From: an uncultured delta proteobacterium
GTDB taxonomy: Bacteria > Myxococcota_A > Polyangia > Polyangiales > Polyangiaceae
NCBI GenBank assembly: GCA_963696385.1
Contig: CAVOKF010000007.1
Span: forward strand, 512,001-576,000
Reading direction: 5' to 3'
Length of the DNA: 64,000 nucleotides
Positions 1 to 64,000 of this stretch are shown one piece after another (within the stretch, counting starts at the first letter, position 1; every line of letters begins with the position of its first letter). The position numbers were made by a program, and so were the translations under genes. The notes under the pieces were generated by a model, which saw only the letters and a program-made list of their open reading frames with translations, ran no database searches and was not told where the DNA came from.

Positions 1-732
1 CAGCCGGGCCGCTTCGTCGTCGGCCAGCGCCCGACGGGCGAGGTCCTATGCGGCGACCTGTCGGACGCGAGCACGCCCCATCTGCTCGTCGGCGGGACGA
101 CGGGCAGCGGCAAGTCCGTTCTTCTTTGCAGTCTCATCGCGAGTCTCGTCCATTGTCATGGACCGTCCGCGATCCGCTTCATCCTCATCGACCCGAAACG
201 GGTCACATTCAACCTGCCGTCCTTCCAATCGGCGGTCGGTGCGCACCTGGATGGGCCGATTGGCCACGACGCGGACGAAGCGATCCCGATTATCGAGCGG
301 CTCGTCGATGTGATGGAGGAACGCTACCGCCTCTTCGAGCAGGCGCACGTGAGCGACATCCGCGAGTACAACGAGAGCCGGATCCCGGGGGAATGCCTCG
401 AGCGAAAGATCGTGGTGATGGACGAGTTCCAGGATCTGACCGCGGAGAAATCCACCGCGACACCGTTCTTCGCCGGCGTAAAGCGCCTCGGCGCAAAAGC
501 ACGGGCGGCGGGGGTGCACCTCATTCTCGCCACCCAGCGCCCGGACAAGGATGTCGTCCCTCCCCTGCTGAGGACCAACCTCGCCGGCAAGATCGCCCTC
601 CGCGTGGCGACGGCAACGAACTCACGGATCATCCTCGACGAAGGAGGAGCGGAGCGCCTGCTCGGCAAGGGAGACCTTCTGGCGAATCTCGGCCACGGCC
701 TCGTTCGCGCCCAGGCGCCGCTCGTCGGGTGA
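1..732 (+). CDS. FtsK/SpoIIIE-family ATPase, 5'-truncated by the window edge; no C-terminal gamma domain
   Basis: Frame 1 is open from base 1: PHLLVGGTTGSGKS (Walker A), ILIDPK, IVVMDEFQDL (Walker B), KARAAGVHLILATQRP, GAERLLGKGDLL; stops at 732. Confidence 0.9.
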   Translation, partial: QPGRFVVGQRPTGEVLCGDLSDASTPHLLVGGTTGSGKSVLLCSLIASLVHCHGPSAIRFILIDPKRVTFNLPSFQSAVGAHLDGPIGHDADEAIPIIERLVDVMEERYRLFEQAHVSDIREYNESRIPGECLERKIVVMDEFQDLTAEKSTATPFFAGVKRLGAKARAAGVHLILATQRPDKDVVPPLLRTNLAGKIALRVATATNSRIILDEGGAERLLGKGDLLANLGHGLVRAQAPLVG

Positions 733-880
733 CGGCCGCGATCCCAGAGTCGCAAGTAGGCGGTGTCGCCCGGAGGGGTGACCTCGACTTCGACAGGTGC
801 TCGCGGACGCGCTGGGGGAGCACCGGGGGCGAAGCGGCTGCGAGATCTCCTCGAGAGCCGTCGGTGAAGCTCGTTTCGGC

Positions 881-1477
881 TCAGGCGCGCGCCCGGGCTT
901 CGACGGCTGAGCATTGACCAGCCCGCACATGCAGGACCCGGGCCTCGACCTGACGCACCAACTCGACGTCGTGCGTCGCGAGGAGCACCGTCGACTCTCG
1001 CAGCCTTCGGACGACCGCGTCGCGCGTCTCCGCGTCGAGGGCGTTGGTGGGCTCGTCGAGCACGAGCAGCGCCGGGGTGCCGAGCAGCGCAGCGCAAAGC
1101 GACACCCGCTGGCGCTGCCCGGTCGACAGCGCCGAGATCCGCCTGCCCAGCAGCGCTTCGACGCCGAGCCCTTCGACCTCGGGAGATCCGACGCCTTGCA
1201 GGGATGCGACCACGTCAAGCCACTCTGAGACGAGCAGGTGGTCCGGGATGTCCGGCTTCTCCGGCGCGTACCCCACCGACGCCGGCCGGACGACCCTCCC
1301 GGAGTTGGGGTCGATCACGCCAGCCGCGATGGCGAGGAGCGTCGACTTGCCGGACCCGTTGTCGCCGAGCAACGCCACGCGCTCTCCGGCGAACACCGTC
1401 AGCGAGATCTCGTGCACAGCCCGCTTGGTGCCGAAGTACTTCGTCACGCGATCGAGCGAAAGGACCGGCGCTACCAC
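881..1477 (-). CDS. ABC transporter ATP-binding protein
   Basis: GDNGSGKST, LSTGQRQR, LLVLDEPT, ATHD; GTG start overlaps the stop of the upstream membrane-protein gene. Confidence 0.88.
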   Translation of the reverse strand: MVAPVLSLDRVTKYFGTKRAVHEISLTVFAGERVALLGDNGSGKSTLLAIAAGVIDPNSGRVVRPASVGYAPEKPDIPDHLLVSEWLDVVASLQGVGSPEVEGLGVEALLGRRISALSTGQRQRVSLCAALLGTPALLVLDEPTNALDAETRDAVVRRLRESTVLLATHDVELVRQVEARVLHVRAGQCSAVEARARA

Positions 1478-2619
1478 GCGACACCGACGCCCGTCGCCAG
1501 CGCCGCGACCACGACCACCCCGACGACGAACAGCGTCGGGCTGCGTCGCGTGCGGCGATCGTGCCAACGCGCCCATCCGGCTGTCGCACAAGCGATGGGC
1601 ACGGCCCAGACCCCTGCGGCCCCGCCGAGTGGCAACGCAGGTACGTGCGCGAGGACGCCCGCGATCGCTCCCGCCGTGGCCGCGAAGGCGGACGACGGTA
1701 CCGCCAGCGCGAGGGCGAACGCCGCGAGCAACGTCGTCCAGCGTGTACGCGTCACGCGGGCGAGGGCGCGCACGCGGTCTTCCGTCTCGCGCACCGGCCC
1801 GACGAGGACTGCAGCGCAGAGCGTGAGCGGAAGGGCCAGGACGGCGAGGGCCCGGGCGACTGGCCGCGCCGGAGGATCGTTCACGAGCGACAACCCCAAA
1901 GCCGCCGTTCCCAGCGCCACGCTCCCCAGGGCGAGCGCCACTCGGGCTCGCGCGACCCGCACCATGCGAAGCAGGTGAACGATGGCAAGGACGAGCACTG
2001 GCGAGGTCACGCGCGTTGCGCGAACGTCCCGAGCGGTTGCGTCGAGCGCTACATTCCAAGCGGAGGCGACTCCTGCGACCGCGAGGACTGCGGCGGGGAC
2101 GACGGTCAGCATCGGGCGTGCGTCTACGACGACGAGCACCAGCGCTCCGAGCGCGAACACCACCGCGGGGGGCCGGCGTGTGGCAGCGACGACGGAAGCC
2201 TGCGCGGCGACTGCGAACGCCATCGCGACAAGCGCGCTGATTGCCCCTTCGGCCCTCGCGAAGAGGAGTCCGTACGGGGCCTGCGCCAGAAGCAGCAGCG
2301 CCGCAAGCGCCGCGACCCAAGCCCTACGGGGGACGGTCAAGGTCCGCAGCGTCCGCGTTCCCGGCGCATCGAAGGCCCCGGAGACGACGGGCGTCGCGAG
2401 CAGGCACCACCCGACCGTCAGCAGCAGGCGTGCGCCCAGGCTGGAATGGAACAGACGGGTGACATCGCGCGCGTGGATGCCGTTACCGGCGAAGAGAATC
2501 GTGGCGACGATGCCCACCGCGCTCCAGAGGGCCAGCGCCCGCAGCAGCACGGGCCAACCCGCCGTCACGAGCAGCGCGCGGAAGACGTGGCGGGCCTTAG
2601 GCGCCATCGCGACGAGCAT
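1471..2619 (-). CDS. Polytopic membrane protein, probable ABC permease partner
   Basis: 382 aa with many hydrophobic helices; translationally coupled to the ABC ATPase. Confidence 0.7.
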   Translation of the reverse strand: MLVAMAPKARHVFRALLVTAGWPVLLRALALWSAVGIVATILFAGNGIHARDVTRLFHSSLGARLLLTVGWCLLATPVVSGAFDAPGTRTLRTLTVPRRAWVAALAALLLLAQAPYGLLFARAEGAISALVAMAFAVAAQASVVAATRRPPAVVFALGALVLVVVDARPMLTVVPAAVLAVAGVASAWNVALDATARDVRATRVTSPVLVLAIVHLLRMVRVARARVALALGSVALGTAALGLSLVNDPPARPVARALAVLALPLTLCAAVLVGPVRETEDRVRALARVTRTRWTTLLAAFALALAVPSSAFAATAGAIAGVLAHVPALPLGGAAGVWAVPIACATAGWARWHDRRTRRSPTLFVVGVVVVAALATGVGVAW

Positions 2620-2640
2620 AACGCCAAGATGGCACGAGGT

Positions 2641-2731
2641 CCCCGACCCCGACCTTACCTCGACCTTACCCCGACCCCGACCTTACCCAACCCCGACCCC
2701 GACCTACCTCGACCTCGACCCCGACCCCGAC
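2641..2731. repeat. Degenerate intergenic hexamer array (GACCCC/GACCTC/GACCTTA)
   Basis: Seen directly: ccccgaccccgaccttacctcgaccttaccccgaccccgacc... Confidence 0.8.
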
Positions 2732-3510
2732 TATCGCACCCGCCCACGCCCACGCGAGAAGAGGCTCAAGACGAAGCAGGCACCCGCGAACAGGACGACC
2801 AGAGGGCCGGCCTCACGATGCAGGAGGTGCGCGGCGTACGTCCCGGCGAGCGTCGTGAACACGGAGACGGCCACCGCAATGGTGAGCATACTGTTCAAGT
2901 TGCCTGCGAGCCGCTTCGCGGTGGCGGCCGGGATGATCGCCAGCGAGCCGATGAGGAGCACGCCCAGGTAGCGAAGGCCGAGCGCAATCGTGAGGGCAAA
3001 GACGATGAGAAAGTGCAGGTTGAGCCGAGCCACGTCAATGCCGGCCGTGCGCGCCATCTCGGGGGAGATCAACGCGAGGACCAGCCGGTGGCGCTCGTAC
3101 AGCACGAACGCCACGACGACGGTGGCCACGACGAGGCCCGCGACCGTCTCGGCCATCGTGAAGCTGCCGGAGCCACCGAAGAGCGCCTCGATGAGCTCGT
3201 CGCCACTGGCCAGCAGACTGCCGGCCGCGAGCGCCATGGAGAAGACGACGCCGATGACCGTTTCGGTGGACAGGCGCGTTCGCTGCTCCAGGGTCCAGAC
3301 GATCAGCGCGCCGAGCAGCAAGGCGGCGAGCCCGCCGAGCATGGCATGGACGTGCAGCAGGACCGCCACGCCGATGCCAGGCAAAGCGATGTGCGAGATG
3401 GCGTCGGCCGCGAGCGTCATCCTTCGCATCACGGCGAAGCAGCCGACGAGACCAGCGGCGACCCCCGTGCCGATTGCGACGACCACCCCGCTAGCTTCGA
3501 GGCCAGTCAT
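2731..3510 (-). CDS. Zn/Mn-type metal ABC transporter permease (ZnuB/MntB family)
   Basis: GCFAVMRRMTLAADAISHIALPG and LGVLLIGSLAIIPAATA are ABC-3 permease signatures; ATG at 3510. Confidence 0.9.
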   Translation of the reverse strand: MTGLEASGVVVAIGTGVAAGLVGCFAVMRRMTLAADAISHIALPGIGVAVLLHVHAMLGGLAALLLGALIVWTLEQRTRLSTETVIGVVFSMALAAGSLLASGDELIEALFGGSGSFTMAETVAGLVVATVVVAFVLYERHRLVLALISPEMARTAGIDVARLNLHFLIVFALTIALGLRYLGVLLIGSLAIIPAATAKRLAGNLNSMLTIAVAVSVFTTLAGTYAAHLLHREAGPLVVLFAGACFVLSLFSRGRGRVR

Positions 3511-4249
3511 GGACGTGGTAGCCCACGGGCGCGCCGTAGACCTGCTCCAGCATGGCGGGGGTGAGCACGCTCGCGGGCGCGCCGAGACATGGGCTGCCGC
3601 CGTGCGCCAGGCAGAGCACATTCGACGCGTAGCGATAGACGACGCTGAGGTCGTGCGAGATGAACAGGACCGTCATGCCCCGCTCGCGGCAGAGACGTTC
3701 GATCGTCGCGTTCATGTTCTCCTGGCCGGGCTGGTCCACGCCGGCCGTGGGCTCGTCGAGCAGCAGGACGCTGGGTTCGCCGACCAAGGCCACGGCGACC
3801 AGCAGACGCTGGAACTGGCCTCCGGAGAGCGCACCGATAGGCTTCCGCAGGAGCGCGTCGGGAAAACCGACGGCGGCGGTGGCGCGGGCCACGTCGGCTC
3901 GCGGCACGCCCGTGACCGCCACTTTGGCCCGGAGGAAGTCTGCGGCGGTCACGGGGAGGTCCCGCTCGATGTCGAGCTTCTGCGGCACGTATCCGAGCCT
4001 CATGTCCTTGGCCCACCGGATCTGGCCCTCGAATGGAAGCGCACCCGTGAGCGCCTTGAAGAGCACTGTCTTCCCGGCCCCGTTCGGGCCGAGGATCGCC
4101 AGCGAGGTGGCTCGCGGCACGCTGAAGGACAGGTGATCGAGAACCGTGGTTTCGTCGAACCGTACGAATAGCCCCTCGACCTCGAGAGCACTGCTCGGAT
4201 CGCGGACTGCGTGCAGGATGTCGCGGCGCGCGGGGTGCCTGGAGGCCAT
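3491..4249 (-). CDS. Zn/Mn-type metal ABC transporter ATP-binding protein (ZnuC-like)
   Basis: GPNGAGKT, GYVPQK, LSGGQFQR, LLLDEPTAGVD, ISHDL; C-terminal YHVH; start 4249 or 4264. Confidence 0.9.
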   Translation of the reverse strand: MASRHPARRDILHAVRDPSSALEVEGLFVRFDETTVLDHLSFSVPRATSLAILGPNGAGKTVLFKALTGALPFEGQIRWAKDMRLGYVPQKLDIERDLPVTAADFLRAKVAVTGVPRADVARATAAVGFPDALLRKPIGALSGGQFQRLLVAVALVGEPSVLLLDEPTAGVDQPGQENMNATIERLCRERGMTVLFISHDLSVVYRYASNVLCLAHGGSPCLGAPASVLTPAMLEQVYGAPVGYHVHDWPRS

Positions 4250-4373
4250 GCGGGAGTCGCTCAAGGTTTAGCCCCACTCCACGGGCTCCCAGAATGCTTC
4301 GGGCGCCGCATCGGGCACCCAAGCGGCTTCTGGCGAAGTTTGCAGAACGAATATACGTGTTTCTCCCGCGGAC

Positions 4374-5321
4374 CTATTGGGTGAGCGCGGTAAGCGACGA
4401 GACGCAGAAGCTGAAGGGCGTGGCGGTGGCCGAGCCCGGAATCTGGAATTCAATGATCGCGACCAGCGTGGGATCCCAGGTCTCGGCAGTCTCCCACGAG
4501 CCTTGGCCCAGGGGCGGAACCGAAGCAGGAACGGTGTTCAGACCAATCGTGTCGACCATGGCGAAGAAGACGTTGTCGTCGCCCTTCTTGCCATAGGCAA
4601 ACCGAATTCCACCGGCGGGAAGTGTTCCGGACAACATGAAGCTGAATCCCGTGACGCCGTTCTTTGTCAGATTGAATGGCTGTTGCCCGCCGGTGTCGTT
4701 CAGCTCGAACCCGATGCCGCCGTACGAGTTCGCGCTCGCGGCGAGAGTACCTTGCGTGCACATGTTGCCCCCGACGTTCGCGAAGCTGCCCGTGCCGGGA
4801 GATATGGTCGAGGCGGTATCGGCGTAGGTAAACCAGTTGCCGTTTATTCCCAAGGAGTTACTCGCGGCATCCACGTGGCCCGTCGCGTCCGGAGTAATCA
4901 GGACGCCAGTCCCGGTCACCGACGAGTCCCCCGGTCCCGAAGGAGTACCTGCGGCCGATCCGTCGCCACTGGCCGTGGCTGAAGAGCCCCCGCCGGAGGA
5001 GCCGGCCGCGGCCGAAGAGGCGCTGCTGGACGGAGAGCTGCTCGTCGAGGATCCGCCACTGGACGGAGAACTGCTGCTCGTCGAGGATCCGCCGCCGGAC
5101 GGAAAGCCGGCCACGGCCGAAGACCCGCCACTGGCGCTCGTCGAGGATCCGCCGCTGGCTGCGGAACTGCCAACGTCAGAGCCGGCGCTCGCGGCGGAAG
5201 TGCTGCCCAATCCCGCGTTTTCCGTGCCTGCCGTCGCACCGCCGCCCGGCCCCTGGGCGCAAGCCATCCATGGCCCAGCGGCGATTGCAACCAGTGAAAT
5301 GCCCGGCCGACCCAGCTTCAT
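4374..5321 (-). CDS. Secreted lipoprotein with Ser/Gly linker and putative carbohydrate-binding beta domain
   Basis: Signal ending WMA-C, long S/G tract, then GINGNWFTYAD...GGIGFELN...GVTGFSF resembling CBM11-like modules. Confidence 0.6.
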   Translation of the reverse strand: MKLGRPGISLVAIAAGPWMACAQGPGGGATAGTENAGLGSTSAASAGSDVGSSAASGGSSTSASGGSSAVAGFPSGGGSSTSSSSPSSGGSSTSSSPSSSASSAAAGSSGGGSSATASGDGSAAGTPSGPGDSSVTGTGVLITPDATGHVDAASNSLGINGNWFTYADTASTISPGTGSFANVGGNMCTQGTLAASANSYGGIGFELNDTGGQQPFNLTKNGVTGFSFMLSGTLPAGGIRFAYGKKGDDNVFFAMVDTIGLNTVPASVPPLGQGSWETAETWDPTLVAIIEFQIPGSATATPFSFCVSSLTALTQ

Positions 5322-5467
5322 GCGCGCGAAGACTACCGCGGCCGAGCGCCCAGCGGAAGCGCTTGCTCGAGGCGCTTGGTCCAGAACTGCTCTGGGTGGA
5401 CGGCGCCGCTCCGTCGATGGTGTCCGTTCGGCGCCGACGCGGGCCATGCGCGGACGGAGCGTGTCCG

Positions 5468-6046
5468 CTAATCGTCCAATCCGAGACCCTCGAGGATCCT
5501 CGGGATGTGCTTCTCCACCCGGGCGGCCCTGGTCGTCGACAGCTTTGGTTGGGAGAAATGGAAGATGTACGCTCGCTGCCGACCCGGCGTCAGCGCGGCG
5601 AAGGCCGCATGCAATTGGGCATTCGCGGCGAGCTTGGACTCAAACTCCGCGGGCAGCTCGATATCCTCGGTCTTTTTGAACTGCACCTTACGCCCGGCGC
5701 GCTCGATCGCGATCGCCTCGCGTACGAAGGCCTTCACCGTCTTCTCGAGCTTGGTCAGCTCTTGGAGGCTCGTGAACCGGATCTGCCGGGCGGCCTGCAC
5801 GTTCTTGGTCTGTTGAATGAGGACGCCCTTGGGGTCCTGGAGCAACGCGCCCTTGTGAAACAGGATGGCGCAATACTCTTTGAAGCCGTGGATGAGCGCG
5901 ACGTTCTTGCCGTCGAGCCCGTAGCATGGCTGGCCCCACTTCAGGTCTTCGGTCAGCCCGCTTTCGAGCAGGATTTCGCGCAGCTTCTCGAACTCCGCGC
6001 GCCACTTGTCCTGCCGCTTCAAAAATGCATCCACCTTGGGGTTCAT
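5468..6046 (-). CDS. YdeI/OmpD-associated family protein (DUF1801 + OmdA)
   Basis: MNPKVDAFLKRQDKW, EDLKWGQPCY, LFHKGALLQDP, LTPGRQRAY, TRAARVEK. Confidence 0.88.
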   Translation of the reverse strand: MNPKVDAFLKRQDKWRAEFEKLREILLESGLTEDLKWGQPCYGLDGKNVALIHGFKEYCAILFHKGALLQDPKGVLIQQTKNVQAARQIRFTSLQELTKLEKTVKAFVREAIAIERAGRKVQFKKTEDIELPAEFESKLAANAQLHAAFAALTPGRQRAYIFHFSQPKLSTTRAARVEKHIPRILEGLGLDD

Positions 6047-6287
6047 CGGCGACCTCCTGTCCCGCGGTGCACGAGCTCCCTTGTACCGCAACGGCGCGCG
6101 CCATGACGAGGGCGGTGTTTGCTCCCAAGCGTCTCGTGCACCCCTTGGTGCAGGACGGGTGGCGAGAGCGCAAGCATCGCAGCGCTGCCCAAGGCAGCTG
6201 CGTCGCCAGCAACCATCGTGCTTGCGCACTGTTGATCCTCGGGCAGCGGCAACCCGGTTCTGCCTTCGAGAACAACCCCTTTTCTCG

Positions 6288-6303
6288 CGGCATACGGCGT
6301 GCA
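6288..6303 (+). promoter_or_regulatory. Putative sigma54 promoter for the diiron-protein gene
   Basis: CGGCATACGGCGTGCA = GG-N10-GC, ~95 bp upstream of ATG 6397. Confidence 0.55.
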
Positions 6304-6396
6304 TGCCACGGGTCCCAAACAGGGGGCGTTCCGCCCCGCAACGAGACTCGTGAAGCCGCCGTCTCGATCGCAAGCCCACCCCTACCGGGAGATCCT

Positions 6397-7314
6397 ATGA
6401 CCATTCAACACAACTACACGTACGCTTCGGCTCTGGACGCCGCCACCCGGGTACACTGGCGGGTCGAAGACGTCGTGGGCAACGGCAAAAATCTCGACTT
6501 TACGAAGCCGTTCTTGCCCGATGCCCTCGCCGGCGTGTCCGGCATCGCTTCCTTGAGCGAGAGCGAGAAGCTCGTATTGAATCAGATTCGCGGCGCCACG
6601 TATCTCCATCTGTTCCAGCTCGTCGAGGAATTCATTCTGCCGTATGCCCATCGACACGCCGGCGACGCGATTCATGGAGACAAGGCTCGCGTGCGAGCGT
6701 TGCTCACGTTCGCCGAAGAGGAAGCAAAGCACCAGGTCCTGTTTCACCGCTTCGCAGAAGCGTTCGAAAAGGGTTTCCCGACGAAACCCGAATTCATCGG
6801 TCCGGCCACGGCCATTGCCAGCGCCGTCTTGGGCCACAGCGATCTCGGCGTGGCGCTCCTGGTCCTGCAGCTCGAGTGGCTCACGCAGCGTCACTACCTC
6901 GAGAGCGTGAAAACGGATGAATCGCTCGACCCCTTGTTCGTGAGTCTTTTGCGCCATCACTGGCAGGAGGAGGCCCAGCATGCGAAGCTCGATACACTGG
7001 TGGCGGCGGAGCTCGCGAGCCAGGCGACGCCCCTGCAGATCGAACAGGCCATCGACGACTTCCTGAAGATCGGCGGGATTCTCGACGGCGGTCTCCAGCA
7101 GCAGGTGCAGTTCGACGTCGCCACGCTCGAGCGCGCGATCGGGCGCACACTCACGCCGGCGCAACGCCAGGAGGTGGAGACCGCGCAACTGAAGTCCTAC
7201 CGCTTCACGTTCCTCGTTTCGGGCCTCGAGCAGCCGAATTTCACGCAAGCCATCGCGGACCTGAGTCCCTCCGGCTTGGCCCGGATCGCGCAAGTGGCGC
7301 GGACGCTGTCGTGA
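6397..7314 (+). CDS. Ferritin-like diiron protein (AurF-like oxygenase family)
   Basis: Carboxylate/His ligand pattern VEEF...EEEAKH...LEW...QEEAQH; GGAG RBS before ATG 6397. Confidence 0.72.
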   Translation: MTIQHNYTYASALDAATRVHWRVEDVVGNGKNLDFTKPFLPDALAGVSGIASLSESEKLVLNQIRGATYLHLFQLVEEFILPYAHRHAGDAIHGDKARVRALLTFAEEEAKHQVLFHRFAEAFEKGFPTKPEFIGPATAIASAVLGHSDLGVALLVLQLEWLTQRHYLESVKTDESLDPLFVSLLRHHWQEEAQHAKLDTLVAAELASQATPLQIEQAIDDFLKIGGILDGGLQQQVQFDVATLERAIGRTLTPAQRQEVETAQLKSYRFTFLVSGLEQPNFTQAIADLSPSGLARIAQVARTLS

Positions 7315-7400
7315 ACGGGTCCGCCCTGACGCCAAACGATGCGGCGTGGATCCCCTCCCGACACCGACGATCATGAAGGGTTGCGAGGCGCTTTCCCCAC

Positions 7401-7431
7401 CCGCCCCTCGGGTGGGGGAAGTGTGCATTCA
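7401..7431. terminator. Hairpin between convergent genes
   Basis: TTCCCCACCCG-cccct-CGGGTGGGGGAA inverted repeat; no poly-T tail. Confidence 0.4.
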
Positions 7432-7977
7432 GGTCTTGGCGGCCGAAGCGAAAAGGGCCACCGCGTCCTGCAAGCTGCGAACGGCGACGGCCAGACGACC
7501 TTCGGCCTCTCGCGTCAGCGCGACCCCAGTGTCTTGCACCGTGATCTCCGCGTCGTTGACGACGAGCGCCGGCAGCGCGCGCGCGCGGAAGAAGCGAAAG
7601 AGAGCCTGAAAGGCAACGCCAACCTCGGCGCCGTGCGAGTCGAGCTTCGTCGTGGCGATACCCAAGGCAGGCCGGTCGACGAGCGCGTCGGGCGGGATCA
7701 GATCGATCAAGGCCTTCAGGCCCGCCGAGTAGGTGGCCTTGTAGACCGGCGTCGAAACAACGATGGCGGCGGCACTCCGGACGACGGACAGAAATGCCGC
7801 GACCGACGGCGCTTCCACGCGGCCCCACAGCAAATCGGCCGCATCGAAGTCGCTCAGCGAAAACAATCGGGTCGACAGGCCGCGACCTTCCAGTTGCCGG
7901 GCGACTTGCTGCGCCACCCGGGTCGACTTCGACGTGGCCGACGGACTGCCCGCGAGAAAAACGACTTGTTGACTCAT
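7429..7977 (-). CDS. ssuE: NADPH-dependent FMN reductase
   Basis: AGSPSATSKS and STPVYKATYSAGLKALIDL; lies within the sulfonate cluster. Confidence 0.8.
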   Translation of the reverse strand: MSQQVVFLAGSPSATSKSTRVAQQVARQLEGRGLSTRLFSLSDFDAADLLWGRVEAPSVAAFLSVVRSAAAIVVSTPVYKATYSAGLKALIDLIPPDALVDRPALGIATTKLDSHGAEVGVAFQALFRFFRARALPALVVNDAEITVQDTGVALTREAEGRLAVAVRSLQDAVALFASAAKT

Positions 7978-8516
7978 GCTCCCTGTTCCCTTTCCCTGGT
8001 GATCGTTCGGCTTGCCCCCGATCGCGGCCCCGGATCGACCAGCCACGATCCGAAGCGGCGGTCAAAATGCAGCAGCGGCGACCCCGCGGAAACGGCGGCC
8101 GCCAGCACCTCGGCGACGAAAATGGTGTGGTCGCCACCGTCGTGAAGCGCGTGGCGCCGGCACTCCAAGGCAGCCAGCGATCCCTCGATGAGAGGGACTC
8201 CGTAGCCGGTGCCGATCGAAAGCGGGATGCCGGCAAATCGGTCGATGCCCGATCGAGCGAACTGCGCGGCGATGGGCGCCTGCCGCTCGTCGAGAATGCT
8301 CACGCCGACATGCTCGCAGGTGAGGATGCGATCGTACGCGCTCGCCTTCTTTCCGACGCAGGCAAGAACGAGCGGGGGGCAAAGCGACAGCGCGCTGAAG
8401 GCCGTGGCGGTGAACCCGACGAGGCCGCTCGGATGCCGGGCCGCCACGATGGTGACCCCGGAGGCGAAACGCGCGAGCGCGTCGCGAAATGCATCGGCAG
8501 CCAACGGCACGTTCAT
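7974..8516 (-). CDS. Flavin reductase (HpaC/DszD-like)
   Basis: FRDALARFASGVTIV, FSALSLCPPLVL, GGDHTIF; 4-bp overlap with ssuE. Confidence 0.88.
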   Translation of the reverse strand: MNVPLAADAFRDALARFASGVTIVAARHPSGLVGFTATAFSALSLCPPLVLACVGKKASAYDRILTCEHVGVSILDERQAPIAAQFARSGIDRFAGIPLSIGTGYGVPLIEGSLAALECRRHALHDGGDHTIFVAEVLAAAVSAGSPLLHFDRRFGSWLVDPGPRSGASRTITREREQGA

Positions 8517-8571
8517 CGAAAAGGCTCCTCGTCCCGCGCGTCCTTTCGGCCGGCGCCGCTTGGTGCTTGGC

Positions 8572-8587
8572 TGCATGCATCGCGCCA
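8572..8587 (-). promoter_or_regulatory. Putative sigma54 promoter for flavin reductase-ssuE
   Basis: Minus strand TGGCGCGATGCATGCA = GG-N10-GC. Confidence 0.6.
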
Positions 8588-8724
8588 AGGCACCGGGAGC
8601 CAGGAGTGACCCGCCGCCGGGCCAAGAGCCCGAGGCTCGATGGCCGCGCGCTTCGCAACCGACTCCCGCCGAAGCCGCGATCTCAACCGAACCGAATCTT
8701 ACGTCTCTTATACTGGACGTGCAT

Positions 8725-8739
8725 CTACTATTATAGTAG
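8725..8739. promoter_or_regulatory. AT-rich palindrome upstream of the sfnR-like gene; possible Rrf2-family (IscR/CymR-type) operator
   Basis: CTACTA-TTA-TAGTAG perfect inverted repeat in an otherwise GC-rich region, 20 bp before ATG. Confidence 0.55.
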
Positions 8740-8758
8740 TCGTTCAGCCCGTGAGACC

Positions 8759-10768
8759 ATGACGCTTCTGCATCTGCCCCGATCCGATGCCCCGCCGTCC
8801 CGTGCGCGAGCTCTCGTCTTCGAAGACCCCCTCTCGCACGAATTACTGAGAAGTCTCGAGCAAATCGCTCCGACCGACGCGACGGTTCTCATCACCGGTG
8901 AGACGGGCACCGGCAAGGAGATCATCGCCCGCCGGCTGCACGAGCGAAGCATGCGCGCGAAGGCTCCCTTCGTCGCAGTCAACTGCGGGGCCTTGGCCCC
9001 ATCGCTCATCGAGAGTGAGCTCTTCGGACACGAAAAGGCGGCGTTCACCGGCGCTCTCACGGCCAAGGCCGGTTGGTTCGAGGCGGCGGGTGGCGGCACG
9101 CTGTTCCTCGACGAGATCGCCGATCTGCCCCTTGCGGCGCAGGTGAAACTCCTGCGTGTCCTGCAGGAGCGGGAAATCGTCCGCATCGGTGCGCGGCGGC
9201 CGGTCGCCATCGACGTCCGTCTCATCGCCGCGACGAACGCCAACCTCGCGCAGGCCGTGACCGAGGGCCGGTTCCGAGAGGACCTCTTTTACCGGCTGCA
9301 CGTCGCCCACTTGACGCTGGCTCCGCTCCGGGACCGGTCCGGCGACATCCTTCCGCTCGCCAAGTATTTCATCGCAACCTACGCGGCCCGACTCGGGCTC
9401 GATGCCGTCCCGCTTACCCCCGAGGCGCAGGCCAAGCTTTTGGCCCATCGATGGTCGGGCAACATCCGCGAACTGGAGAATGCGATGCACCACGCCCTGC
9501 TCGTGCGAAGCGAGGGATGCATCGACGCCGACGATCTGCGTCTCATCGAGGAGGGGCCCATCCGCCCGTCGCCTTCGAGCCCTCCGCCGCCCAAAGACGA
9601 CGCGCCGCGTTCGCGCCCGGGCGACCCGCTCGGGGCGATGGAAGCGGCTCTCGTCGCGTGGTTCGAGCGCGAGCCGCCGAGCCTGCTGCAGCAAATCGAA
9701 GAGGCGGTCTTTCGCAAAGCCTACGAATTTTGCGAACACAACCAGCTGCGTACCGCGCGACTTCTCGGCACGAGTCGAAACATCGTCCGCGCGAGGCTCA
9801 TCCATCATGGCTTGCTCGCCTCGAGTCCCGAGCCTCAGACGTCCGCCGCGCCGGGCGAAAGCCCTCCTGCATGCTCTCCGAAAGCCATCCGCGTGCGCAT
9901 CGGTCACCAGCCGTTCGGCGTGCTGTCTTTGCTCAAAGCGACGCGAGCGCTGGAGGATGCATTTGCCGTGCACGGGGCCGAGGTCGAATGGACACGCTGC
10001 GCCACCGGTATGCAAGTGGTCGACGGACTCGCCGTCGGTGCCATGGATCTCGGCGTGGTCGGCGAGGCGCCTCCGGTCTTCGCACAAGCCGCCTATGCGC
10101 CGCTCGTGTATCTGGCCGCCGAGCCGCCGGCTCCCGAGGGCGAGGGGATCCTGGTCTTGGACGCATCGCCCATCCGCAAGGTCTCGGACCTACGCGGCAA
10201 GACCATTGCCGTCCCACGCGGCTCGAACGCCATGTACTTCGTGCTTCGAGCCCTCGAGGAATGCCGCTTGAACCCCGGCGACGTGGATATCCGTCCGCTC
10301 GCGCCCTCGGAGGGCCACCGCGCGCTGTTGCGGTCGGAGGTGGATGCCTGGGCGATTTGGAATCCGCTCCTGGCGTTCGTCCGGCAGACGACGCCCGTTC
10401 GCCAGATCCGCGACGCCCGCGGCCTCGCCAGCAACCGAGCGTTTTACGTCGCGCGCTTGGCCTTTGCGGATGCTCATCCCGAATGGGTCGACGCGTTTCT
10501 CGGACAAGTGGCCGCCTTGGGCCGGTGGGCCATGGAAAACCGGCGGGCCGCAGCGGACGCGCTTGCGCCGGAGACCGACGTCCCCGCCGACGCGATCGAG
10601 ACGGCGCTCTCGGCGACCCGTTTCGATGTCGGTCCGATCCGAGCGGAGGTCGTGGCCTCTCAACAGCGCATCGCCGACACGTTTTGTCGACTGGGCCTCA
10701 TCGCGCGCCCTGTTCGGGTGGGCGATGCGGTCTGGGCTCCCCCGGGAGCACAACGGCGCTCGGCGTAG
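8759..10768 (+). CDS. SfnR-like sigma54 activator (AAA+ and Fis-HTH) fused to a C-terminal SsuA-like sulfonate-binding domain
   Basis: [58 protein letters not shown]; then [52 protein letters not shown]. Confidence 0.88.
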
Positions 10769-11903
10769 CGGGGACGTGGCCGGGCGCGTAGCGTTGCGCC
10801 AGCATTTCACCGAACGGTCCGGTCAGGTTGTGCTCGAAACCGTTGGCGGGCGTTTCAAGCGGAAGCCTCGGGAAGAGAAGCTCGGCCACCCGATACGCCT
10901 CCTCGAGGTGCGGATAGCCGGAGAGGATGAAGCTGTCGACTCCCGCATCCGCGTATTCGAGTATCCGCGCCGCGACCGTGTCCGGGTCCCCCACGAGCGC
11001 CGTGCCGGCGCCACCCCGAGCGAGACCCACGCCGGCCCACAGGTTGGGGCTCACCTCCAGCTTGTCGCGGCGCCCTCCGTGAAGGGCCACCATACGACGC
11101 TGCCCCTCCGACTCGAAGTGCGCGAACGCATGCTGCGCCGCCGCGATCGCAGCGTCGTCGAGGCGGCTGATGAGAGCCTCGGCCGCCGACCAGGCCTCCG
11201 AGTCGCTTCGTCGGACAATCACGTGCACGCGGAGCCCAAAACGCAAGGTGCGCCCAAGCTTCGCCGCGCGCTCGCGAACATCCGCGATCTTCGCGGCCAC
11301 CGCTCGGGGGGGCTCGCCCCAGCTCAAGTACACGTCGACCTCGCGCGCCGCGACGTCGTGGCCCGCATCCGACGAGCCCCCGATGTAGATCGGCGGGTGC
11401 GGGCGCTGCACCGGCGGATAGAGAATTTTGGCGCCGCGCACCGAAATGTGTCGACCTTCGAAGTCGACGGTTTCGCCACTCAGAACCCGTTTGAAAATCT
11501 GCAAGAACTCCGAGGTCGCCACGTAACGCTCATCGCGTCGCAGGTAGACGCCATCGCCCTCGGACTCGGCCGGATCGCCTCCCGTGACCACGTTGAGTAA
11601 GACGCGCCCCCGGGAGATGCGATCGAGCGATGCCGTCATGCGCGCGGCGAGGGTCGGTGAAAGGATGCCAGGGCGCAGGGCGACGAGAAACCGAAGCCGA
11701 TCGGTTACGGGCACCATGGCGGAGGCCACCACCCACGCGTCTTCGCACGAGCGTCCGGTGGGCAAAAGAACTCCGTAGAACCCGAGTGCGTCCGCCGCCT
11801 GCGCGATCTGCCGCAGATACGGTAGGTCGACGCCCCGAGCCCCGTCGGCGCTTCCGAGAAAGGCACCGTCGCCGTGGGTGGGCAGAAACCAAAATATGTC
11901 CAT
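10698..11903 (-). CDS. ssuD: FMNH2-dependent alkanesulfonate monooxygenase
   Basis: [70 protein letters not shown]. Confidence 0.95.
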
Positions 11904-11993
11904 ACTTGGTGCCCTGCCCGCAAATCTCGGGCCCGGCAGGCGACCCTCGAAGAGGGTGTGGAAGCGGATTCGGGACTGCTGGCCACGCAGCCG

Positions 11994-12009
11994 TGCTCCA
12001 GCAGTGCCG
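11994..12009 (-). promoter_or_regulatory. Possible sigma54 promoter for ssuD
   Basis: Minus strand CGGCACTGCTGGAGCA = GG-N10-GC; weak -12 element. Confidence 0.35.
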
Positions 12010-12139
12010 TTTGCTGCGCAGCAGGTGTCCGGGCGTGGGACGCGACATCAGCCCGTGTCGTGGCGGACAGGATCTTCGAAAGCCGTCCGGCGCTCCAAAG
12101 CCCGGGATTGTCCGCGATCCGACCGACCGCGCTCGCACC

Positions 12140-12155
12140 CGGCATGTGGCCTGCA
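12140..12155 (+). promoter_or_regulatory. Putative sigma54 promoter for the MsuC/SfnA-like gene
   Basis: CGGCATGTGGCCTGCA = GG-N10-GC. Confidence 0.55.
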
Positions 12156-12166
12156 CGCGGCCCGGT

Positions 12167-13327
12167 ATGACCGATCTGCTCTCTATGGCCGAGGGCCTGG
12201 CCCGGACCTTCGCGGCGACCGCGATCGAACGCGACCGCGCCGGAGGGACCCCGAAGCGCGAGCGCGATGCCCTGCGCGCAAGCGATCTCTTGGCCATGTC
12301 CATTCCCGTCCGCCTCGGCGGCAGCGGGGCGGACTGGGCCACGACGCTCCGCGCCGTGCGCGCGATTTCGCGCGCGGACGGATCGCTCGGACACGTTTTC
12401 GGCTTCCAGCACCTCTTGCTTGCAACCGTTCGCCTGTTCGGCACGCCCGCCCAGTTCGATGCCCTGGCGCGCGACACGGTGAAACAGCGGTGGTTCTGGG
12501 GTAACGCCCTCAACCCCCTCGACACGCGAGCCAGGCTCGTGCAACGCGGAGACGAGTTCGCGATCTCGGGCACGAAGAGCTTTTGCTCCGGTGCCAGGGA
12601 TGCCGACATGCTCGTCGTGTCGGCGACCGATGCCGTCAACGGTCGGCTCATCGTGGCGGTCGTGCCCGCTTCGCGCCCCGGAATCACCGCTCATGACGAT
12701 TGGGACAATATGGGGCAACGCCAAACCGATAGCGGCACCGTCGTCTTCGACAACGCCCGCGTGCTCGAGAGCGAGATCCTCGCGCATCCCGGGCCGCTCG
12801 GCAGCCCGCTCGCCTCGCTTCGGCCTCTCGTCGCCCAGCTCACCCTCGTCAACGTCTATATCGGGCTTGCGGAGGGTGCCTTCGAGGCCGCCCGGACGAT
12901 CACCCGCGAGCGAGGCAAAGGTTGGTTTGCGAGTGGGGTCGAACGGATCGTCGACGATCCTTACGTCCTGGCCTCGTTCGGTGACCTGTATTGCGAGCTC
13001 GAGGGCGCACGGCTCATCGCGGACGCGGCCGCGGCGAAGCTCGACGGGGCGTGGACCCGCGGCGACGAGCTCACGACCCACGGCCGCGGCGAAGTGGCGG
13101 TCGCCGTGGCCGCCGCCAAGGTGGCTGCGACGCGCGCGGGCTTGGAGGTGACCAGCCGGATCTTCGACGCGACCGGTGCGCGTGCGACGACGGCGCGTCT
13201 CGGACTCGATCGCTTCTGGCGCAACCTGCGCACCCATACCCTGCATGACCCGGTCGACTACAAGCGCCGAGACGTGGGGCGCTGGCTTCTCACCGATGAG
13301 TGGCCGGCCCCCTCTTTCTACTCGTGA
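12167..13327 (+). CDS. Acyl-CoA dehydrogenase-fold flavin monooxygenase (MsuC/SfnA/DszC-like)
   Basis: FWGNALNPLD, GTKSFCSGA, DDWDNMGQRQTDSG, LDRFWRNLRTHTLHDPVDYK, C-terminal PSFYS. Confidence 0.85.
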   Translation: MTDLLSMAEGLARTFAATAIERDRAGGTPKRERDALRASDLLAMSIPVRLGGSGADWATTLRAVRAISRADGSLGHVFGFQHLLLATVRLFGTPAQFDALARDTVKQRWFWGNALNPLDTRARLVQRGDEFAISGTKSFCSGARDADMLVVSATDAVNGRLIVAVVPASRPGITAHDDWDNMGQRQTDSGTVVFDNARVLESEILAHPGPLGSPLASLRPLVAQLTLVNVYIGLAEGAFEAARTITRERGKGWFASGVERIVDDPYVLASFGDLYCELEGARLIADAAAAKLDGAWTRGDELTTHGRGEVAVAVAAAKVAATRAGLEVTSRIFDATGARATTARLGLDRFWRNLRTHTLHDPVDYKRRDVGRWLLTDEWPAPSFYS

Positions 13328-13444
13328 GGTCACCGGCTGGCCGCCGCGTGTTCTGTAGCAGCAACAGCCCCGCAGTCGGTGCACATGTCGGGGCAGACGA
13401 CACGACGCTGGGTCGAATTCCGTTCTTTTTGCGGCGATTGGGGC

Positions 13445-13460
13445 CGGCACAAAGCCTGCA
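13445..13460 (+). promoter_or_regulatory. Putative sigma54 promoter for sfnG
   Basis: CGGCACAAAGCCTGCA = GG-N10-GC, 50 bp upstream of ATG with AAGGAG RBS. Confidence 0.7.
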
Positions 13461-13510
13461 CCCGAGCAGGGCGAAGGCGAGTGAACCGGACATATCCGAA
13501 GGAGCGCACG

Positions 13511-14617
13511 ATGAGTATCGAGACGAGCACGCGCGTAAACGAACCCATCAAGTTCGCCTACTGGGTCCCCAACGTGAGCGGGGGCCTGGTGATTAGCAAG
13601 ATCGAGCAGCGGACCGACTGGAGCCTCGACTACAATGTGAAGCTCGCGCGGCTCGCCGAGAACCATGGCTTCGAATACGCGCTGAGCCAGGTCCGTTACA
13701 TGGCAAGCTACGGGGCCGAGTTCCAGCATGAGTCGACGACCTTCAGCTTCGCGCTGCTCCAGGCGACGCAGCGGCTCAAGGTCATTGCGGCCATCCACCC
13801 GGGCCTATGGCATCCGGCCGTGCTCGCCAAACTCGTGGCCACGCAGGACCTGCTGAGTGGGGGACGATCGGCCGTGAACGTCGTCAGCGGGTGGTTCAAA
13901 GGTGAATTCACCGCGCTCGGAGAGCCTTGGCTCGAGCACGACGAACGCTACCGGCGGTCGGAGGAATTCATTCGCGTGCTCCGGGGCAGTTGGACCGAGG
14001 ACCACTTTTCATTCTCCGGCGACTTCTATCGCATCCATGGGTACAGCTTGAAGCCGAAGCCCATCCAGTCCCCGCACCCGGAGATCTTCCAGGGCGGCAC
14101 TTCTCGAGCGGCGCGCGACATGGCCGCCCGGGTCTCTGATTGGTATTTTTGCAACGGCAATACGATCGAGGCCATCCAGGCACAAGTCGACGACATCCGA
14201 CGCAAAGCCGCCGAGGTCGGCCGGCGTCCTCCGAAGATTGGAATGAACGCGTTCATCATCGCCCGCGACACGGAAGCCGAAGCGAAGAAGGTCCTCGACG
14301 ACATCGTCAAGCATGCGGACCGCGAAGCGGTCAACGCGTTCGGAGACGCCGTCAAGCAAGCGGGCAAAGCGTCTCCCGAGGGTCAGGGCAATTGGGCCAA
14401 TTCGACGTTCGAAGATCTCGTGCAATACAACGACGGATTTCGGCCGGGATTGGTCGGTACACCGGATCAAATCGCCGGTCGGATCGCCGCATACAAGTCC
14501 GCCGGGGTCGATCTGGTGCTCGCGGGCTTTCTTCACTACTTGGAAGATGTCGAATACTTCGGCAAACGGATCCTGCCGTTGGTGCGCGCGGGCGAGTCCA
14601 ATCGCGTCGCGGCGTAA
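13511..14617 (+). CDS. sfnG: Dimethylsulfone monooxygenase
   Basis: IKFAYWVPNVSGGLVISKIEQRTDW, WLEHDERYRRSEEF, DLVQYNDGF, GFLHYLEDVEYFGKR. Confidence 0.93.
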   Translation: MSIETSTRVNEPIKFAYWVPNVSGGLVISKIEQRTDWSLDYNVKLARLAENHGFEYALSQVRYMASYGAEFQHESTTFSFALLQATQRLKVIAAIHPGLWHPAVLAKLVATQDLLSGGRSAVNVVSGWFKGEFTALGEPWLEHDERYRRSEEFIRVLRGSWTEDHFSFSGDFYRIHGYSLKPKPIQSPHPEIFQGGTSRAARDMAARVSDWYFCNGNTIEAIQAQVDDIRRKAAEVGRRPPKIGMNAFIIARDTEAEAKKVLDDIVKHADREAVNAFGDAVKQAGKASPEGQGNWANSTFEDLVQYNDGFRPGLVGTPDQIAGRIAAYKSAGVDLVLAGFLHYLEDVEYFGKRILPLVRAGESNRVAA

Positions 14618-14859
14618 GGTCCGGACGGCTTTTTGTCCAACACCCAGCGCCTCTCTGCTTGGGGCGGCTCCAGCTGAGCCGCGCGCCAGTGAGAGGCGGC
14701 CCCAGGCGGGGACGCGCTCGCTGACGCGCAGCAGTTGGTGGGGGCGAGAGCCTCGAGCCCATCGGCGAAGCGACGGCTGTACGCCGACCGATCTCCCCTG
14801 GGGGAGATGCGGGTGGTTACGCGGTTACCGAGCCGCCGCCCGAAGCGGGAGCGACCGCC

Positions 14860-16101
14860 TCAACTCCATGCGTGAAGCGGCGGATTGACCCCATTGAGGT
14901 AGTAGTCGCCGAGGATTGCGTACTTCCAGCGGACCGGATCGTGAAGGGTGTGAGTGCGAGCGTTTCGCCAATGCCGATCGAGGGCGTGTTCGGCCAGCGT
15001 CGAGCGCGTGCCGGCGAGCTCGAAAATCTTGTTGGTGGCCAAAATGGCTAATTCAGTCGAAAAAATCTTGGCTTTGGCCACTTCGATTTGCGCCTCGGCG
15101 ACCGCTTGGGTGCTGGGCTCCGCCACGGCGCGGTCCACCGCCCGCCCCGCCCCGTCGAGCAACGCCTGCGTCGCGCTCAATCGGAGCTCGAGGTCGCCAA
15201 TCGCCTGAATCGTGTACGGATCGGCGGTCGCCGACTCCACACCGCTATCGACCCACGCTCGAGTTTTCGTCTTCACGAATTCGATCGTGTCCTCGATGGC
15301 GGCCCGTGCGATGCCTGTGTCGACCGCGGCCTGGATAATCTGAAAGATCGCGCCGTCGGCGGTCGGGTGGTCGTACCCTTTGTAGCCGGGAACCAGGTGC
15401 GTCTTCGGTACCTTGACGTTTTTGAGCAGCACCGTTCCGCTGAGGGTCGTCCGCTGTCCAAAACTCGACCAATCGTCGATGACGCTCAAGCCGGGCGCAT
15501 CCCGCTCGGCGATCGCATACCAGGCCCTACCCTGATCATCGAGCGCCACGATGGGCACGAGGTGCGCGAGGAGCGCGCCGGTTGCATAAAATTTTCGGCC
15601 GTTCACGATTACGTGGTCGCCCTTGTCCTCGAAGCGCGTCTCGAAGTCGACCGCGCGCTTCGACCCGTATTCTGAAAACGCGTTGCCGAATCGAAGGCCT
15701 CGCAGGACGGCGGCAAACAAGAGCTTCTGCTGGTCCGGATCCGAAACGGTGCGAATCGCGGCCACCACGCCGAGATGATTTTGCGGAATCTGGCCCAGCG
15801 ACGGGTCTGCGGCCGAGATGATTTCGATGACGCGGGAGAGTGTAACGTACGACACTTCGGGCCCGCCGAACTTTTTCGGCACATTGATCGACCAGAGACC
15901 GCTCTGCGAGAAGTCATCGAGTTCCTCGAGCGGCCGACGGCGTGTTCGGTCACGCTCGGCGGCTCCTTTGGCAAATTTCTGTGCGAGCTCTCGCGCGACG
16001 GCAATGGCTTCTCGATCGTCACGAAGGATGTGGGCGGGGTGTTTGGGGCGGGCTACCGCCGGCGCGGGTTCGGTGGCATTCTGCGAAGAAGCACTGGTCA
16101 T
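14860..16101 (-). CDS. sfnB: SfnB-family sulfur-acquisition oxidoreductase
   Basis: ADPSLGQIPQNH, DDWSSFGQRTTLSG, LDRHWRNARTHTLHDPVRWKY, C-terminal PLHAWS. Confidence 0.85.
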   Translation of the reverse strand: MTSASSQNATEPAPAVARPKHPAHILRDDREAIAVARELAQKFAKGAAERDRTRRRPLEELDDFSQSGLWSINVPKKFGGPEVSYVTLSRVIEIISAADPSLGQIPQNHLGVVAAIRTVSDPDQQKLLFAAVLRGLRFGNAFSEYGSKRAVDFETRFEDKGDHVIVNGRKFYATGALLAHLVPIVALDDQGRAWYAIAERDAPGLSVIDDWSSFGQRTTLSGTVLLKNVKVPKTHLVPGYKGYDHPTADGAIFQIIQAAVDTGIARAAIEDTIEFVKTKTRAWVDSGVESATADPYTIQAIGDLELRLSATQALLDGAGRAVDRAVAEPSTQAVAEAQIEVAKAKIFSTELAILATNKIFELAGTRSTLAEHALDRHWRNARTHTLHDPVRWKYAILGDYYLNGVNPPLHAWS

Positions 16102-16123
16102 GGGACTCTCCGCAACGCACCGA

Positions 16124-16139
16124 GGCATCGGCCGTGCCA
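16124..16139 (-). promoter_or_regulatory. Putative sigma54 promoter for sfnB
   Basis: Minus strand TGGCACGGCCGATGCC; canonical TGGCACG -24 element. Confidence 0.7.
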
Positions 16140-16453
16140 CGGCAACGGACACGGTGCGACGCGCGAAACGGGTGGGCCCGGGCATTGCCGTCCACCCGAA
16201 CGTGATGGGCCTCGCGCAGCGGGTGTTGGCGGACTGCTGCTGGACACGCAAAACGGCCGCCGCCGACGGCGCGCCCGTCGGATCCAGCCACTCGCGTTTC
16301 CTCCGCGCTAATGGCATCGAGGCTGCGCGCCGTACGAACCAACCAGAAGGGTCGTCGATGCCGAGCGTGCACTATGGGGAGGATGCGGCTGCTTCCACGG
16401 ATTGCCGGACAAGGCGTACCCATGAATGACCCTGGCGCTCGCCGTGTTGCAGG

Positions 16454-19400
16454 TTAGGAGAGCAGCAGTTCGAGGTCGGCGCGGGTCAACCCACCGACGG
16501 CAGCTCCACCCTCGCCGAACAGCGCGTCGGCCAGCTCCCGCTTTTGCGACTGCAGCTGCGCGACCTTCTCCTCTACGGTACCGCGTGCGATCAACCGGTA
16601 GGCGAGCACGGTTCGCGCCTGGCCAATCCGATGGGCACGGTCGATCGCCTGCGCCTCGACCGCGGGATTCCACCACGGGTCAAGCAGAAATACGTATTCT
16701 GCCGCGGTGAGGTTCAGCCCTGTCCCGCCGGCCTTGAGGCTCAGCAGGAACACGCTGCACCGTGCGTCCGACTGGAAGCGCGCCACGCATCCGGCGCGGT
16801 CGGTCGTGGCGCCGTCGAGGTACTCGTATTCGATGCCGCTCCGTTCGAGGCGGTCGCGCACGATGGAGAGGAGGCTCGTGAACTGCGAAAATACGAGTGC
16901 CTTCTGACCCTGGGTGCGCAGGGCGTCGAGGTGTTGGAGAAGGACGTCGAGTTTGGCGCTCGGTTCGCCGCGCAGTCCTTCGTCGATGAGCCCCGGATGG
17001 CAAGCTGCCTGACGCAGACGAAGCAGTGCCTCGAGAATGTGGGCGGTCGAGCGGGCCACACCGTCTCGGGCGACTCTCCGGCCGAGCGATCGCCGGTAGT
17101 GGCCGTGCAACTGGTCGTACCGGCGCCGCTGCTCGCCTTCGAGCTCGCACGAGATCGTCTGCTCAATCCGATCGGGCAGCTCGGGCGCGACCTGGCGCTT
17201 CGTGCGGCGAAGAAAGAATGGGCGCACCGCCCGTGCGAGTACGTCACGCGTAGCGTCGTCGATACGATGGGTCCCCTGCGCCAGCGTGGACAGGGCGTTC
17301 GAGGCGCCGAGCAGGCCCGGATTCAAGAAATCGAGCAATGCCGCGAGTTCGCCCAGGTGGTTTTCTACCGGCGTTCCGGTCAGCGCGAGCCGGTGCCGGG
17401 CTCGCAGCGCACGCGCGGCCTGCGCCGTCGCCGTGCGCGCGGTCTTGATGGCCTGGGCCTCGTCGAGGATGACGTAATCGAAGTCAAGCTGCGAGAGCGC
17501 CTCGAGATCGCTGCGGAGCAGCCCGTACGTGGTCAGCACCAAATCGTAGTCACCGAAGTTGCCGCCCGGATCGGCCCGTGTGGGGCCGTCATGTTCCAGC
17601 ACGCGCAGCCGCGGTGCAAAGCGGGCCACCTCCGCCGCCCAGTTGAACAAGACCGACCGGGGTGCCACGACGAGCGAAGGTCCGGGCGCGGGGCGCTCCT
17701 GGCGACGCGCATCGAGCATGGCGAGCACCTGGACCGTCTTGCCGAGACCCATGTCGTCGGCCAGGCAGCCCCCGAACCCAAGCTGGCGAAGCGCTTTGAA
17801 CCATCCAAGCGCATGGCGCTGGTACTCGCGAAGGCTTCCCTGGAATGTGCGCGGAGGGTCGAGCGGCGTGATGTCGGCGAACGCGTGGACATCCCGGCGC
17901 AGCGCGGCGAACCCGGCATCGAACGTAGGGAGTCGTTCGCTCTCCAAAAGCGCGGCGACGAGCGGCGCCTGCACCTTGTGAAAGCGCAGCCCGTCATCGC
18001 GCGGCGCAGCCATCGCGACCCATCGGCGCAATTTCTCGATCTGGTCGTCGGAAAGCTCGCCCACCGAGCCGTCGGCGAGGACGATGTTTCGCCGCTTCTG
18101 CCGAAGCGCCGCGAGCAGTTCGGGAAACGCCGCGTCGATTCCGTCGAAGCGAGCCTGGACCCCCACCTCCAGCCAGTCGATGCCCGTCGAGACCGAGACC
18201 GCGAAAGCGCCGGCGGAACGACGAAGGGTGCCGTTGACTTCGATGCGCCAGCCCAGCCCGACGAGCGCTCGCGCGGCCGGCTCGACCTTGCCGAGCGCAA
18301 TGCGGTGGGCACAGCGCTCCGCCGTCCGACGTTGCCAGTGCTGCAGCGGGCGGACCCCGACGGCCTCGAGTTGTCCGCGAGCGGTGTCCTCGGCGCCCGC
18401 GTCCCGAACGACCAAGCGCCGGCGGGCGCGGTCGAAAACGGCCGAGCCCCGGGTGTCCAATGGGACGCGCACCCCGTCGTAGTCGAAGCCCGCTTCGACC
18501 CGTTGCCCACCCTCGATCGCGGCTTGCCGGTTGGTCTGGAGCAGAGCGTAGGGCCGTCCGGCGCCGTGAACCTCGGGCACGGCATGCTCGGGCGGCAGCG
18601 TCAACCGCGGAGCGCGTGGGGCGCGGAACAACGCGTCGATGAAATCGTCGACCTCATGGATCGGAAGCGCGGCAGGCTGTGAGGCCCTTTCCTCCGCCAA
18701 CCACGCGAAGTGTCCGCGGTCATCGAAGGGGGCCACGCGATCGGCCCAAAACGCGAAACCGCCTATCAGAACGAGCTCCGGATCGCACGCGGGGACGGCT
18801 TCGTCGGCTCGCTCCAGAATGGCCCGGACGCGAAGCGTGTCGCCTTCATCAGGCTGGGTCACCGCGAGGGCGAGCGAGTACGGCTCGGGATCCCAACGGA
18901 GCGGAACACGGTCGGGCTCGCCGAGATACGCGCGGCCGCTCGCGACGAGCCTCTCGAGGAGCTCTCTCGACGCACGTCCGACGGAAAAGGTTCCCGCGCC
19001 GAGCGCACCGTGGGCGGCCCCATGTCCACCGGCGGCCTGGCTGGCCGCGTCGAGGAGCCCGAGCACCCAGGCGTCGGACTCCGGCACGAAGCTCCCCCAA
19101 GGCCTTCCGATGCGGGCGGGACGCCAGAGACCGGCGTTCTGCGGACCGACCCTCTCCACGACCCGCACCACCAGCGAACCCCGAGCCTTGGTCGCCACGG
19201 GATCCAGGACGAAACGAAGCGTGCTCCGTCCGGGCTCCGGAGGCCGAGCGGATGCCGCTCGCGCCGCCATGAGGTCACGCCAGCTCGCTTCAGGACCGCG
19301 CGTGGAGGGACGCTTTGGGATGGCCGGGGTGATCTGCGTCGGTCCTCGGTCCCGCTCGTCCCCGTCCCGGCCTTTGTTGTCATCGTCCGTCGCGTCGCCG

Positions 19401-19741
19401 GCGGACACATCGATCTCGATGGATCGCAGCTCGTCGCCGTGCGGAAGGACACCGTCGCGCTCGGCGACCAAGAGGGTGGCCCACACGTGCTTGCAAGCGT
19501 CGCCTCCCAAGAAATGCGGACAGCTGCAGCTCGCCCGCAGCACGCTATCCACGGCGTGAAGCTCCACGTCGTAGCGCTGCTGCCCTCGCACTTCAGCGAT
19601 CACGGCTTCGGGTGTGGTCCGCACGATCCGGACGAACCCGCGCGTCGCGTAGTCGACCCCTCGAACGCGTGTGATCGGCGTGAAGATGCCCTCCAACCGG
19701 CGGAGGCTGGACGGCGCCACGGCAAATAGCGTACGCGTCAC
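16454..19741 (-). CDS. SWIM zinc-finger SNF2-family helicase/ATPase
   Basis: CSCPHF...ACKH (SWIM), LADDMGLGKT, ILDEAQ, LTGTPVEN, SLKAGGTGLNL, QAIDRAHRIGQ. Confidence 0.93.
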   Translation of the reverse strand: MTRTLFAVAPSSLRRLEGIFTPITRVRGVDYATRGFVRIVRTTPEAVIAEVRGQQRYDVELHAVDSVLRASCSCPHFLGGDACKHVWATLLVAERDGVLPHGDELRSIEIDVSAGDATDDDNKGRDGDERDRGPTQITPAIPKRPSTRGPEASWRDLMAARAASARPPEPGRSTLRFVLDPVATKARGSLVVRVVERVGPQNAGLWRPARIGRPWGSFVPESDAWVLGLLDAASQAAGGHGAAHGALGAGTFSVGRASRELLERLVASGRAYLGEPDRVPLRWDPEPYSLALAVTQPDEGDTLRVRAILERADEAVPACDPELVLIGGFAFWADRVAPFDDRGHFAWLAEERASQPAALPIHEVDDFIDALFRAPRAPRLTLPPEHAVPEVHGAGRPYALLQTNRQAAIEGGQRVEAGFDYDGVRVPLDTRGSAVFDRARRRLVVRDAGAEDTARGQLEAVGVRPLQHWQRRTAERCAHRIALGKVEPAARALVGLGWRIEVNGTLRRSAGAFAVSVSTGIDWLEVGVQARFDGIDAAFPELLAALRQKRRNIVLADGSVGELSDDQIEKLRRWVAMAAPRDDGLRFHKVQAPLVAALLESERLPTFDAGFAALRRDVHAFADITPLDPPRTFQGSLREYQRHALGWFKALRQLGFGGCLADDMGLGKTVQVLAMLDARRQERPAPGPSLVVAPRSVLFNWAAEVARFAPRLRVLEHDGPTRADPGGNFGDYDLVLTTYGLLRSDLEALSQLDFDYVILDEAQAIKTARTATAQAARALRARHRLALTGTPVENHLGELAALLDFLNPGLLGASNALSTLAQGTHRIDDATRDVLARAVRPFFLRRTKRQVAPELPDRIEQTISCELEGEQRRRYDQLHGHYRRSLGRRVARDGVARSTAHILEALLRLRQAACHPGLIDEGLRGEPSAKLDVLLQHLDALRTQGQKALVFSQFTSLLSIVRDRLERSGIEYEYLDGATTDRAGCVARFQSDARCSVFLLSLKAGGTGLNLTAAEYVFLLDPWWNPAVEAQAIDRAHRIGQARTVLAYRLIARGTVEEKVAQLQSQKRELADALFGEGGAAVGGLTRADLELLLS

Positions 19742-19768
19742 GATGCCAAGGCAAGACTGCTGCCACGC

Positions 19769-20194
19769 TCAGGGCGAGGCAAGTTCCATTTCTTGCGGCT
19801 CCCAGCTCTCGCGGGCGAGCAACGCGGAGACGCGAGCACGGACCTCGTCGCGGATCTCGCGTACGCGCTCGATGGGCTTGCCCTTGGGGTCCTCGAGCGG
19901 CCAGTCGTCGCGTCGCAGACCCGGGACAACCGGGCATTGCTCGCCGCATCCCATCGTCACGAGCATGTGCGCGCTGCGCGCCAGGTCGTCGGTCAGCTTT
20001 TGCGGCTTGCGGTCGCTCAGATCGATCCCGACTTCGCGCATCGCCTCAAGCACCTCTGGATGAACATGCGCTCCGGGCTCGGTGCCGGCGGAGATTGCGT
20101 GCGCCTTCGTCGCGTCGGCCAGCGCGTTGAACCAGGCGGCTGCCATTTGCGAGCGACCCGCATTGTGGACGCACGCGAAGATCACGGTATTCAT
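19769..20194 (-). CDS. arsC: Arsenate reductase ArsC / low-molecular-weight phosphatase family
   Basis: FACVHNAGRSQMA P-loop, VTMGCGEQCP, DWPLEDPKG. Confidence 0.88.
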   Translation of the reverse strand: MNTVIFACVHNAGRSQMAAAWFNALADATKAHAISAGTEPGAHVHPEVLEAMREVGIDLSDRKPQKLTDDLARSAHMLVTMGCGEQCPVVPGLRRDDWPLEDPKGKPIERVREIRDEVRARVSALLARESWEPQEMELASP

Positions 20195-20235
20195 GGGACC
20201 GCCTCGGCTCTCCTTATTTTTCCACAAACATCGAG

Positions 20236-20325
20236 TTATTCGGCCAAAAAGCGCCTCGATCCGCAGCAGGTGCCCTTGCTGCCATTCTTGCAGCCGTCCT
20301 CCCAGAGGTAGGCGCTCAGCTTGCT
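20236..20325 (-). pseudogene. Probable 3' remnant of an arsR gene
   Basis: Reads SKLSAYLWEDGCKNGSKGTCCGSRRFLAE*, like Cys-rich ArsR C-termini; no start codon; directly upstream of arsC. Confidence 0.45.
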
Positions 20326-20949
20326 TTAGCCGCCGAGACCGTGCTCCTTGGCGATGGCCGCGTTCTTGGCGTCGGCCCGCTGCGCTGCCGGGCGAGCCGC
20401 GAGCCGCTCGGCGTAGCCGATGAACGTCGGCGTCGCCTCGATCAGCTTGAAGCGCAGCAGGTACCGGACGGCACCGCCAAAGATGCAGTCCGCCATCGAG
20501 AAGCGATCGCCCAGGACGTAGCTTTTTCGAGCGATGGCGCTCTCCATCGAGGCGATCACGCTCTCGTACGTGCCCCAGCCGACCTGGCCCGGCTTGAACT
20601 GCGCGCCCGCGGTCTTGGCCCAAGCGGCCGGCTCAATCACGGACGGCGCAAACAAGGACCAGCGAAGGTACGCGGCGCGTGCCGGATCGTCGGGCGACGG
20701 CGCGAGCGTGCCGAGCGAGTACCGGTCCGCCAGGTATAGGCCAATCGCGGCCGCCTCGGTCACGACGAGGTCGCCGTCGGTCAGGATGGGCACCTTGCCC
20801 ATGGGGTTGAGCGCGACGACATCGGGCGCCTTCTGCCCGCCCTTCATGATGTCGACGAAGCGGAGATCGTACGGCACGCCGAGCTCCTCGAGGACCCAGA
20901 CGACGTTCGCCGCGCGCGAGAAGGGATGGTGGTAGAGCGTGATCGACAT
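20326..20949 (-). CDS. Glutathione S-transferase family protein
   Basis: LYHHPFSRA, LNPMGKVP, TEAAAIGLYL, GDRFSMADC. Confidence 0.92.
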   Translation of the reverse strand: MSITLYHHPFSRAANVVWVLEELGVPYDLRFVDIMKGGQKAPDVVALNPMGKVPILTDGDLVVTEAAAIGLYLADRYSLGTLAPSPDDPARAAYLRWSLFAPSVIEPAAWAKTAGAQFKPGQVGWGTYESVIASMESAIARKSYVLGDRFSMADCIFGGAVRYLLRFKLIEATPTFIGYAERLAARPAAQRADAKNAAIAKEHGLGG

Positions 20950-21180
20950 GCTGGTGAGGCTAGCCTAGGCGAGTCGCGCGGATAACACGATGCGGTACTC
21001 GGGGGCCGCGTGATTGCGAAAAACGCCTCGCCAGAACACCTTCGTAACCGTAACGGATCCGCCCCATCCGGCTGAAAAGGGTGCTCGGCCGCGTGCTAGG
21101 CTTGGATTGTCGTGTCGGGCACCCCCTCGCCACCGAGGCTGGAACCTCGCAGCTCTCGGCCCGCCGTGGGACGAGAAGGC

Positions 21181-22068
21181 GTGCTCTACGAGGAGCGGCT
21201 TCGACGCGAGCCACGGTGGGCTATGGCCGAATCCGATCGATTCTTCCAGGGTGCCAGCGGACTTCACGAGACGCTTCGCAACCTCACGGCGAAGCTCGAC
21301 GAGCTTGGCATCCCGTACGTCGTGATCGGGGGGATGGCGCTCACCGCCCACGGCTTCGCGCGGATGACGGAAGACATCGACGTGCTCGTCACGAAGCCCG
21401 ACCTCAAGAAGATCCACGCGAAGCTCGTGGGTCTCGGGTACCAGCGCGCGTTCGAGGGCAGTAAGAACATCCGCGACACGAACACGAACGTGAAGATCGA
21501 GTTCGTGCTGACGGGCGACTACCCCGGCAGCGGCGAGCCACAGCCCGTGAGCTTTCCCAATCCGGCCGACGCCGAACCGGTCGTGTTGGAAGGCGTGAAG
21601 TTCGTCGGCCTGCACCGCCTCATCGAGTTGAAGCTCGCCTCGGGCATGACGGGCGGGCCGGACCGCGCGAAGGACATCGTTGATGTTCAACAACTCATCA
21701 AGCTCCTTCAGCTATCTCGTTCCGTCGACAACGATCTGCACGAGTACGTGCGCGGCAAGTACGAGCAGCTATGGGATGAACTGCACGCCGTAAGGAAGAA
21801 GTACGTCCTCCTGTGGCGCAACAAGTTCTCGACCATCGACGCGAAGAGCATCGACGACATGATCGAGACCTTGAGCGGCGCCGCCGATGGGCTACGCCGG
21901 ATGAAGGCCGATGGCGTCACCCTTGATCCGGAGCGGGGGACGGGGGACGACTACGCCTACCTCACGACGACCGACGCCGATGTTGCGAAGAAGTACGGTA
22001 TGCACGACGAGTCCGAGTTCTTCGGCGACCACGGCGAAGAGGAAGTCGAAGAGGACGGCGACAAATAG
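21181..22068 (+). CDS. Nucleotidyltransferase-superfamily protein with extra C-terminal domain
   Basis: YVVIGGMALTAHGFARMTEDIDVLV (GG...DxD motif), LIELKLASG, KDIVDV; GTG start after GAAGG. Confidence 0.7.
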   Translation: MLYEERLRREPRWAMAESDRFFQGASGLHETLRNLTAKLDELGIPYVVIGGMALTAHGFARMTEDIDVLVTKPDLKKIHAKLVGLGYQRAFEGSKNIRDTNTNVKIEFVLTGDYPGSGEPQPVSFPNPADAEPVVLEGVKFVGLHRLIELKLASGMTGGPDRAKDIVDVQQLIKLLQLSRSVDNDLHEYVRGKYEQLWDELHAVRKKYVLLWRNKFSTIDAKSIDDMIETLSGAADGLRRMKADGVTLDPERGTGDDYAYLTTTDADVAKKYGMHDESEFFGDHGEEEVEEDGDK

Positions 22069-22410
22069 CCCTCCTCGGCAGCAAGGGTCTTGACGCCCGT
22101 CGTCACGAGGACGGCAGCGGGAACGGACTTGGCGAGGGTCGCGTCCGCGCCGTGCCGCGTTTTTGCGAGTTTGCACGCTCATGGCCACGATGGCACACTC
22201 GCGTCGGACGGATCGCGTCGGAGACGTGGGATCGTTTGCGCGTGGGATGAGGATGCAGCACGCTTTTCGGGCGTGTGCGCGTTTGGGGTGAGAGCAGAGC
22301 CTTGAAGCCGGTTTTGCAAATAACGTGACGGAAATACTCGCGTTCGGTCACTTAACTCGTGCGATTCGACGACATGGCCATTTCGAACATCCGCCCAAGG
22401 GGGGGTCATC

Positions 22411-24649
22411 ATGAAGAAGAACGCGTTGGCGGCATCGTGTGCAGCGCTTTTTGCGATCGCAAGCGGTTGCTACACCGGTGGCCCGACGTCGCCACCGGAA
22501 GACCTCCTGCCGTCCGGCGGCCCGGCCGGAACGGCAACCGGGATCGCCAGCGGATCGTCGCCGGGGTTCCCCGGAGCCGTTGGCACGGTCGCGCCCGCGT
22601 TCGGACCGACGGTCGTTGCCGCCGTCACGCCGCCTGCGATCTCGGGCGGCACGCTGATTGTGCTGACCGACGGCGCGACGGCGATCGCCTCGGATCCCGA
22701 CCGCGACGCTGTCTACGTGGTCGACACGGCGACGCTCACCGTGACGGCCACCGTCGCGCTCCAGGCGGGCGACGAACCCGGTCGCCTCGTGGAAGACGGC
22801 GCGGGCCGCGTTCACGTCGCGCTTCGGGGCGGGGGCGCGCTCGAAACGATCGAATCCGACGACGGGCACGATTCTCGAGCGTCGTAGCGTATGCCCCGCT
22901 CCCCGCGGCGTCGCGTGGGACTCGACCCGTGACGCGGTGTGGGTGGCCTGCGCGACCGGTGAGCTCGTGGCGTTGCCGGCCGCGGGCGGCGCCGCGCTGT
23001 CGTCGGTCACGGTCGAACGCGATCTGCGCGACGTCTTGGTCGAGAGCGACGGTTCGCTGGCGATCACGACGTTCCGGTCGGCCGAAGTGCTCCGAGTCGC
23101 AGCCGACGGCAGCGTCACGCGCCGCGACAGCCTCACCTCCCCCGTACAGGCGTTCGCGCCCCACGTCGCCTGGCGCAGCATTCAGGGGGCCAATCAGTCG
23201 ATTGTGGCCGTTTATCAGATCGAGGCGGAACAATCGATTCCGACCGGGGTCCCGAGTGCCTATGGGAGTATCTCCGCGGGCGCGGGCGGGATCGTCGCGA
23301 GCGCGTTGAGCGTCATGGGCCCCGATGGGGGCACCACCGCGACCTTCTTGCTCGACGGAATTCTCCCGGTCGACGTCGCGCTCTCTCCCGATGGCACGAC
23401 CGTGGCCGTCGCGGCACCTGGAAGCGCGTTCCTGACCGCGCAAGGGCAGAACCCCGTCGTCCTGTTCGGCCTCGACGGCACGAACACAACGCCGGCGCCG
23501 TCCTTTGGGATGACGAGTTCGGAGTCTTTCAGCGTCAGCTCCGGGCCACCGCAGACGGCCTCGGCCGCTGCGACCACGACGGGCTCGGCCGCTGCGACCG
23601 CGACGGGCTCGGGGTCATTCAGCGTCAGCTCCGGACCACCGCCAACGGCGGCCTCGGTTGGTTCGGCGCCCACGACGGCAACCGCAACAGCCACGGGAAC
23701 CCTCAGCGGCGCCATCCCCGTTCCGCTGCCGCCGTCCCCGGCCTCTGCGACCGATACGGCCGTGGAGTCCGGCAGCGGGACCAGCCCAGTCGCGGCAAAC
23801 GGCGCCGTGCCGGCGCTCGACGGCCCGGACGCGGCCACGGATACCGGGAACCCGGTTGCCGTCGCCTCCAATACGCCAGGCATCACTTCCAACCAGGTGA
23901 TTGCCGTCGCATTCGACCGCGCGGGTCACCTTCTCGTACAGACGCGCGAGCCCGCTCAACTGTTCGTTGTCGCCAGCGAGAACGCCGTCATCGGTGCAGG
24001 CACGGCGATCACGCTGTCGGCCACGTCTCGCGACGACTCGGGGCACGATATTTTTCACACCGGCGCCGGCGCGCAAATCGCCTGTGCCTCGTGCCACCCC
24101 GAGGGGGGCGACGACGGGTTCGTGTGGACGCTCAACGGCGATTTGCGGCGCACGCCTTCGATGCGCGGCACGATCGAGGGCACGGCCCCGTATCATTGGC
24201 CCGGCGACGAGGCGGACTTCACCGTGCTCACCAACGACGTGTACACGAACCGAATGGCCGGTGCCCCGCTCGACCCCGATCAGTTGAGCGCCCTTCAAGG
24301 CTGGGTCCAGGGGATCCCTGCGCCTCCCGCTCCATCGTGGGTCGATGCCGGCGCCGCGGCGCGGGGCCAAGTCCTTTTCGAGCGAAGCGACACGGCATGC
24401 TCGACCTGCCACTCCGGCGCGAAGTTCACGAACAACGAGACGCTCGATGTCGGAACCGGCGGAGCGTTTCAGGTCCCGCCTTTGGTCGGAGTCAGCTGGC
24501 GGTTCCCTTTCCTGCACGACGGTTGCGCTCAGACGCTCGCCGACCGCTTCGCGCTCGACGGCGGCTGCGACACTCCCGCGCACGGCACGACCTCCCAGCT
24601 GTCCGCCGAGGACCTGTCGGACCTCATCGCGTATCTCGAGTCAATCTAG
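22411..24649 (+). pseudogene. Lipoprotein with YVTN-type beta-propeller and di-haem cytochrome c (CCP/MauG-like) domain; apparent +1 frameshift at 22853-22854 (possibly a sequencing error)
   Basis: Signal ASG-C; GDEPGRLVED; removing one A joins ...ETIDPTTGTILERRSVCPAPRG; CASCH and CSTCH haem motifs; PFLHDGCA. Confidence 0.75.
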
Positions 24650-24651
24650 CG

Positions 24652-26566
24652 TCACGGCCCACAATAGTAAGCACCGACCGCTGCGAGCCAGGCGCCGTAG
24701 TTGCCTTGGTAGGTCGCCGGATTGCACAAGGCGGCGGCCCCGTCGAGGGCTTTCGTGAGGCACGCGTCCGCCTGGATCCAGGCCCCGCACGTCCCGGACT
24801 GGGCCTGCAGGCTGCACTGCACCGCATCGCCCGGGACACAGCCCAGCCCCACTCCCGCGAAGGGGGCCGATTGGCAGGCTTGTGTCAAGCAGTCGTCCAC
24901 GCACGCGGTGCTGTGAACGCACGCTGTGTCGAGAAAGGGCAACGCGCACGCGTGAATCCCCAGGGTCGTCGCCCAGTCGTCGCCGAAGGGCTGCAAGCAC
25001 ACCCCGCACGCGGTACCGGCGGAAAAAATGGAGCTGCACATCTCCGATTCCGGGCCGTCCGCGCAGGCAACGGCCGCGTTCTGAAGGTCGGTCACCGAGC
25101 ACGCCGCTTCGGGCACCAGCGCGAGCTCCTGCAACGCGGCCGGACAGCCGGCGTACGTCGCAGGACACGTCGTTTGCTCGCTCGTGCACGTCCGCGGTGA
25201 CACGCTCAAGTCGCACGTCGACGCCGGAGTCTCGCTCGTGCAGTCCTGGCACGCGGTCGCGTTCTGGCCACACTGCGTATCGATGAACCCGAGCTGGCAG
25301 GCGCCGTTCGCGTCGCAACAGCCGAGACAGCTCCACGGACCGCACGGAACGGACCCGTCCGGGGCCATGCAGCCGCCGGCCCTGCAGTGGTTTCCAGAAT
25401 CGGCGCAGTTCGCACAGGACGCTCCGAACAGACCGCATTGGGTGTCCGAAGAGACGGCGATGCAAGCCCCGGACGCGTCGCAGCACCCGTTGCAGTTGCG
25501 CCAACTGCATCCGGCTCCCCCGTCTTGGGCCGTACACCGCTGATCCGAACAAACGTCGCCGATCGACAGGCAGTTCTGGCAGTTCGTGCCCGACGTCCCG
25601 CACACGACGTTCGTGAGGCCTTGCTGGCAGTTGCCGCTCCAGTCGCAGCAACCCGACGGGCACGACTGCTCATTGCATGCGCCGGCGTCCTCCTGGGCGC
25701 AGCACTGCTGATTGACGCATTCGCCGCCGGAGGCCGTACAATCCGTGCAGTCGCTCCCGTAGATCCCGCACTGCGTGTCCGAGGCGCCGGGAAGGCAATG
25801 GCCGGCTGCATCGACGCATCCGAAGAAACACGCGGTCGGCGCAGGGTAGACGCACTGCTGCGCCGAACAGGTACCGGCCGGCGTGCTGAACGGGATGCCG
25901 TTGCTTTGGTAGCCCGGATCGTAGCCTGACGTGCAATCGGCGCAGGGCGCGCCGCCACTGCCGCATGCGGTGGCCAGACTTCCCGATTGGCAAGTTCCCC
26001 CGAACGCCCCTCCCCCCTCCCGTGCAACATCCGGAGGGGCACGACTCGGGGCCGCAACCGCAAAAGCGGGCCGTCTCGCAGTCGGTTCCCGCAGGGCAGT
26101 CGAAGCACTCCGATCCGGCCGGACACGTTTGACACGCGGCCCCGCCCGCGCCGCAGGCCGCCGGCGACCCGCCCGACTGGCACGTGCCGTTTGCGTCGCA
26201 GCAACCGGCCGGACAATGGGTCGAGTCGCACGGCGCCGGTTCGGAGGGCCCGCAGTCGCCGCCAGCGTCGATGCCGGGGCTGCACGCCATCGCGTCGGGG
26301 GAAGCGTTCGACCCGTCGATGCTGCCGCTGTCCACCCGCGCATCCACGCTCGAATCACCAATCCCGCCGGCATCGGCGTCGCTTCGGGCTTCGGCGTCGC
26401 TCGCATCGACGGGCGACGCGCTCGCATCGACCGAGGCGGCACTGCTGGCGTCGGGGGCGCGAGGCAGGCTGGAATCCGCGCTGCCTCCGCAGCCCACCGA
26501 GACGATCGCGATCCCCAGGATGGCGAACAAGACGAACCGATCCAGACCTTCGGCGCGTGGGTGCAT
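24652..26566 (-). pseudogene. Cys-rich repeat lipoprotein; apparent frameshift in the G6 run at 26012-26017
   Basis: Signal SVG-C in ORF 25670..26566; CxxGCCDxxGxC repeats continue in ORF 24652..26442 after CTGGGGAFGG. Confidence 0.75.
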
Positions 26567-26611
26567 GTCGTCGTTTCTCCTTGGGGAACGTCGCGCGGCG
26601 GTCCTGACTGA

Positions 26612-28237
26612 TCACTCGCCGCAGTAGTGGGTACCCACGGCGAGCAGCCAGGCCCCGAAATTTCCTGAGTACGTCGCGGGGTCGCAAAACGCCGCAGGCC
26701 CGCTCAATGCGTCCGTGACGCACGAATCGAGCGCGAGATACGACGCGCACGTTCCCGACTGCGCCTGTGCGACGCACGCGTCGCCGCCGTCGGGGAGATC
26801 CGCCACGCAGTCCAGACAGACCTCGGTCAGGCAGTCGGCGATGCACGCGCTGTTGTGATTGCACGTGGCGTCGACGTAGGGCGCGACGCAGGCACGCATC
26901 GAGGCTTGCATGAGAGGCGACACGGTGGCCTCCGTGTCGGCGCTTACCCATACCGGCGTCCCGAACGCGAAGGTCTGCAAGCAGGCGAAGCACGGCGACC
27001 CCGACGAGGCCATTTGGAAGTCGAGACACTGCACGTCGTCCAACACCGCGCATGCCGCCGCGGCATTTTCAAGCTCGTTCATCGAGCACACCGCCTGGAC
27101 GGCGGGCGGCGCCTCTTGCAATGCCGCGGGGCAGCCCACGTAGGCCGAGGGGCACGTCATGCGCTGGCTCGCACAAGCGCCCGCGTTGATGTCGCACGTC
27201 GAAGGCGGGTCGAGCTGTGTGCAATCCTGGCACAGATCTCCCGGCAACCCGGTGCTGCACTGCGTATCGAGAAACCCCGACTGACAGTTGCCGACCGCAT
27301 CGCAACAGCCGCCGCACGTGTCCACGCACGTGGGCCCTCCGTCGGCGCCCGCGCAGCTGCCCGCCGCGCACTGACCGCCCGAGATCGTGCAGTCGGCGCA
27401 GGCTTGGCCCTCTTGGCCGCACTGCGTGTCGAGCGTGCCAGCCAAGCAGTTGCCCAAGACGTCGCAGCAGCCGCCCCGGCACTCTTGGTTGCAGGGCGGC
27501 CGGCCGCTCGGGGCGGCACACTGCTGATTGGAACACACTTTGCCGACGGCCGCGCAATCCAGGCAATTGCGGCCCCATTGGCCACAAGCGATGCCCGTCA
27601 GGCCTTGTTGGCAGTTGCCGTTGAAATCGCAGCAGCCCGATGGGCACGTGACCCCGTTGCATCCCTCGCCCCCCTCCTCGGGAGCGTAGACACACGTCTG
27701 AAAGCGGCATACGCGGCCCGAAGCGGTGCAATCCGCACAGGGTTCGCCTTGACCGCACAGCGCGTCGACCGAGCCCGATTGGCACACGCCGTTCGGGTCA
27801 CAGCAGCCGGCGGGACACGAGCAGACCCCGGGCAAAGCCTCGGGAGCCGCATCGACGGTGCCGGCCGAGAGGCTCGCATCGGCGTCGATGCTGGCGTTGG
27901 GATTGGGGGTCGCCGTCGAATCGGGGATCGCGCCCGCGTCGACCCGCGCGTCCGCCTCGGCGTGTGCGCTTGCCTCGGTGCCGGCGTCGGGCGTCACGGC
28001 GAGGTTCCCGTCGCTGGGCTCGTCGCCTGAGCCGGTTGCGTCGACGCTTCCGTCGCGCCAATCCTCGCTCGCGTCCGCGCTGGTCATTTCGGCGTCGTCC
28101 AAAACCGCTTTCCCGCCGCAGCCCGCACCGACAAGCACCAGGACGAGCGAGCCCCTCCGGCACACCGCACGGAACGCGGCGCGTCCGCCTCCCACGCGGT
28201 TCAGCCGACCGGCCACTCCTCGTCTCCAGCCCACCAT
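26612..28237 (-). CDS. Cys-rich repeat lipoprotein, tandem paralogue of 24652-26566
   Basis: GAG-C lipobox, DA-rich linker, repeated GCCDxxGxCxxGxxDxxCG, shared C-terminus CDPATYSGNFGAWL...YCG; start uncertain. Confidence 0.78.
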   Translation of the reverse strand: MVGWRRGVAGRLNRVGGGRAAFRAVCRRGSLVLVLVGAGCGGKAVLDDAEMTSADASEDWRDGSVDATGSGDEPSDGNLAVTPDAGTEASAHAEADARVDAGAIPDSTATPNPNASIDADASLSAGTVDAAPEALPGVCSCPAGCCDPNGVCQSGSVDALCGQGEPCADCTASGRVCRFQTCVYAPEEGGEGCNGVTCPSGCCDFNGNCQQGLTGIACGQWGRNCLDCAAVGKVCSNQQCAAPSGRPPCNQECRGGCCDVLGNCLAGTLDTQCGQEGQACADCTISGGQCAAGSCAGADGGPTCVDTCGGCCDAVGNCQSGFLDTQCSTGLPGDLCQDCTQLDPPSTCDINAGACASQRMTCPSAYVGCPAALQEAPPAVQAVCSMNELENAAAACAVLDDVQCLDFQMASSGSPCFACLQTFAFGTPVWVSADTEATVSPLMQASMRACVAPYVDATCNHNSACIADCLTEVCLDCVADLPDGGDACVAQAQSGTCASYLALDSCVTDALSGPAAFCDPATYSGNFGAWLLAVGTHYCGE

Positions 28238-28499
28238 GGACCTATGAGGGGCGAGCGGGTGAAATTTACCATCGGTTATCGCCTCGCGCCCGAGGAGTGC
28301 GGCTCGAAATGCGTTGCACATTTGCATTATCGCGGTCTACCGCCGAAGTAAGGCTGTTCGGCAGGTTGGCGCGAGCACATGGATCGAGCGGAAACGGCGG
28401 GGGTGGACTTTTGGGCGGGCCTCGGAAAGACTCGCGTTTCGCCCGCGATTGGAATTCTACGCTTGAGCGCCCGATTTTGAAGTCCCGATCGGAGGCAAG

Positions 28500-30737
28500 A
28501 TGAGGCTCGGCACGAAACGCGATGCCCTCGCCGGAGAACGCGCCGAGACGGCGCGGCGATCGGAACGCTCGGCTCCGCGAATCGTCGGCCGCGCGATCTC
28601 GCCGGCCGTCGCAACGATGGCGCTCGCCTTCTTGCAGTGCACCCATTCCACCTGTGCGAGCCAGCCGACTGCGAAACACGAAGCGGCGGGGGCCCCTTCG
28701 GCGGCTGTCCGCGCCGCTGGCCCTTTAGAAATCGCGGAGCTCGTCTACGACGACGGACTCAAAAATCAGTGGCAAGACTGGGGCTGGGCCCCGCGCGAGG
28801 TGCCTCGCGATGGCCCCGCCAAGGTTCGATTCAGCGACTACGGCGGGTGGATTCTCGCCAAGCCCGGACTGAGCGGGAGCTACGACGCGGTCCGCTTTCG
28901 GGTCAAACGGCCCGCGGGCGAGGGAGAGTTCCTGGAAGTCGGTGTGGAGCTCGGCGGCACGAAGAGGCCGCACATCCACGTGACCGCAGGCGATGCCAAG
29001 GATTTGGGCGACGGTTGGACCGAGGTCGTTCTCCCGATGGATCGGCTCAATCCTGGTTCTGCCCCCTTCGACCACGTCGTGTTCCAGGCGTATCGAACCG
29101 TGCCCGGGGATTGGGTACTGCTCAATGGGATTGCGCTCATGCGCCGTGTTTCGAAGCCTTCGACGGCTTACACCCCACAAGAAGCGAGGCCCGTGGCGGC
29201 GCGCGTCGCGTGCGATGCGCAAGCCATTCCGGTGAGCCCCCTCATCTATGGAGCCGCGGGAGACATCGACGCGACGATCCATCGTTGGGGCGGCAACCCA
29301 ACCACGACGTACAACTGGGAAGCCAAGGTGTGGAACGTCGGCAAAGACTGGTTTTTCGAAAATCACTCGGCGCCGGATTATCGGCAGTTTCTGAGTGAGA
29401 ATGCGTCCCACCACACGTTGTCGGCGCTGACGGTGCCCATCCTCGGCTGGGTTGCCAAGGACGGATCGTCGAACGGGTTTCCCGTCTCCGTGTACGGCCC
29501 ACAAGCCGAGACCGACCCGTGGCGTCCCGACGCCGGGAACGGACGGACACGGGCCGGCGCACCGATCAGCCCTATCCTGCCCCCTGCCGCGGGCCAACCA
29601 GCACCGCCCTCCTGGATCAAGCGATGGGTGTCGGAGATCGCCAGCGCGGATGCGAAAAGCGGCAAGCGCAGCGTCGCCGAGTACATCTTGGACAATGAAC
29701 CGATGCTTTGGCACGAGACCCATCGATCGATGCGGCCGGACCCTCTCGGGTACGACGAGTTGTTGCACCGCACGATCGACTACGGCAGCGCCATTCGCGA
29801 GGCAGACCCCACGGCGGTCATCGCCGGACCGGCGGAATGGGGCTGGACCGGGTACTTCTATTCGGCCAAGGACATCGCGCAGGGAGGCCCGTCGGCCCGG
29901 ATCGATCGACGCCTCCACGGCGATGTTCCACTGGTGGAGTGGTACCTTCGAAAGCTGCGCGACCAGGAGCAGACTTCGGGCGTCCGCATTCTCGACGTCT
30001 TCGATCTGCATTATTACCCCCAGGCGGACAAGGTCTATAGCGACGCATCCGATCCGGCGACGTCCGCGCTCCGTCTGCGGTCGACGCGAAGCCTCTGGGA
30101 CAAGACGTACGTCGACGAATCGTGGATCAAGGACACGATCGCGCTTCTGCCCCGCATGAGAGAGTGGGTGGATCGGAATTATCCAGGTCGAGCGATTTCG
30201 ATTGGCGAATGGAACTTCGGGGGAGAAGGGCACATTTCCGGCGCCCTTGCGATCGCCGAGACGCTTGGACGCTTCGCTCAGTTCGGCGTTACCTCGGCGT
30301 TCTACTGGATGGCCCCACCGCGTGGATCCCCGGGGGCGCAGGGATTTGTCGCCTATCGCAATTTCGACGGCAAGGGAGGTCGATTCCTCGACTGGTACGT
30401 TCCCACGACGTCGGCGTCGAGAGACGTGTCGCTCTTCGCCTCGCGGGACGATGGGGGTACCCATGGGGTTGTCGTCGTTGTCAACCTATCGTCCGAGGAT
30501 GCGATCCTCGTGAAGATCGACACGGCGTCGTGCGGCACCGTCGTATCGCGTCAGGCTTATTCGTTCAGCGCTGGAGCCTCGCAATTCCAGGCTACCGCAA
30601 TGCCGCCGACGAACGACGCGACCGTCAACCAGGTGCTGGCTCCCTGGTCGATTGCCGTCATCGACTTGCGCTTCGGGCCACCGATTCGCGGCCAACCGCA
30701 GCCCCCCGCGTCGGCGGCGGCGAGTACCGGCCCGTAG
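28500..30737 (+). CDS. Glycoside hydrolase family 44 endoglucanase (EpsB-like) with N-terminal beta domain
   Basis: RWGGNPTTTYNW, YILDNEPMLWHETH, GPAEWGW, DLHYYPQ, RSTRSLWD, ISIGEWNFGG; start may be 28617. Confidence 0.85.
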   Translation: MRLGTKRDALAGERAETARRSERSAPRIVGRAISPAVATMALAFLQCTHSTCASQPTAKHEAAGAPSAAVRAAGPLEIAELVYDDGLKNQWQDWGWAPREVPRDGPAKVRFSDYGGWILAKPGLSGSYDAVRFRVKRPAGEGEFLEVGVELGGTKRPHIHVTAGDAKDLGDGWTEVVLPMDRLNPGSAPFDHVVFQAYRTVPGDWVLLNGIALMRRVSKPSTAYTPQEARPVAARVACDAQAIPVSPLIYGAAGDIDATIHRWGGNPTTTYNWEAKVWNVGKDWFFENHSAPDYRQFLSENASHHTLSALTVPILGWVAKDGSSNGFPVSVYGPQAETDPWRPDAGNGRTRAGAPISPILPPAAGQPAPPSWIKRWVSEIASADAKSGKRSVAEYILDNEPMLWHETHRSMRPDPLGYDELLHRTIDYGSAIREADPTAVIAGPAEWGWTGYFYSAKDIAQGGPSARIDRRLHGDVPLVEWYLRKLRDQEQTSGVRILDVFDLHYYPQADKVYSDASDPATSALRLRSTRSLWDKTYVDESWIKDTIALLPRMREWVDRNYPGRAISIGEWNFGGEGHISGALAIAETLGRFAQFGVTSAFYWMAPPRGSPGAQGFVAYRNFDGKGGRFLDWYVPTTSASRDVSLFASRDDGGTHGVVVVVNLSSEDAILVKIDTASCGTVVSRQAYSFSAGASQFQATAMPPTNDATVNQVLAPWSIAVIDLRFGPPIRGQPQPPASAAASTGP

Positions 30738-31068
30738 CGGGCCGTTCTTGCGACGCGCGTCGGGGCGGGACCCGGCAGCCGGGCTCCCCGTCGCGAAGCC
30801 CTACTCAACTTCATCGCGATGCGATTTGCTGCGGTACCGTGAATTTGCAGCTGCGCCACCAAAAGAGCCCGCCGCGCTGGGGCCACGGACCGTGAACGGA
30901 CAGGACGGCAACGGCATCCGCCGTAGAGTTCGACGCTGCGGTTTCGGCGGGAGTGGATTTCCGTCGACCGAGGCGTCAGGATTCCCCGGGACCCGCGCTC
31001 TTTTTGGATCGGCCTGCGCGGGCCTGGTTTGAGACATCGCTTCGAATCAACGACGAGAACGGACTCCC

Positions 31069-32130
31069 ATGCGAACATCGACGACACTCTCGCTCAAGCT
31101 TGCGCTCCGTTTTGCCTCGTGTGCTCTGATCGCATGCGGCAGCAACACGGCGAACGTGGGCTCGGGCAACCAAAATTCCGCGGCCAGCTCGAGTCCGTCC
31201 ACCGTGGGCCTTGGAACCACGAGCTCTTCGAGCACGGGCACCCCGCTCGGCGGCGGGACTACGAGCTCTTCGAGCGCGAGCATGGCAGCCACGGGAGGAA
31301 GCACGAGCAGCAGCACGAGCCTGTCGACCGGCTCGGCCAGCTCGACGGGATCGGGCTCGACGACGAGCACGGGGGCTCCGCCTTCTGACGCCGGCGGAAA
31401 CACGGCCCCGCCCGATTCGGGGAGCGCTTCCGGGGAGGGCGGCACGGCTGGTTGTCCGGCGGGAGCGATCTTCTGCGACGGGTTCGAAGGCAGCACGATG
31501 CTCGACTCGAACTGGACCGTCCTCAATACGGGGGGCGCGGCCAATACCGCCACGGTGGTGACGACCAAGGCGCACACCGGCACGAACTCCGTGCACATCA
31601 GCTTCGCGAGCGGGGCAAGCGGGTACACCTTCATCAGTGAGACAAAGGGCTTTCCGATCACGACTGCCAGTTGGGGCCGGGTCTGGCTGTATGTGATGAC
31701 GACTCCGGGAGCCCACGAGATCTACATCCAGAGTTCGAACGGCATGAGTATCGGGAACAATGGCATCCGCGAGTTGAACACGTACAACGGGCCGGACGTT
31801 CGGACCAATATCGACCCGGTCGGCGGCGGGGAGACAAATGGGATCTCCACTCCTGCAGTGGCTTTGCCGATGGGAGTATGGACGTGCTTCGAGTGGACCG
31901 TGTCCTTGGCCGGCACGATGGGAACCACCTCCCTGTACATGAATGCCACCGGCACGACCACCTCGGCGCTCGTGCCCGGGACGACGGCCACCTTCCCGTC
32001 GACGGGGAATGTGTCGGTCACAGCCTTGACGGAGCAGATGATCGGATACGAGCGTTACAGCGGCGGCGCGGCCGGCGATGTTTACATCGACGACTACGCC
32101 ATCGGAACGACGCAGCTTGGGTGCGACTAG
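31069..32130 (+). CDS. Ser/Thr-linker lipoprotein with Cip1-like beta-sandwich domain
   Basis: LIA-C lipobox; CPAGAIFCDGFE, WGRVWLY, WTCFEW, VYIDDYAIG...LGC. Confidence 0.6.
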   Translation: MRTSTTLSLKLALRFASCALIACGSNTANVGSGNQNSAASSSPSTVGLGTTSSSSTGTPLGGGTTSSSSASMAATGGSTSSSTSLSTGSASSTGSGSTTSTGAPPSDAGGNTAPPDSGSASGEGGTAGCPAGAIFCDGFEGSTMLDSNWTVLNTGGAANTATVVTTKAHTGTNSVHISFASGASGYTFISETKGFPITTASWGRVWLYVMTTPGAHEIYIQSSNGMSIGNNGIRELNTYNGPDVRTNIDPVGGGETNGISTPAVALPMGVWTCFEWTVSLAGTMGTTSLYMNATGTTTSALVPGTTATFPSTGNVSVTALTEQMIGYERYSGGAAGDVYIDDYAIGTTQLGCD

Positions 32131-32262
32131 GAGGCCGGAGTCACTGGGGCTGCGCAGCCGCGGTCTCCGTCGTGTTGACCCCAGAGCCGATCCATGACGG
32201 GGGCAGTGAAGAAGCGTCCGCTCCCGTTTGTCGGAGCTTCGTTCATCGAACATGTGTGACCT

Positions 32263-32997
32263 ATGATCCGTACCGCAGCGTTCGCGACATCCGCCGCCTT
32301 GCTCGCGGCTTGTTCCAGCTCAACGGCAGGCGGACCCGGAGACAGCAGCGACGCCACGGTGCTGGATGGGGCAACGGAGGGCGGCGAGGCGGGCGAGGAT
32401 TCGGCCTCGCCATCGGCGGGCTCGGCCGACGTCACCGGCACGTTAAACGGGCAGGCGTTGGGTGTGCAGAGTGCGTTCGCGGGCATTGCGTCCGCCCCGG
32501 GCACCGATGCCGGTTCCATTCTGTACGAGGCCGTCATCAATCTGGTGAGCGTCGCGAGCGCATGCTCGTTCTACACGCTCTATCCCGACCAACTCGTGTC
32601 CGTCCATGACAGTCAAGATCTCACCCTGGTGGTGATCACGGACTCTCCGCTGACGCCAGGGACATACCCGATCGTGGTGCCCAATATCGTAGCCGACACC
32701 ACCCTCAGCGCGCTGGGAGCCGTGGCTCTGTACTCGTCTTCCGACGGAATGTGCAACGGGACCGCCTTTGAAGAGGCGGCCAGCGGAACGATCCGCATCA
32801 CGACCGTTACCGCGTCGCAATTCACGGGCACTTTCGACCTCGTGCTGGGCCCACCCCTTGCGAACGGCGTCGATACGACCCATCCAGACGCGGTGAATGG
32901 CTCGTTCGCCGCGTTCCTTTGTCCTGCCTTCAGCGACAATTTGACGGGCGAAGTCGACGGATCGACTCCGTCCACCGACGCGGGCCTGTGCCTGTGA
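32263..32997 (+). CDS. Hypothetical lipoprotein
   Basis: LLAA-C lipobox; beta-rich mature part; ordinary amino-acid composition. Confidence 0.65.
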   Translation: MIRTAAFATSAALLAACSSSTAGGPGDSSDATVLDGATEGGEAGEDSASPSAGSADVTGTLNGQALGVQSAFAGIASAPGTDAGSILYEAVINLVSVASACSFYTLYPDQLVSVHDSQDLTLVVITDSPLTPGTYPIVVPNIVADTTLSALGAVALYSSSDGMCNGTAFEEAASGTIRITTVTASQFTGTFDLVLGPPLANGVDTTHPDAVNGSFAAFLCPAFSDNLTGEVDGSTPSTDAGLCL

Positions 32998-33146
32998 CTT
33001 CGTATCGAAGGACGAAGAACGAGGTCGTTGCGGCCGTTCACGAAGGGACCCGCAGCTCATCGGGCCAGAGCGCGGCGAGCGGCATGAGCAGCGCCTCGGG
33101 ATCTCGAGGCGGTCCTTGAGCAACGCCTGCGGCCCCCTCGAACGAA

Positions 33147-34163
33147 TCACCACCGCGCGCCTGTCGCCGAGCCGGCAACGGCCGTCGAAGCAAGCACGTC
33201 GAAGGCCGTCGCGCATTCGTCGAGACCGGTGGCGTATTGGTTTCGGCGGGAGGCCGAGATCCACGCCGGATCGACGTGCCGGCGAGTGCGCAGCAACACC
33301 TCGGATTTCACGAGGTCGACGATGGAAAGACGCACGTCGTGCGCACGCTCGCCGTCCAGCTCCGTCGGCCCGCCGCCCAGTCCCGGTTCGTCCAGGGCGA
33401 CGACGAGCACCTCGGCCTCTGCCGCTTTGACCCCCCGCTCGACGGGCGCCTTGCGCAGTGCCTGCTTCAGGGCGTCGAGCTCGGGAACGCTTTGGGCATT
33501 CCGCACGTCGCGTTGCCAGGGGCCGGCCAAAACCGGCAAGGCCGCTTCGGCCTCTTCGAGCAGCCGGACCTGGCTCGTCGCCTGTTCGACGGGCCAGCCC
33601 CCGCGGTAGGCCACGAGCACGCGGCCGAGCAGCGCACCTTCCGTTCGCGACGACGGCGGGTCCAAAAGGCAAAGCAGAAGTGCGTCCTTGAACGAAGTCT
33701 TCGCCGCCGCGGCGATGGATCCCGAGCCGGCGAACGCCGTGACAGGGGCATGAAGGTAAATTCCCGGCCGCTGCCGGAGGGCGCCGATCGCGCCGGACAC
33801 CCGCAACTCCGGCGCGATGAGATCGCCTTCGTACCTCTTGGCCAATCGGTCGACCCACGCTTCGACGCCGGCTATCCGCGCACGATCGGGCGGGACGAAC
33901 CCCGTCTCGCGCCGGCGTTCTTCTTCCACAAGGTCCACCCGATCGCGCTCGAGCCGTACGCGCGCGCGACGACGAACGCTCGACCCGACGCAGACGATGG
34001 CCATCGCGGCTAGGACGACCCCGAACCGCAGAACCGACGCCCATCGCCGCGCCCTCGCGCGCCCGCGTACGACCCGGAACGCGGCCGTCGTCCCGCAAAC
34101 ACTCGCCCGGACGCGAGCTGCGAGCCCGGGCCCCATTTTGGAGTTCACGAGAAGCGTCGGCAC
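33147..34163 (-). CDS. Hypothetical membrane-anchored protein
   Basis: One hydrophobic segment (VLRFGVVLAAMAIVCVG); starts 9 bp after the MutS-like gene. Confidence 0.6.
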   Translation of the reverse strand: MPTLLVNSKMGPGLAARVRASVCGTTAAFRVVRGRARARRWASVLRFGVVLAAMAIVCVGSSVRRRARVRLERDRVDLVEEERRRETGFVPPDRARIAGVEAWVDRLAKRYEGDLIAPELRVSGAIGALRQRPGIYLHAPVTAFAGSGSIAAAAKTSFKDALLLCLLDPPSSRTEGALLGRVLVAYRGGWPVEQATSQVRLLEEAEAALPVLAGPWQRDVRNAQSVPELDALKQALRKAPVERGVKAAEAEVLVVALDEPGLGGGPTELDGERAHDVRLSIVDLVKSEVLLRTRRHVDPAWISASRRNQYATGLDECATAFDVLASTAVAGSATGARW

Positions 34164-34171
34164 CGAGCCCC

Positions 34172-35914
34172 TCAGTCGACGCTCGACCCGGCGATCTTCG
34201 CACGGTGGACGTTCTGCTCGACGAGAGCCAGCAGCTGTTCGCCGGTCACGCCCAGCCGCGACGCCGTATGGCTCGCGAGCGACGTTCGCGCCACTCCCGG
34301 CGCGAACTTGTACGTCGGCCGATGGTCCGCCCCGATCTCGACCTGCAAAAACCTCAGGTCCGCAATCTTGCGTTGTCGCTCGAGCCGTGCGGCAAAGGCG
34401 AGAAAGTGCGTCGTGATGAAGGTTTGCGGCTTCAGCCGCGTCAGCATGCGGACGACGAGCTCGAAAATCTCTTCGCCCTCGGATGGGTTGGTGCCCGAGC
34501 AGAGCTCGTCGAGGATCACCATGGCCCCCGGCGGCAGATTCTCGAAAAGCCGCCGGATTCGCAGGAGCTCCATGCCGAGTCGTCCCTCGGGTTGATCCAC
34601 GCTCGTCTCTTGAATAAGCGAAACCACGAGAGACGGGGCGAGCGCGAGATGGGCGGCGCGCGCGGGGACGAATAGACCCGACTGCGCCAAGATCTGAGCG
34701 AGGCCGAGGGTTTGGAGCAAGCGAGTCTTGCCTCCCGAGTTCGGGCCCGTCACGAGGACGGTCGTGTCGTGCCGATCGATGTGGATGTCGCAGGGGACGA
34801 CGGATACGCCGCTGGCCAAAAGAAGCGGGTTGAAGAGACCGAGCAGTGCGCGGGGCGCGTCCGGAGACACGATGTCCGGCAACGACACCTCGAGGCCCGC
34901 CGCGTTCGCGAGGTCGCGAAACCCCAAGGCACCCAAGTAGAACTCGATTTCTCCAAGCATCTGCACGAGGGCGACAATCTCTTCATGAATTCCGTCGAAC
35001 ACGGCGTAAATGAGGCGAGCCATGACCTCGCCGTCACTGAACCAAAAGCCTCGCACGAATAGCTCGACCTTCGCGAGCCACCGCCGCCAGGTCGAGGTGA
35101 CGAATGGGTTCTCCGTGTTCTCCGATACCGTGAGGATCTCGAAACCGCGAATCCTGCCGTCCGCGCCGATTCCTACCTTGACGTTCAACGTCGCGAGGCG
35201 TTCGTCGTAACGTAACAAGTCGCACATCGAACCGAACATCTCGCCGTTCTCGACCCGTCGAGCGAAGGCGGCGAGACGCGCCAAACCCGAACGCGCCGAC
35301 GCGAATCCTTCCGACATGCAATCGAAGAGCTCTTTGACAAGCTGTAGGATGTCGAGCTGTCTGCGGTTGGCGTCCCACTTGCCGCCGCCCGCGACGCCCT
35401 CGAGCTGTCCGCGGAAGCGACACAAAAGGACGTACAGCCGCTCGAACTGCCGCCGTAGCTCCGGCGACCCGACGAGCTCCGCGAGCACCGCTCGACGAAA
35501 CTGCACGACCGAGGGGTCCGCGGGCGGGTGCGTGAGCAGTTTCACCAAATGAGTGGTGCAGCCGATCGGCGGGTCGTTGCCCACACGGACCTTGAGGCAG
35601 TTGAGCACGAAGCTCTTGATGAACAGGTCGTCCTCGAAGGCCGCGGGGCTCCACGTCGAGAAGCCCACCGACGAGCGGTCGAGCGCGTCGCCAAAGAGGC
35701 CACCCGAAGTGCCTCCGGCGAATGCAATCGCGATCCCTACGCGCACCGCGTCGGCGTCGATCCGAACGACGGGCGTTGGGTGCAGCAAGTCGGGTTGTCG
35801 CACGTCGGCTTCCCAGCGCCGTTGGGGCATGTCGCGTGCGGTTTCCCTATTCGGCGGACCTATCTCGAGTGCGGCCACATCGCCTCCTTGCCGATCCGGA
35901 ATCGTCGTTGACAC
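34172..35914 (-). CDS. MutS-like ATPase (domain V) protein
   Basis: GLFNPLL, VTGPNSGGKT, EGRLGMEL, ILDELCSGTNPSEG, ITTHF. Confidence 0.85.
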   Translation of the reverse strand: MSTTIPDRQGGDVAALEIGPPNRETARDMPQRRWEADVRQPDLLHPTPVVRIDADAVRVGIAIAFAGGTSGGLFGDALDRSSVGFSTWSPAAFEDDLFIKSFVLNCLKVRVGNDPPIGCTTHLVKLLTHPPADPSVVQFRRAVLAELVGSPELRRQFERLYVLLCRFRGQLEGVAGGGKWDANRRQLDILQLVKELFDCMSEGFASARSGLARLAAFARRVENGEMFGSMCDLLRYDERLATLNVKVGIGADGRIRGFEILTVSENTENPFVTSTWRRWLAKVELFVRGFWFSDGEVMARLIYAVFDGIHEEIVALVQMLGEIEFYLGALGFRDLANAAGLEVSLPDIVSPDAPRALLGLFNPLLLASGVSVVPCDIHIDRHDTTVLVTGPNSGGKTRLLQTLGLAQILAQSGLFVPARAAHLALAPSLVVSLIQETSVDQPEGRLGMELLRIRRLFENLPPGAMVILDELCSGTNPSEGEEIFELVVRMLTRLKPQTFITTHFLAFAARLERQRKIADLRFLQVEIGADHRPTYKFAPGVARTSLASHTASRLGVTGEQLLALVEQNVHRAKIAGSSVD

Positions 35915-35961
35915 ACCGGCGGGGTTGTTCGTTCCCGGCGGGGACCAAAAAGGAACCGTTC

Positions 35962-36048
35962 GGGGTCGAGGTCAGGGTTGTCGCGGTCGGGGTTGTCGCG
36001 GTCGGGGTCGTCGGGGTCGCGGTCGAGGTCGGCGGCGGGGTCGGGGGG
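35962..36048. repeat. Intergenic GGGGTC/GCGGTC hexamer array
   Basis: ggggtcgaggtcagggttgtcgcggtcggggttgtcgcggtcggggtc... Confidence 0.75.
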
Positions 36049-36138
36049 GCGCGTTGCGGCCCCGGTCATCTGGGGCGGACAAGACCCGGACACGGGCAGC
36101 CCGGGTCGGTAGAGTGGGCACGAAGAAGGCAGCCGGAC

Positions 36139-36714
36139 ATGAAAAACCTCGCCGATCGATTGCAGGGGCTTGCGGCACGACTGCGGGAGCGTGCGCGCCG
36201 TCGCCGCGCGAGCGCGCCGCTGCAACGATCGGGGGCCGAGCCCGTCACGTACGTGCGGCAGCTGATGACCGGAAATCCGCGGACCTGCGGGCCGGCCGAC
36301 ACGCTTCATGACGTGGCGCGGATCATGTGGGACACCGATTGCGGGTGCGTGCCCGTGGTGGACGCGGACGGACGCGCCGTCGCGATGATCACCGACCGCG
36401 ACATTTGCATGGCGGCTTACACCCAAGGCAAGCCACTCGGAGCGATCCTCGTGTCGAGTGCCTCGTCGCGCTCGCTCGTGGCGGCTCGCGAAGGCGACAC
36501 GCTTCAAACCGCCTTGGACTCGATGCGGGATGCTCGCGTCCGGCGCCTGCCGGTGATCGATGCGGCCGGGCGACTGGTCGGCGTTCTGTCGTGGAGCGAT
36601 CTCGTGCGTCACGAGCATCTCGGCGCGCCAAGCAGCGGGGGCGAGGCCGATCGCCTTGCGAGCACGTTCGCGGCCATCTGCGAGCGCGAGCCCAAGCGCG
36701 CGGCCCTTCGCTGA
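36139..36714 (+). CDS. CBS domain-containing protein
   Basis: IMWDTDCGCVPVVD, MITDRDIC, VRRLPVID, GVLSWSDL. Confidence 0.85.
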   Translation: MKNLADRLQGLAARLRERARRRRASAPLQRSGAEPVTYVRQLMTGNPRTCGPADTLHDVARIMWDTDCGCVPVVDADGRAVAMITDRDICMAAYTQGKPLGAILVSSASSRSLVAAREGDTLQTALDSMRDARVRRLPVIDAAGRLVGVLSWSDLVRHEHLGAPSSGGEADRLASTFAAICEREPKRAALR

Positions 36715-36858
36715 GGGGGCGGCAGCGCCCGACGCGGCGGCTTCCCATTTCTTCTCCGTCTCCGCGGTCCCCGGCTTCGAACAAAATTGCAGCTCGTGCG
36801 GAATAACCCAGCCACGTGGGCTTGAGCTCTTTCGATGGGCTATGGATACTCGGTGTAC

Positions 36859-38543
36859 ATGGTGAACACGCGGCAGCTCATTTCGATTCTTCCATGGTTA
36901 ACGCTCGCGGCCCCAATGGCCTGCTCGAGCGGGCCGCAGGGCGGCAATCCGACTCCGGCCGGGACCGGTGCCAACTCGACGGCAGCGGCCAACCCCACTT
37001 CGACGGGCAGCGGCACGGGCACGGGCACGGGCAGCGGGTCTGGGTCGACGGTCGTTGTGGGCACATCGAACTCTTCCTCTTCGGCAAGCGGTGGCAGCAG
37101 CGGCAGCAGCGGCGTGCCCGCCGGCACTCAGGCCGGGGTTCCGTGCGGGGGATCGCTATGCGCCCTATTTGCGTGTTGCCAAACGGGCACCAGCACCCCC
37201 GTGTGCGGGGCTCCGACGGACGACGGCGGTCTCGGCGCAGGCGCTTGTGCAGCCGACCAACAACAGCTCTGCGTGACCGACAACGACTGCCAACAGAACC
37301 TCCAGTATTGCGTGAGCGGATTCTGCGCTGCGAGCCCCCCCCAGCAGGGCGACGCGAGCGTCGGAACCGGGGTCGTTCCTCCCATCACAGACGGTGGCGT
37401 AAGCGGCGGCGGCACGGGGGGGACTTTGACGGGGCGCCCTTCACGGCCCCGACCGATACGGGTGCCATTCCGACAGGCTATCCCGCGCCGACGGCGGCAA
37501 ATTTCGCCAAGTGCCAGACGGTACCGATCAGCTCGACGGCATGCACCGGCCAGGACGCGGGCGACACGTGCATCGAATGCCTCTTCGGAGGGAGCACGTA
37601 CGACAACACGGTCGATCCTCCCGGTACGGCGACCGCCGTCAGCGAGGCCGGCAACTACGCGGTGACCGTGACCATCGGAGGGGCCGCCGCCGGCTCGACG
37701 TATGTCAGCACCGAGTCCGAGCGCGGGCTTTTGGCGCCGGTGACTACAGCGGCCGGCCAGTCCTTGACGTACTCCTTCGCGGTCAACGTTCGAGGCATGG
37801 AGGGGCAGCCCAACCATGCCGGCGGACCGGGCGGTTATCCCGGGCTGGACTTGTTCTTCTCGGGCCCCGCGGCGACGCCTCCACAGGTCTCCGCCATCGG
37901 GTACAGTCTGCTCACGACGACGCCGCCGCCGATCGTCGTCTACATTGCGAGCGACTCGACCGCGTGCGACCAGACCGGGGGCGCATTCGGCGGCTGGGGG
38001 CAAATGCTTCCGGAGTTCTTCATGCCTCCGATCGCCGTCGCCAACTACGCAAACAGCGGAGCGAGCTCCGCGGACTTCATCGGAAACCCCGATCTTTGGG
38101 GAGGCATCACCTCGCATTGGAAGGCGGGGGACTTTGTCCTCATCCAATTTGGTCACAACGACAAGACAATCACCGACGCGCAGGTCGAAACGAACCTGGA
38201 GAAATACGTCGAGCAGGCCAAGGCGGCGAACGTCACGCCGATTCTGGTGTCGCCTCCCGCCCGCGTGCAGTTCGGCAACGGCACCACGGACGGTCCCCAA
38301 ACGAGCCTTCACGAGGCCTCGGCGGCGGGGGCTGCCATGGTGGAAAACGTCGGCTACATCCCGCTCACCGACCTGTCCACAGCTTGGTACAATACGCTCG
38401 GCTCTCAGGCCGCGGCATTGAAGTTCCACGCGAACGATTCGGACGCGACGCATACGAACTTGGTTGGCGCCGCAAAGCTTGCCAGTCTCGTGGCGGGATC
38501 GATCAAGGCTCAGAACCTGCCTCTGGCTCAGTACTTGAGGTAG
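36859..38543 (+). pseudogene. Lipoprotein with Cys-rich segment and SGNH rhamnogalacturonan acetylesterase-like (CE12) domain; apparent frameshift in the G7 run at 37416-37422
   Basis: PMA-C signal; after GGGTG the frame must shift to DFDGAPFTAP; YIASDST, GGWGQ, NSGASS, IQFGHND, DATH. Confidence 0.78.
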
Positions 38544-38695
38544 GGGGGGTCGCCACCTCTTGTCGGTCCTGGAGGGTTGCATGCGGTCGAGCCGATCCGG
38601 CCCTCCAGGTCCAGGTCGCCGCGTCAGCGGACTTGTCCGAGGCCGCGCAGGCCGTTCTCCAAGGGGAAGGACCCTCGATTCGGGCGCTGTTGCCG

Positions 38696-40264
38696 ATGAA
38701 CCTTCGGTCGCGCGTCGCTGCGAACGCGTGGGCTTTCCTCTTCCTTGCCGGCTGCAGCCCAGGCTCCAAGTCTTCGTCCGGAAGCCCGGCGGCCGGTGGG
38801 AGCGACGTGCTTCAACACCACACGAACGCGTCACGCGATGGCGTCACCCCCGACTCGTCCATGAGCAAGGCGGTGGCGAGCACGCTCAAGCTCGACACCA
38901 CCTACGCACCCGCGATCACCGGCAATGTTTACGCCCAACCGCTGTACGTCGCGTCGGGAACCAAGGGCAAGCCGACCCTCATCATCGCCACGGAAGGCAA
39001 TCACGTCGTCGCACTCGACCCGACGACGTCCGCGGCCCCGTTCTGGGACCAGACGTACGGAACACCCGTCACCGGGGTCTCGACAGCCCTCGGCTGTGGC
39101 AACATCGATCCGCTCGGAATCACCGGAACGCCCGTCGTGGACCCGACTTCGCACGCGATTTACTTCGACGCGATGACTCTCACCAACGGTGCTCCGGCGC
39201 ACATGATTCACGCGGTGTCGATCGACACCGGACTGGATCTGCCCGGATGGCCGGTCGCTGTCGACGGCGTCGCCGGCTTCACGTCGAAGACCCAGAACCA
39301 GCGGGGGGCCCTTCAGCTGCTGAACGGCGTCGTGTACGTCCCGTACGGCGGCCACGACGGGGATTGCAACACGTACTACGGCTGGGTGGTTGCCGTGCCG
39401 GTCGCGACCCCGAGCACCCTGAGCGGGTGGTCGGTGGGTTCCATGCAAGCGGGGGCCAGCCGGGGCGGCATTTGGGCGGTGGGCGGCGTTGCGTCCGACG
39501 GGACGTCGCTCTTCGTTTCGACCGGCAACACCACGAACGCGGGAACGACCTGGAGCGGCGGCGAGGCGGTTCTTCGACTCACACCACCGACGCCCTCGTT
39601 GACGGCCGACAGCGCCCACGCCTTCTACCCCACGGCGTGGATGAACTACGACGCGAACGACGTCGATCTCGGGGGTGCCAATCCGATCCTCTTCGACATG
39701 CCGACGGCTCCAATTCCCCATTTGGCCGTCGCCCTCGGCAAAGACGGCATTCTCTATTTGCTCAATCGAGACAATCTGGGGGGTGAGGGCAATGCCCTCT
39801 CGACGACGAGCGTCGCCTCCGATACGGGCGCGGCTTCCGCGGGCGCGCTCAACGGCGCAGGTGCGGCCTATACCACCGCCAAGGGAACGTACGTCGCATT
39901 TCACGCCAATAGCCACGCCCCGGGCCTCGTGATCGCAGGTTGCCCGAGCGGACAGACGGGTGGCAACGTCGGCGTGGCCCAAATCAGTGCCACCAATCCC
40001 CCGAAGGCAACCGTCGTGTGGTGTACCCGCGAGACCGGTCTGGGCTCCCCGATGGTGACCAACGACGGCAACGGGGACGTCATCGTCTGGGACGCGAACC
40101 AAAGCCTCTATGGGTATGACGGCGACACCGGCACAAAGGTCTTCGACGGATCAAGCTCGCCTCTTGCCAGTGCCATGCACTATTTCAATACCCCCGTCGA
40201 TGCCGCCGGAAACCTCGTGATCGCCACGTCCGCCCCCGGAGGCGTCTCCATTTTCCGCCCGTAG
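38696..40264 (+). CDS. PQQ-type beta-propeller lipoprotein
   Basis: LAG-C lipobox; VYAQPLYV, GITGTPVVD, QRGALQL, YYGWV, GGIW, DVDLGG, GKDGILYLLNRDNLG. Confidence 0.75.
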   Translation: MNLRSRVAANAWAFLFLAGCSPGSKSSSGSPAAGGSDVLQHHTNASRDGVTPDSSMSKAVASTLKLDTTYAPAITGNVYAQPLYVASGTKGKPTLIIATEGNHVVALDPTTSAAPFWDQTYGTPVTGVSTALGCGNIDPLGITGTPVVDPTSHAIYFDAMTLTNGAPAHMIHAVSIDTGLDLPGWPVAVDGVAGFTSKTQNQRGALQLLNGVVYVPYGGHDGDCNTYYGWVVAVPVATPSTLSGWSVGSMQAGASRGGIWAVGGVASDGTSLFVSTGNTTNAGTTWSGGEAVLRLTPPTPSLTADSAHAFYPTAWMNYDANDVDLGGANPILFDMPTAPIPHLAVALGKDGILYLLNRDNLGGEGNALSTTSVASDTGAASAGALNGAGAAYTTAKGTYVAFHANSHAPGLVIAGCPSGQTGGNVGVAQISATNPPKATVVWCTRETGLGSPMVTNDGNGDVIVWDANQSLYGYDGDTGTKVFDGSSSPLASAMHYFNTPVDAAGNLVIATSAPGGVSIFRP

Positions 40265-40344
40265 TTTCAGACGAGGGCGCGACCTCGGTCGGGGGGGGCG
40301 CTACCCACGGATCCGGGCCGCGGACCCGGCTCCCGCATGAACGA

Positions 40345-41937
40345 CTACCGAGGGATGGGAACGGCGCTCGGAGGCATCGTGTCCGGGATGACGCACGAGG
40401 AGAGGTCGAACAGCATGAACTCGAGCGCTTTTTCCTGAGGCGATAGATCGATCGCGTCGCAGCCGCCGGGCGGTGGCGCCGTATCCATCGTGGTCGGATT
40501 GCCTCCCACGTGAAGATCGCTGAACACGGCGCGGCCGCAATACGCCGGTGCCCCGCCCTCGGCGGCGGCCGCCGCATTGACGGGCGTGTCGAACGAAAAA
40601 TACAGCGTCCACGGGGTCGAAGTGATCCACGGTTGCGAGGGCGTGTTCGTGGCGGCGACCTGCGCATTGTCACGCGGCTGGTAAATGGCCAGATCGGTTG
40701 CGGCCACGCCGTTGGTCCCCAGGGCACCGACGAGTCCGAGCCACTGTTGAAGAGCGGCTCCCTTCGCGAAGGGCAGCGTGCTGCCGTTGAGCGTCGTGTC
40801 GATGACGCCGGCGATCGGCCCGTTGCCTTGCCCGCCGTTCGCCGTCCAGGTCGCGAGGTTGGTCCCCCAATCCGCCGGAGCCACGTACGCTTGCATGGTG
40901 TTGAGCGGACCGCTGAACCAGGAGTAGTGATAGTGCGACGCGAAGGCGCGGCCACCGGCATTCAAGTAGGCCTCGAGCGCCGGCGGGTTCGCGTCGAACG
41001 TCTCGCCCCCCTCGCACGAGAGAAGCACGATGTCGTACGGCATGAGCTGGGCCTGGGTAGCCCAGAGCGCCGTCGAGCTCGCCGGCGCGCCGGGCATGGC
41101 AGGATTTTCCGGTCCTCCGATTCCGCCTCCACCGCGGCCGCCCCCACCGCCACCCGCCTCGCCGCCCGAGAAGATATGGACGTGGCCGGTGCCGGTGGCG
41201 CCCGCCACGTATTCCGTTGCCGGCAGGCCCATCCGCAGCATCAAACACTCGAGCGAATCGGACGCTCCGGTCGATACCGCGATGTCGGGCATGCTGTCGT
41301 TGGCCTGGGTCAGGCTGCCGGGCAGGGCGAGCGACTTGTCGGGCACCGCGTTGTCGGCGCAAGCCGTGACGTTGAAGAAATACTCGCGCCGCCACTTGCC
41401 GACTTGGATCACAAGCGGAACAGCACTCCCGACCGGAACGTCGGTCAAAGTGAACGTCCCGTCGACGGCAGTCGACGTGCTCACGACGGCGCCGCTCGGG
41501 AACAAGGCCGAGCACGAGCACGCGTCGCTTCCCGTAGGCACGCCGGTAGGCAAGGTCTGCAGGGGCGTCGCGGGGACGTACACCGCGATGTTGTACAGAG
41601 GGTTTTTCGCGGCGGGATCGTACACGGTCCCGGTGATAGAGGTCGTGGCACCGCCGGTGCACGTCACGTCGCACCGCAACCCGGCGGGGCACACGCTCAG
41701 CGGCCCTGCGGATGCACCCGAACCGCTCGCGCTCGAAGGCTCGCTCCCTGAGAGCAGCGGCTGGGCGGTCACTGTCGGCGCCTTCGAAGTGGCGCTCTTC
41801 GAACCGGAGGCAACGCCGGTCGACGTGGACGGAATCTCAAAACTCGATGGGCTCGACAAAGATCCGCATCCAGCCGATGCGGAGAGGCCCAAAGCGAGCG
41901 CGGCGCTGAGCGCCGAGAAAACGTGCGATCTCGTCAT
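40345..41937 (-). CDS. Secreted lipoprotein with carboxypeptidase-regulatory-like domain (myxobacterial family)
   Basis: SAG-C; ITGTVYDPAAKNPLYN, VIQVGKWRR, IAVSTGASDSLECL, CGRAVFSDLHV, QEKALEFMLFDLSSC. Confidence 0.75.
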   Translation of the reverse strand: MTRSHVFSALSAALALGLSASAGCGSLSSPSSFEIPSTSTGVASGSKSATSKAPTVTAQPLLSGSEPSSASGSGASAGPLSVCPAGLRCDVTCTGGATTSITGTVYDPAAKNPLYNIAVYVPATPLQTLPTGVPTGSDACSCSALFPSGAVVSTSTAVDGTFTLTDVPVGSAVPLVIQVGKWRREYFFNVTACADNAVPDKSLALPGSLTQANDSMPDIAVSTGASDSLECLMLRMGLPATEYVAGATGTGHVHIFSGGEAGGGGGGRGGGGIGGPENPAMPGAPASSTALWATQAQLMPYDIVLLSCEGGETFDANPPALEAYLNAGGRAFASHYHYSWFSGPLNTMQAYVAPADWGTNLATWTANGGQGNGPIAGVIDTTLNGSTLPFAKGAALQQWLGLVGALGTNGVAATDLAIYQPRDNAQVAATNTPSQPWITSTPWTLYFSFDTPVNAAAAAEGGAPAYCGRAVFSDLHVGGNPTTMDTAPPPGGCDAIDLSPQEKALEFMLFDLSSCVIPDTMPPSAVPIPR

Positions 41938-42110
41938 GGAGACCTCCGAACTGTGGAGTGCATCCTGGTGGCGACAATCAGGCGCGGTTTTGGGACGAGA
42001 TGCAACGACCGCCGAACCTATTCGCGACTCATTGTGCTCACGGTGGCGAAAATCCTCCCCGAGGACCAATCGTGCGCTTCGTGGCGATCGAAGAAGCCGC
42101 GGGCCCATCC

Positions 42111-42318
<208 letters not shown>

Positions 42319-42956
42319 GAGTCGGCCAACAGAAGATTCTGAAAAATGATTCAGAGATTTCTTACGCCACTCTCCAAACGAGCCATCTCTTGATGGGTCG
42401 TCGGTTTGCGTGGCATCCTGAGAGGACGAAGGTCTCGGATGGGCTTTGGGGGCCCGCGGGATCGATCCGAACGTCGAACGGTCTTTCGACCGCGAGGCTC
42501 TCTATTATGCGCCAGTCGAGTGACTGGTTATCGGGACTCAAATATGCGCGGCGGCGAATAGCCCGAAGGCGATTGCGATACCCCACGCAATGGCAACGGA
42601 GGTGGGTCTCATTGGGTTAGAACACTCCCGAAATCTACCGTAAGCATCCTCAATAAGTTCGTAAAGCAGGGCCCCTGGAACCTCATCCCATTGTCGTCAT
42701 GGCCAAAGCCCGGATCAGCCGGAAGTCCTAGGGCCCGGACACCATTATCTACGAGATATCTACGAGACTGGCTCCGGCGAGAGTGGACCGGCCTCGTCAT
42801 TGGCAAGTGCGCGCACGTTGAACTCGGCCTTCAAGGGGGCGCGAATGGGAATCCGAGAGCTGGCGCGCCCCAATCCATTCCGATGAACGAAAGCGCCGCG
42901 TGAGTCGGGCAGGCGAATGCCCCAGATGATGCTCCTTGGCTCGGGAGGCCGAAGAG

Positions 42957-43660
42957 TCAGTTCGTGCCGGGGCAGCAGGGGCACGAACCCGTCGCTCCGG
43001 TCATCGTGCAGGCGCACGACTCGGCTCCATTGAACGTGCACGTGCAGGTCGAGCCCGAGCAGTCCGCTTCCCAGACGTCGCCGACGCTGTCCTGACACGA
43101 TGTCGTGAACGCAACGACCCCGTTCGGCCCCCCGCCGCCGCTCCCAGAGCACGAAGACGGCCCTAGGGCGCCGGATCTCGGAATGTTGGGACACACGGTG
43201 GCGGGCACGTCGCCGCAAAGTCCACCGGTGGGCCCGCTCCCCGGGGCTGGAATTGCCCCGATTGAGCCGCTGTCAACCAGGCAGTCGCCGAATGCTTGCA
43301 CCTCGGAATCGCATTCCGGAAGTTCGACCGTGCCCGAGTCGCACGCCAGCGACGACGACTCGAGGCAGCGAAGAAACCCGTCGGCGAGCGTTGCGCACGA
43401 TGGCGTCATCGTGGCCACGGCCGCGCAATTCATCGGACAGTCGGTGCCGGCGGAGCAACCTGTTTGCGCAATTTTGCCGCAAATGGCCGAGCACGACGCA
43501 GCAACTTGGGCGGGAGAACAGTCGCCGCCGCACCTGTCGAGAGGCCCCCCCCACCGTCCGGACCCGGCAACGTCGCGCCCCCGCATCCAGCCGCAAACCC
43601 GAACGCCACCCACGAGGCGACGCCGGAAAGGATGAAAGTTTTCAAACGCTTTCCCCGCAA
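42957..43660 (-). pseudogene. Small Cys-rich lipoprotein; apparent frameshift in the G8 run at 43545-43552
   Basis: Signal ...VAFGFAAG-C is in ORF 43430..43660; the Cys-rich body PLDRCGGDC... is in ORF 42957..43670; the frames meet at the G run. Confidence 0.7.
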
Positions 43661-44019
43661 GTTCGGCCACGATCGGCGCCCGCGTTCAGCTGAAGCATAC
43701 CCCGTGGCGCCGGGGATGAAAACGGCGTCGAGCGACGGGCTGAGGACGTTTCAGAGGGAGGTCGAGGGCTGGCACTTCGACGTCGGTTGCCTTGCGGCCG
43801 TGGGAACGGCGAGTTTCGGTACCGGTTACTGGGGTCAGCTCGACTTGGTCGGCGAGGCCTTGCAGTGGACGCTGGATCTCTCGAACGGATCCCCGTGTCC
43901 CGAGGACGACTGCGCATTTCTTGGACTGAGTCCGGTACTGGCCATGAATGGGCGAGGCGCTTCTGGCTTTGCTGAATCGCGGGAAACCACACACTGACGG
44001 CCCCCCGGGAACGGGATCG

Positions 44020-44796
44020 TCAAAAGGCAAGGACCGAGGCAAAGAGGAACGTGCCCGCCGTGAAGTTCCAATAGATGTACCCGTCGGCCCCCGCGATCAT
44101 GCCGGGCTGGTTTTGGTTGTCGACGATGGTCTTCAGCGACTGCGTCACGCCGCCGCCCACCAGCGTGACGCTGCGCCCGGCGGCGTTGGACGCGTTCCAG
44201 CTGCCGACGCTGCCCTTGAACTTCACACAGACGGCACCCCCGGTATTGAATTGGACCAGGCTGTAGAGGGTCGGCATCACGAGGACCGTGACGTTTGCGG
44301 CGCAACCCTTCGGAGGAGCCGAGCCCGAGTCGGCAAGTGACGCGTCGCCCGCGTCTCCTGCGGCCATCGACGCATCCAGGGTCACCTCGGCATCCACTGC
44401 GACGCTCACCTCGTCGGCCGCGTCCGCAACGGACGATGCATCGCCTCCCTGCGACGCGGAGTCGGGCGAAGGTCCCGAATCGTTGCCGCCCGCTTCTGTG
44501 TCTTGGGGAACCGCCGACACGTCCGGGGGGCCTGTCTCCACCGGTTCGGCGCCCGATTCGGCCTGGGTGCTCGCGGCGCCCTGTTCCGATGCCGCGTCCG
44601 CCCCCGGACTGGCGTCGGGCGGAACGAGGTTGGTTGCATCGACGAAACTCCCTTGCTCGTCTTGGCCGCCGTCGCCGCTCGCCCGTTCGGTCAACCGGCC
44701 GACGTCGAGGAGCGCCTCACAACCGCAGAGTCCGCGCAGAATCGCGGCAACTGCGACGAGAGCGAACGTCGCCCGCGCGCCGGTCGGTCGACCCAT
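44020..44796 (-). CDS. Lipoprotein with acidic linker and putative carbohydrate-binding C-domain; paralogue of 46294-47067
   Basis: LCG-CEALLDVG; FNTGGAVC...SWNASNAAGR...DGYIYWNFTAG. Confidence 0.72.
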   Translation of the reverse strand: MGRPTGARATFALVAVAAILRGLCGCEALLDVGRLTERASGDGGQDEQGSFVDATNLVPPDASPGADAASEQGAASTQAESGAEPVETGPPDVSAVPQDTEAGGNDSGPSPDSASQGGDASSVADAADEVSVAVDAEVTLDASMAAGDAGDASLADSGSAPPKGCAANVTVLVMPTLYSLVQFNTGGAVCVKFKGSVGSWNASNAAGRSVTLVGGGVTQSLKTIVDNQNQPGMIAGADGYIYWNFTAGTFLFASVLAF

Positions 44797-44969
44797 CTAC
44801 GCGCTCACCGACGCCGCGACCCCACCTGCGAGGACGGTCGCGCCCGACGCGGCCGCAAAGCCGAGATCCTTACCGGGGATGGTCATCCGTTGGGGTACCT
44901 CGCCCCAAGCCGTCGCGCAAGGGATCGGAACGCTCCGCCATTTCTGCAAAAAAACAGGCGGTCTGCGGT

Positions 44970-45542
44970 TCAGGGCGCGATCTCGGCCCCGCGGGTCTCG
45001 GCGAGGTCGACGGCGGCTAGCACTTCGTCGGCGTTCACCGCCGGATCGACGTCGGGCCAAACGCGCAGGATCTTGCCGTCCCCGCCGACCAGAAACGTCA
45101 CGCGCGAGGCCATGCCGAGTACGCTCGACACACCGTAGGCGCGCGCGACCGCGCCATCCTCGTCCGCGACAAGGATGAATGGAAGACCGTGATCCGCCCG
45201 AAACCGCCGGTGGCTTTCCTTCGAATCGCGCGACACACCAAAGACCGTGACGCGACGAGACTCGAATTGGGTGAAGGCATCTCGAAAAGCGCAGGCCTCG
45301 CGCGTGCAGCCAGGGGTCCCGTCTTTCGGGTAGAAGTAGAGAACGGCGGGACGACCGCGGGCGGCAGAAAGCGTCATAAGCGTCCCTGCGCGGGTCATCC
45401 CCATCACCTCCGGCGCCGTAGCTCCGACGGACAAAAGACCTATCCCTCCGTCGGGGCGCGTGACCGGAATGCATGCCGCAACGAGCAGACCGAGGCCTGT
45501 GCAAAGCACGGAGCGGCGGCGAATCATGGGGGTGAGATCCAT
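44970..45542 (-). CDS. bcp: Peroxiredoxin (BCP/PrxQ family) with lipoprotein-like N-terminus
   Basis: YFYPKDGTPGCTREACAFRD, GVSRD, RVTFLV; RRR...VAA-C leader. Confidence 0.85.
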   Translation of the reverse strand: MDLTPMIRRRSVLCTGLGLLVAACIPVTRPDGGIGLLSVGATAPEVMGMTRAGTLMTLSAARGRPAVLYFYPKDGTPGCTREACAFRDAFTQFESRRVTVFGVSRDSKESHRRFRADHGLPFILVADEDGAVARAYGVSSVLGMASRVTFLVGGDGKILRVWPDVDPAVNADEVLAAVDLAETRGAEIAP

Positions 45543-45773
45543 CCCGGTGACGTAGGCGTCTTGCAGGGTAGTACGGATGAGCGATGGGTCGGGAATCTGA
45601 CGCTCTCGACTCGACGCCGGACACGCGCCGCTCGCGCTTTCGGATTCTTAATAGCCCCTTCGGACGCTGAGGCATGATCGGGAGCGGCCAGAGCGGGCTC
45701 CCCAAGGGGCGCTGACTCGCCGGATCGAGAACTTTCGCCATAGTTTCGGCGCTCGCCCCTTTCCGAGGCGGCC

Positions 45774-45892
45774 GACCCCGACCCCGACTACCCCGACCCC
45801 GACCCCGACCGCGACCCCGACCGCGACCCCGACCGCGACCCCAACCGCGACCGCGACCGCGACCCCGACTACCCCGACCCCGACCCCGACCG
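45774..45892. repeat. Intergenic (GACCCC/GACCGC)n array, reverse complement of the GGGGTC family
   Basis: Seen directly. Confidence 0.88.
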
Positions 45893-45965
45893 GATAGGCG
45901 GACAGCTCAACCGGATGCGGTTCAGGGTCTTGCACTTCCTGGCGCGAGGCGTACGGTCGAAGGGT

Positions 45966-46226
45966 ATGGAGCCGAAACGTGAAAGCGCGGTCGTGCCCAT
46001 CCCGTGCGTCGACGTCGTGCGGCACTGCGACGAGATCGTCAGCGCGGCTGCCGCCCTGGTCGTCGATTTAGAGTTCGTAGCCGAGCGAGTCGGTGGGGAA
46101 AGCACGGCCGCATTGGACGACGCACGATCGAGCGTCGATCGGATCGTCGAAATAGCTCAGGCCATCCGGCGCACGCAGCAGACCGCGCCCGCGTCGTCCA
46201 ACCTGGACGGCAAGAAAACGGCATAG
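45966..46226 (+). CDS. Small helical protein resembling a degenerate HisKA domain
   Basis: HCDEIVSAAAALVVDLEFV...ALDDARSSVDRIVEIAQAI. Confidence 0.45.
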   Translation: MEPKRESAVVPIPCVDVVRHCDEIVSAAAALVVDLEFVAERVGGESTAALDDARSSVDRIVEIAQAIRRTQQTAPASSNLDGKKTA

Positions 46227-46293
46227 CATCGCGAATGCGTTTGTGGGCATTCACGTGGACGCCGGCTGCCCCCTGGATCGAGCTGTGCGCACT

Positions 46294-47067
46294 TCAGTCG
46301 GAGAACGCGGTCAACGAGGCGTACGAATACACGCCAGCCGTGAAGTTCCAGTAAATATACCCGTCGGTCCCCGCTTTGAGCCCGGGCTGGTTGCCGGTGG
46401 CGATGGTGTTCAACGTTTGCGTCGTGCTTCCGACGACCGTGACCTTGCGCCCGGATACGTTGGCAGCCGTCCACCCGCCGATGTCGCCCTTGTACGATAT
46501 GCAAACGGGTCCGGTCGTATCGAACATCACCGCGCGGTCGAGCTTGGACATCGTCAGGACGGTGTATCCCGCGTCGCACCCAGGTGCTGGCGCCACGATC
46601 CCGGAGTCGTCGAGAGCGTCGCCCGAGTCCATGGGGGCGTTCGACGAATCCGCAGTCAGGCCCGTGTCGGCGGCGTCGGCGATCGGGGCCGGCCCCGTAT
46701 CGGCCGGCGATGCCGAGTCCTGACCGCTCGTGGCGCCCGCATCGGTAGGCGCTGCGTCTCCGGCAGCTGCAGACCCTGTATCCGCAACGGTCTGCTCCAT
46801 ATCTGACCCGTCCTCAGCGTCAGGCTGGGCATCGTCGTCGTCCGAGGACGAGTCTTGCCCTGGATGGGCTTCACTCCCGACCTGGTTGCCCTGGTCCGTG
46901 GCGGTGCTGTCGACTTCACCTTGAACGTTGTCCGCATCGATGGCGTCGATTGGGCGATCGGTCAAGCTGCCCACGTCGAGCAGCGCTTCGCAGCTGCACA
47001 GTCCATAAAAAAGCGCGGCGCCTCCGAGGAGAGAGCAGGCTGCCTTCGCCCCCGTGGATCGGCCCAT
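46294..47067 (-). CDS. Lipoprotein with acidic linker and putative carbohydrate-binding C-domain
   Basis: LCS-CEALLDVG; FDTTGPVC...GWTAANVSGR...DGYIYWNFTAG; ATG abuts the upstream TAG. Confidence 0.75.
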   Translation of the reverse strand: MGRSTGAKAACSLLGGAALFYGLCSCEALLDVGSLTDRPIDAIDADNVQGEVDSTATDQGNQVGSEAHPGQDSSSDDDDAQPDAEDGSDMEQTVADTGSAAAGDAAPTDAGATSGQDSASPADTGPAPIADAADTGLTADSSNAPMDSGDALDDSGIVAPAPGCDAGYTVLTMSKLDRAVMFDTTGPVCISYKGDIGGWTAANVSGRKVTVVGSTTQTLNTIATGNQPGLKAGTDGYIYWNFTAGVYSYASLTAFSD

Positions 47068-48027
47068 CTAAAAGCTCGCTCTTGCCATGATCGCCCCCCC
47101 ACTAGGCACTACCACAGGCGCTACGGTGACCGTCGCCACAGCGGTCGCGCCCCGGATCGCGCTCGGCGCGAACAGCACCAGCGCCGCGCCGCCGGCCAGG
47201 AAAACGCTTCCCGCAATCCAGCCGACGTCCGACACGCGCGCCGCGCTCTTGATCCCCCCCACAGTTCCCGGATTGCACACGCCGTTCGCATCGCATTGTG
47301 CGGCGTTCTTGTCTTTCAACGCAACGATGCCGGCAGCGGCTCCCACGGCAAGGCCCACAACTCCGACGCCCCCGAGCGCCCAGCCCAGCGTCTTCCAAAG
47401 GCCGAACGGCTCGATCGCCTCTGCGCTGCCAGCCCCCGCAACGGGGAGTGCCGGGACACCGGACGCCGGGACACCGGACGCCGGGACACCGGACGCCGGG
47501 ACACCGGACGCCGGGACACCGGACGCCGGGACACCGGACGCCGGGGCAGCAGGCGCCGGGACGGCCGCCTCGAACACGACGGCCACCCCTTCGTTCTTCT
47601 CCCCTTCTTGGACCAGCACGTGTCGGTCGACGCTCGGACGGCCACTCGACTCGAAGTGAAACGTGTACGACCCGGGATTCAACGGCACCGCCTGACCGTC
47701 GAGCTTGGACGTGAGCCGCCGCCCGTCCGCGCTCACCGTCACGTCGACAAGGTCCGCCCCCGTCACATCCTCGGCCGCGAACACGAGGGTGGGGAGCGCA
47801 TTCTCGACGTCGGCGAGCCAGCGAGTACAATCGCTCTGCACGACCGCGGGACACTGAAGCGCGGCGCACGCCTGCAGCTGCTCGCGCGCCTCCACGAGCT
47901 TGTGCGTCGCGCGAAGCCTCTGGCCCTTGGAGGCCGCGTCGAGGCATGCCGCTTTGTCGTCCGCGCGTGCGGGCACCACAAAAAGCGTAGCCGGCACGAG
48001 GAGGCCCCAAAACAATCGAGCGTTCAT
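47068..48027 (-). CDS. Exported PEGA-like protein with Cys-helical N-domain and hydrophobic C-terminus
   Basis: Signal ...PARA; KAAC...EAREQLQACAALQCPAVVQSDCTRWL; AVPLNPGSYTFHFE; two Gly-rich hydrophobic segments; terminal Phe. Confidence 0.72.
   Translation of the reverse strand: MNARLFWGLLVPATLFVVPARADDKAACLDAASKGQRLRATHKLVEAREQLQACAALQCPAVVQSDCTRWLADVENALPTLVFAAEDVTGADLVDVTVSADGRRLTSKLDGQAVPLNPGSYTFHFESSGRPSVDRHVLVQEGEKNEGVAVVFEAAVPAPAAPASGVPASGVPASGVPASGVPASGVPASGVPALPVAGAGSAEAIEPFGLWKTLGWALGGVGVVGLAVGAAAGIVALKDKNAAQCDANGVCNPGTVGGIKSAARVSDVGWIAGSVFLAGGAALVLFAPSAIRGATAVATVTVAPVVVPSGGAIMARASF
47450..47545. repeat. 15-bp coding tandem repeat x6 (GCCGGGACACCGGAC), encodes (PASGV)6
   Basis: Seen directly. 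Confidence 0.9.
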
Positions 48028-48040
48028 GGGCGGTTTTTGT

Positions 48041-49540
48041 TCAAAGGCACTCTGGCTTGTACTGGCGGTAACCTTCCGAGTCGATGACATACGGCGGATG
48101 GCAGTGTACCTTGGGTGGGGCCGGGGAGGGTGTCGAGGATGAGGCGGGCGGGCGGGCCTGCCGCGGCGCGGCATGAGGAGCACCTTGCGGTCGCCTCGGC
48201 GGCGCCGATCGGGCCGGCACGATCGCCGAGACCGCAGGAGGCACTGAAGGGGAGGATGCCGAGAGCGCCCCGCTTGGCTGGGGGGAGGCGGCGGCGGCCG
48301 TCTCGTCCGGGAGCGGCGCCGGCGGCGGACTGGCGGCCACCGAGTCGGTTGAAGGAATCGGTACGCTGGAGGCGGCGGCGTACGAAATATCGCGGTGCGG
48401 CTTGGCCTCGTGGGCCCGGATCCGACTGCCCACGATGGCGACCACCACGACCGCAACCGACAGTCCAGCTCCCGCGAATGCCGCGCTGCGGAACGACCCT
48501 ACCGCCGTCGCTCGTTGGGCAGGCGGAACCGTCCTCGCGGAGGCCGGTGGCGGAGCGCTATGCAACGACGGGGGCGGACCTGTCCCGTGAGCCGGTCGAT
48601 CGACCTCCGCGAGGATCCCGGCCACTCGCTCCACCGTCGCCTTGGCGTCGGGCGGGGCAAACGGCAACAAATCGCGAGCCAAAGCGGCGACACTCGGGTA
48701 CCGGTCTTCGCGGTCCTTTTGAATGCACTTGAGGATGGCGGCTTCGAGCCCGCGGGGTACGTCGGGGCGGATGCCGCGAATCGCGGGGGCCCGTTCGCCG
48801 GCAACCTGAACGGTCAACTCCGTCACCGAGTCGGCCACGAACGGCGGACGCCCGGCCATCAACTCGAAGAGGATGACGCCGAGGGCCCAGACGTCCGTCC
48901 GCGCGTCGATGTCCGCCTGTGCTCTCAGCTGCTCAGGCGACATGTAGGGCGGCGATCCGAGCAACGACGACGCGCGAGGGACACTGGACGGGGCCAACAC
49001 GCTTGCGCGGAGGGCTTTCGAGATCCCGAAATCGAGCACTTTGATCGACCGATCGCCATCGGGACGGCGGATGCAGAGAAGATTCGAGGGTTTGAGGTCC
49101 CGATGCACGATCCCGACGGAATGCGCGTCGGCGACGGCAAGGCATGCTTGAAGGATGAACTCCATCGCTAGCTCGACCGAAAGAAGCCCCCGCCGTTCGA
49201 CCCAACTCGCAAGATCTTCGCCCTCCAGATACTCCGTGACCATGTAGGGGGCGCCGTTCGGAAACGTGCCGACGTCAGTGACGCGAGCGACGTGATCGCT
49301 CGTGATCTTCATCATGGCGCGCGATTCACGAACAAAACGGGTCACGGCCTCGGAATTGCCGAGCATTTCGGGCAAAATAAACTTGAGCGCAACTTTCTCG
49401 TGAAACTGGATATGCTGGGCGACCACCACAACGACCCCGCCCATTCCGCCGATTCCGAGCACGCGCTCGACGCAGTACTTTCCCGCAAGCACGTCCCCCT
49501 CACGGACGCCCGCCGTCCAGTTGGAATCGCCCTGCGCCAC
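48041..49540 (-). CDS. Hanks-type Ser/Thr protein kinase with TM segment and Pro-rich extracytoplasmic tail
   Basis: LGIGGMG, VALK, HRDLKPSN, DFGISK, GSPPYMSPEQ, DVWALG; TM segment; ends CHPPYVIDSEGYRQYKPECL. Confidence 0.92.
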   Translation of the reverse strand: MAQGDSNWTAGVREGDVLAGKYCVERVLGIGGMGGVVVVVAQHIQFHEKVALKFILPEMLGNSEAVTRFVRESRAMMKITSDHVARVTDVGTFPNGAPYMVTEYLEGEDLASWVERRGLLSVELAMEFILQACLAVADAHSVGIVHRDLKPSNLLCIRRPDGDRSIKVLDFGISKALRASVLAPSSVPRASSLLGSPPYMSPEQLRAQADIDARTDVWALGVILFELMAGRPPFVADSVTELTVQVAGERAPAIRGIRPDVPRGLEAAILKCIQKDREDRYPSVAALARDLLPFAPPDAKATVERVAGILAEVDRPAHGTGPPPSLHSAPPPASARTVPPAQRATAVGSFRSAAFAGAGLSVAVVVVAIVGSRIRAHEAKPHRDISYAAASSVPIPSTDSVAASPPPAPLPDETAAAASPQPSGALSASSPSVPPAVSAIVPARSAPPRRPQGAPHAAPRQARPPASSSTPSPAPPKVHCHPPYVIDSEGYRQYKPECL

Positions 49541-49768
49541 GGTTTGCCTCTCTTTACTTGGGTCAGGGCCGAGAGCCCAGGGGCGTCTTGCAAACGCTCC
49601 GCTGAGCGGTGCTCGTTTGGACCCGAGTGAGTCGAATCATCCGACGAGACCGGCCTTCGAGCGGACGAGGCGTGCCCCGCCGCGGTCGCCATATGCTTTC
49701 ATGACCTCCGCCACCCCTCCCGGTCGAGGACCGCGCTCCTTCCCCAGGGCGAGAGTTCCCGCGAGGCG

Positions 49769-52213
49769 GTGGCGCCTTATTTTTTCACGGCGTCGGCACT
49801 TACTGATCGAACGAGACGCATTGAGCCAACGAGCATGAGCCGCGAGCCCGACAATCCGACGCTCGGAGATGAGCGAGGCCGTTCCCCGCGCCGCGGCGAC
49901 GACGAGGGCGATGCCGAATCGCCGGGCGATGCCTGGTCGACGGCTCCTCGGCGAGCGTCGGTCGGGATCCGACTGCTTCGAACGGTAGCGGCGGGCGCGC
50001 GCATCGGCGCCGGCGCGGCCGTTGGACTCTGGTGCGGCGACGTCGTGTTGCTCGCCTCCGTGCTGCCGGCCGCCGGCTGGCGGCGCTGGCTCATCGGCAT
50101 GGGGGCCGCCTTCTTGGTTTCGCTGACAACCGCCGTGCTGGTGGGAGCGTTGCTCGCTCCGGTGTTCGCCCCGGCGATGCCGCTCATCGCTCGGGCGGCC
50201 CGGACGCTGCGCGCGCGGCTGGCCCGCGGGGATCGAGAGGCACAGCACGCGCTTGCCGCTGGGTGGCTGGCTGCGATCGGGCTCGCCGTGCTCTGGGCGG
50301 TCGCGGGGTATGAGCTCGCGTTGAGCGCTGAGCTGACGTTTGCGCGTCCCGATTCGATCGCCGCGGCCCTAATGGCCTCCGGGATCCTCGTTGCTGCGAC
50401 CGTCGCGCTCGCGACTCCTGCGGCAGTCGGTTTGGCACGCGCCCTGGTGGAAGGCGCGTCCCACGTCCGCGGGTTTCGCTGGGTGATTGCGAGGCCTTGG
50501 GGAGTCCCTTGCGTGATGCTGGGCTGCGTCGCGGCGGGGGGATCCTGGCTGCTCAGGGCGCACGGAGCGGAGCTCGCCGCTTACCCGTGGCACGGCATTG
50601 CGGCGTGGCCCGGCGCTCTCGTCGGTGGTGCGGGCGCCGTGGCCTTGGCGCGGGTGCGCCCGCCGTGGAGGCGGCGCTTGGCGGGCGCGGGGGCGTTGGT
50701 GCTGGCGCTGGGCCTGGTCGGCGGTATCGTCGCGGCCGCACAGCTGCGCCCTGAATCGACCACGGCGCGGCGGCTCGCGTTCGAGGCCGCGCTGAGCGGC
50801 AGAATCGGATACGCCGCGTGGACCCAAGCCCTGGACTTCGACGGCGACGGCCAAATCAGCGTGTTGGGCGGGGGCGACTGCGCTCCCTTCGACCCGCGAC
50901 GGCATCGGGGCGCGGTCGAGATCCCCGGCAACGGCGTCGACGAGGACTGCGACGGCACGGACCTGCCCGCGCAACTCATCCGGCCAAGGCCGAGAATGCA
51001 GGTGGGTCAGGAGGCGCTGCCCCTGCATCCCGACATCGTTCTCGTGACGGTCGACGCGCTCGCGGCGCGCCGGTTGATGGCGCTCGGCAGCGACAAGGAG
51101 CTCATGCCGCACTTGGACGCTCTGGCCGCACGCGGGACGGTGTTCACGCACTGTTTTTCGCAAGGACCCTCGACGCGCCTGTCGTTTCCGTCGATCTTCA
51201 CGTCGCGCTGGGACTCGCAGCTGACCCACGTGTACTCGACCCGGATGCCCTATTCGACCGGGCCCTCGGACCGCGAGCTTCAAGAGATGCTCGACGAAGC
51301 CGGATACGCGACGGAAGCGGTCGTTCCCGCGAGCTACTTCGGTCGCGGCCGGTGGGCGAGCCTCACGCGCGGTTTCCAGCAGGTGGACGAATCAGCCGTC
51401 GCGGCCGGCAAGAACAATGCGCCGCGGGTGACCGATGCCGCGCTGCGGGTTTTCTTGTCCGCAAAGGACCGGCCGCAATACCTCTGGGTGCACTACTACG
51501 ATGCCCACGGGCCATACGTCGCCATCCCGGGCGTGGCGTATGCCAAGCGTACCGAGGAACCGCTCTACGAGGGCGAATTGACCTACATCGATCGCGAGAT
51601 CGGCCGGCTCATCGATGCGATCCACGAGCGGTCGCAGCCCACCTACCTCATCGTCACGGCCGACCACGGCACGGTATTCAGCACGGATCCGACGCGCAAG
51701 GGCCATTACGGGTACGACCTCTACACGGAAACCCTCCACGTGCCCCTGATTATCGTAGGGCCCGGCATTCCCGTCGGCCGCGCCGACGGCGTCGTGTCGA
51801 CGATGGACATCGCACCGACGATCAGCGACTTATTGCGTCTGTACACGTCGCACTTGTCCGGCCCGGCGTTCGAGGGCACGAGCCTCTTGCCCGAGATCCT
51901 GACAGGCACGCGCGATCCGAACCGTGTGGTTTTCAGCGAGTTTTACCTGCCGGAGCGCGGATTCCAGGGCAAGGATCCCCTCCAGATGGTCTCGGCCCGC
52001 AACGCTCGGTACAACCTGGTGCTCAATCGTGTGTCCGGGACGTTCGAGCTGTACGATTGGATGACCGACTACACCGAGCACCACGAGCTCTACGAGGACG
52101 AAGCTCAATCGCCGGAGGTCGTGCGCTTGCGGTCGCAGCTCCGGGCGTTCCTCCACCAGTTCGCCCCTCAGGCCTCCACGCTGGCGCTGCCGCCACCGGG
52201 TCAGGAGCCTTGA
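49769..52213 (+). CDS. Membrane-bound sulfatase/alkaline-phosphatase-superfamily transferase with MopE-like Cys motif
   Basis: Several TM helices; DCAPFDP...EIPGNGVDEDCDG; LVTVDAL, PSTRLS, WVHYYDAH, TADHG, GHYG, LHVPL; start may be 49835. Confidence 0.8.
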   Translation: MAPYFFTASALTDRTRRIEPTSMSREPDNPTLGDERGRSPRRGDDEGDAESPGDAWSTAPRRASVGIRLLRTVAAGARIGAGAAVGLWCGDVVLLASVLPAAGWRRWLIGMGAAFLVSLTTAVLVGALLAPVFAPAMPLIARAARTLRARLARGDREAQHALAAGWLAAIGLAVLWAVAGYELALSAELTFARPDSIAAALMASGILVAATVALATPAAVGLARALVEGASHVRGFRWVIARPWGVPCVMLGCVAAGGSWLLRAHGAELAAYPWHGIAAWPGALVGGAGAVALARVRPPWRRRLAGAGALVLALGLVGGIVAAAQLRPESTTARRLAFEAALSGRIGYAAWTQALDFDGDGQISVLGGGDCAPFDPRRHRGAVEIPGNGVDEDCDGTDLPAQLIRPRPRMQVGQEALPLHPDIVLVTVDALAARRLMALGSDKELMPHLDALAARGTVFTHCFSQGPSTRLSFPSIFTSRWDSQLTHVYSTRMPYSTGPSDRELQEMLDEAGYATEAVVPASYFGRGRWASLTRGFQQVDESAVAAGKNNAPRVTDAALRVFLSAKDRPQYLWVHYYDAHGPYVAIPGVAYAKRTEEPLYEGELTYIDREIGRLIDAIHERSQPTYLIVTADHGTVFSTDPTRKGHYGYDLYTETLHVPLIIVGPGIPVGRADGVVSTMDIAPTISDLLRLYTSHLSGPAFEGTSLLPEILTGTRDPNRVVFSEFYLPERGFQGKDPLQMVSARNARYNLVLNRVSGTFELYDWMTDYTEHHELYEDEAQSPEVVRLRSQLRAFLHQFAPQASTLALPPPGQEP

Positions 52214-52529
52214 AGGGTTACGATTGGTCGTAGCGCGTGAGGGGCGACCGATCGGTCGGTCTCTTCGAAACCGCCGGCACATGGCACGCGACGGCACGCG
52301 ACCCGGGCGGCACCCCCGACCCTTCAGGGCCGGGGCGTCGTTCCGCCGCAAGAAATGCCCACCGCATCGATGAGGGCTCCCAATCGGCCGAGGAAGCCGA
52401 CGGCCGCATGGATCCTCACCGCCCCGCGCATCCCCGCGCTCGGGCGCGGCCCCGAAGGCAGCTGCCCGCCCCACTCGCAAACGAACCGCCACACCGGCTC
52501 GGATACCCGTCACGAAGCGGTCGGACCAT

Positions 52530-53798
52530 TCAATATGCGAAGTACGGTCCCGCGCCCGCATCCGGTGTCGTCGCGCCCGCGATGGCCGTAAACACGGTGC
52601 GGCCGTAGAAAAATGAGAGGCCCCAATCGAAATAGTTGGGAAGCCCAAAAGCCGTGATCGCGAGGTCGTTGAAGGCTGTATTGCCGGTGCCGTAGAGCCC
52701 ATCGGCGGCCGCCACGCTGAAGGGCGTTTCGATGCTCACGGCGTTCAGGCCCCTGTTCGTCGCCATGAGGCTGAGACTCGTCGGCGGACAGAAATAGCCC
52801 ATGAAGGTTCCCGAGCACTGCGCGATGCTTGCGTCGGGGAAGGCGTACGAAAGCGAACCCGAGTCGATGAAGCTCGCGGGGAGATCTTGGCCGTCGAAAG
52901 AGGTGGTGAAATAGCCGGAGTTGGGGTCGATCGTGATGACCTGCGCGGCGCCGAGCCCGTTGTTGGACGCGGTGCCGATGCCGAAAATCAGCGAACCCGT
53001 GGCCGTGACCTCACCCGCCGGATCGATGGCGGGCAGTTGCACCGCCGTTCCGTTGTTGTCGCGCGCAAACAGCCCGACGGGGTTCTGGACCTGGTTCGGA
53101 ATAGACACCGAGGCAGGCGTGCACGCCGTGCTCGTGCAGGAATAATAACTTCCGGTCTGCGGGCTCGCGCTGGCGCACGCGACGCCGCAGTCGGCCTGTT
53201 GGAATCCGATGCCGATGAGGCCGTTGCCACCAAATGCGCTGACCGTGTCTTCCTCGGTGCCGGCGCTCGAACAATCCGACGGAACGCTGACGGCCCCTGC
53301 CGCCCCGGCAATCTGGATGGGTACCGCGGCGCCGAGCTCGCCTCCGACGTGCACGTCCGCGGTTGCAACCGGCCCCCAGTTGTAGCCTTCCGAGTACTGG
53401 TAGCACTCGATGAGAGGGTTGCCGTCGGCGGCCATCTGTTGCGGAAGCATCAGGGCGGCGTCGAGCGCCGAAGCGACCACGCGTAGCCCACTGGAGCCCG
53501 TGTCGACTTCGATGTGATCGATCGTTTGGCAGACAGTCGTTCCGGGTCGGCATAGGGTTACGGTGGTGTAGAGCGTGTTGATGGCCTGGACGCCCGGTGG
53601 ACCGTTGTCCACGACGATGCGTGCGACGTTGATGGCCAGCCCCCCGTCCGTGTCGGTCGTGGCGTCGTCGGTGGCGTTGGCCGCGTCCTGCACGTCGGGC
53701 GGGACGTCGGTGTTCTTGTCCCCGGGCGAGCGCGACCCCCCGCAGGCGACGGCGAGCCCACCGACGAGGGCCACGAGGGTGCGTCCGGCGATCACCAT
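52530..53798 (-). CDS. DUF3443 family lipoprotein (pepsin-like motifs)
   Basis: AVA-C; VTLCRPGTTVCQTIDHIEVDTGSSGLR, QVQNPV...DNNG, FIDSGS, FDWGLSFFYGRTVFTAI, PYFAY. Confidence 0.85.
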   Translation of the reverse strand: MVIAGRTLVALVGGLAVACGGSRSPGDKNTDVPPDVQDAANATDDATTDTDGGLAINVARIVVDNGPPGVQAINTLYTTVTLCRPGTTVCQTIDHIEVDTGSSGLRVVASALDAALMLPQQMAADGNPLIECYQYSEGYNWGPVATADVHVGGELGAAVPIQIAGAAGAVSVPSDCSSAGTEEDTVSAFGGNGLIGIGFQQADCGVACASASPQTGSYYSCTSTACTPASVSIPNQVQNPVGLFARDNNGTAVQLPAIDPAGEVTATGSLIFGIGTASNNGLGAAQVITIDPNSGYFTTSFDGQDLPASFIDSGSLSYAFPDASIAQCSGTFMGYFCPPTSLSLMATNRGLNAVSIETPFSVAAADGLYGTGNTAFNDLAITAFGLPNYFDWGLSFFYGRTVFTAIAGATTPDAGAGPYFAY

Positions 53799-54256
53799 GC
53801 CCGCACCGTGCCGAGGTCGAACCCCTCGGGCAAGTGCGTCGGAAGCCAGGCGCGCCCGATGAACCCGCCGTGATGTCCGGCCGACTGGACCGCCCAATCG
53901 GGGGTGACGACGACGCGCAGATGGTGTGCCGCCGGCCGATCGCGGGGGCTTTTCACATACGGTTCGAAGTACGACCCGAGTAACCGTCGCAGATTGGGCA
54001 TCACGGGCCCTGCCCACGCGAGGGCGAACACCTTGCCGCTCCGCAAGTATTCGCGCACGACGGCGCCCGACGGCAGTCGCAGCTCGTGCACCTCCCAACT
54101 CTTCACGAGCGTGACCTTTCGCGCGGCCCCGAGCGCGGCACTGTCGGCGGCGATGGACGCCGCATCGTCGCCGAGGGCCGCGAGCGCGGGGGAGGGCACA
54201 GCAAGGCCAAGAGCCAGAGAACCGAGTATCCCACGGGCCGCGCGGCTGGAAATCAT
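53792..54256 (-). CDS. DUF2844 family secreted protein
   Basis: Signal then ALG; VVREY, VFALAWAGPVMPNLRRLLGSYF, GRAWLPTHLP; overlaps the DUF3443 start. Confidence 0.85.
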   Translation of the reverse strand: MISSRAARGILGSLALGLAVPSPALAALGDDAASIAADSAALGAARKVTLVKSWEVHELRLPSGAVVREYLRSGKVFALAWAGPVMPNLRRLLGSYFEPYVKSPRDRPAAHHLRVVVTPDWAVQSAGHHGGFIGRAWLPTHLPEGFDLGTVRAW

Positions 54257-54452
54257 GGCAAGCACGAATCATAGAAGGGCTTGCCAGGCAGATCGAGCGG
54301 TCTCTTTTTGGGTCCGAATCCATCGATTTCGGGCGCGCGCACCTACAAGCGCACCTCGGTTCGGACGATTTGCCCAACGGCGGGCCTCGAGAAGAATGGA
54401 AACTCGAGCAGGGCGGCTGCGCCGTTCCTTGACCCTAACACGCATCCATGAT

Positions 54453-54473
54453 ACCAGTATTATATATGCTTGT
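54453..54473. promoter_or_regulatory. Putative NsrR-type operator
   Basis: ACCAGTAT-TATAT-ATGCTTGT imperfect palindrome with a GYAT-N5-ATRC core, upstream of the Rrf2 gene. Confidence 0.5.
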
Positions 54474-54590
54474 TCTTAAACGCTCAACCGGGAGGTGCCA
54501 TCCGCAGGCGACAGCCGTGCGAGATGGGATGTCGTTCCGCAGCCGGAACGAGCGCGATTCGAGGGCGGCCGATGGCGCCGCTTTGGCAGC

Positions 54591-55028
54591 GTGCGTTTGA
54601 CGCTGCACTCGGACTATGCCCTTCGGGCCTTGCTGTTTCTCGCGGCGAGGCCCGACGATGTCGTCAGTATCGGCGAGATTGCCGCCGCCTACGGTATCTC
54701 GGCGCATCACCTGGCCAAGGTGGCGCAAAAGCTCGGGCACACCCAGTACGTCACCCTGTTGAGGGGCCCTAAAGGCGGCCTGCGCCTGGCGCGCGCGCCT
54801 CAAGCGATTTCTATCGGTGATGTCGTGCGGCAATTCGAGCCCGACATGGCCTTGGTCGAGTGCTTCGCTCCCGAGACCAACACGTGCCCGATCGCCCGGG
54901 CGTGCGGGTTGAAGGGTATCTTGGCCGGCGCTCAGGCCAGCTTCCTGGCGCACCTGGATTCTCACACGCTGGCCGACGCCGCCGATCGTCCGCAGGCCTT
55001 GCTCCAACTTTTGAAGCGCAGTCGATGA
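54591..55028 (+). CDS. nsrR: Rrf2-family Fe-S transcriptional regulator (NsrR-like)
   Basis: RLTLHSDYALRAL, HLAKV, RGPKGGLRL, three Cys in VECF...TCPIARAC. Confidence 0.8.
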   Translation: MRLTLHSDYALRALLFLAARPDDVVSIGEIAAAYGISAHHLAKVAQKLGHTQYVTLLRGPKGGLRLARAPQAISIGDVVRQFEPDMALVECFAPETNTCPIARACGLKGILAGAQASFLAHLDSHTLADAADRPQALLQLLKRSR

Positions 55029-55086
55029 ATCAGGACATGCTGGTTTGGATCTCAATCGAGTCGGCCGAAACGCGAGGAGTTACCCA

Positions 55087-56124
55087 ATGTGTCGGGGCCT
55101 GGTCCTCCTATTTCTCTCTGGGGCTGCCGTTGCATGCGGGAACGCCGAGCCGGATAGCGATACAACGGGCTGCGCCGTGGGCGACGCAGGCGAGTCCTTG
55201 GAGCTTCGCTGCACCGGTCTGTATTCCAACTGGCCCTTGAGAACCATTTCGCCCGATGTCGAATCCTACACTCCTGGCATTCCCCTATGGAGCGACGGGG
55301 CCCTCAAGTCTCGTTGGGTGTACCTTCCGCCGGGGACGTCGATCGATACCTCGGATATGGACGAGTGGACGTTTCCCGTCGGGACCAAGCTGTGGAAGCA
55401 GTTCATTGTGGACGGTCAACTCGTCGAGACGCGCCTGTTATGGAAGCAAGCCTCGGGCTGGTACCGGACCACCTACAGGTGGTCGGCCGACGGCACGAAC
55501 ACGGTCGAGCTGACGACGGGCGGCCTCGCGAACGGCTGGTACGAGATCCCGTCCCAGCTGGATTGCTACACATGCCATGAAGGACAGCGGGACGGCGTCA
55601 TGGGGTTCTCGGCCGTCAGCCTGTCGCTTCCGAGCGCCGCGGGGATGACCCTCGACGCGCTGGCGCAACGACACCTGATCACGGACCCGCCGGCCACCCC
55701 GATCGTCGTCCCCGGCTCGCCGCTCGACCAGTGGGCGCTCGGGTTTCTGCACATCAACTGCGGAATCGTGTGCCACAACGAGGACTACGGATATGCATCG
55801 TGGACCGGATTTTTCATGCGTTTGGACGTGGCCCAATTGAGCAGCGTTCAGGCCACCAACACGTGGCAAACCGGCGTGAACGAACCGACGGAGGTCTATT
55901 CGGTGCCAGGCATCGTGGCTCGCATTGCCGCAGGCAATGCCATTGGAAGCTGCGTCCACTACCGCATGGGCCAGCGCAACAACGACAATGCCATGCCACC
56001 TCTCGATTCCCACGTGGTGGACGACGCGGGCCTTCAACTCATCGGGGAGTGGATCGATTCCCTGGATGCCGGAGACATCCTGGGTGTGCTCGATGGGCAG
56101 GTGGTCAACCCCCCGCCGCCGTGA
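55087..56124 (+). CDS. c-type cytochrome lipoprotein (SO2930-like di-haem)
   Basis: [37 protein letters not shown] and CGIVCH; AMPPL. Confidence 0.72.
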
Positions 56125-56327
56125 ACGAGAGGCGCGCGCAATCGGACGCAGGCCCAAGCGGCGCGCATCACGACGGTCCTCGAAAGTCGACCATCGGCGC
56201 CACCCTACGAGAGCGCCCAGAGGCCCGCTCCGATCGAGTGGCCACAGGGGACAGTGCGCGGACGTCTCGAGGAAAAGAGCGGAGGAACGAGCAGCGATCT
56301 TCGCCGGCCTGCGGGCGAGGGCGAAGG

Positions 56328-56450
56328 GTGACCGATCCGCTCGTGGCGCTTCGTCGCTCCGATCCACTTTCGTTGGGCGAAGCCGTCGCTGCCGTCGCTC
56401 ACTCACGCGCAGGGGCCATCAGCGTGTTCTTGAGCGTCGTTCGGGACCAA
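56328..56450 (+). pseudogene. moaE: N-terminal remnant of molybdopterin synthase catalytic subunit MoaE
   Basis: PLSLGEAVAAVAHSRAGAISVFLSVVRDQ; similarity then stops, no LEYE/HRxG core. Confidence 0.55.
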
Positions 56451-56518
56451 ACGAAAAGCGTTTGTACATGGAACTCCTCAACGCGTCGCGGGGACGGCCC
56501 GGCATCGTGCGCTTGTCC

Positions 56519-57307
56519 TCAAGAGCCGCGCCGCGCGCTGCGGCTTACTTCAGAGTGCGCGGTCGCCGACGTGCCTCTCGCCCCCAGCGCGCCCAGGGCT
56601 TCGCGGACGCGCACCACGTCACCGATGAAGACGATCCCCGGTAGGTCGGGCGAGGCCGCTAGGACGTCCTTTGCGCGCTCCGCCAGCGTCGACAGGGTTC
56701 CGGTCACCGTCTGCTCGCGCGCCGTGGTCGCCGCCAGCACGAGCGCGGCTGGCGTACTCCGCGGCCACCCTGCCGCGGCAATCGCGCGGAGATTCGCGGC
56801 GAGCTTGCGCGACGCCATGTAGAGGACGAGCGTTCGCCCCGCCACCGCCCCCGGCATTCCTCCGTCGCCGTGGTGGGCGGTCATGAGCAGCGCCTGCGCC
56901 GCGTAATCCCGGTGCGTGAGCGGGATGCAGGCGGACGCGGCGGCCCCGAGCGCCGCGGTGATGCCCGGGACGATCTCGAATGGGATGCCCGCCGCCGCGA
57001 GTTCCTCTGCCTCCTCGCCCCCGCGCCCGAAAACCAGCGGATCGCCCGCCTTGAGCCGAACGACGAAGCGTCCGGCGCGCGCTCGGGCGAGCACATCGGG
57101 GTGCAGCCGATACGTCGGTGGGCCATGCCCGACCCGGCGGCCCACCGGCAAGACCTCCGCCGAGAGCGGTGCCATCGCCAGGATGGCCTCCGACACGAGC
57201 TCGTCGTGCGCGACGACCTCAGCCACGGCGAGGAGCTCCGCCGCACGCAGGGTGAGGAGCTTCGGATCGCCCGGCCCCGCGCCGACGAGGGCGACGCGGC
57301 CGCTCAT
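56519..57307 (-). CDS. cobA: Uroporphyrinogen-III C-methyltransferase
   Basis: VALVGAGPGDPKLLT, VRLKAGDPLVFGRGGEE, IVPGITAA, IPLTHR, LVLYM. Confidence 0.9.
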   Translation of the reverse strand: MSGRVALVGAGPGDPKLLTLRAAELLAVAEVVAHDELVSEAILAMAPLSAEVLPVGRRVGHGPPTYRLHPDVLARARAGRFVVRLKAGDPLVFGRGGEEAEELAAAGIPFEIVPGITAALGAAASACIPLTHRDYAAQALLMTAHHGDGGMPGAVAGRTLVLYMASRKLAANLRAIAAAGWPRSTPAALVLAATTAREQTVTGTLSTLAERAKDVLAASPDLPGIVFIGDVVRVREALGALGARGTSATAHSEVSRSARRGS

Positions 57308-57492
57308 GCCATTGCCCCTCGGCCGACCGTGTCGGGAGCCCTTGTGCCTCGAGCCGGAGCGTGTGGACGACCGTGCAATGGGAGCACTTTGCCATCTTCT
57401 ACATCGCAAGACACGATTATGGCGCACGCCCGTCTGAGACTTTCGAGCGGAGGTCTTCTCGGAGGAGAGGATCCTCGAAGGGACGTACTCGC

Positions 57493-59385
57493 CTACGGTT
57501 TGGCAGCCCGGGGCCGGCCATCGGGTCGCCAGCGCAACTCGTAACTCGGTTCGCCCGGGCGTTCCGCGTCGAGCCGACGCGCGTGGGCGCCGAGGAGGTC
57601 GCTTCGCGTGAGGATCGCGACAACTCGACCCGGCTCGTGCCGCGAGACGACGGGGAGCCGCCCCACCCCCTCGTGGATCATGTGGTCCGCGGCCTCGCGC
57701 AGCGACGAGTCCATGAAGGCGACGGTGGGCGGACGTTTGACCCGATCGCGAATCTTGTCGGTGGGCGCGACCTGCTCGGGAGTCAGCAGATCGCGGCGGG
57801 TGAGGACTCCGACGAGGCGACCGCGATCGTCGACAACGGGGAAACCCTGATGGCTCGAGCCCGCGACGCCACTGGCAATCCACGTCCGAACCGCCTCGGT
57901 GGGGTCGTCGGCTCTCAGGGTCACGACGGGGGCCACGGCCGCATCGGCGACCAGGACCTGCTCCAAAAAGTCCGCGACGTACTCGCTGACGACGCGGGCT
58001 CCGCGTCGTGCGATCTTTTCGGTCATGATCGAGTGGCGCATCAGCAGCGCCGACACGAGGTAGGCGGTCGTACACCCACCCAAAAGGGGCAAAAGCCCCA
58101 TCGGTTGGCGCGTCGTCTCGAAAGCGAACACCACCGACGCAAGCAGCGCCCGCGACGCACCGGCGAAGAGCGCGGCCATGCCGACCAGCGCGGCCACGCG
58201 CACGTCGACCGCGGCACCCGGCAGCGCCCAGGCGGCGACCGAACCGAGCGCCGAACCGATACCGCCCCCGATGGTGAAAAGCGGAGCGAGCGTTCCGCCC
58301 AAGGTCCCGGTCCCGAGCGACAACGTCCACGAGACGAACTTGAGCACACAAAACGCCAGAGCGGCACGTCCTGCCAAATCGCCCGATAGAATCCGGTCGA
58401 TGTTGTCGTACCCCACCCCCATCGTATGCGGCGAGACGTATCCGACTGCGCCGACGACCACGCCGCCGATCGCCGGCCACCACATCCAATGAAGAGGGAC
58501 CTTCTCGAACACGTCCTCGACGGCGTAGACGGCGCGGGTCACCAGCGTCGAGACAAGGCCGACGACCGTACCCATGGCAACGTACACGGCGAGGGCCTGG
58601 CCGCTTGGCGCGGCGACCGTCGGCATGGAGAATGCCGGCTCGGACCCCACGAGGGCGATGCGCATACCGCACGCCGCGACGCTCGCGAGCGCCACGGGCA
58701 CCAGGGACCGAACGCGGTATTCGAATAGCAAGAGCTCAATGGCAAGCAGCACGGCGCTCACCGGGCTGGCGAACGTCGCCGACATCCCCGCTGCGGCCCC
58801 TGCCGCCAGCAGCGTCTTGCGCTGCTCGGCCGAGATGCGCAGGATCTGCCCGAGCAGGGACCCGAGGGCGCCACCTGTGGCGATGATCGGGCCTTCGGCG
58901 CCGAAGGGCCCGCCGGTGCCAATCGAAATGGCGGCCGAAAGCGGCTTGAGGAACGTGACCCGCGCAGGGATACGGCTCTCGTTGAAGAGCACCTGCTCCA
59001 TGGCCTCCGGGATGCCATGACCTCGAATGGCGGCCGACCCATAGCGAGCCATCGCGCCCACGGCGAGCCCGCCGACCACAGGCACGAGGACGACGAATCC
59101 GCCGAGGTGGTTGCCGGCAGGTCCGATGACATCCAAAGACCAGCGACCGTAGAACGCGAGGTTCGTGATGAGCCCGATGAGCGCCGTCAGGCTACGCGCG
59201 ATGCCTCCCGCGACAAGACCGATGCCGATGGCGAGGCCGCTGATCCCAAGGACGCGCGAGTCGACGGCCGGCCGCCGGATCGGCCCTCCCGCAGCCTCCA
59301 GGGTAGGCGCCAGCGAGGGGGCGATCGGAAGTCGGTCCGCGGAGCGATCGCTCGCGCGCACAGCTTCGTCATCGCGTATCGTCAC
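57493..59385 (-). CDS. ClC-family chloride channel/transporter with CBS pair
   Basis: GHGIPE, GAEGP, AAGAAAGMSATF, GGTLAP, GMAA; C-terminal CBS domains (HQGFPVVD, GRLPVV). Confidence 0.92.
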   Translation of the reverse strand: MTIRDDEAVRASDRSADRLPIAPSLAPTLEAAGGPIRRPAVDSRVLGISGLAIGIGLVAGGIARSLTALIGLITNLAFYGRWSLDVIGPAGNHLGGFVVLVPVVGGLAVGAMARYGSAAIRGHGIPEAMEQVLFNESRIPARVTFLKPLSAAISIGTGGPFGAEGPIIATGGALGSLLGQILRISAEQRKTLLAAGAAAGMSATFASPVSAVLLAIELLLFEYRVRSLVPVALASVAACGMRIALVGSEPAFSMPTVAAPSGQALAVYVAMGTVVGLVSTLVTRAVYAVEDVFEKVPLHWMWWPAIGGVVVGAVGYVSPHTMGVGYDNIDRILSGDLAGRAALAFCVLKFVSWTLSLGTGTLGGTLAPLFTIGGGIGSALGSVAAWALPGAAVDVRVAALVGMAALFAGASRALLASVVFAFETTRQPMGLLPLLGGCTTAYLVSALLMRHSIMTEKIARRGARVVSEYVADFLEQVLVADAAVAPVVTLRADDPTEAVRTWIASGVAGSSHQGFPVVDDRGRLVGVLTRRDLLTPEQVAPTDKIRDRVKRPPTVAFMDSSLREAADHMIHEGVGRLPVVSRHEPGRVVAILTRSDLLGAHARRLDAERPGEPSYELRWRPDGRPRAAKP

Positions 59386-59917
59386 CCGATCCTCGCAGTC
59401 CGCCTGGTGTGGGCGTCGAGGCGGTATCCTCGAAGAACATGTGCGGGGCGGTGCTCCCTAGGCCCATCGCACGCACGAAGGCCGACATCCCGAGAGCGAG
59501 CGCGGCGAGCTCGGACGGCGCCAAGCGGTGCAGCGCCTCGACGAGCCGGGCCTGCGTCGGCTCCGGGCACCGCGCGAGCAGTCGCCTTCCAGCCGCCGTC
59601 ACGTTGAGCTCGACTCGACGAGCGTCTTGCGCCGACAATCGTCGGATAACGAGCCTTTTGTCGATGAGCCGCTGCACCACGATCGACACCGAACTCTGGT
59701 CCGTCATCGTGCGCCGGGTCAGATCGCCGACCGACAAGGCGGGCGCCTCGGCCAGGACATGCAGGACGAAGAGCTGGGCGCCGCTGATTCCGGCGATCCG
59801 TTCGGCATCGCGCGCGCTCACGCGCAAGTCCCGTACGATGCGCCGGAGCCCATCCAAGATCCCGTGGACCCTTGACTTGTCGGCCGCGTGGATCCGGCCC
59901 TGTTCCAGTCGATGCAT
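59369..59917 (-). CDS. MarR-family transcriptional regulator
   Basis: ISGAQLFVL, DQSSVSIVVQRL, DARRVELNVTAAG; overlaps the ClC start; start approximate. Confidence 0.85.
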   Translation of the reverse strand: MHRLEQGRIHAADKSRVHGILDGLRRIVRDLRVSARDAERIAGISGAQLFVLHVLAEAPALSVGDLTRRTMTDQSSVSIVVQRLIDKRLVIRRLSAQDARRVELNVTAAGRRLLARCPEPTQARLVEALHRLAPSELAALALGMSAFVRAMGLGSTAPHMFFEDTASTPTPGGLRGSGDDTR

Positions 59918-59932
59918 TGGATCCCATGCATC
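59911..59932. promoter_or_regulatory. Near-perfect 22-bp palindrome, probable MarR operator
   Basis: GATGCATTGGATCCCATGCATC (one mismatched pair) spanning the marR start. Confidence 0.6.
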
Positions 59933-60097
59933 GTGGCATAGCCCGTCACCAGGCACGAGCGCAACCGCCAAGCCCAGTGCGCCCGAGACATGGCCGCGCT
60001 GGAAGTTCTCGCGTCCCCCCATGGGCGGCGCCGACCGAGGACCGTGACGGATGCGAGCCACCTGGCATGCATGCGCGCCCCCTTCGGTTCGCGTAAC

Positions 60098-60463
60098 TCA
60101 GCGGCTTGACGAACGTTGCCTCCGCAAGCGCTCCGCCCGCTCGACGTCAGACTCCGGAGCGCCAATCTCGGTGCCGCAGTTCATGCAGCGCGCCAAGAAC
60201 GGATTGACTCCGTACCGGCAGAGCCGCTTGTCGCACAGCGGGCACTTGATGATCGATAGCGCGTGACCGGATACCCCGACCGCGACGTAGTATACGAACA
60301 CGAGAAACCAACCGACCGCGCGACCGAATAAGGCGTCGCCGAGCCAGCGCACAGGGCCATAGACGATCGGCCAGCCCAAAGACACGACCACCACCGTCAT
60401 ACGGGTACGACGATATCGCCTCCACACCACCAGGTAGGGGTCCGTCTCGACAGCCATCGCCAC
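60098..60463 (-). CDS. Small two-TM protein with C-terminal Zn-ribbon
   Basis: Two hydrophobic segments, then CPLC...CMNC. Confidence 0.6.
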   Translation of the reverse strand: MAMAVETDPYLVVWRRYRRTRMTVVVVSLGWPIVYGPVRWLGDALFGRAVGWFLVFVYYVAVGVSGHALSIIKCPLCDKRLCRYGVNPFLARCMNCGTEIGAPESDVERAERLRRQRSSSR

Positions 60464-60699
60464 GAATACGGATGTCCGAGTGGGAACCTTACTCCCGGTC
60501 GTCTCCGAAAAGGCGTCGCCCCGTCATGCGGCCTCGCAGCGGTAGCGTGTTGGTCCGGTTCGGCTCGGTAATTCTCGCTTTCACCTGCGGTTCCGCGAGC
60601 GCGGCGGCGAGCACGAGTCGCAGTCGTCCCTGAGCGCGACGCACGCTCGGCGCTCGTCTTGGCTCGCCGATCGATCGGCGTCTGCGATGACGCCAGCGG

Positions 60700-61104
60700 T
60701 CACGTGTACAGCGTCCCCTCCTCGACGAAGCACAGCTCGTTGCCCCAGGGGTCGGTCACGTAGAACGATTTCTCTCCCCACGGGCGGACCATCACGTCGC
60801 TGGCGGGCTGGCCGTGGACCTTGAACGGCGCCAGAGCGCCAAGGGCCTTGGCGCGCGCGTGCACGGCCGAGACGTCCGCAACCGCGAAGTACAGGGACTT
60901 GGGCCCCGGCGTCGGCGGCAGGCCGCCCGCCGACACGTCGAGCACGGCGAGGATGACCCCCCCGCAACTGAAGTACTGGCGCGCTCCCGGGTGCCGCTTA
61001 CCCGGGGTGCCGAGCAACGTTGCGTAAAACGCAGCCGCCTCTTCGATGTCGGCGACTTCGACTGTGACCCGGAAGATCTTGGCGGTCGACTCGTTGCTGC
61101 TCAT
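60700..61104 (-). CDS. VOC/glyoxalase family protein
   Basis: VADIEEAAAFY, LYFAVADV, RPWGEKSFYVTDPWGNELCF; AAGGAG RBS. Confidence 0.88.
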   Translation of the reverse strand: MSSNESTAKIFRVTVEVADIEEAAAFYATLLGTPGKRHPGARQYFSCGGVILAVLDVSAGGLPPTPGPKSLYFAVADVSAVHARAKALGALAPFKVHGQPASDVMVRPWGEKSFYVTDPWGNELCFVEEGTLYT

Positions 61105-61216
61105 GGTCCTCTCCTTGTTTTTGCGTCCCATCCGTTCTTCGGCTCGTGCGTGGTCCTCGGGCCCGTGGGAGTCCACGGTTCGACCGAGGTCCCAACGGCG
61201 GGTGCGATCGACGGTT

Positions 61217-62218
61217 TCATGGTTTCTTTCTGCGCGGTTTGGTTGCCGGCGGGGGTTTGGCGGCGCCTCGTTCAAGCATCGTGCGTAGGACGCCGCGGAG
61301 CGCCGACGGGTCTTCGGGCTCGACCTCGCCGCCGCGCGTCCGGATCATGTCGGCGATCGCCCCGGCGCCCACCCCGCCGACGATCCACGGAACCGCGGCG
61401 CACGCGCTCGCGTAGTCGTCGACCAGCTCGCGGGCGCGCGCTCGCTCCGGAGTGATCGTGACCGAGAGCGCGACCAGCGCCGGAGAGATCGCCTCGATGG
61501 CGCTCCGAACGGCCCCCGGCGGCGTGCGCGCGCCGAGAAACACCGGACGCAGCCCCCAGCCCGAGAAGCGCATCGCCGTGCCGAGCAGGCCGAGCTCATG
61601 CTCGTCGTCCGCGAAGCAGGCGAGCAAGGCGCGCGAGTGGCTCTCCGACCCCGGAGAAAGTTGAAGCAGGTCGCGCAGGAGCGTACCGAGACGCTGCGAA
61701 GCGAGGTGCTCCTGGGCGACGGAGATCTCGCCCCGGTGCCACCGCTGGCCAATCTCGCGGAGCACCGGCACGAGAACCCGATCGAGAAGCGTGGTCGTGG
61801 ATCCAAGGAGCAGCAACCGCCGGAGCTGCCGATCGAGCCCGGCGTCGTCGAAGCGGGTCACGGCATCCATGAGCGCCTCGGCGAAGACGGCGTAGGGGTC
61901 GAGGCGCGCCTGGGCCTCGGCGCCATCGCCTCCGGACAGCAAGAGCCTCGCCGCTTCCGATGCGGCCATGCCCGCGTCGCAGAGGCGCCGCATCTCGCGC
62001 ACCTGCTCGAGGTCGTGCGGACCGTAAAGGCGGTAACCCGCGGCCGTGCGCTCCGGTGTCGGAATTCCGTAACGTCGCTCCCACGCGCGCAGCGTCGGCT
62101 CGGGGACACCCGTGAGCTCCGCGACCACGTGGATGCGGAGCGGGCCGCGGTGTGCGCCGGAATCGGGTGCCAGCCCCTGCGGGACCTGCTTCGGCGGAGG
62201 CGAGCCCGGATCACCCAT
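61217..62218 (-). CDS. carH: CarH/LitR-type B12-binding MerR-family photoregulator
   Basis: TLRAWERRYG...RTAAGYRLY; WHRGEISVAQEH (Wx9EH); DEHELG; FLGARTP; divergent from crtI. Confidence 0.85.
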   Translation of the reverse strand: MGDPGSPPPKQVPQGLAPDSGAHRGPLRIHVVAELTGVPEPTLRAWERRYGIPTPERTAAGYRLYGPHDLEQVREMRRLCDAGMAASEAARLLLSGGDGAEAQARLDPYAVFAEALMDAVTRFDDAGLDRQLRRLLLLGSTTTLLDRVLVPVLREIGQRWHRGEISVAQEHLASQRLGTLLRDLLQLSPGSESHSRALLACFADDEHELGLLGTAMRFSGWGLRPVFLGARTPPGAVRSAIEAISPALVALSVTITPERARARELVDDYASACAAVPWIVGGVGAGAIADMIRTRGGEVEPEDPSALRGVLRTMLERGAAKPPPATKPRRKKP

Positions 62219-62224
62219 GGGCGG

Positions 62225-62264
62225 TTGACAAGATTTGCATAAAGTTATACACAACGTTATACAC
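62225..62264. promoter_or_regulatory. CarH-type operator and crt promoter region
   Basis: TTGACA plus TnnA(C/T)A elements about every 11 bp; direct repeat GTTATACAC at 62244 and 62256. Confidence 0.7.
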
Positions 62265-62277
62265 CGTGGAGGGACCG

Positions 62278-63768
62278 ATGCCAACCAGTTCGGGCGCGCG
62301 GCGCGCGATCGTCATCGGCAGCGGGTTCGGGGGCCTCGCGGCAGCCGTTCGGCTCGGCGCGCGGGGCTGGGACGTCACGATCCTCGAGCGAAGCGATCGG
62401 CCCGGCGGCCGGGCGCGCGTGTGGAAGAGCGACGGCTTCACCTTCGACGCCGGCCCGACGGTCATCACCGCGCCGTTCCTCTTCGAGGAGCTTTGGGCCC
62501 TTTGCGGCAAGCGAATGGCCGACCACGTCGACCTGCGCCCCGTGTCGCCGTTCTATCGGATCCGTTTTCACGACGGGTCGATCTTCGACTACACGGGCGA
62601 CGCGGAGAAGATGCGCGCGGAGATCGAGCAACTCGCGCCCGACAATCTCGCCGGGTACGAGCGATTCGTGAAGAGGAGCGAGGACATCTTCTCCGTCGGG
62701 TTCGAGAGGCTCGCCCACGTCCCCTTCACCCGGTGGACGGACATGGCGCGCGTCGTTCCCGCCATGATGAGGCTCGAGAGCTACCGAACGGTCTACGGGC
62801 TCGTATTCAGGTTCGTCGAGGACGAGCGACTGCGCCAGGTCCTCAGCTTTCACCCGCTGCTCGTCGGCGGCAATCCGTTCACGACGACTTCGATCTACAG
62901 CCTGATCCCGTACCTCGAGCGAACGTGGGGCGTGCATTTCCCCATGGGGGGAACCGGCAGGCTGGTGCAGGGTCTGCTCGACCTCATTCACGGCCTGGGC
63001 GGATCGATCCGGTACGGCAGCACGGTCGAGCAGATCCGGGTCGAGGGGCGCCAGGTTCGAGGCGTTCGGCTGGCGTCGGGCGAGATGGTCGCGGCCGACG
63101 TCGTCGTCTCCAACGCCGACTCGGCGTGGACCTACCGCCACCTCGTGCCGTCGAAGTACCGGCGCCGCTGGACCGACCGCAAGCTCGACAACGCCCGCTA
63201 CTCGATGAGCCTCTTCGTCTGGTACTTCGGCACGAAGACGCAGTACCCCGACGTGGCGCACCACACGATCCTGCTCGGGCCGCGTTACAAGGAGCTCCTC
63301 TCGGACATCTTCCGGCGCCACGTGCTCGCCGAGGACTTCAGCCTGTACCTTCACAGGCCGACGGCGACGGACCCGGGGCTCGCCCCGGCCGGGTGCGACG
63401 GTTTCTACGTCCTGTCCCCCGTACCCAACCTCGAAGCGGGGATCGACTGGACCGAGCGCGCGGAGCCGTACCGAAGGGCGATCGAGAAGCACCTTGAAGC
63501 CACGCTGCTGCCCGGCCTGAGCCGCAACCTCGTGACGTCGCGCCTGATGACGCCCCAGCACTTCCAGGACGACCTTCTCAGCGTGAGAGGCGCGGCGTTC
63601 GGGCTCGAGCCCGTGCTCGGACAGAGCGCGTGGTTTCGCCCGCACAACCAAAGCGAGGAAGTCGGCGGCCTGTTCCTGGTGGGCGCGGGAACGCACCCCG
63701 GCGCCGGGGTGCCCGGCGTACTCTCGTCCGCCCGCGTGCTCGACTCGCTGGTGCCCCGTGCGGCGTAA
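62278..63768 (+). CDS. crtI: Phytoene desaturase
   Basis: VIGSGFGGLA, FDAGPTVITAP, FHPLLVGGNPF, FLVGAGTHPGAGVPGVLSSA. Confidence 0.95.
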   Translation: MPTSSGARRAIVIGSGFGGLAAAVRLGARGWDVTILERSDRPGGRARVWKSDGFTFDAGPTVITAPFLFEELWALCGKRMADHVDLRPVSPFYRIRFHDGSIFDYTGDAEKMRAEIEQLAPDNLAGYERFVKRSEDIFSVGFERLAHVPFTRWTDMARVVPAMMRLESYRTVYGLVFRFVEDERLRQVLSFHPLLVGGNPFTTTSIYSLIPYLERTWGVHFPMGGTGRLVQGLLDLIHGLGGSIRYGSTVEQIRVEGRQVRGVRLASGEMVAADVVVSNADSAWTYRHLVPSKYRRRWTDRKLDNARYSMSLFVWYFGTKTQYPDVAHHTILLGPRYKELLSDIFRRHVLAEDFSLYLHRPTATDPGLAPAGCDGFYVLSPVPNLEAGIDWTERAEPYRRAIEKHLEATLLPGLSRNLVTSRLMTPQHFQDDLLSVRGAAFGLEPVLGQSAWFRPHNQSEEVGGLFLVGAGTHPGAGVPGVLSSARVLDSLVPRAA

Positions 63769-64000
63769 CGCGAGCCCCGAAGACTTCGAGGCCTGCCGCG
63801 CCCTTCTCAGGGCCGGGTCGAAGAGCTTCGCCGTCGCGTCGTTGCTCTTGCCGAAGCGGGTGCGCCGACCTGCCGCCGCGGTCTACGCGTTCTGCCGCGT
63901 CGCCGACAATCGCATCGACGCCGACCCCGGCGCCACCGAAGCCGCGGTCGACGAGCTGCGCGACCGGCTCTACCGGATCTTCCTCGGACGGCCTGGAGAC
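63758..64000 (+). CDS. crtB: Phytoene synthase, 3'-truncated by the window edge
   Basis: GTG overlaps the crtI end; ACRALLRAGSKSFAVASLLLP...VYAFCRVADNRID. Confidence 0.85.
   Translation, partial: MRRNASPEDFEACRALLRAGSKSFAVASLLLPKRVRRPAAAVYAFCRVADNRIDADPGATEAAVDELRDRLYRIFLGRPGD

Follow-up and report, generated by a model that had tools for sequence, protein, structure and literature searches.

The window analysed here, a stretch of 64,000 nucleotides from an uncultured delta proteobacterium of the Polyangiaceae, encodes a protein in which a sigma-54-dependent enhancer-binding protein (EBP) and an SsuA-type binding domain are joined on one polypeptide. The fusion in one intact gene (P0001, positions 8759-10768, plus strand) is real and not an assembly artefact. 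The textbook EBP begins with a sensor, continues with the ATPase and ends in the DNA-binding domain. With a probability slightly better than even (about 0.55), we read the fused protein as a one-polypeptide, ligand-gated sigma-54 activator, and the fusion probably lets the cell turn on enzymes for sulfur scavenging in the presence of organosulfur compounds. Ligand sensing by the SsuA-type domain and control of the flanking genes are what we infer for it.

Translation of positions 8759-10768 gave a single stop-free frame of 669 amino acids in which both sets of domains were detected. The preliminary description of this DNA had claimed one ORF with AAA+, helix-turn-helix (HTH), Pro/Ser linker and SsuA-like domain, and this intact frame bears it out. 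A longer frame starting at an ATG at 8489 is also present; the start at 8759 fits the family consensus, in which M1, L4 and L6 are conserved (117-row alignment), and the listed relatives of the fused regulator have 570-714 amino acids. We considered whether an error in assembly or sequencing had merged two neighbouring genes, or whether the gene is a decaying pseudogene, since the source genome is a draft of 8 contigs and since an SfnR-like paralogue on contig C8 changes frame between its AAA+ and HTH parts. Continuity over the junction at 9790-9900, raised as a point to check in the preliminary description, was found in contigs of three independent studies (X2 record 23, 9596-10386; X9 record 30, 9634-10410; X10 record 6, 9698-10196), which bridge it with 0-1 substitutions and 0 insertions or deletions. 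A second assembly, the MAG locus L009, has the frame intact, with one HSP of 96% identity spanning residues 1-669. Separate genes in relatives had also been named as a point against the fusion; the protein is full-length in all 119 other listed relatives, and the same fusion is encoded as one gene in complete genomes of Sorangium, Pendulispora, Azospirillum, Pantoea and Klebsiella. In addition, both halves are under purifying selection. By these contigs, relatives, complete genomes and the purifying selection, an artefact or pseudogene is already refuted, and we leave it practically no probability. Contigs from an RNA library (X19) also matched the fused gene; being only 93-95% alike they derive from a relative, and they cover the gene in part, with the junction not bridged. 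The paralogue on contig C8 was also looked at as a natural split form of the fusion and was rejected: its EBP is frame-shifted and the downstream binding-protein-like gene is just 27% identical.

Residues 21-261 (8819-9541, plus strand) make up the AAA+ sigma-54 interaction domain and its lid (PF00158, E 1.5e-68, and PF25601; Sigma54_activat at residues 21-185, AAA_lid_14 at 191-261). The Walker A (GETGTGKE) and Walker B (LFLDE) motifs are present, and among the 120 listed family members 118 have K53, 119 have D118 and 119 have E119. The sigma-54 contact loop reads AAFTGA, not GAFTGA; its core FTGA is kept in 118-119 of the 120 listed members, of which 106 have G, 12 have A and one has S at the first position. 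The AAA+ fold matched the AAA+ domains of FlrC and NtrC1 with a target-normalised TM-score (TMt) of 0.94, and the AAA+ domain of DmpR (6iy8) was also among the fold matches of the fused protein. A probable Fis-type HTH was located at residues about 290-349 (9626-9805, plus strand) by the NtrC and FlbD models, which align to residue about 348, and by four helices at 290-349 in the AlphaFold model (pLDDT about 85-94); Pfam HTH_8 matched this region with E 0.025 and 14.8 bits (cut-off 22). The HTH motif ARLLGxSRNxVRARL is nearly invariant in the 117-row alignment.

In Pseudomonas, SfnR proteins are sigma-54 activators of the sfn and msu genes for the use of dimethylsulfone and methanesulfonate. 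Over 355 residues, the EBP half shares 56% identity with a 366-amino-acid Pseudomonas SfnR-type protein, which has no sensor, sits after ssuE-like and SfnB/MsuC-like genes, in a locus that we take to be of the sfnE/sfnC/sfnR type (sfnECR), and also has an AAFTGA loop. The SfnR-like activator core proposed earlier thus finds support in this identity and in the shared loop, and judged by sequence the EBP half is SfnR-like. Like SfnR of Pseudomonas putida and P. aeruginosa (SfnR1/SfnR2), it is an AAA+ and HTH core with no N-terminal sensor, and both are encoded beside sfnG, sfnB and ssuD/msuD-type genes. Unlike SfnR, which ends about 20 residues after the HTH, the fused protein adds an SsuA-type domain of 290 residues; its SfnR-like core is thus part of another architecture, and the whole is no plain SfnR. 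Sigma-54 itself is encoded in the same genome (rpoN, 423.7 bits, cut-off 277).

The HTH is followed by a flexible linker rich in Pro, Ser and Ala (residues 353-377; 9815-9889, plus strand; pLDDT < 50 at 357-370), the length of which varies from 11 to 61 across the 120 listed family members (median 29.5). Behind it, residues 378-660 (9890-10738, plus strand) were assigned to the SsuA family by TIGR01728, fold and ligand positions, and this domain is predicted to be cytoplasmic. The NCBIfam model TIGR01728 (SsuA_fam) spans residues 379-660 with 179.8 bits (cut-off 163.5); residue 379 corresponds to base 9893, at which the SsuA-like part had been proposed to begin. Pfam NMT1 matched residues 402-585 with 37.6 bits (cut-off 20.5). 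SsuA is the periplasmic alkanesulfonate-binding protein of the SsuABC importer. With SsuA of E. coli (2X26) and Xanthomonas citri (3E4R, 3KSJ, 3KSX) the domain shares the fold and an end-to-end sequence match: E. coli SsuA 2x26 matched with E 7e-46, the end-to-end E-values to sequences of SsuA structures being 7e-46 and 5e-41, and fold comparison gave TMt values of 0.85-0.93, the best match of the AlphaFold model being the ligand-bound X. citri SsuA 3ksj (TMt 0.93, rmsd 1.6 Å). The model of the fused protein has a mean pLDDT of 89.7 and a pTM of 0.58; both linkers are disordered in it and no domain-domain contact is confidently predicted.

According to PMC3839906, the sulfonate in X. citri SsuA is contacted by Gln36, Gly68, Gly86, Ser141 and Trp185. 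Four of these five contacts are identical in the fused protein and Ser141 is replaced by Asn; among the 120 listed members the equivalents are kept in 115 (Q384), 120 (G417), 120 (G435), 117 (N490) and 120 (W534). The Asn was tried as a pocket change specific to the sensor and was dropped: it is equally common in exported relatives (55 Asn, 46 Ser, n = 135), in a count that separated fused from short proteins by a simple motif rule and in which some 'short' rows are fragments of fused proteins. The pocket residues are conserved to the same degree in exported SsuA proteins and, therefore, their conservation is evidence of a working pocket, not of regulatory use. Purifying selection on the binding domain is as strong as on the ATPase: between the window and L009, dN/dS was 0.073 for the binding domain and 0.106 for the AAA+ domain, and 0.38 and 0.93 for the two linkers, the latter value belonging to linker 353-377 with its few sites.

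No export signal or membrane segment was detected across the protein, in line with the preliminary description; the highest 19-residue Kyte-Doolittle mean was 1.31, the usual threshold being 1.6. Genes encoding an SsuB/SsuC-type ATPase or permease were not found among the neighbours at 4374-16317, and the nearest ABC genes (2731-4264) are of the Znu type. The idea that a transporter's binding protein had been recruited on the spot had to be given up, since without ssuABC transporter genes in the cluster the binding domain is not a local transporter duplicate; further SsuA-like genes are present elsewhere in the genome. Unlike SsuA, the fused domain has no signal peptide, is bound covalently to a transcription factor and has no adjoining ssuB/ssuC, and for these reasons the fused protein cannot be a transporter component. 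A cytoplasmic binding protein with a regulatory role is described in PMC3795266: NasS of Paracoccus denitrificans and Azotobacter vinelandii is NrtA-like and senses nitrate for the regulator NasT, and NasS-type sensors are liable to be mis-annotated as transport proteins, as the fused genes are. Like NasS, the domain studied here is a binding protein of the NrtA/SsuA/TauA group that lacks an export signal and is tied to a regulator, and by analogy it may be a sensor. In contrast, NasS is a polypeptide of its own and acts by releasing an RNA-binding antiterminator, whereas here the candidate sensor lies in cis on a sigma-54 AAA+ activator, and the ligand class that we propose is organosulfur instead of nitrate.

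A domain-architecture search, suggested together with the first description of the fusion, recovered the same fusion in Polyangia, Azospirillum, Pantoea and Klebsiella. Among the 120 listed relatives, the window's own protein included, query coverage was 82-100% throughout; PF00158 was found in all 120 and a binding-protein Pfam domain in 119. Plasmid records that cover at least 80% of the query accounted for 72 of 2455 matches, including Azospirillum, Pantoea, Klebsiella and Chimaeribacter. The fusion is not unique to the source genome but belongs to a sporadically distributed family in Myxococcota and Pseudomonadota. Searches of 400 other genomes of the phylum gave no match with the full-length query, for which no more than two candidates were evaluated in each genome against dozens of EBP paralogues, and none at E 1e-40 with the binding-domain query in the same genomes; these negatives are poor evidence of absence. 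When the same taxonomic family was sampled more densely, it yielded matches in 11 of 200 other genomes, and five of these 11 have open frames of 636-777 amino acids, the size of the fused protein. A literature search, which did not extend to subscription papers and 1.7 million PMC articles, found no published study of the fusion; the architecture is conserved but unstudied.

The neighbours of the regulator had been described as ssu/sfn-type genes, and indeed SsuD, SfnG and SfnB scored above the cut-offs of their models, the DszC/SfnB-like gene and the SsuE-like reductase below theirs. The gene for the SsuE-like NAD(P)H:FMN reductase (7429-8046, minus strand; TIGR03567, 115.1 bits, cut-off 164) is divergent from the regulator and syntenic in L009. 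On the other side, ssuD (10698-11903, minus strand; NF001939, 632.7 bits, cut-off 510), encoding the FMNH2-dependent alkanesulfonate monooxygenase, is convergent with the regulator, the 3' ends overlapping by 71 nt. It is followed by a gene for a DszC/SfnB-like monooxygenase of the acyl-CoA-dehydrogenase fold (12167-13327, plus strand; NF043015, 361.6 bits, and TIGR04022, 282.4 bits), by sfnG, encoding dimethylsulfone monooxygenase (13511-14617, plus strand; TIGR04021, 612.7 bits, cut-off 383), and by a gene for a sulfur-acquisition oxidoreductase of the SfnB family (14860-16101, minus strand; TIGR04022, 605.2 bits, cut-off 431). The order regulator, ssuD, dszC-like gene and sfnG is repeated in four further loci (L009, L010, L011 and L017). 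The fused gene of Azospirillum has msuE-sfnG and ssuD operons, one on each side, those of Pantoea and Klebsiella have a divergent ssuD operon, and fused genes usually adjoin ssuD, sfnG, msuE or sfnB-type genes. Three fused loci were scanned with family models: no recognisable organosulfur gene was detected among the neighbours in the Sorangium loci L014 and L020, and the neighbours in a Polyangiaceae MAG (L016) included a sulfatase maturase and a match, though a weak one, of the arylsulfatase type. Within 8 kb, neither L016 nor any of the five Sorangium loci had relatives of the ssu/sfn genes of the window.

Candidate -24/-12-type elements lie upstream of four genes. The element upstream of ssuD (GGCCCGAGATTTGC, 11920-11933, minus strand; GG-N10-GC with TTGC) is located at -29 to -33 from the ATG in all five syntenic loci, which amount to about four independent lineages, L009 being near-identical to the window; in the alignment, its GG, GC and TTGC columns do not vary. 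For the dszC-like gene (element GGCATGTGGCCTGCA, 12141-12155, plus strand), comparable elements were found at -27 to -32 in four loci and at -72 and -76 in two more. The putative element 66 nt upstream of sfnG (GGCACAAAGCCTGCA, 13446-13460, plus strand) is conserved only in the near-identical L009 and is weak in L010, L011 and L017; another candidate (TGGCACGGCCGATGCC, 16124-16139, minus strand) lies 38 nt upstream of sfnB. Near-consensus sigma-54 promoters were seen in the other lineages: Azospirillum (TGGCACGCTGATTGCC and TGGCACCGTTGTTGCG), Pantoea (TGGCATGCATCCTGCT) and Klebsiella (TGGCATGATTATCGCT). Enrichment of the -24/-12 pattern in the GC-rich window was not significant (25 found vs 19.6 expected, 16 vs 11.8 and 4 vs 1.66), so that the case for these putative elements is one of positional conservation. 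With canonical spacing, transcription of ssuD and the dszC-like gene would start about 5 nt before the ATG, giving near-leaderless transcripts. A sigma-70 promoter scan of 8000-8800 detected none.

A candidate enhancer was found in the divergent region between ssuD and the dszC-like gene, where an inverted repeat (CGGGACTGCTGG / CCAGCAGTGCCG, 11971-12009) has 12-nt arms that are 15 nt apart and 92% complementary. It contains one copy of a TTGC-N5-CAGCAG-like motif (11976-11990, 1 mismatch). An exact copy (TTGCGTGTCCAGCAG, 16237-16251, minus strand) lies about 100 nt upstream of the -24 element of sfnB, and the two copies are identical in 13 of 15 bases. In 182 kb of loci there are four exact matches to TTGC-N5-CAGCAG, all within target intergenic regions, the motif having been derived post hoc and partly from the same sequences on which it was scored; it is degenerate in Klebsiella, L010 and L011. 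The sequence CGGCACTGCTGGAGCA at -106 of ssuD had been considered as a promoter and was discarded, being one arm of the dyad at 11971-12009.

From these features the following mechanism is proposed. The N-terminal two thirds would act as an SfnR-type EBP, with AAA+ ATPase and Fis-type HTH and without an N-terminal sensor, and the flexible linker would tether the cytoplasmic SsuA-type domain behind the HTH. In Pseudomonas, an EBP of this kind would be controlled mainly via the level at which it is expressed. This domain may bind a sulfonate-type molecule (an alkanesulfonate, methanesulfonate or a related sulfonyl compound) once it is inside the cell. As the ligand makes the two lobes close, assembly of the AAA+ ring at enhancers of the TTGC-N5-CAGCAG type would be released or promoted. 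At the -24/-12 promoters of ssuD, the dszC-like/sfnG unit and sfnB, this ring would remodel sigma-54 RNA polymerase, so that the cell would produce desulfonating monooxygenases in the presence of their substrates. We infer the binding of a ligand, its identity, the sign of the control and the set of promoters that respond. Like DmpR/XylR, NorR and PrpR, the protein would be a one-component sigma-54 activator, with ligand gating here proposed. In DmpR/XylR-type activators, a small molecule that binds directly probably frees the ATPase, in agreement with the abstract of PMC7264223. They differ from the fused protein in that the sensor (V4R, GAF and others) is at the N-terminus, with a short coiled linker between it and the AAA+ domain; in the fused protein, the sole candidate sensor is C-terminal to the HTH and has a binding-protein fold. 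We know of no EBP for which control of the AAA+ ring from the C-terminal side of the DNA-binding domain has been described.

The SsuA-type domain could instead sense another sulfur-status signal, such as sulfite, sulfate or a sulfinate intermediate, and shut the activator off when sulfur is plentiful, which would make it a functional replacement for the regulation of ssu and sfn genes by CysB/Cbl-type proteins in Proteobacteria. We regard this as unlikely, albeit with some points in its favour: SfnR in Pseudomonas is under sulfate-starvation control, and Asn is nearly fixed at the position equivalent to Ser141 (117 of the 120 listed members). Moreover, the contacts in X. citri SsuA (main-chain NH, Gln and the positive dipole of Ser/Asn) bind the sulfonyl or oxyanion head group and not the carbon chain, as described in PMC3839906, and small oxyanions are therefore conceivable ligands. 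However, Asn is also the commonest residue in the exported SsuA relatives and thus no mark of a new specificity, and Trp534, invariant in the 120 listed members, is easier to reconcile with an organic ligand than with a bare oxyanion; in X. citri SsuA, the equivalent Trp185 stacks against the carbon chain.

Alternatively, the C-terminal domain may have ceased to sense small molecules and serve as a module for oligomerisation or partner binding, which might for instance hold dimers apart or dock another protein, with regulation by expression level or a trans-acting factor. Such regulation is known from PspF and HrpR/S, which are sensor-less activators. Sensor-less SfnR-type proteins like the 366-residue Pseudomonas relative function without such a domain, the Sorangium loci L014 and L020 show no recognisable organosulfur neighbours, and the model, with a pTM of 0.58, gives no confident domain-domain contact. 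On the other hand, the pocket positions are kept in 115-120 of the 120 listed members, and sulfonate-contact residues would not be expected in a mere scaffold; the domain also has the lowest dN/dS of the protein. At locus L013, an SsuA-type domain is present only as a truncated remnant without an EBP half, so that it does not persist there as a working stand-alone gene. A domain that is only structural is, in our view, a little less probable still than one that reports sulfur status, and ligand-gated activation by organosulfur compounds remains the preferred reading.

More tentatively, and with the odds rather against it, a binding protein may have been captured once or at most twice behind an SfnR-type HTH, founding a new C-terminally gated class, and the module may then have spread horizontally, together with its own TTGC-N5-CAGCAG motif, across Myxococcota and Alpha- and Gammaproteobacteria as a substrate-sensing switch. 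A C-terminal sensor with a binding-protein fold, if true, would be a different way to gate an AAA+ ring, in a widespread family, and would explain the timing of the synthesis of sulfonate- and sulfone-cleaving monooxygenases outside the CysB/Cbl paradigm; the decision to cleave sulfonates and sulfones is relevant to sulfur cycling in soil and peat. A ligand-gated sigma-54 switch with a broad, engineerable pocket could also be a biosensor scaffold. Mislabelled fused genes skew transporter counts in genome and metagenome surveys: the fusion is commonly mis-annotated as a transporter binding protein, and 'aliphatic sulfonate ABC transporter substrate-binding protein' is the label that hundreds of fused genes carry.

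The fused regulator is encoded by one uninterrupted frame of 669 codons (8759-10768, + strand). An alternative, longer frame begins at the ATG at 8489, but since the N-terminal residues encoded from 8759 agree with the family consensus and relatives comprise 570-714 aa, 8759 is regarded as the real start. Pfam searches revealed a sigma-54 interaction domain (residues 21-185, E 1.5e-68), an AAA+ lid (191-261) and NMT1/OpuAC-type binding-protein matches (394-601); the NCBIfam model of the SsuA family, TIGR01728, spans residues 379-660 with 179.8 bits against a curated cut-off of 163.5, and the helix-turn-helix (HTH) was reached by the full-length NtrC, FlbD and PspF models (aligned from ~15 to ~348). 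These matches bear out the preliminary description of a sigma-54 activator, an HTH and an SsuA-like domain in a single ORF. The lack of a signal peptide or membrane segment noted there was confirmed as well, since the peak 19-residue Kyte-Doolittle mean amounted to 1.31. An AlphaFold2 model, calculated from 117 family sequences (mean pLDDT 89.7), contained three well-folded bodies, the AAA+ domain, a four-helix HTH (290-349) and a two-lobed alpha/beta domain (377-660), joined by disordered connectors (267-286 and 357-370, pLDDT <50); with a pTM of 0.58, the mutual placement of the domains is not predicted. Foldseek matched the N-terminal body to the AAA+ domains of FlrC and NtrC1 (target-normalised TM-score, TMt, ~0.94) and the C-terminal body to MES-bound SsuA of X. 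citri (3ksj, TMt 0.93, rmsd 1.6 Å) and to E. coli SsuA (2x26, TMt 0.85); among the matches listed, no structure spanned both bodies at low rmsd.

The fusion is real and no artefact. Contigs from three studies, assembled independently, extend through linker and junction (9596-10386, 9634-10410 and 9698-10196); they differ by 0-1 substitutions, without a single inserted or deleted letter, and the indel at 9790-9900 that would have indicated two genes was found in none of them. In L009, a locus of a Polyangiaceae MAG that was assembled separately, the 669 residues are likewise encoded in one frame, with 96% identity. Relatives do not merely occur as separate genes: the best 120 listed among 5.8 billion proteins, one of which is the window's own protein, all cover 82-100% of the fused query and all contain PF00158, and 119 contain a binding-protein Pfam domain. 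Those with a named source come, among others, from Polyangiaceae, Sorangium, Pendulispora and Myxococcaceae. Comparison of the window with L009 gave dN/dS values of 0.106 (AAA+ domain), 0 (HTH) and 0.073 (binding domain), but 0.38 and 0.93 for the two linkers, indicating that selection maintains both halves and leaves the linkers free to change; the length of linker 2, between HTH and binding domain, varies within the family from 11 to 61 residues.

The nearest unfused relative, a 366-aa Pseudomonas protein, ends just past the HTH, unlike the fused regulator. Its gene comes after ssuE-like and SfnB/MsuC-like genes, which we take to be the sfnE-sfnC-sfnR pattern. SfnR-type activators are sensor-less, and the fused family differs from them by the added SsuA-type domain. 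The nearest documented precedent belongs to the same superfamily: NasS is described in PMC3795266 as a cytoplasmic binding-protein sensor, which acts on its partner NasT in trans. No paper on a fusion of an enhancer-binding protein (EBP) with SsuA was recognised among the entries listed in a literature search, and the fused genes are publicly annotated as 'aliphatic sulfonate ABC transporter substrate-binding protein' or 'sigma-54-dependent Fis family transcriptional regulator'. The fusion is thus a real, uncharacterised variant of two well-known families that is not unique to the window's genome; its interest lies in the domain order and the likely function. A second SfnR-like activator is encoded on another contig of the same genome (C8:868238-870700, - strand; 64% identical over residues 15-275), but its HTH and AAA+ domains lie in different reading frames, pointing to a frameshift or an assembly error. 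It is followed 3' by a separate NMT1/SsuA-like gene (27% identity) without an obvious hydrophobic leader, and its neighbours, labelled from their translations alone, are a TonB-dependent receptor, an oligopeptide-type ABC transporter and an NtaA/DmoA-like monooxygenase.

As proposed before, ssu/sfn genes flank the regulator. Its neighbourhood comprises ssuD (10698-11903, 632.7 bits), convergent with the regulator, a DszC/SfnB-like flavoprotein gene (12167-13327), sfnG (13511-14617, 612.7 bits) and an sfnB-family gene (14860-16101, 605.2 bits); a divergent gene for an SsuE-like FMN reductase (7429-8046) scored below the model cut-off. Neither ssuB nor ssuC is present in this cluster. The order regulator, ssuD, dszC-like gene and sfnG is shared with L009, L010, L011 and L017 (Polyangiaceae, 'Myxococcales' and Kofleriaceae), and a dszC-like gene is also present in L021. 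In Azospirillum the regulator is flanked by an msuE-sfnG-ABC-sfnB unit and an amidohydrolase-ssuD-ACAD unit, and in Pantoea and Klebsiella an ssuD-oxidoreductase-LLM operon is divergent from it. Relatives of the window's ssu/sfn-type genes were absent within 8 kb in all five Sorangium loci and in L016, whose neighbours gave a weak arylsulfatase-like match and a sulfatase maturase; scanning the neighbours of L014 and L020 with family models yielded nothing sulfur-related. The 3' ends of regulator and ssuD overlap by 71 nt (10698-10768), which leaves no room for an intervening terminator and makes antisense interference possible. This overlap is also seen in L009 and L011 and is absent in L010 and L017. 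Two long, mutually overlapping ORFs on opposite strands, DUF1801+OmdA (5468-6379, - strand) and weakly AurF-like (5926-7314, + strand), are both kept in L009. The sfn cluster is adjoined by two ORFs unrelated to the fusion, one for a SNF2-family helicase of 1095 aa whose N-terminus bears a SWIM zinc finger (16454-19741, - strand), the other AbiEii/nucleotidyltransferase-like (21112-22068, + strand).

The window's genome encodes RpoN (423.7 bits) and 46 EBP-like matches. All five syntenic loci carry, 29-33 nt ahead of the ssuD ATG, a GG-N10-GC element whose -12 box reads TTGC; mean column identity of the intergenic alignment is only 57%, but the key columns of this element do not vary. As the window and L009 are near-identical, the five loci represent about four independent lineages. 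Canonical spacing from this element would leave a leader of only ~5 nt. Comparable elements precede the dszC-like gene; in four loci they lie at -27 to -32, in two at -72 and -76. For sfnB, TGGCACGGCCGATGCC is found at -38, and a convincing sfnG element is confined to the window and L009; -24/-12-type patterns are no rarer than chance in the GC-rich window. In the other lineages (Azospirillum, Pantoea and Klebsiella), textbook-type predicted sigma-54 promoters adjoin the regulator. Searched for in 182 kb of loci, the motif TTGC-N5-CAGCAG, derived from Pantoea and window sequences, gave four exact matches, each of which falls in a target intergenic region: one precedes sfnB in the window, one lies between ssuD and the dszC-like gene in L017, and two precede ssuD in Pantoea. 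The equivalent regions of the window, L009, L021 and Azospirillum hold copies with one mismatch, of which the one in the window's ssuD/dszC-like spacer is part of a 12-nt dyad with 15-nt spacing. Because the pattern was chosen after inspection of some of the same sequences, it is considered a candidate enhancer site only. Upstream of the regulator, a scan detected no match to the sigma-70 consensus. A perfect palindrome, CTACTAT-T-ATAGTAG (8725-8739), is situated within an AT-rich patch, 20 nt before the regulator's ATG, and is just preceded by the block TCTnTTATACTGGAC (8700-8720), which is partially conserved in L009, L010, L011 and L017, with an invariant GGAC and with GGAC-N4-GTCC dyads in L011 and L017; palindrome and block may be the regulator's own promoter or operator.

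According to PMC3839906, SsuA of X. citri contacts the sulfonate through Gln36, Gly68, Gly86 and Ser141, and Trp185 packs against the carbon chain. Counting along a HMMER alignment to chain 3e4r_A, the equivalents in the regulator are Q384 (kept in 115 of 120 family members), G417 (120), G435 (120), N490 (117, as Asn) and W534 (120). Asn at the Ser141 position is no hallmark of the fused form; it is commonest in exported relatives too (55 Asn vs 46 Ser of 135). Judged from these residues, the family has preserved the pocket of a working SsuA protein.

Since SfnR-type activators are sensor-less and the fused family adds the sole plausible input domain, we read the regulator as a one-component, ligand-gated switch for desulfonation genes, and give this reading as a whole a probability of roughly 0.55. 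A sulfonate-type ligand would bind to the cytoplasmic SsuA-type domain, lobe closure would alter the restraining or promoting influence of the tethered domain on AAA+ ring assembly at the enhancer, and the sigma-54 promoters of the desulfonation genes would then fire. The maintained pocket speaks in favour of ligand binding, although it gives no sign of an altered specificity. That the domain senses a different sulfur-status signal, with negative sign, is possible but unlikely. A non-sensing domain with a structural or partner-binding role, for which ligand contacts need not be kept, is rather improbable, and an artefactual fusion, in view of the bridging contigs, extremely so.

Of 72,556 plasmid records searched by tblastn, 72 contained a single place that covered 80% or more of the query, with 43-46% identity; they came from Azospirillum sp. 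B510, Pantoea species, Klebsiella pneumoniae and Chimaeribacter. An exhaustive HMMER search of 1.84 billion representatives with the binding domain alone yielded 222 proteins at E 1e-30 or better; the nearest were fused proteins or HTH-retaining fragments, and true stand-alone relatives with signal-peptide-like leaders did not exceed 44% identity. A quick maximum-likelihood tree comprised 83 stand-alone and 15 fused binding domains, the latter forming two well-supported clades, one of 12 Myxococcota-type rows (support 99) and one of Azospirillum, Pantoea and one metagenomic row (support 95), which grouped, weakly supported, with two stand-alone rows. The tree requires two state changes, and a single origin of the fusion would be compatible with it. 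Among 200 other genomes sampled from the window's GTDB family, 11 matched the binding domain at E 1e-30: five had open frames of fused size (636-777 aa), one match was cut by a contig end, one same-genus genome had a 386-aa remnant only and the rest had ordinary-looking SsuA genes (~40% identity). Hence, the fused gene is sporadic within the family; in phylum-wide samples, in which few candidates per genome were scored, it was found in none.

Truncated relics of the binding domain in L013 (7818-8828, 62% identical) and in another genome (L091, G533:C15:904135-904929; 60% identical) are devoid of the first strand, the C-terminal helices and the entire activator half, which suggests that some close relatives, one of them of the same genus, have lost the regulator. 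Directly 3' of the fused regulator on Pantoea vagans pPag1 (L090:10046-10892), a second, unannotated SsuA-like sequence divided between two frames looks like a decayed binding-protein gene. The Klebsiella pneumoniae record with the fused regulator (L096, NZ_CP129771.1) is filed as a 692-kb linear plasmid, but xni and the fuc operon, which are chromosomal genes in enterobacteria, surround the regulator, and it may therefore be part of the chromosomal gene set of K. pneumoniae.
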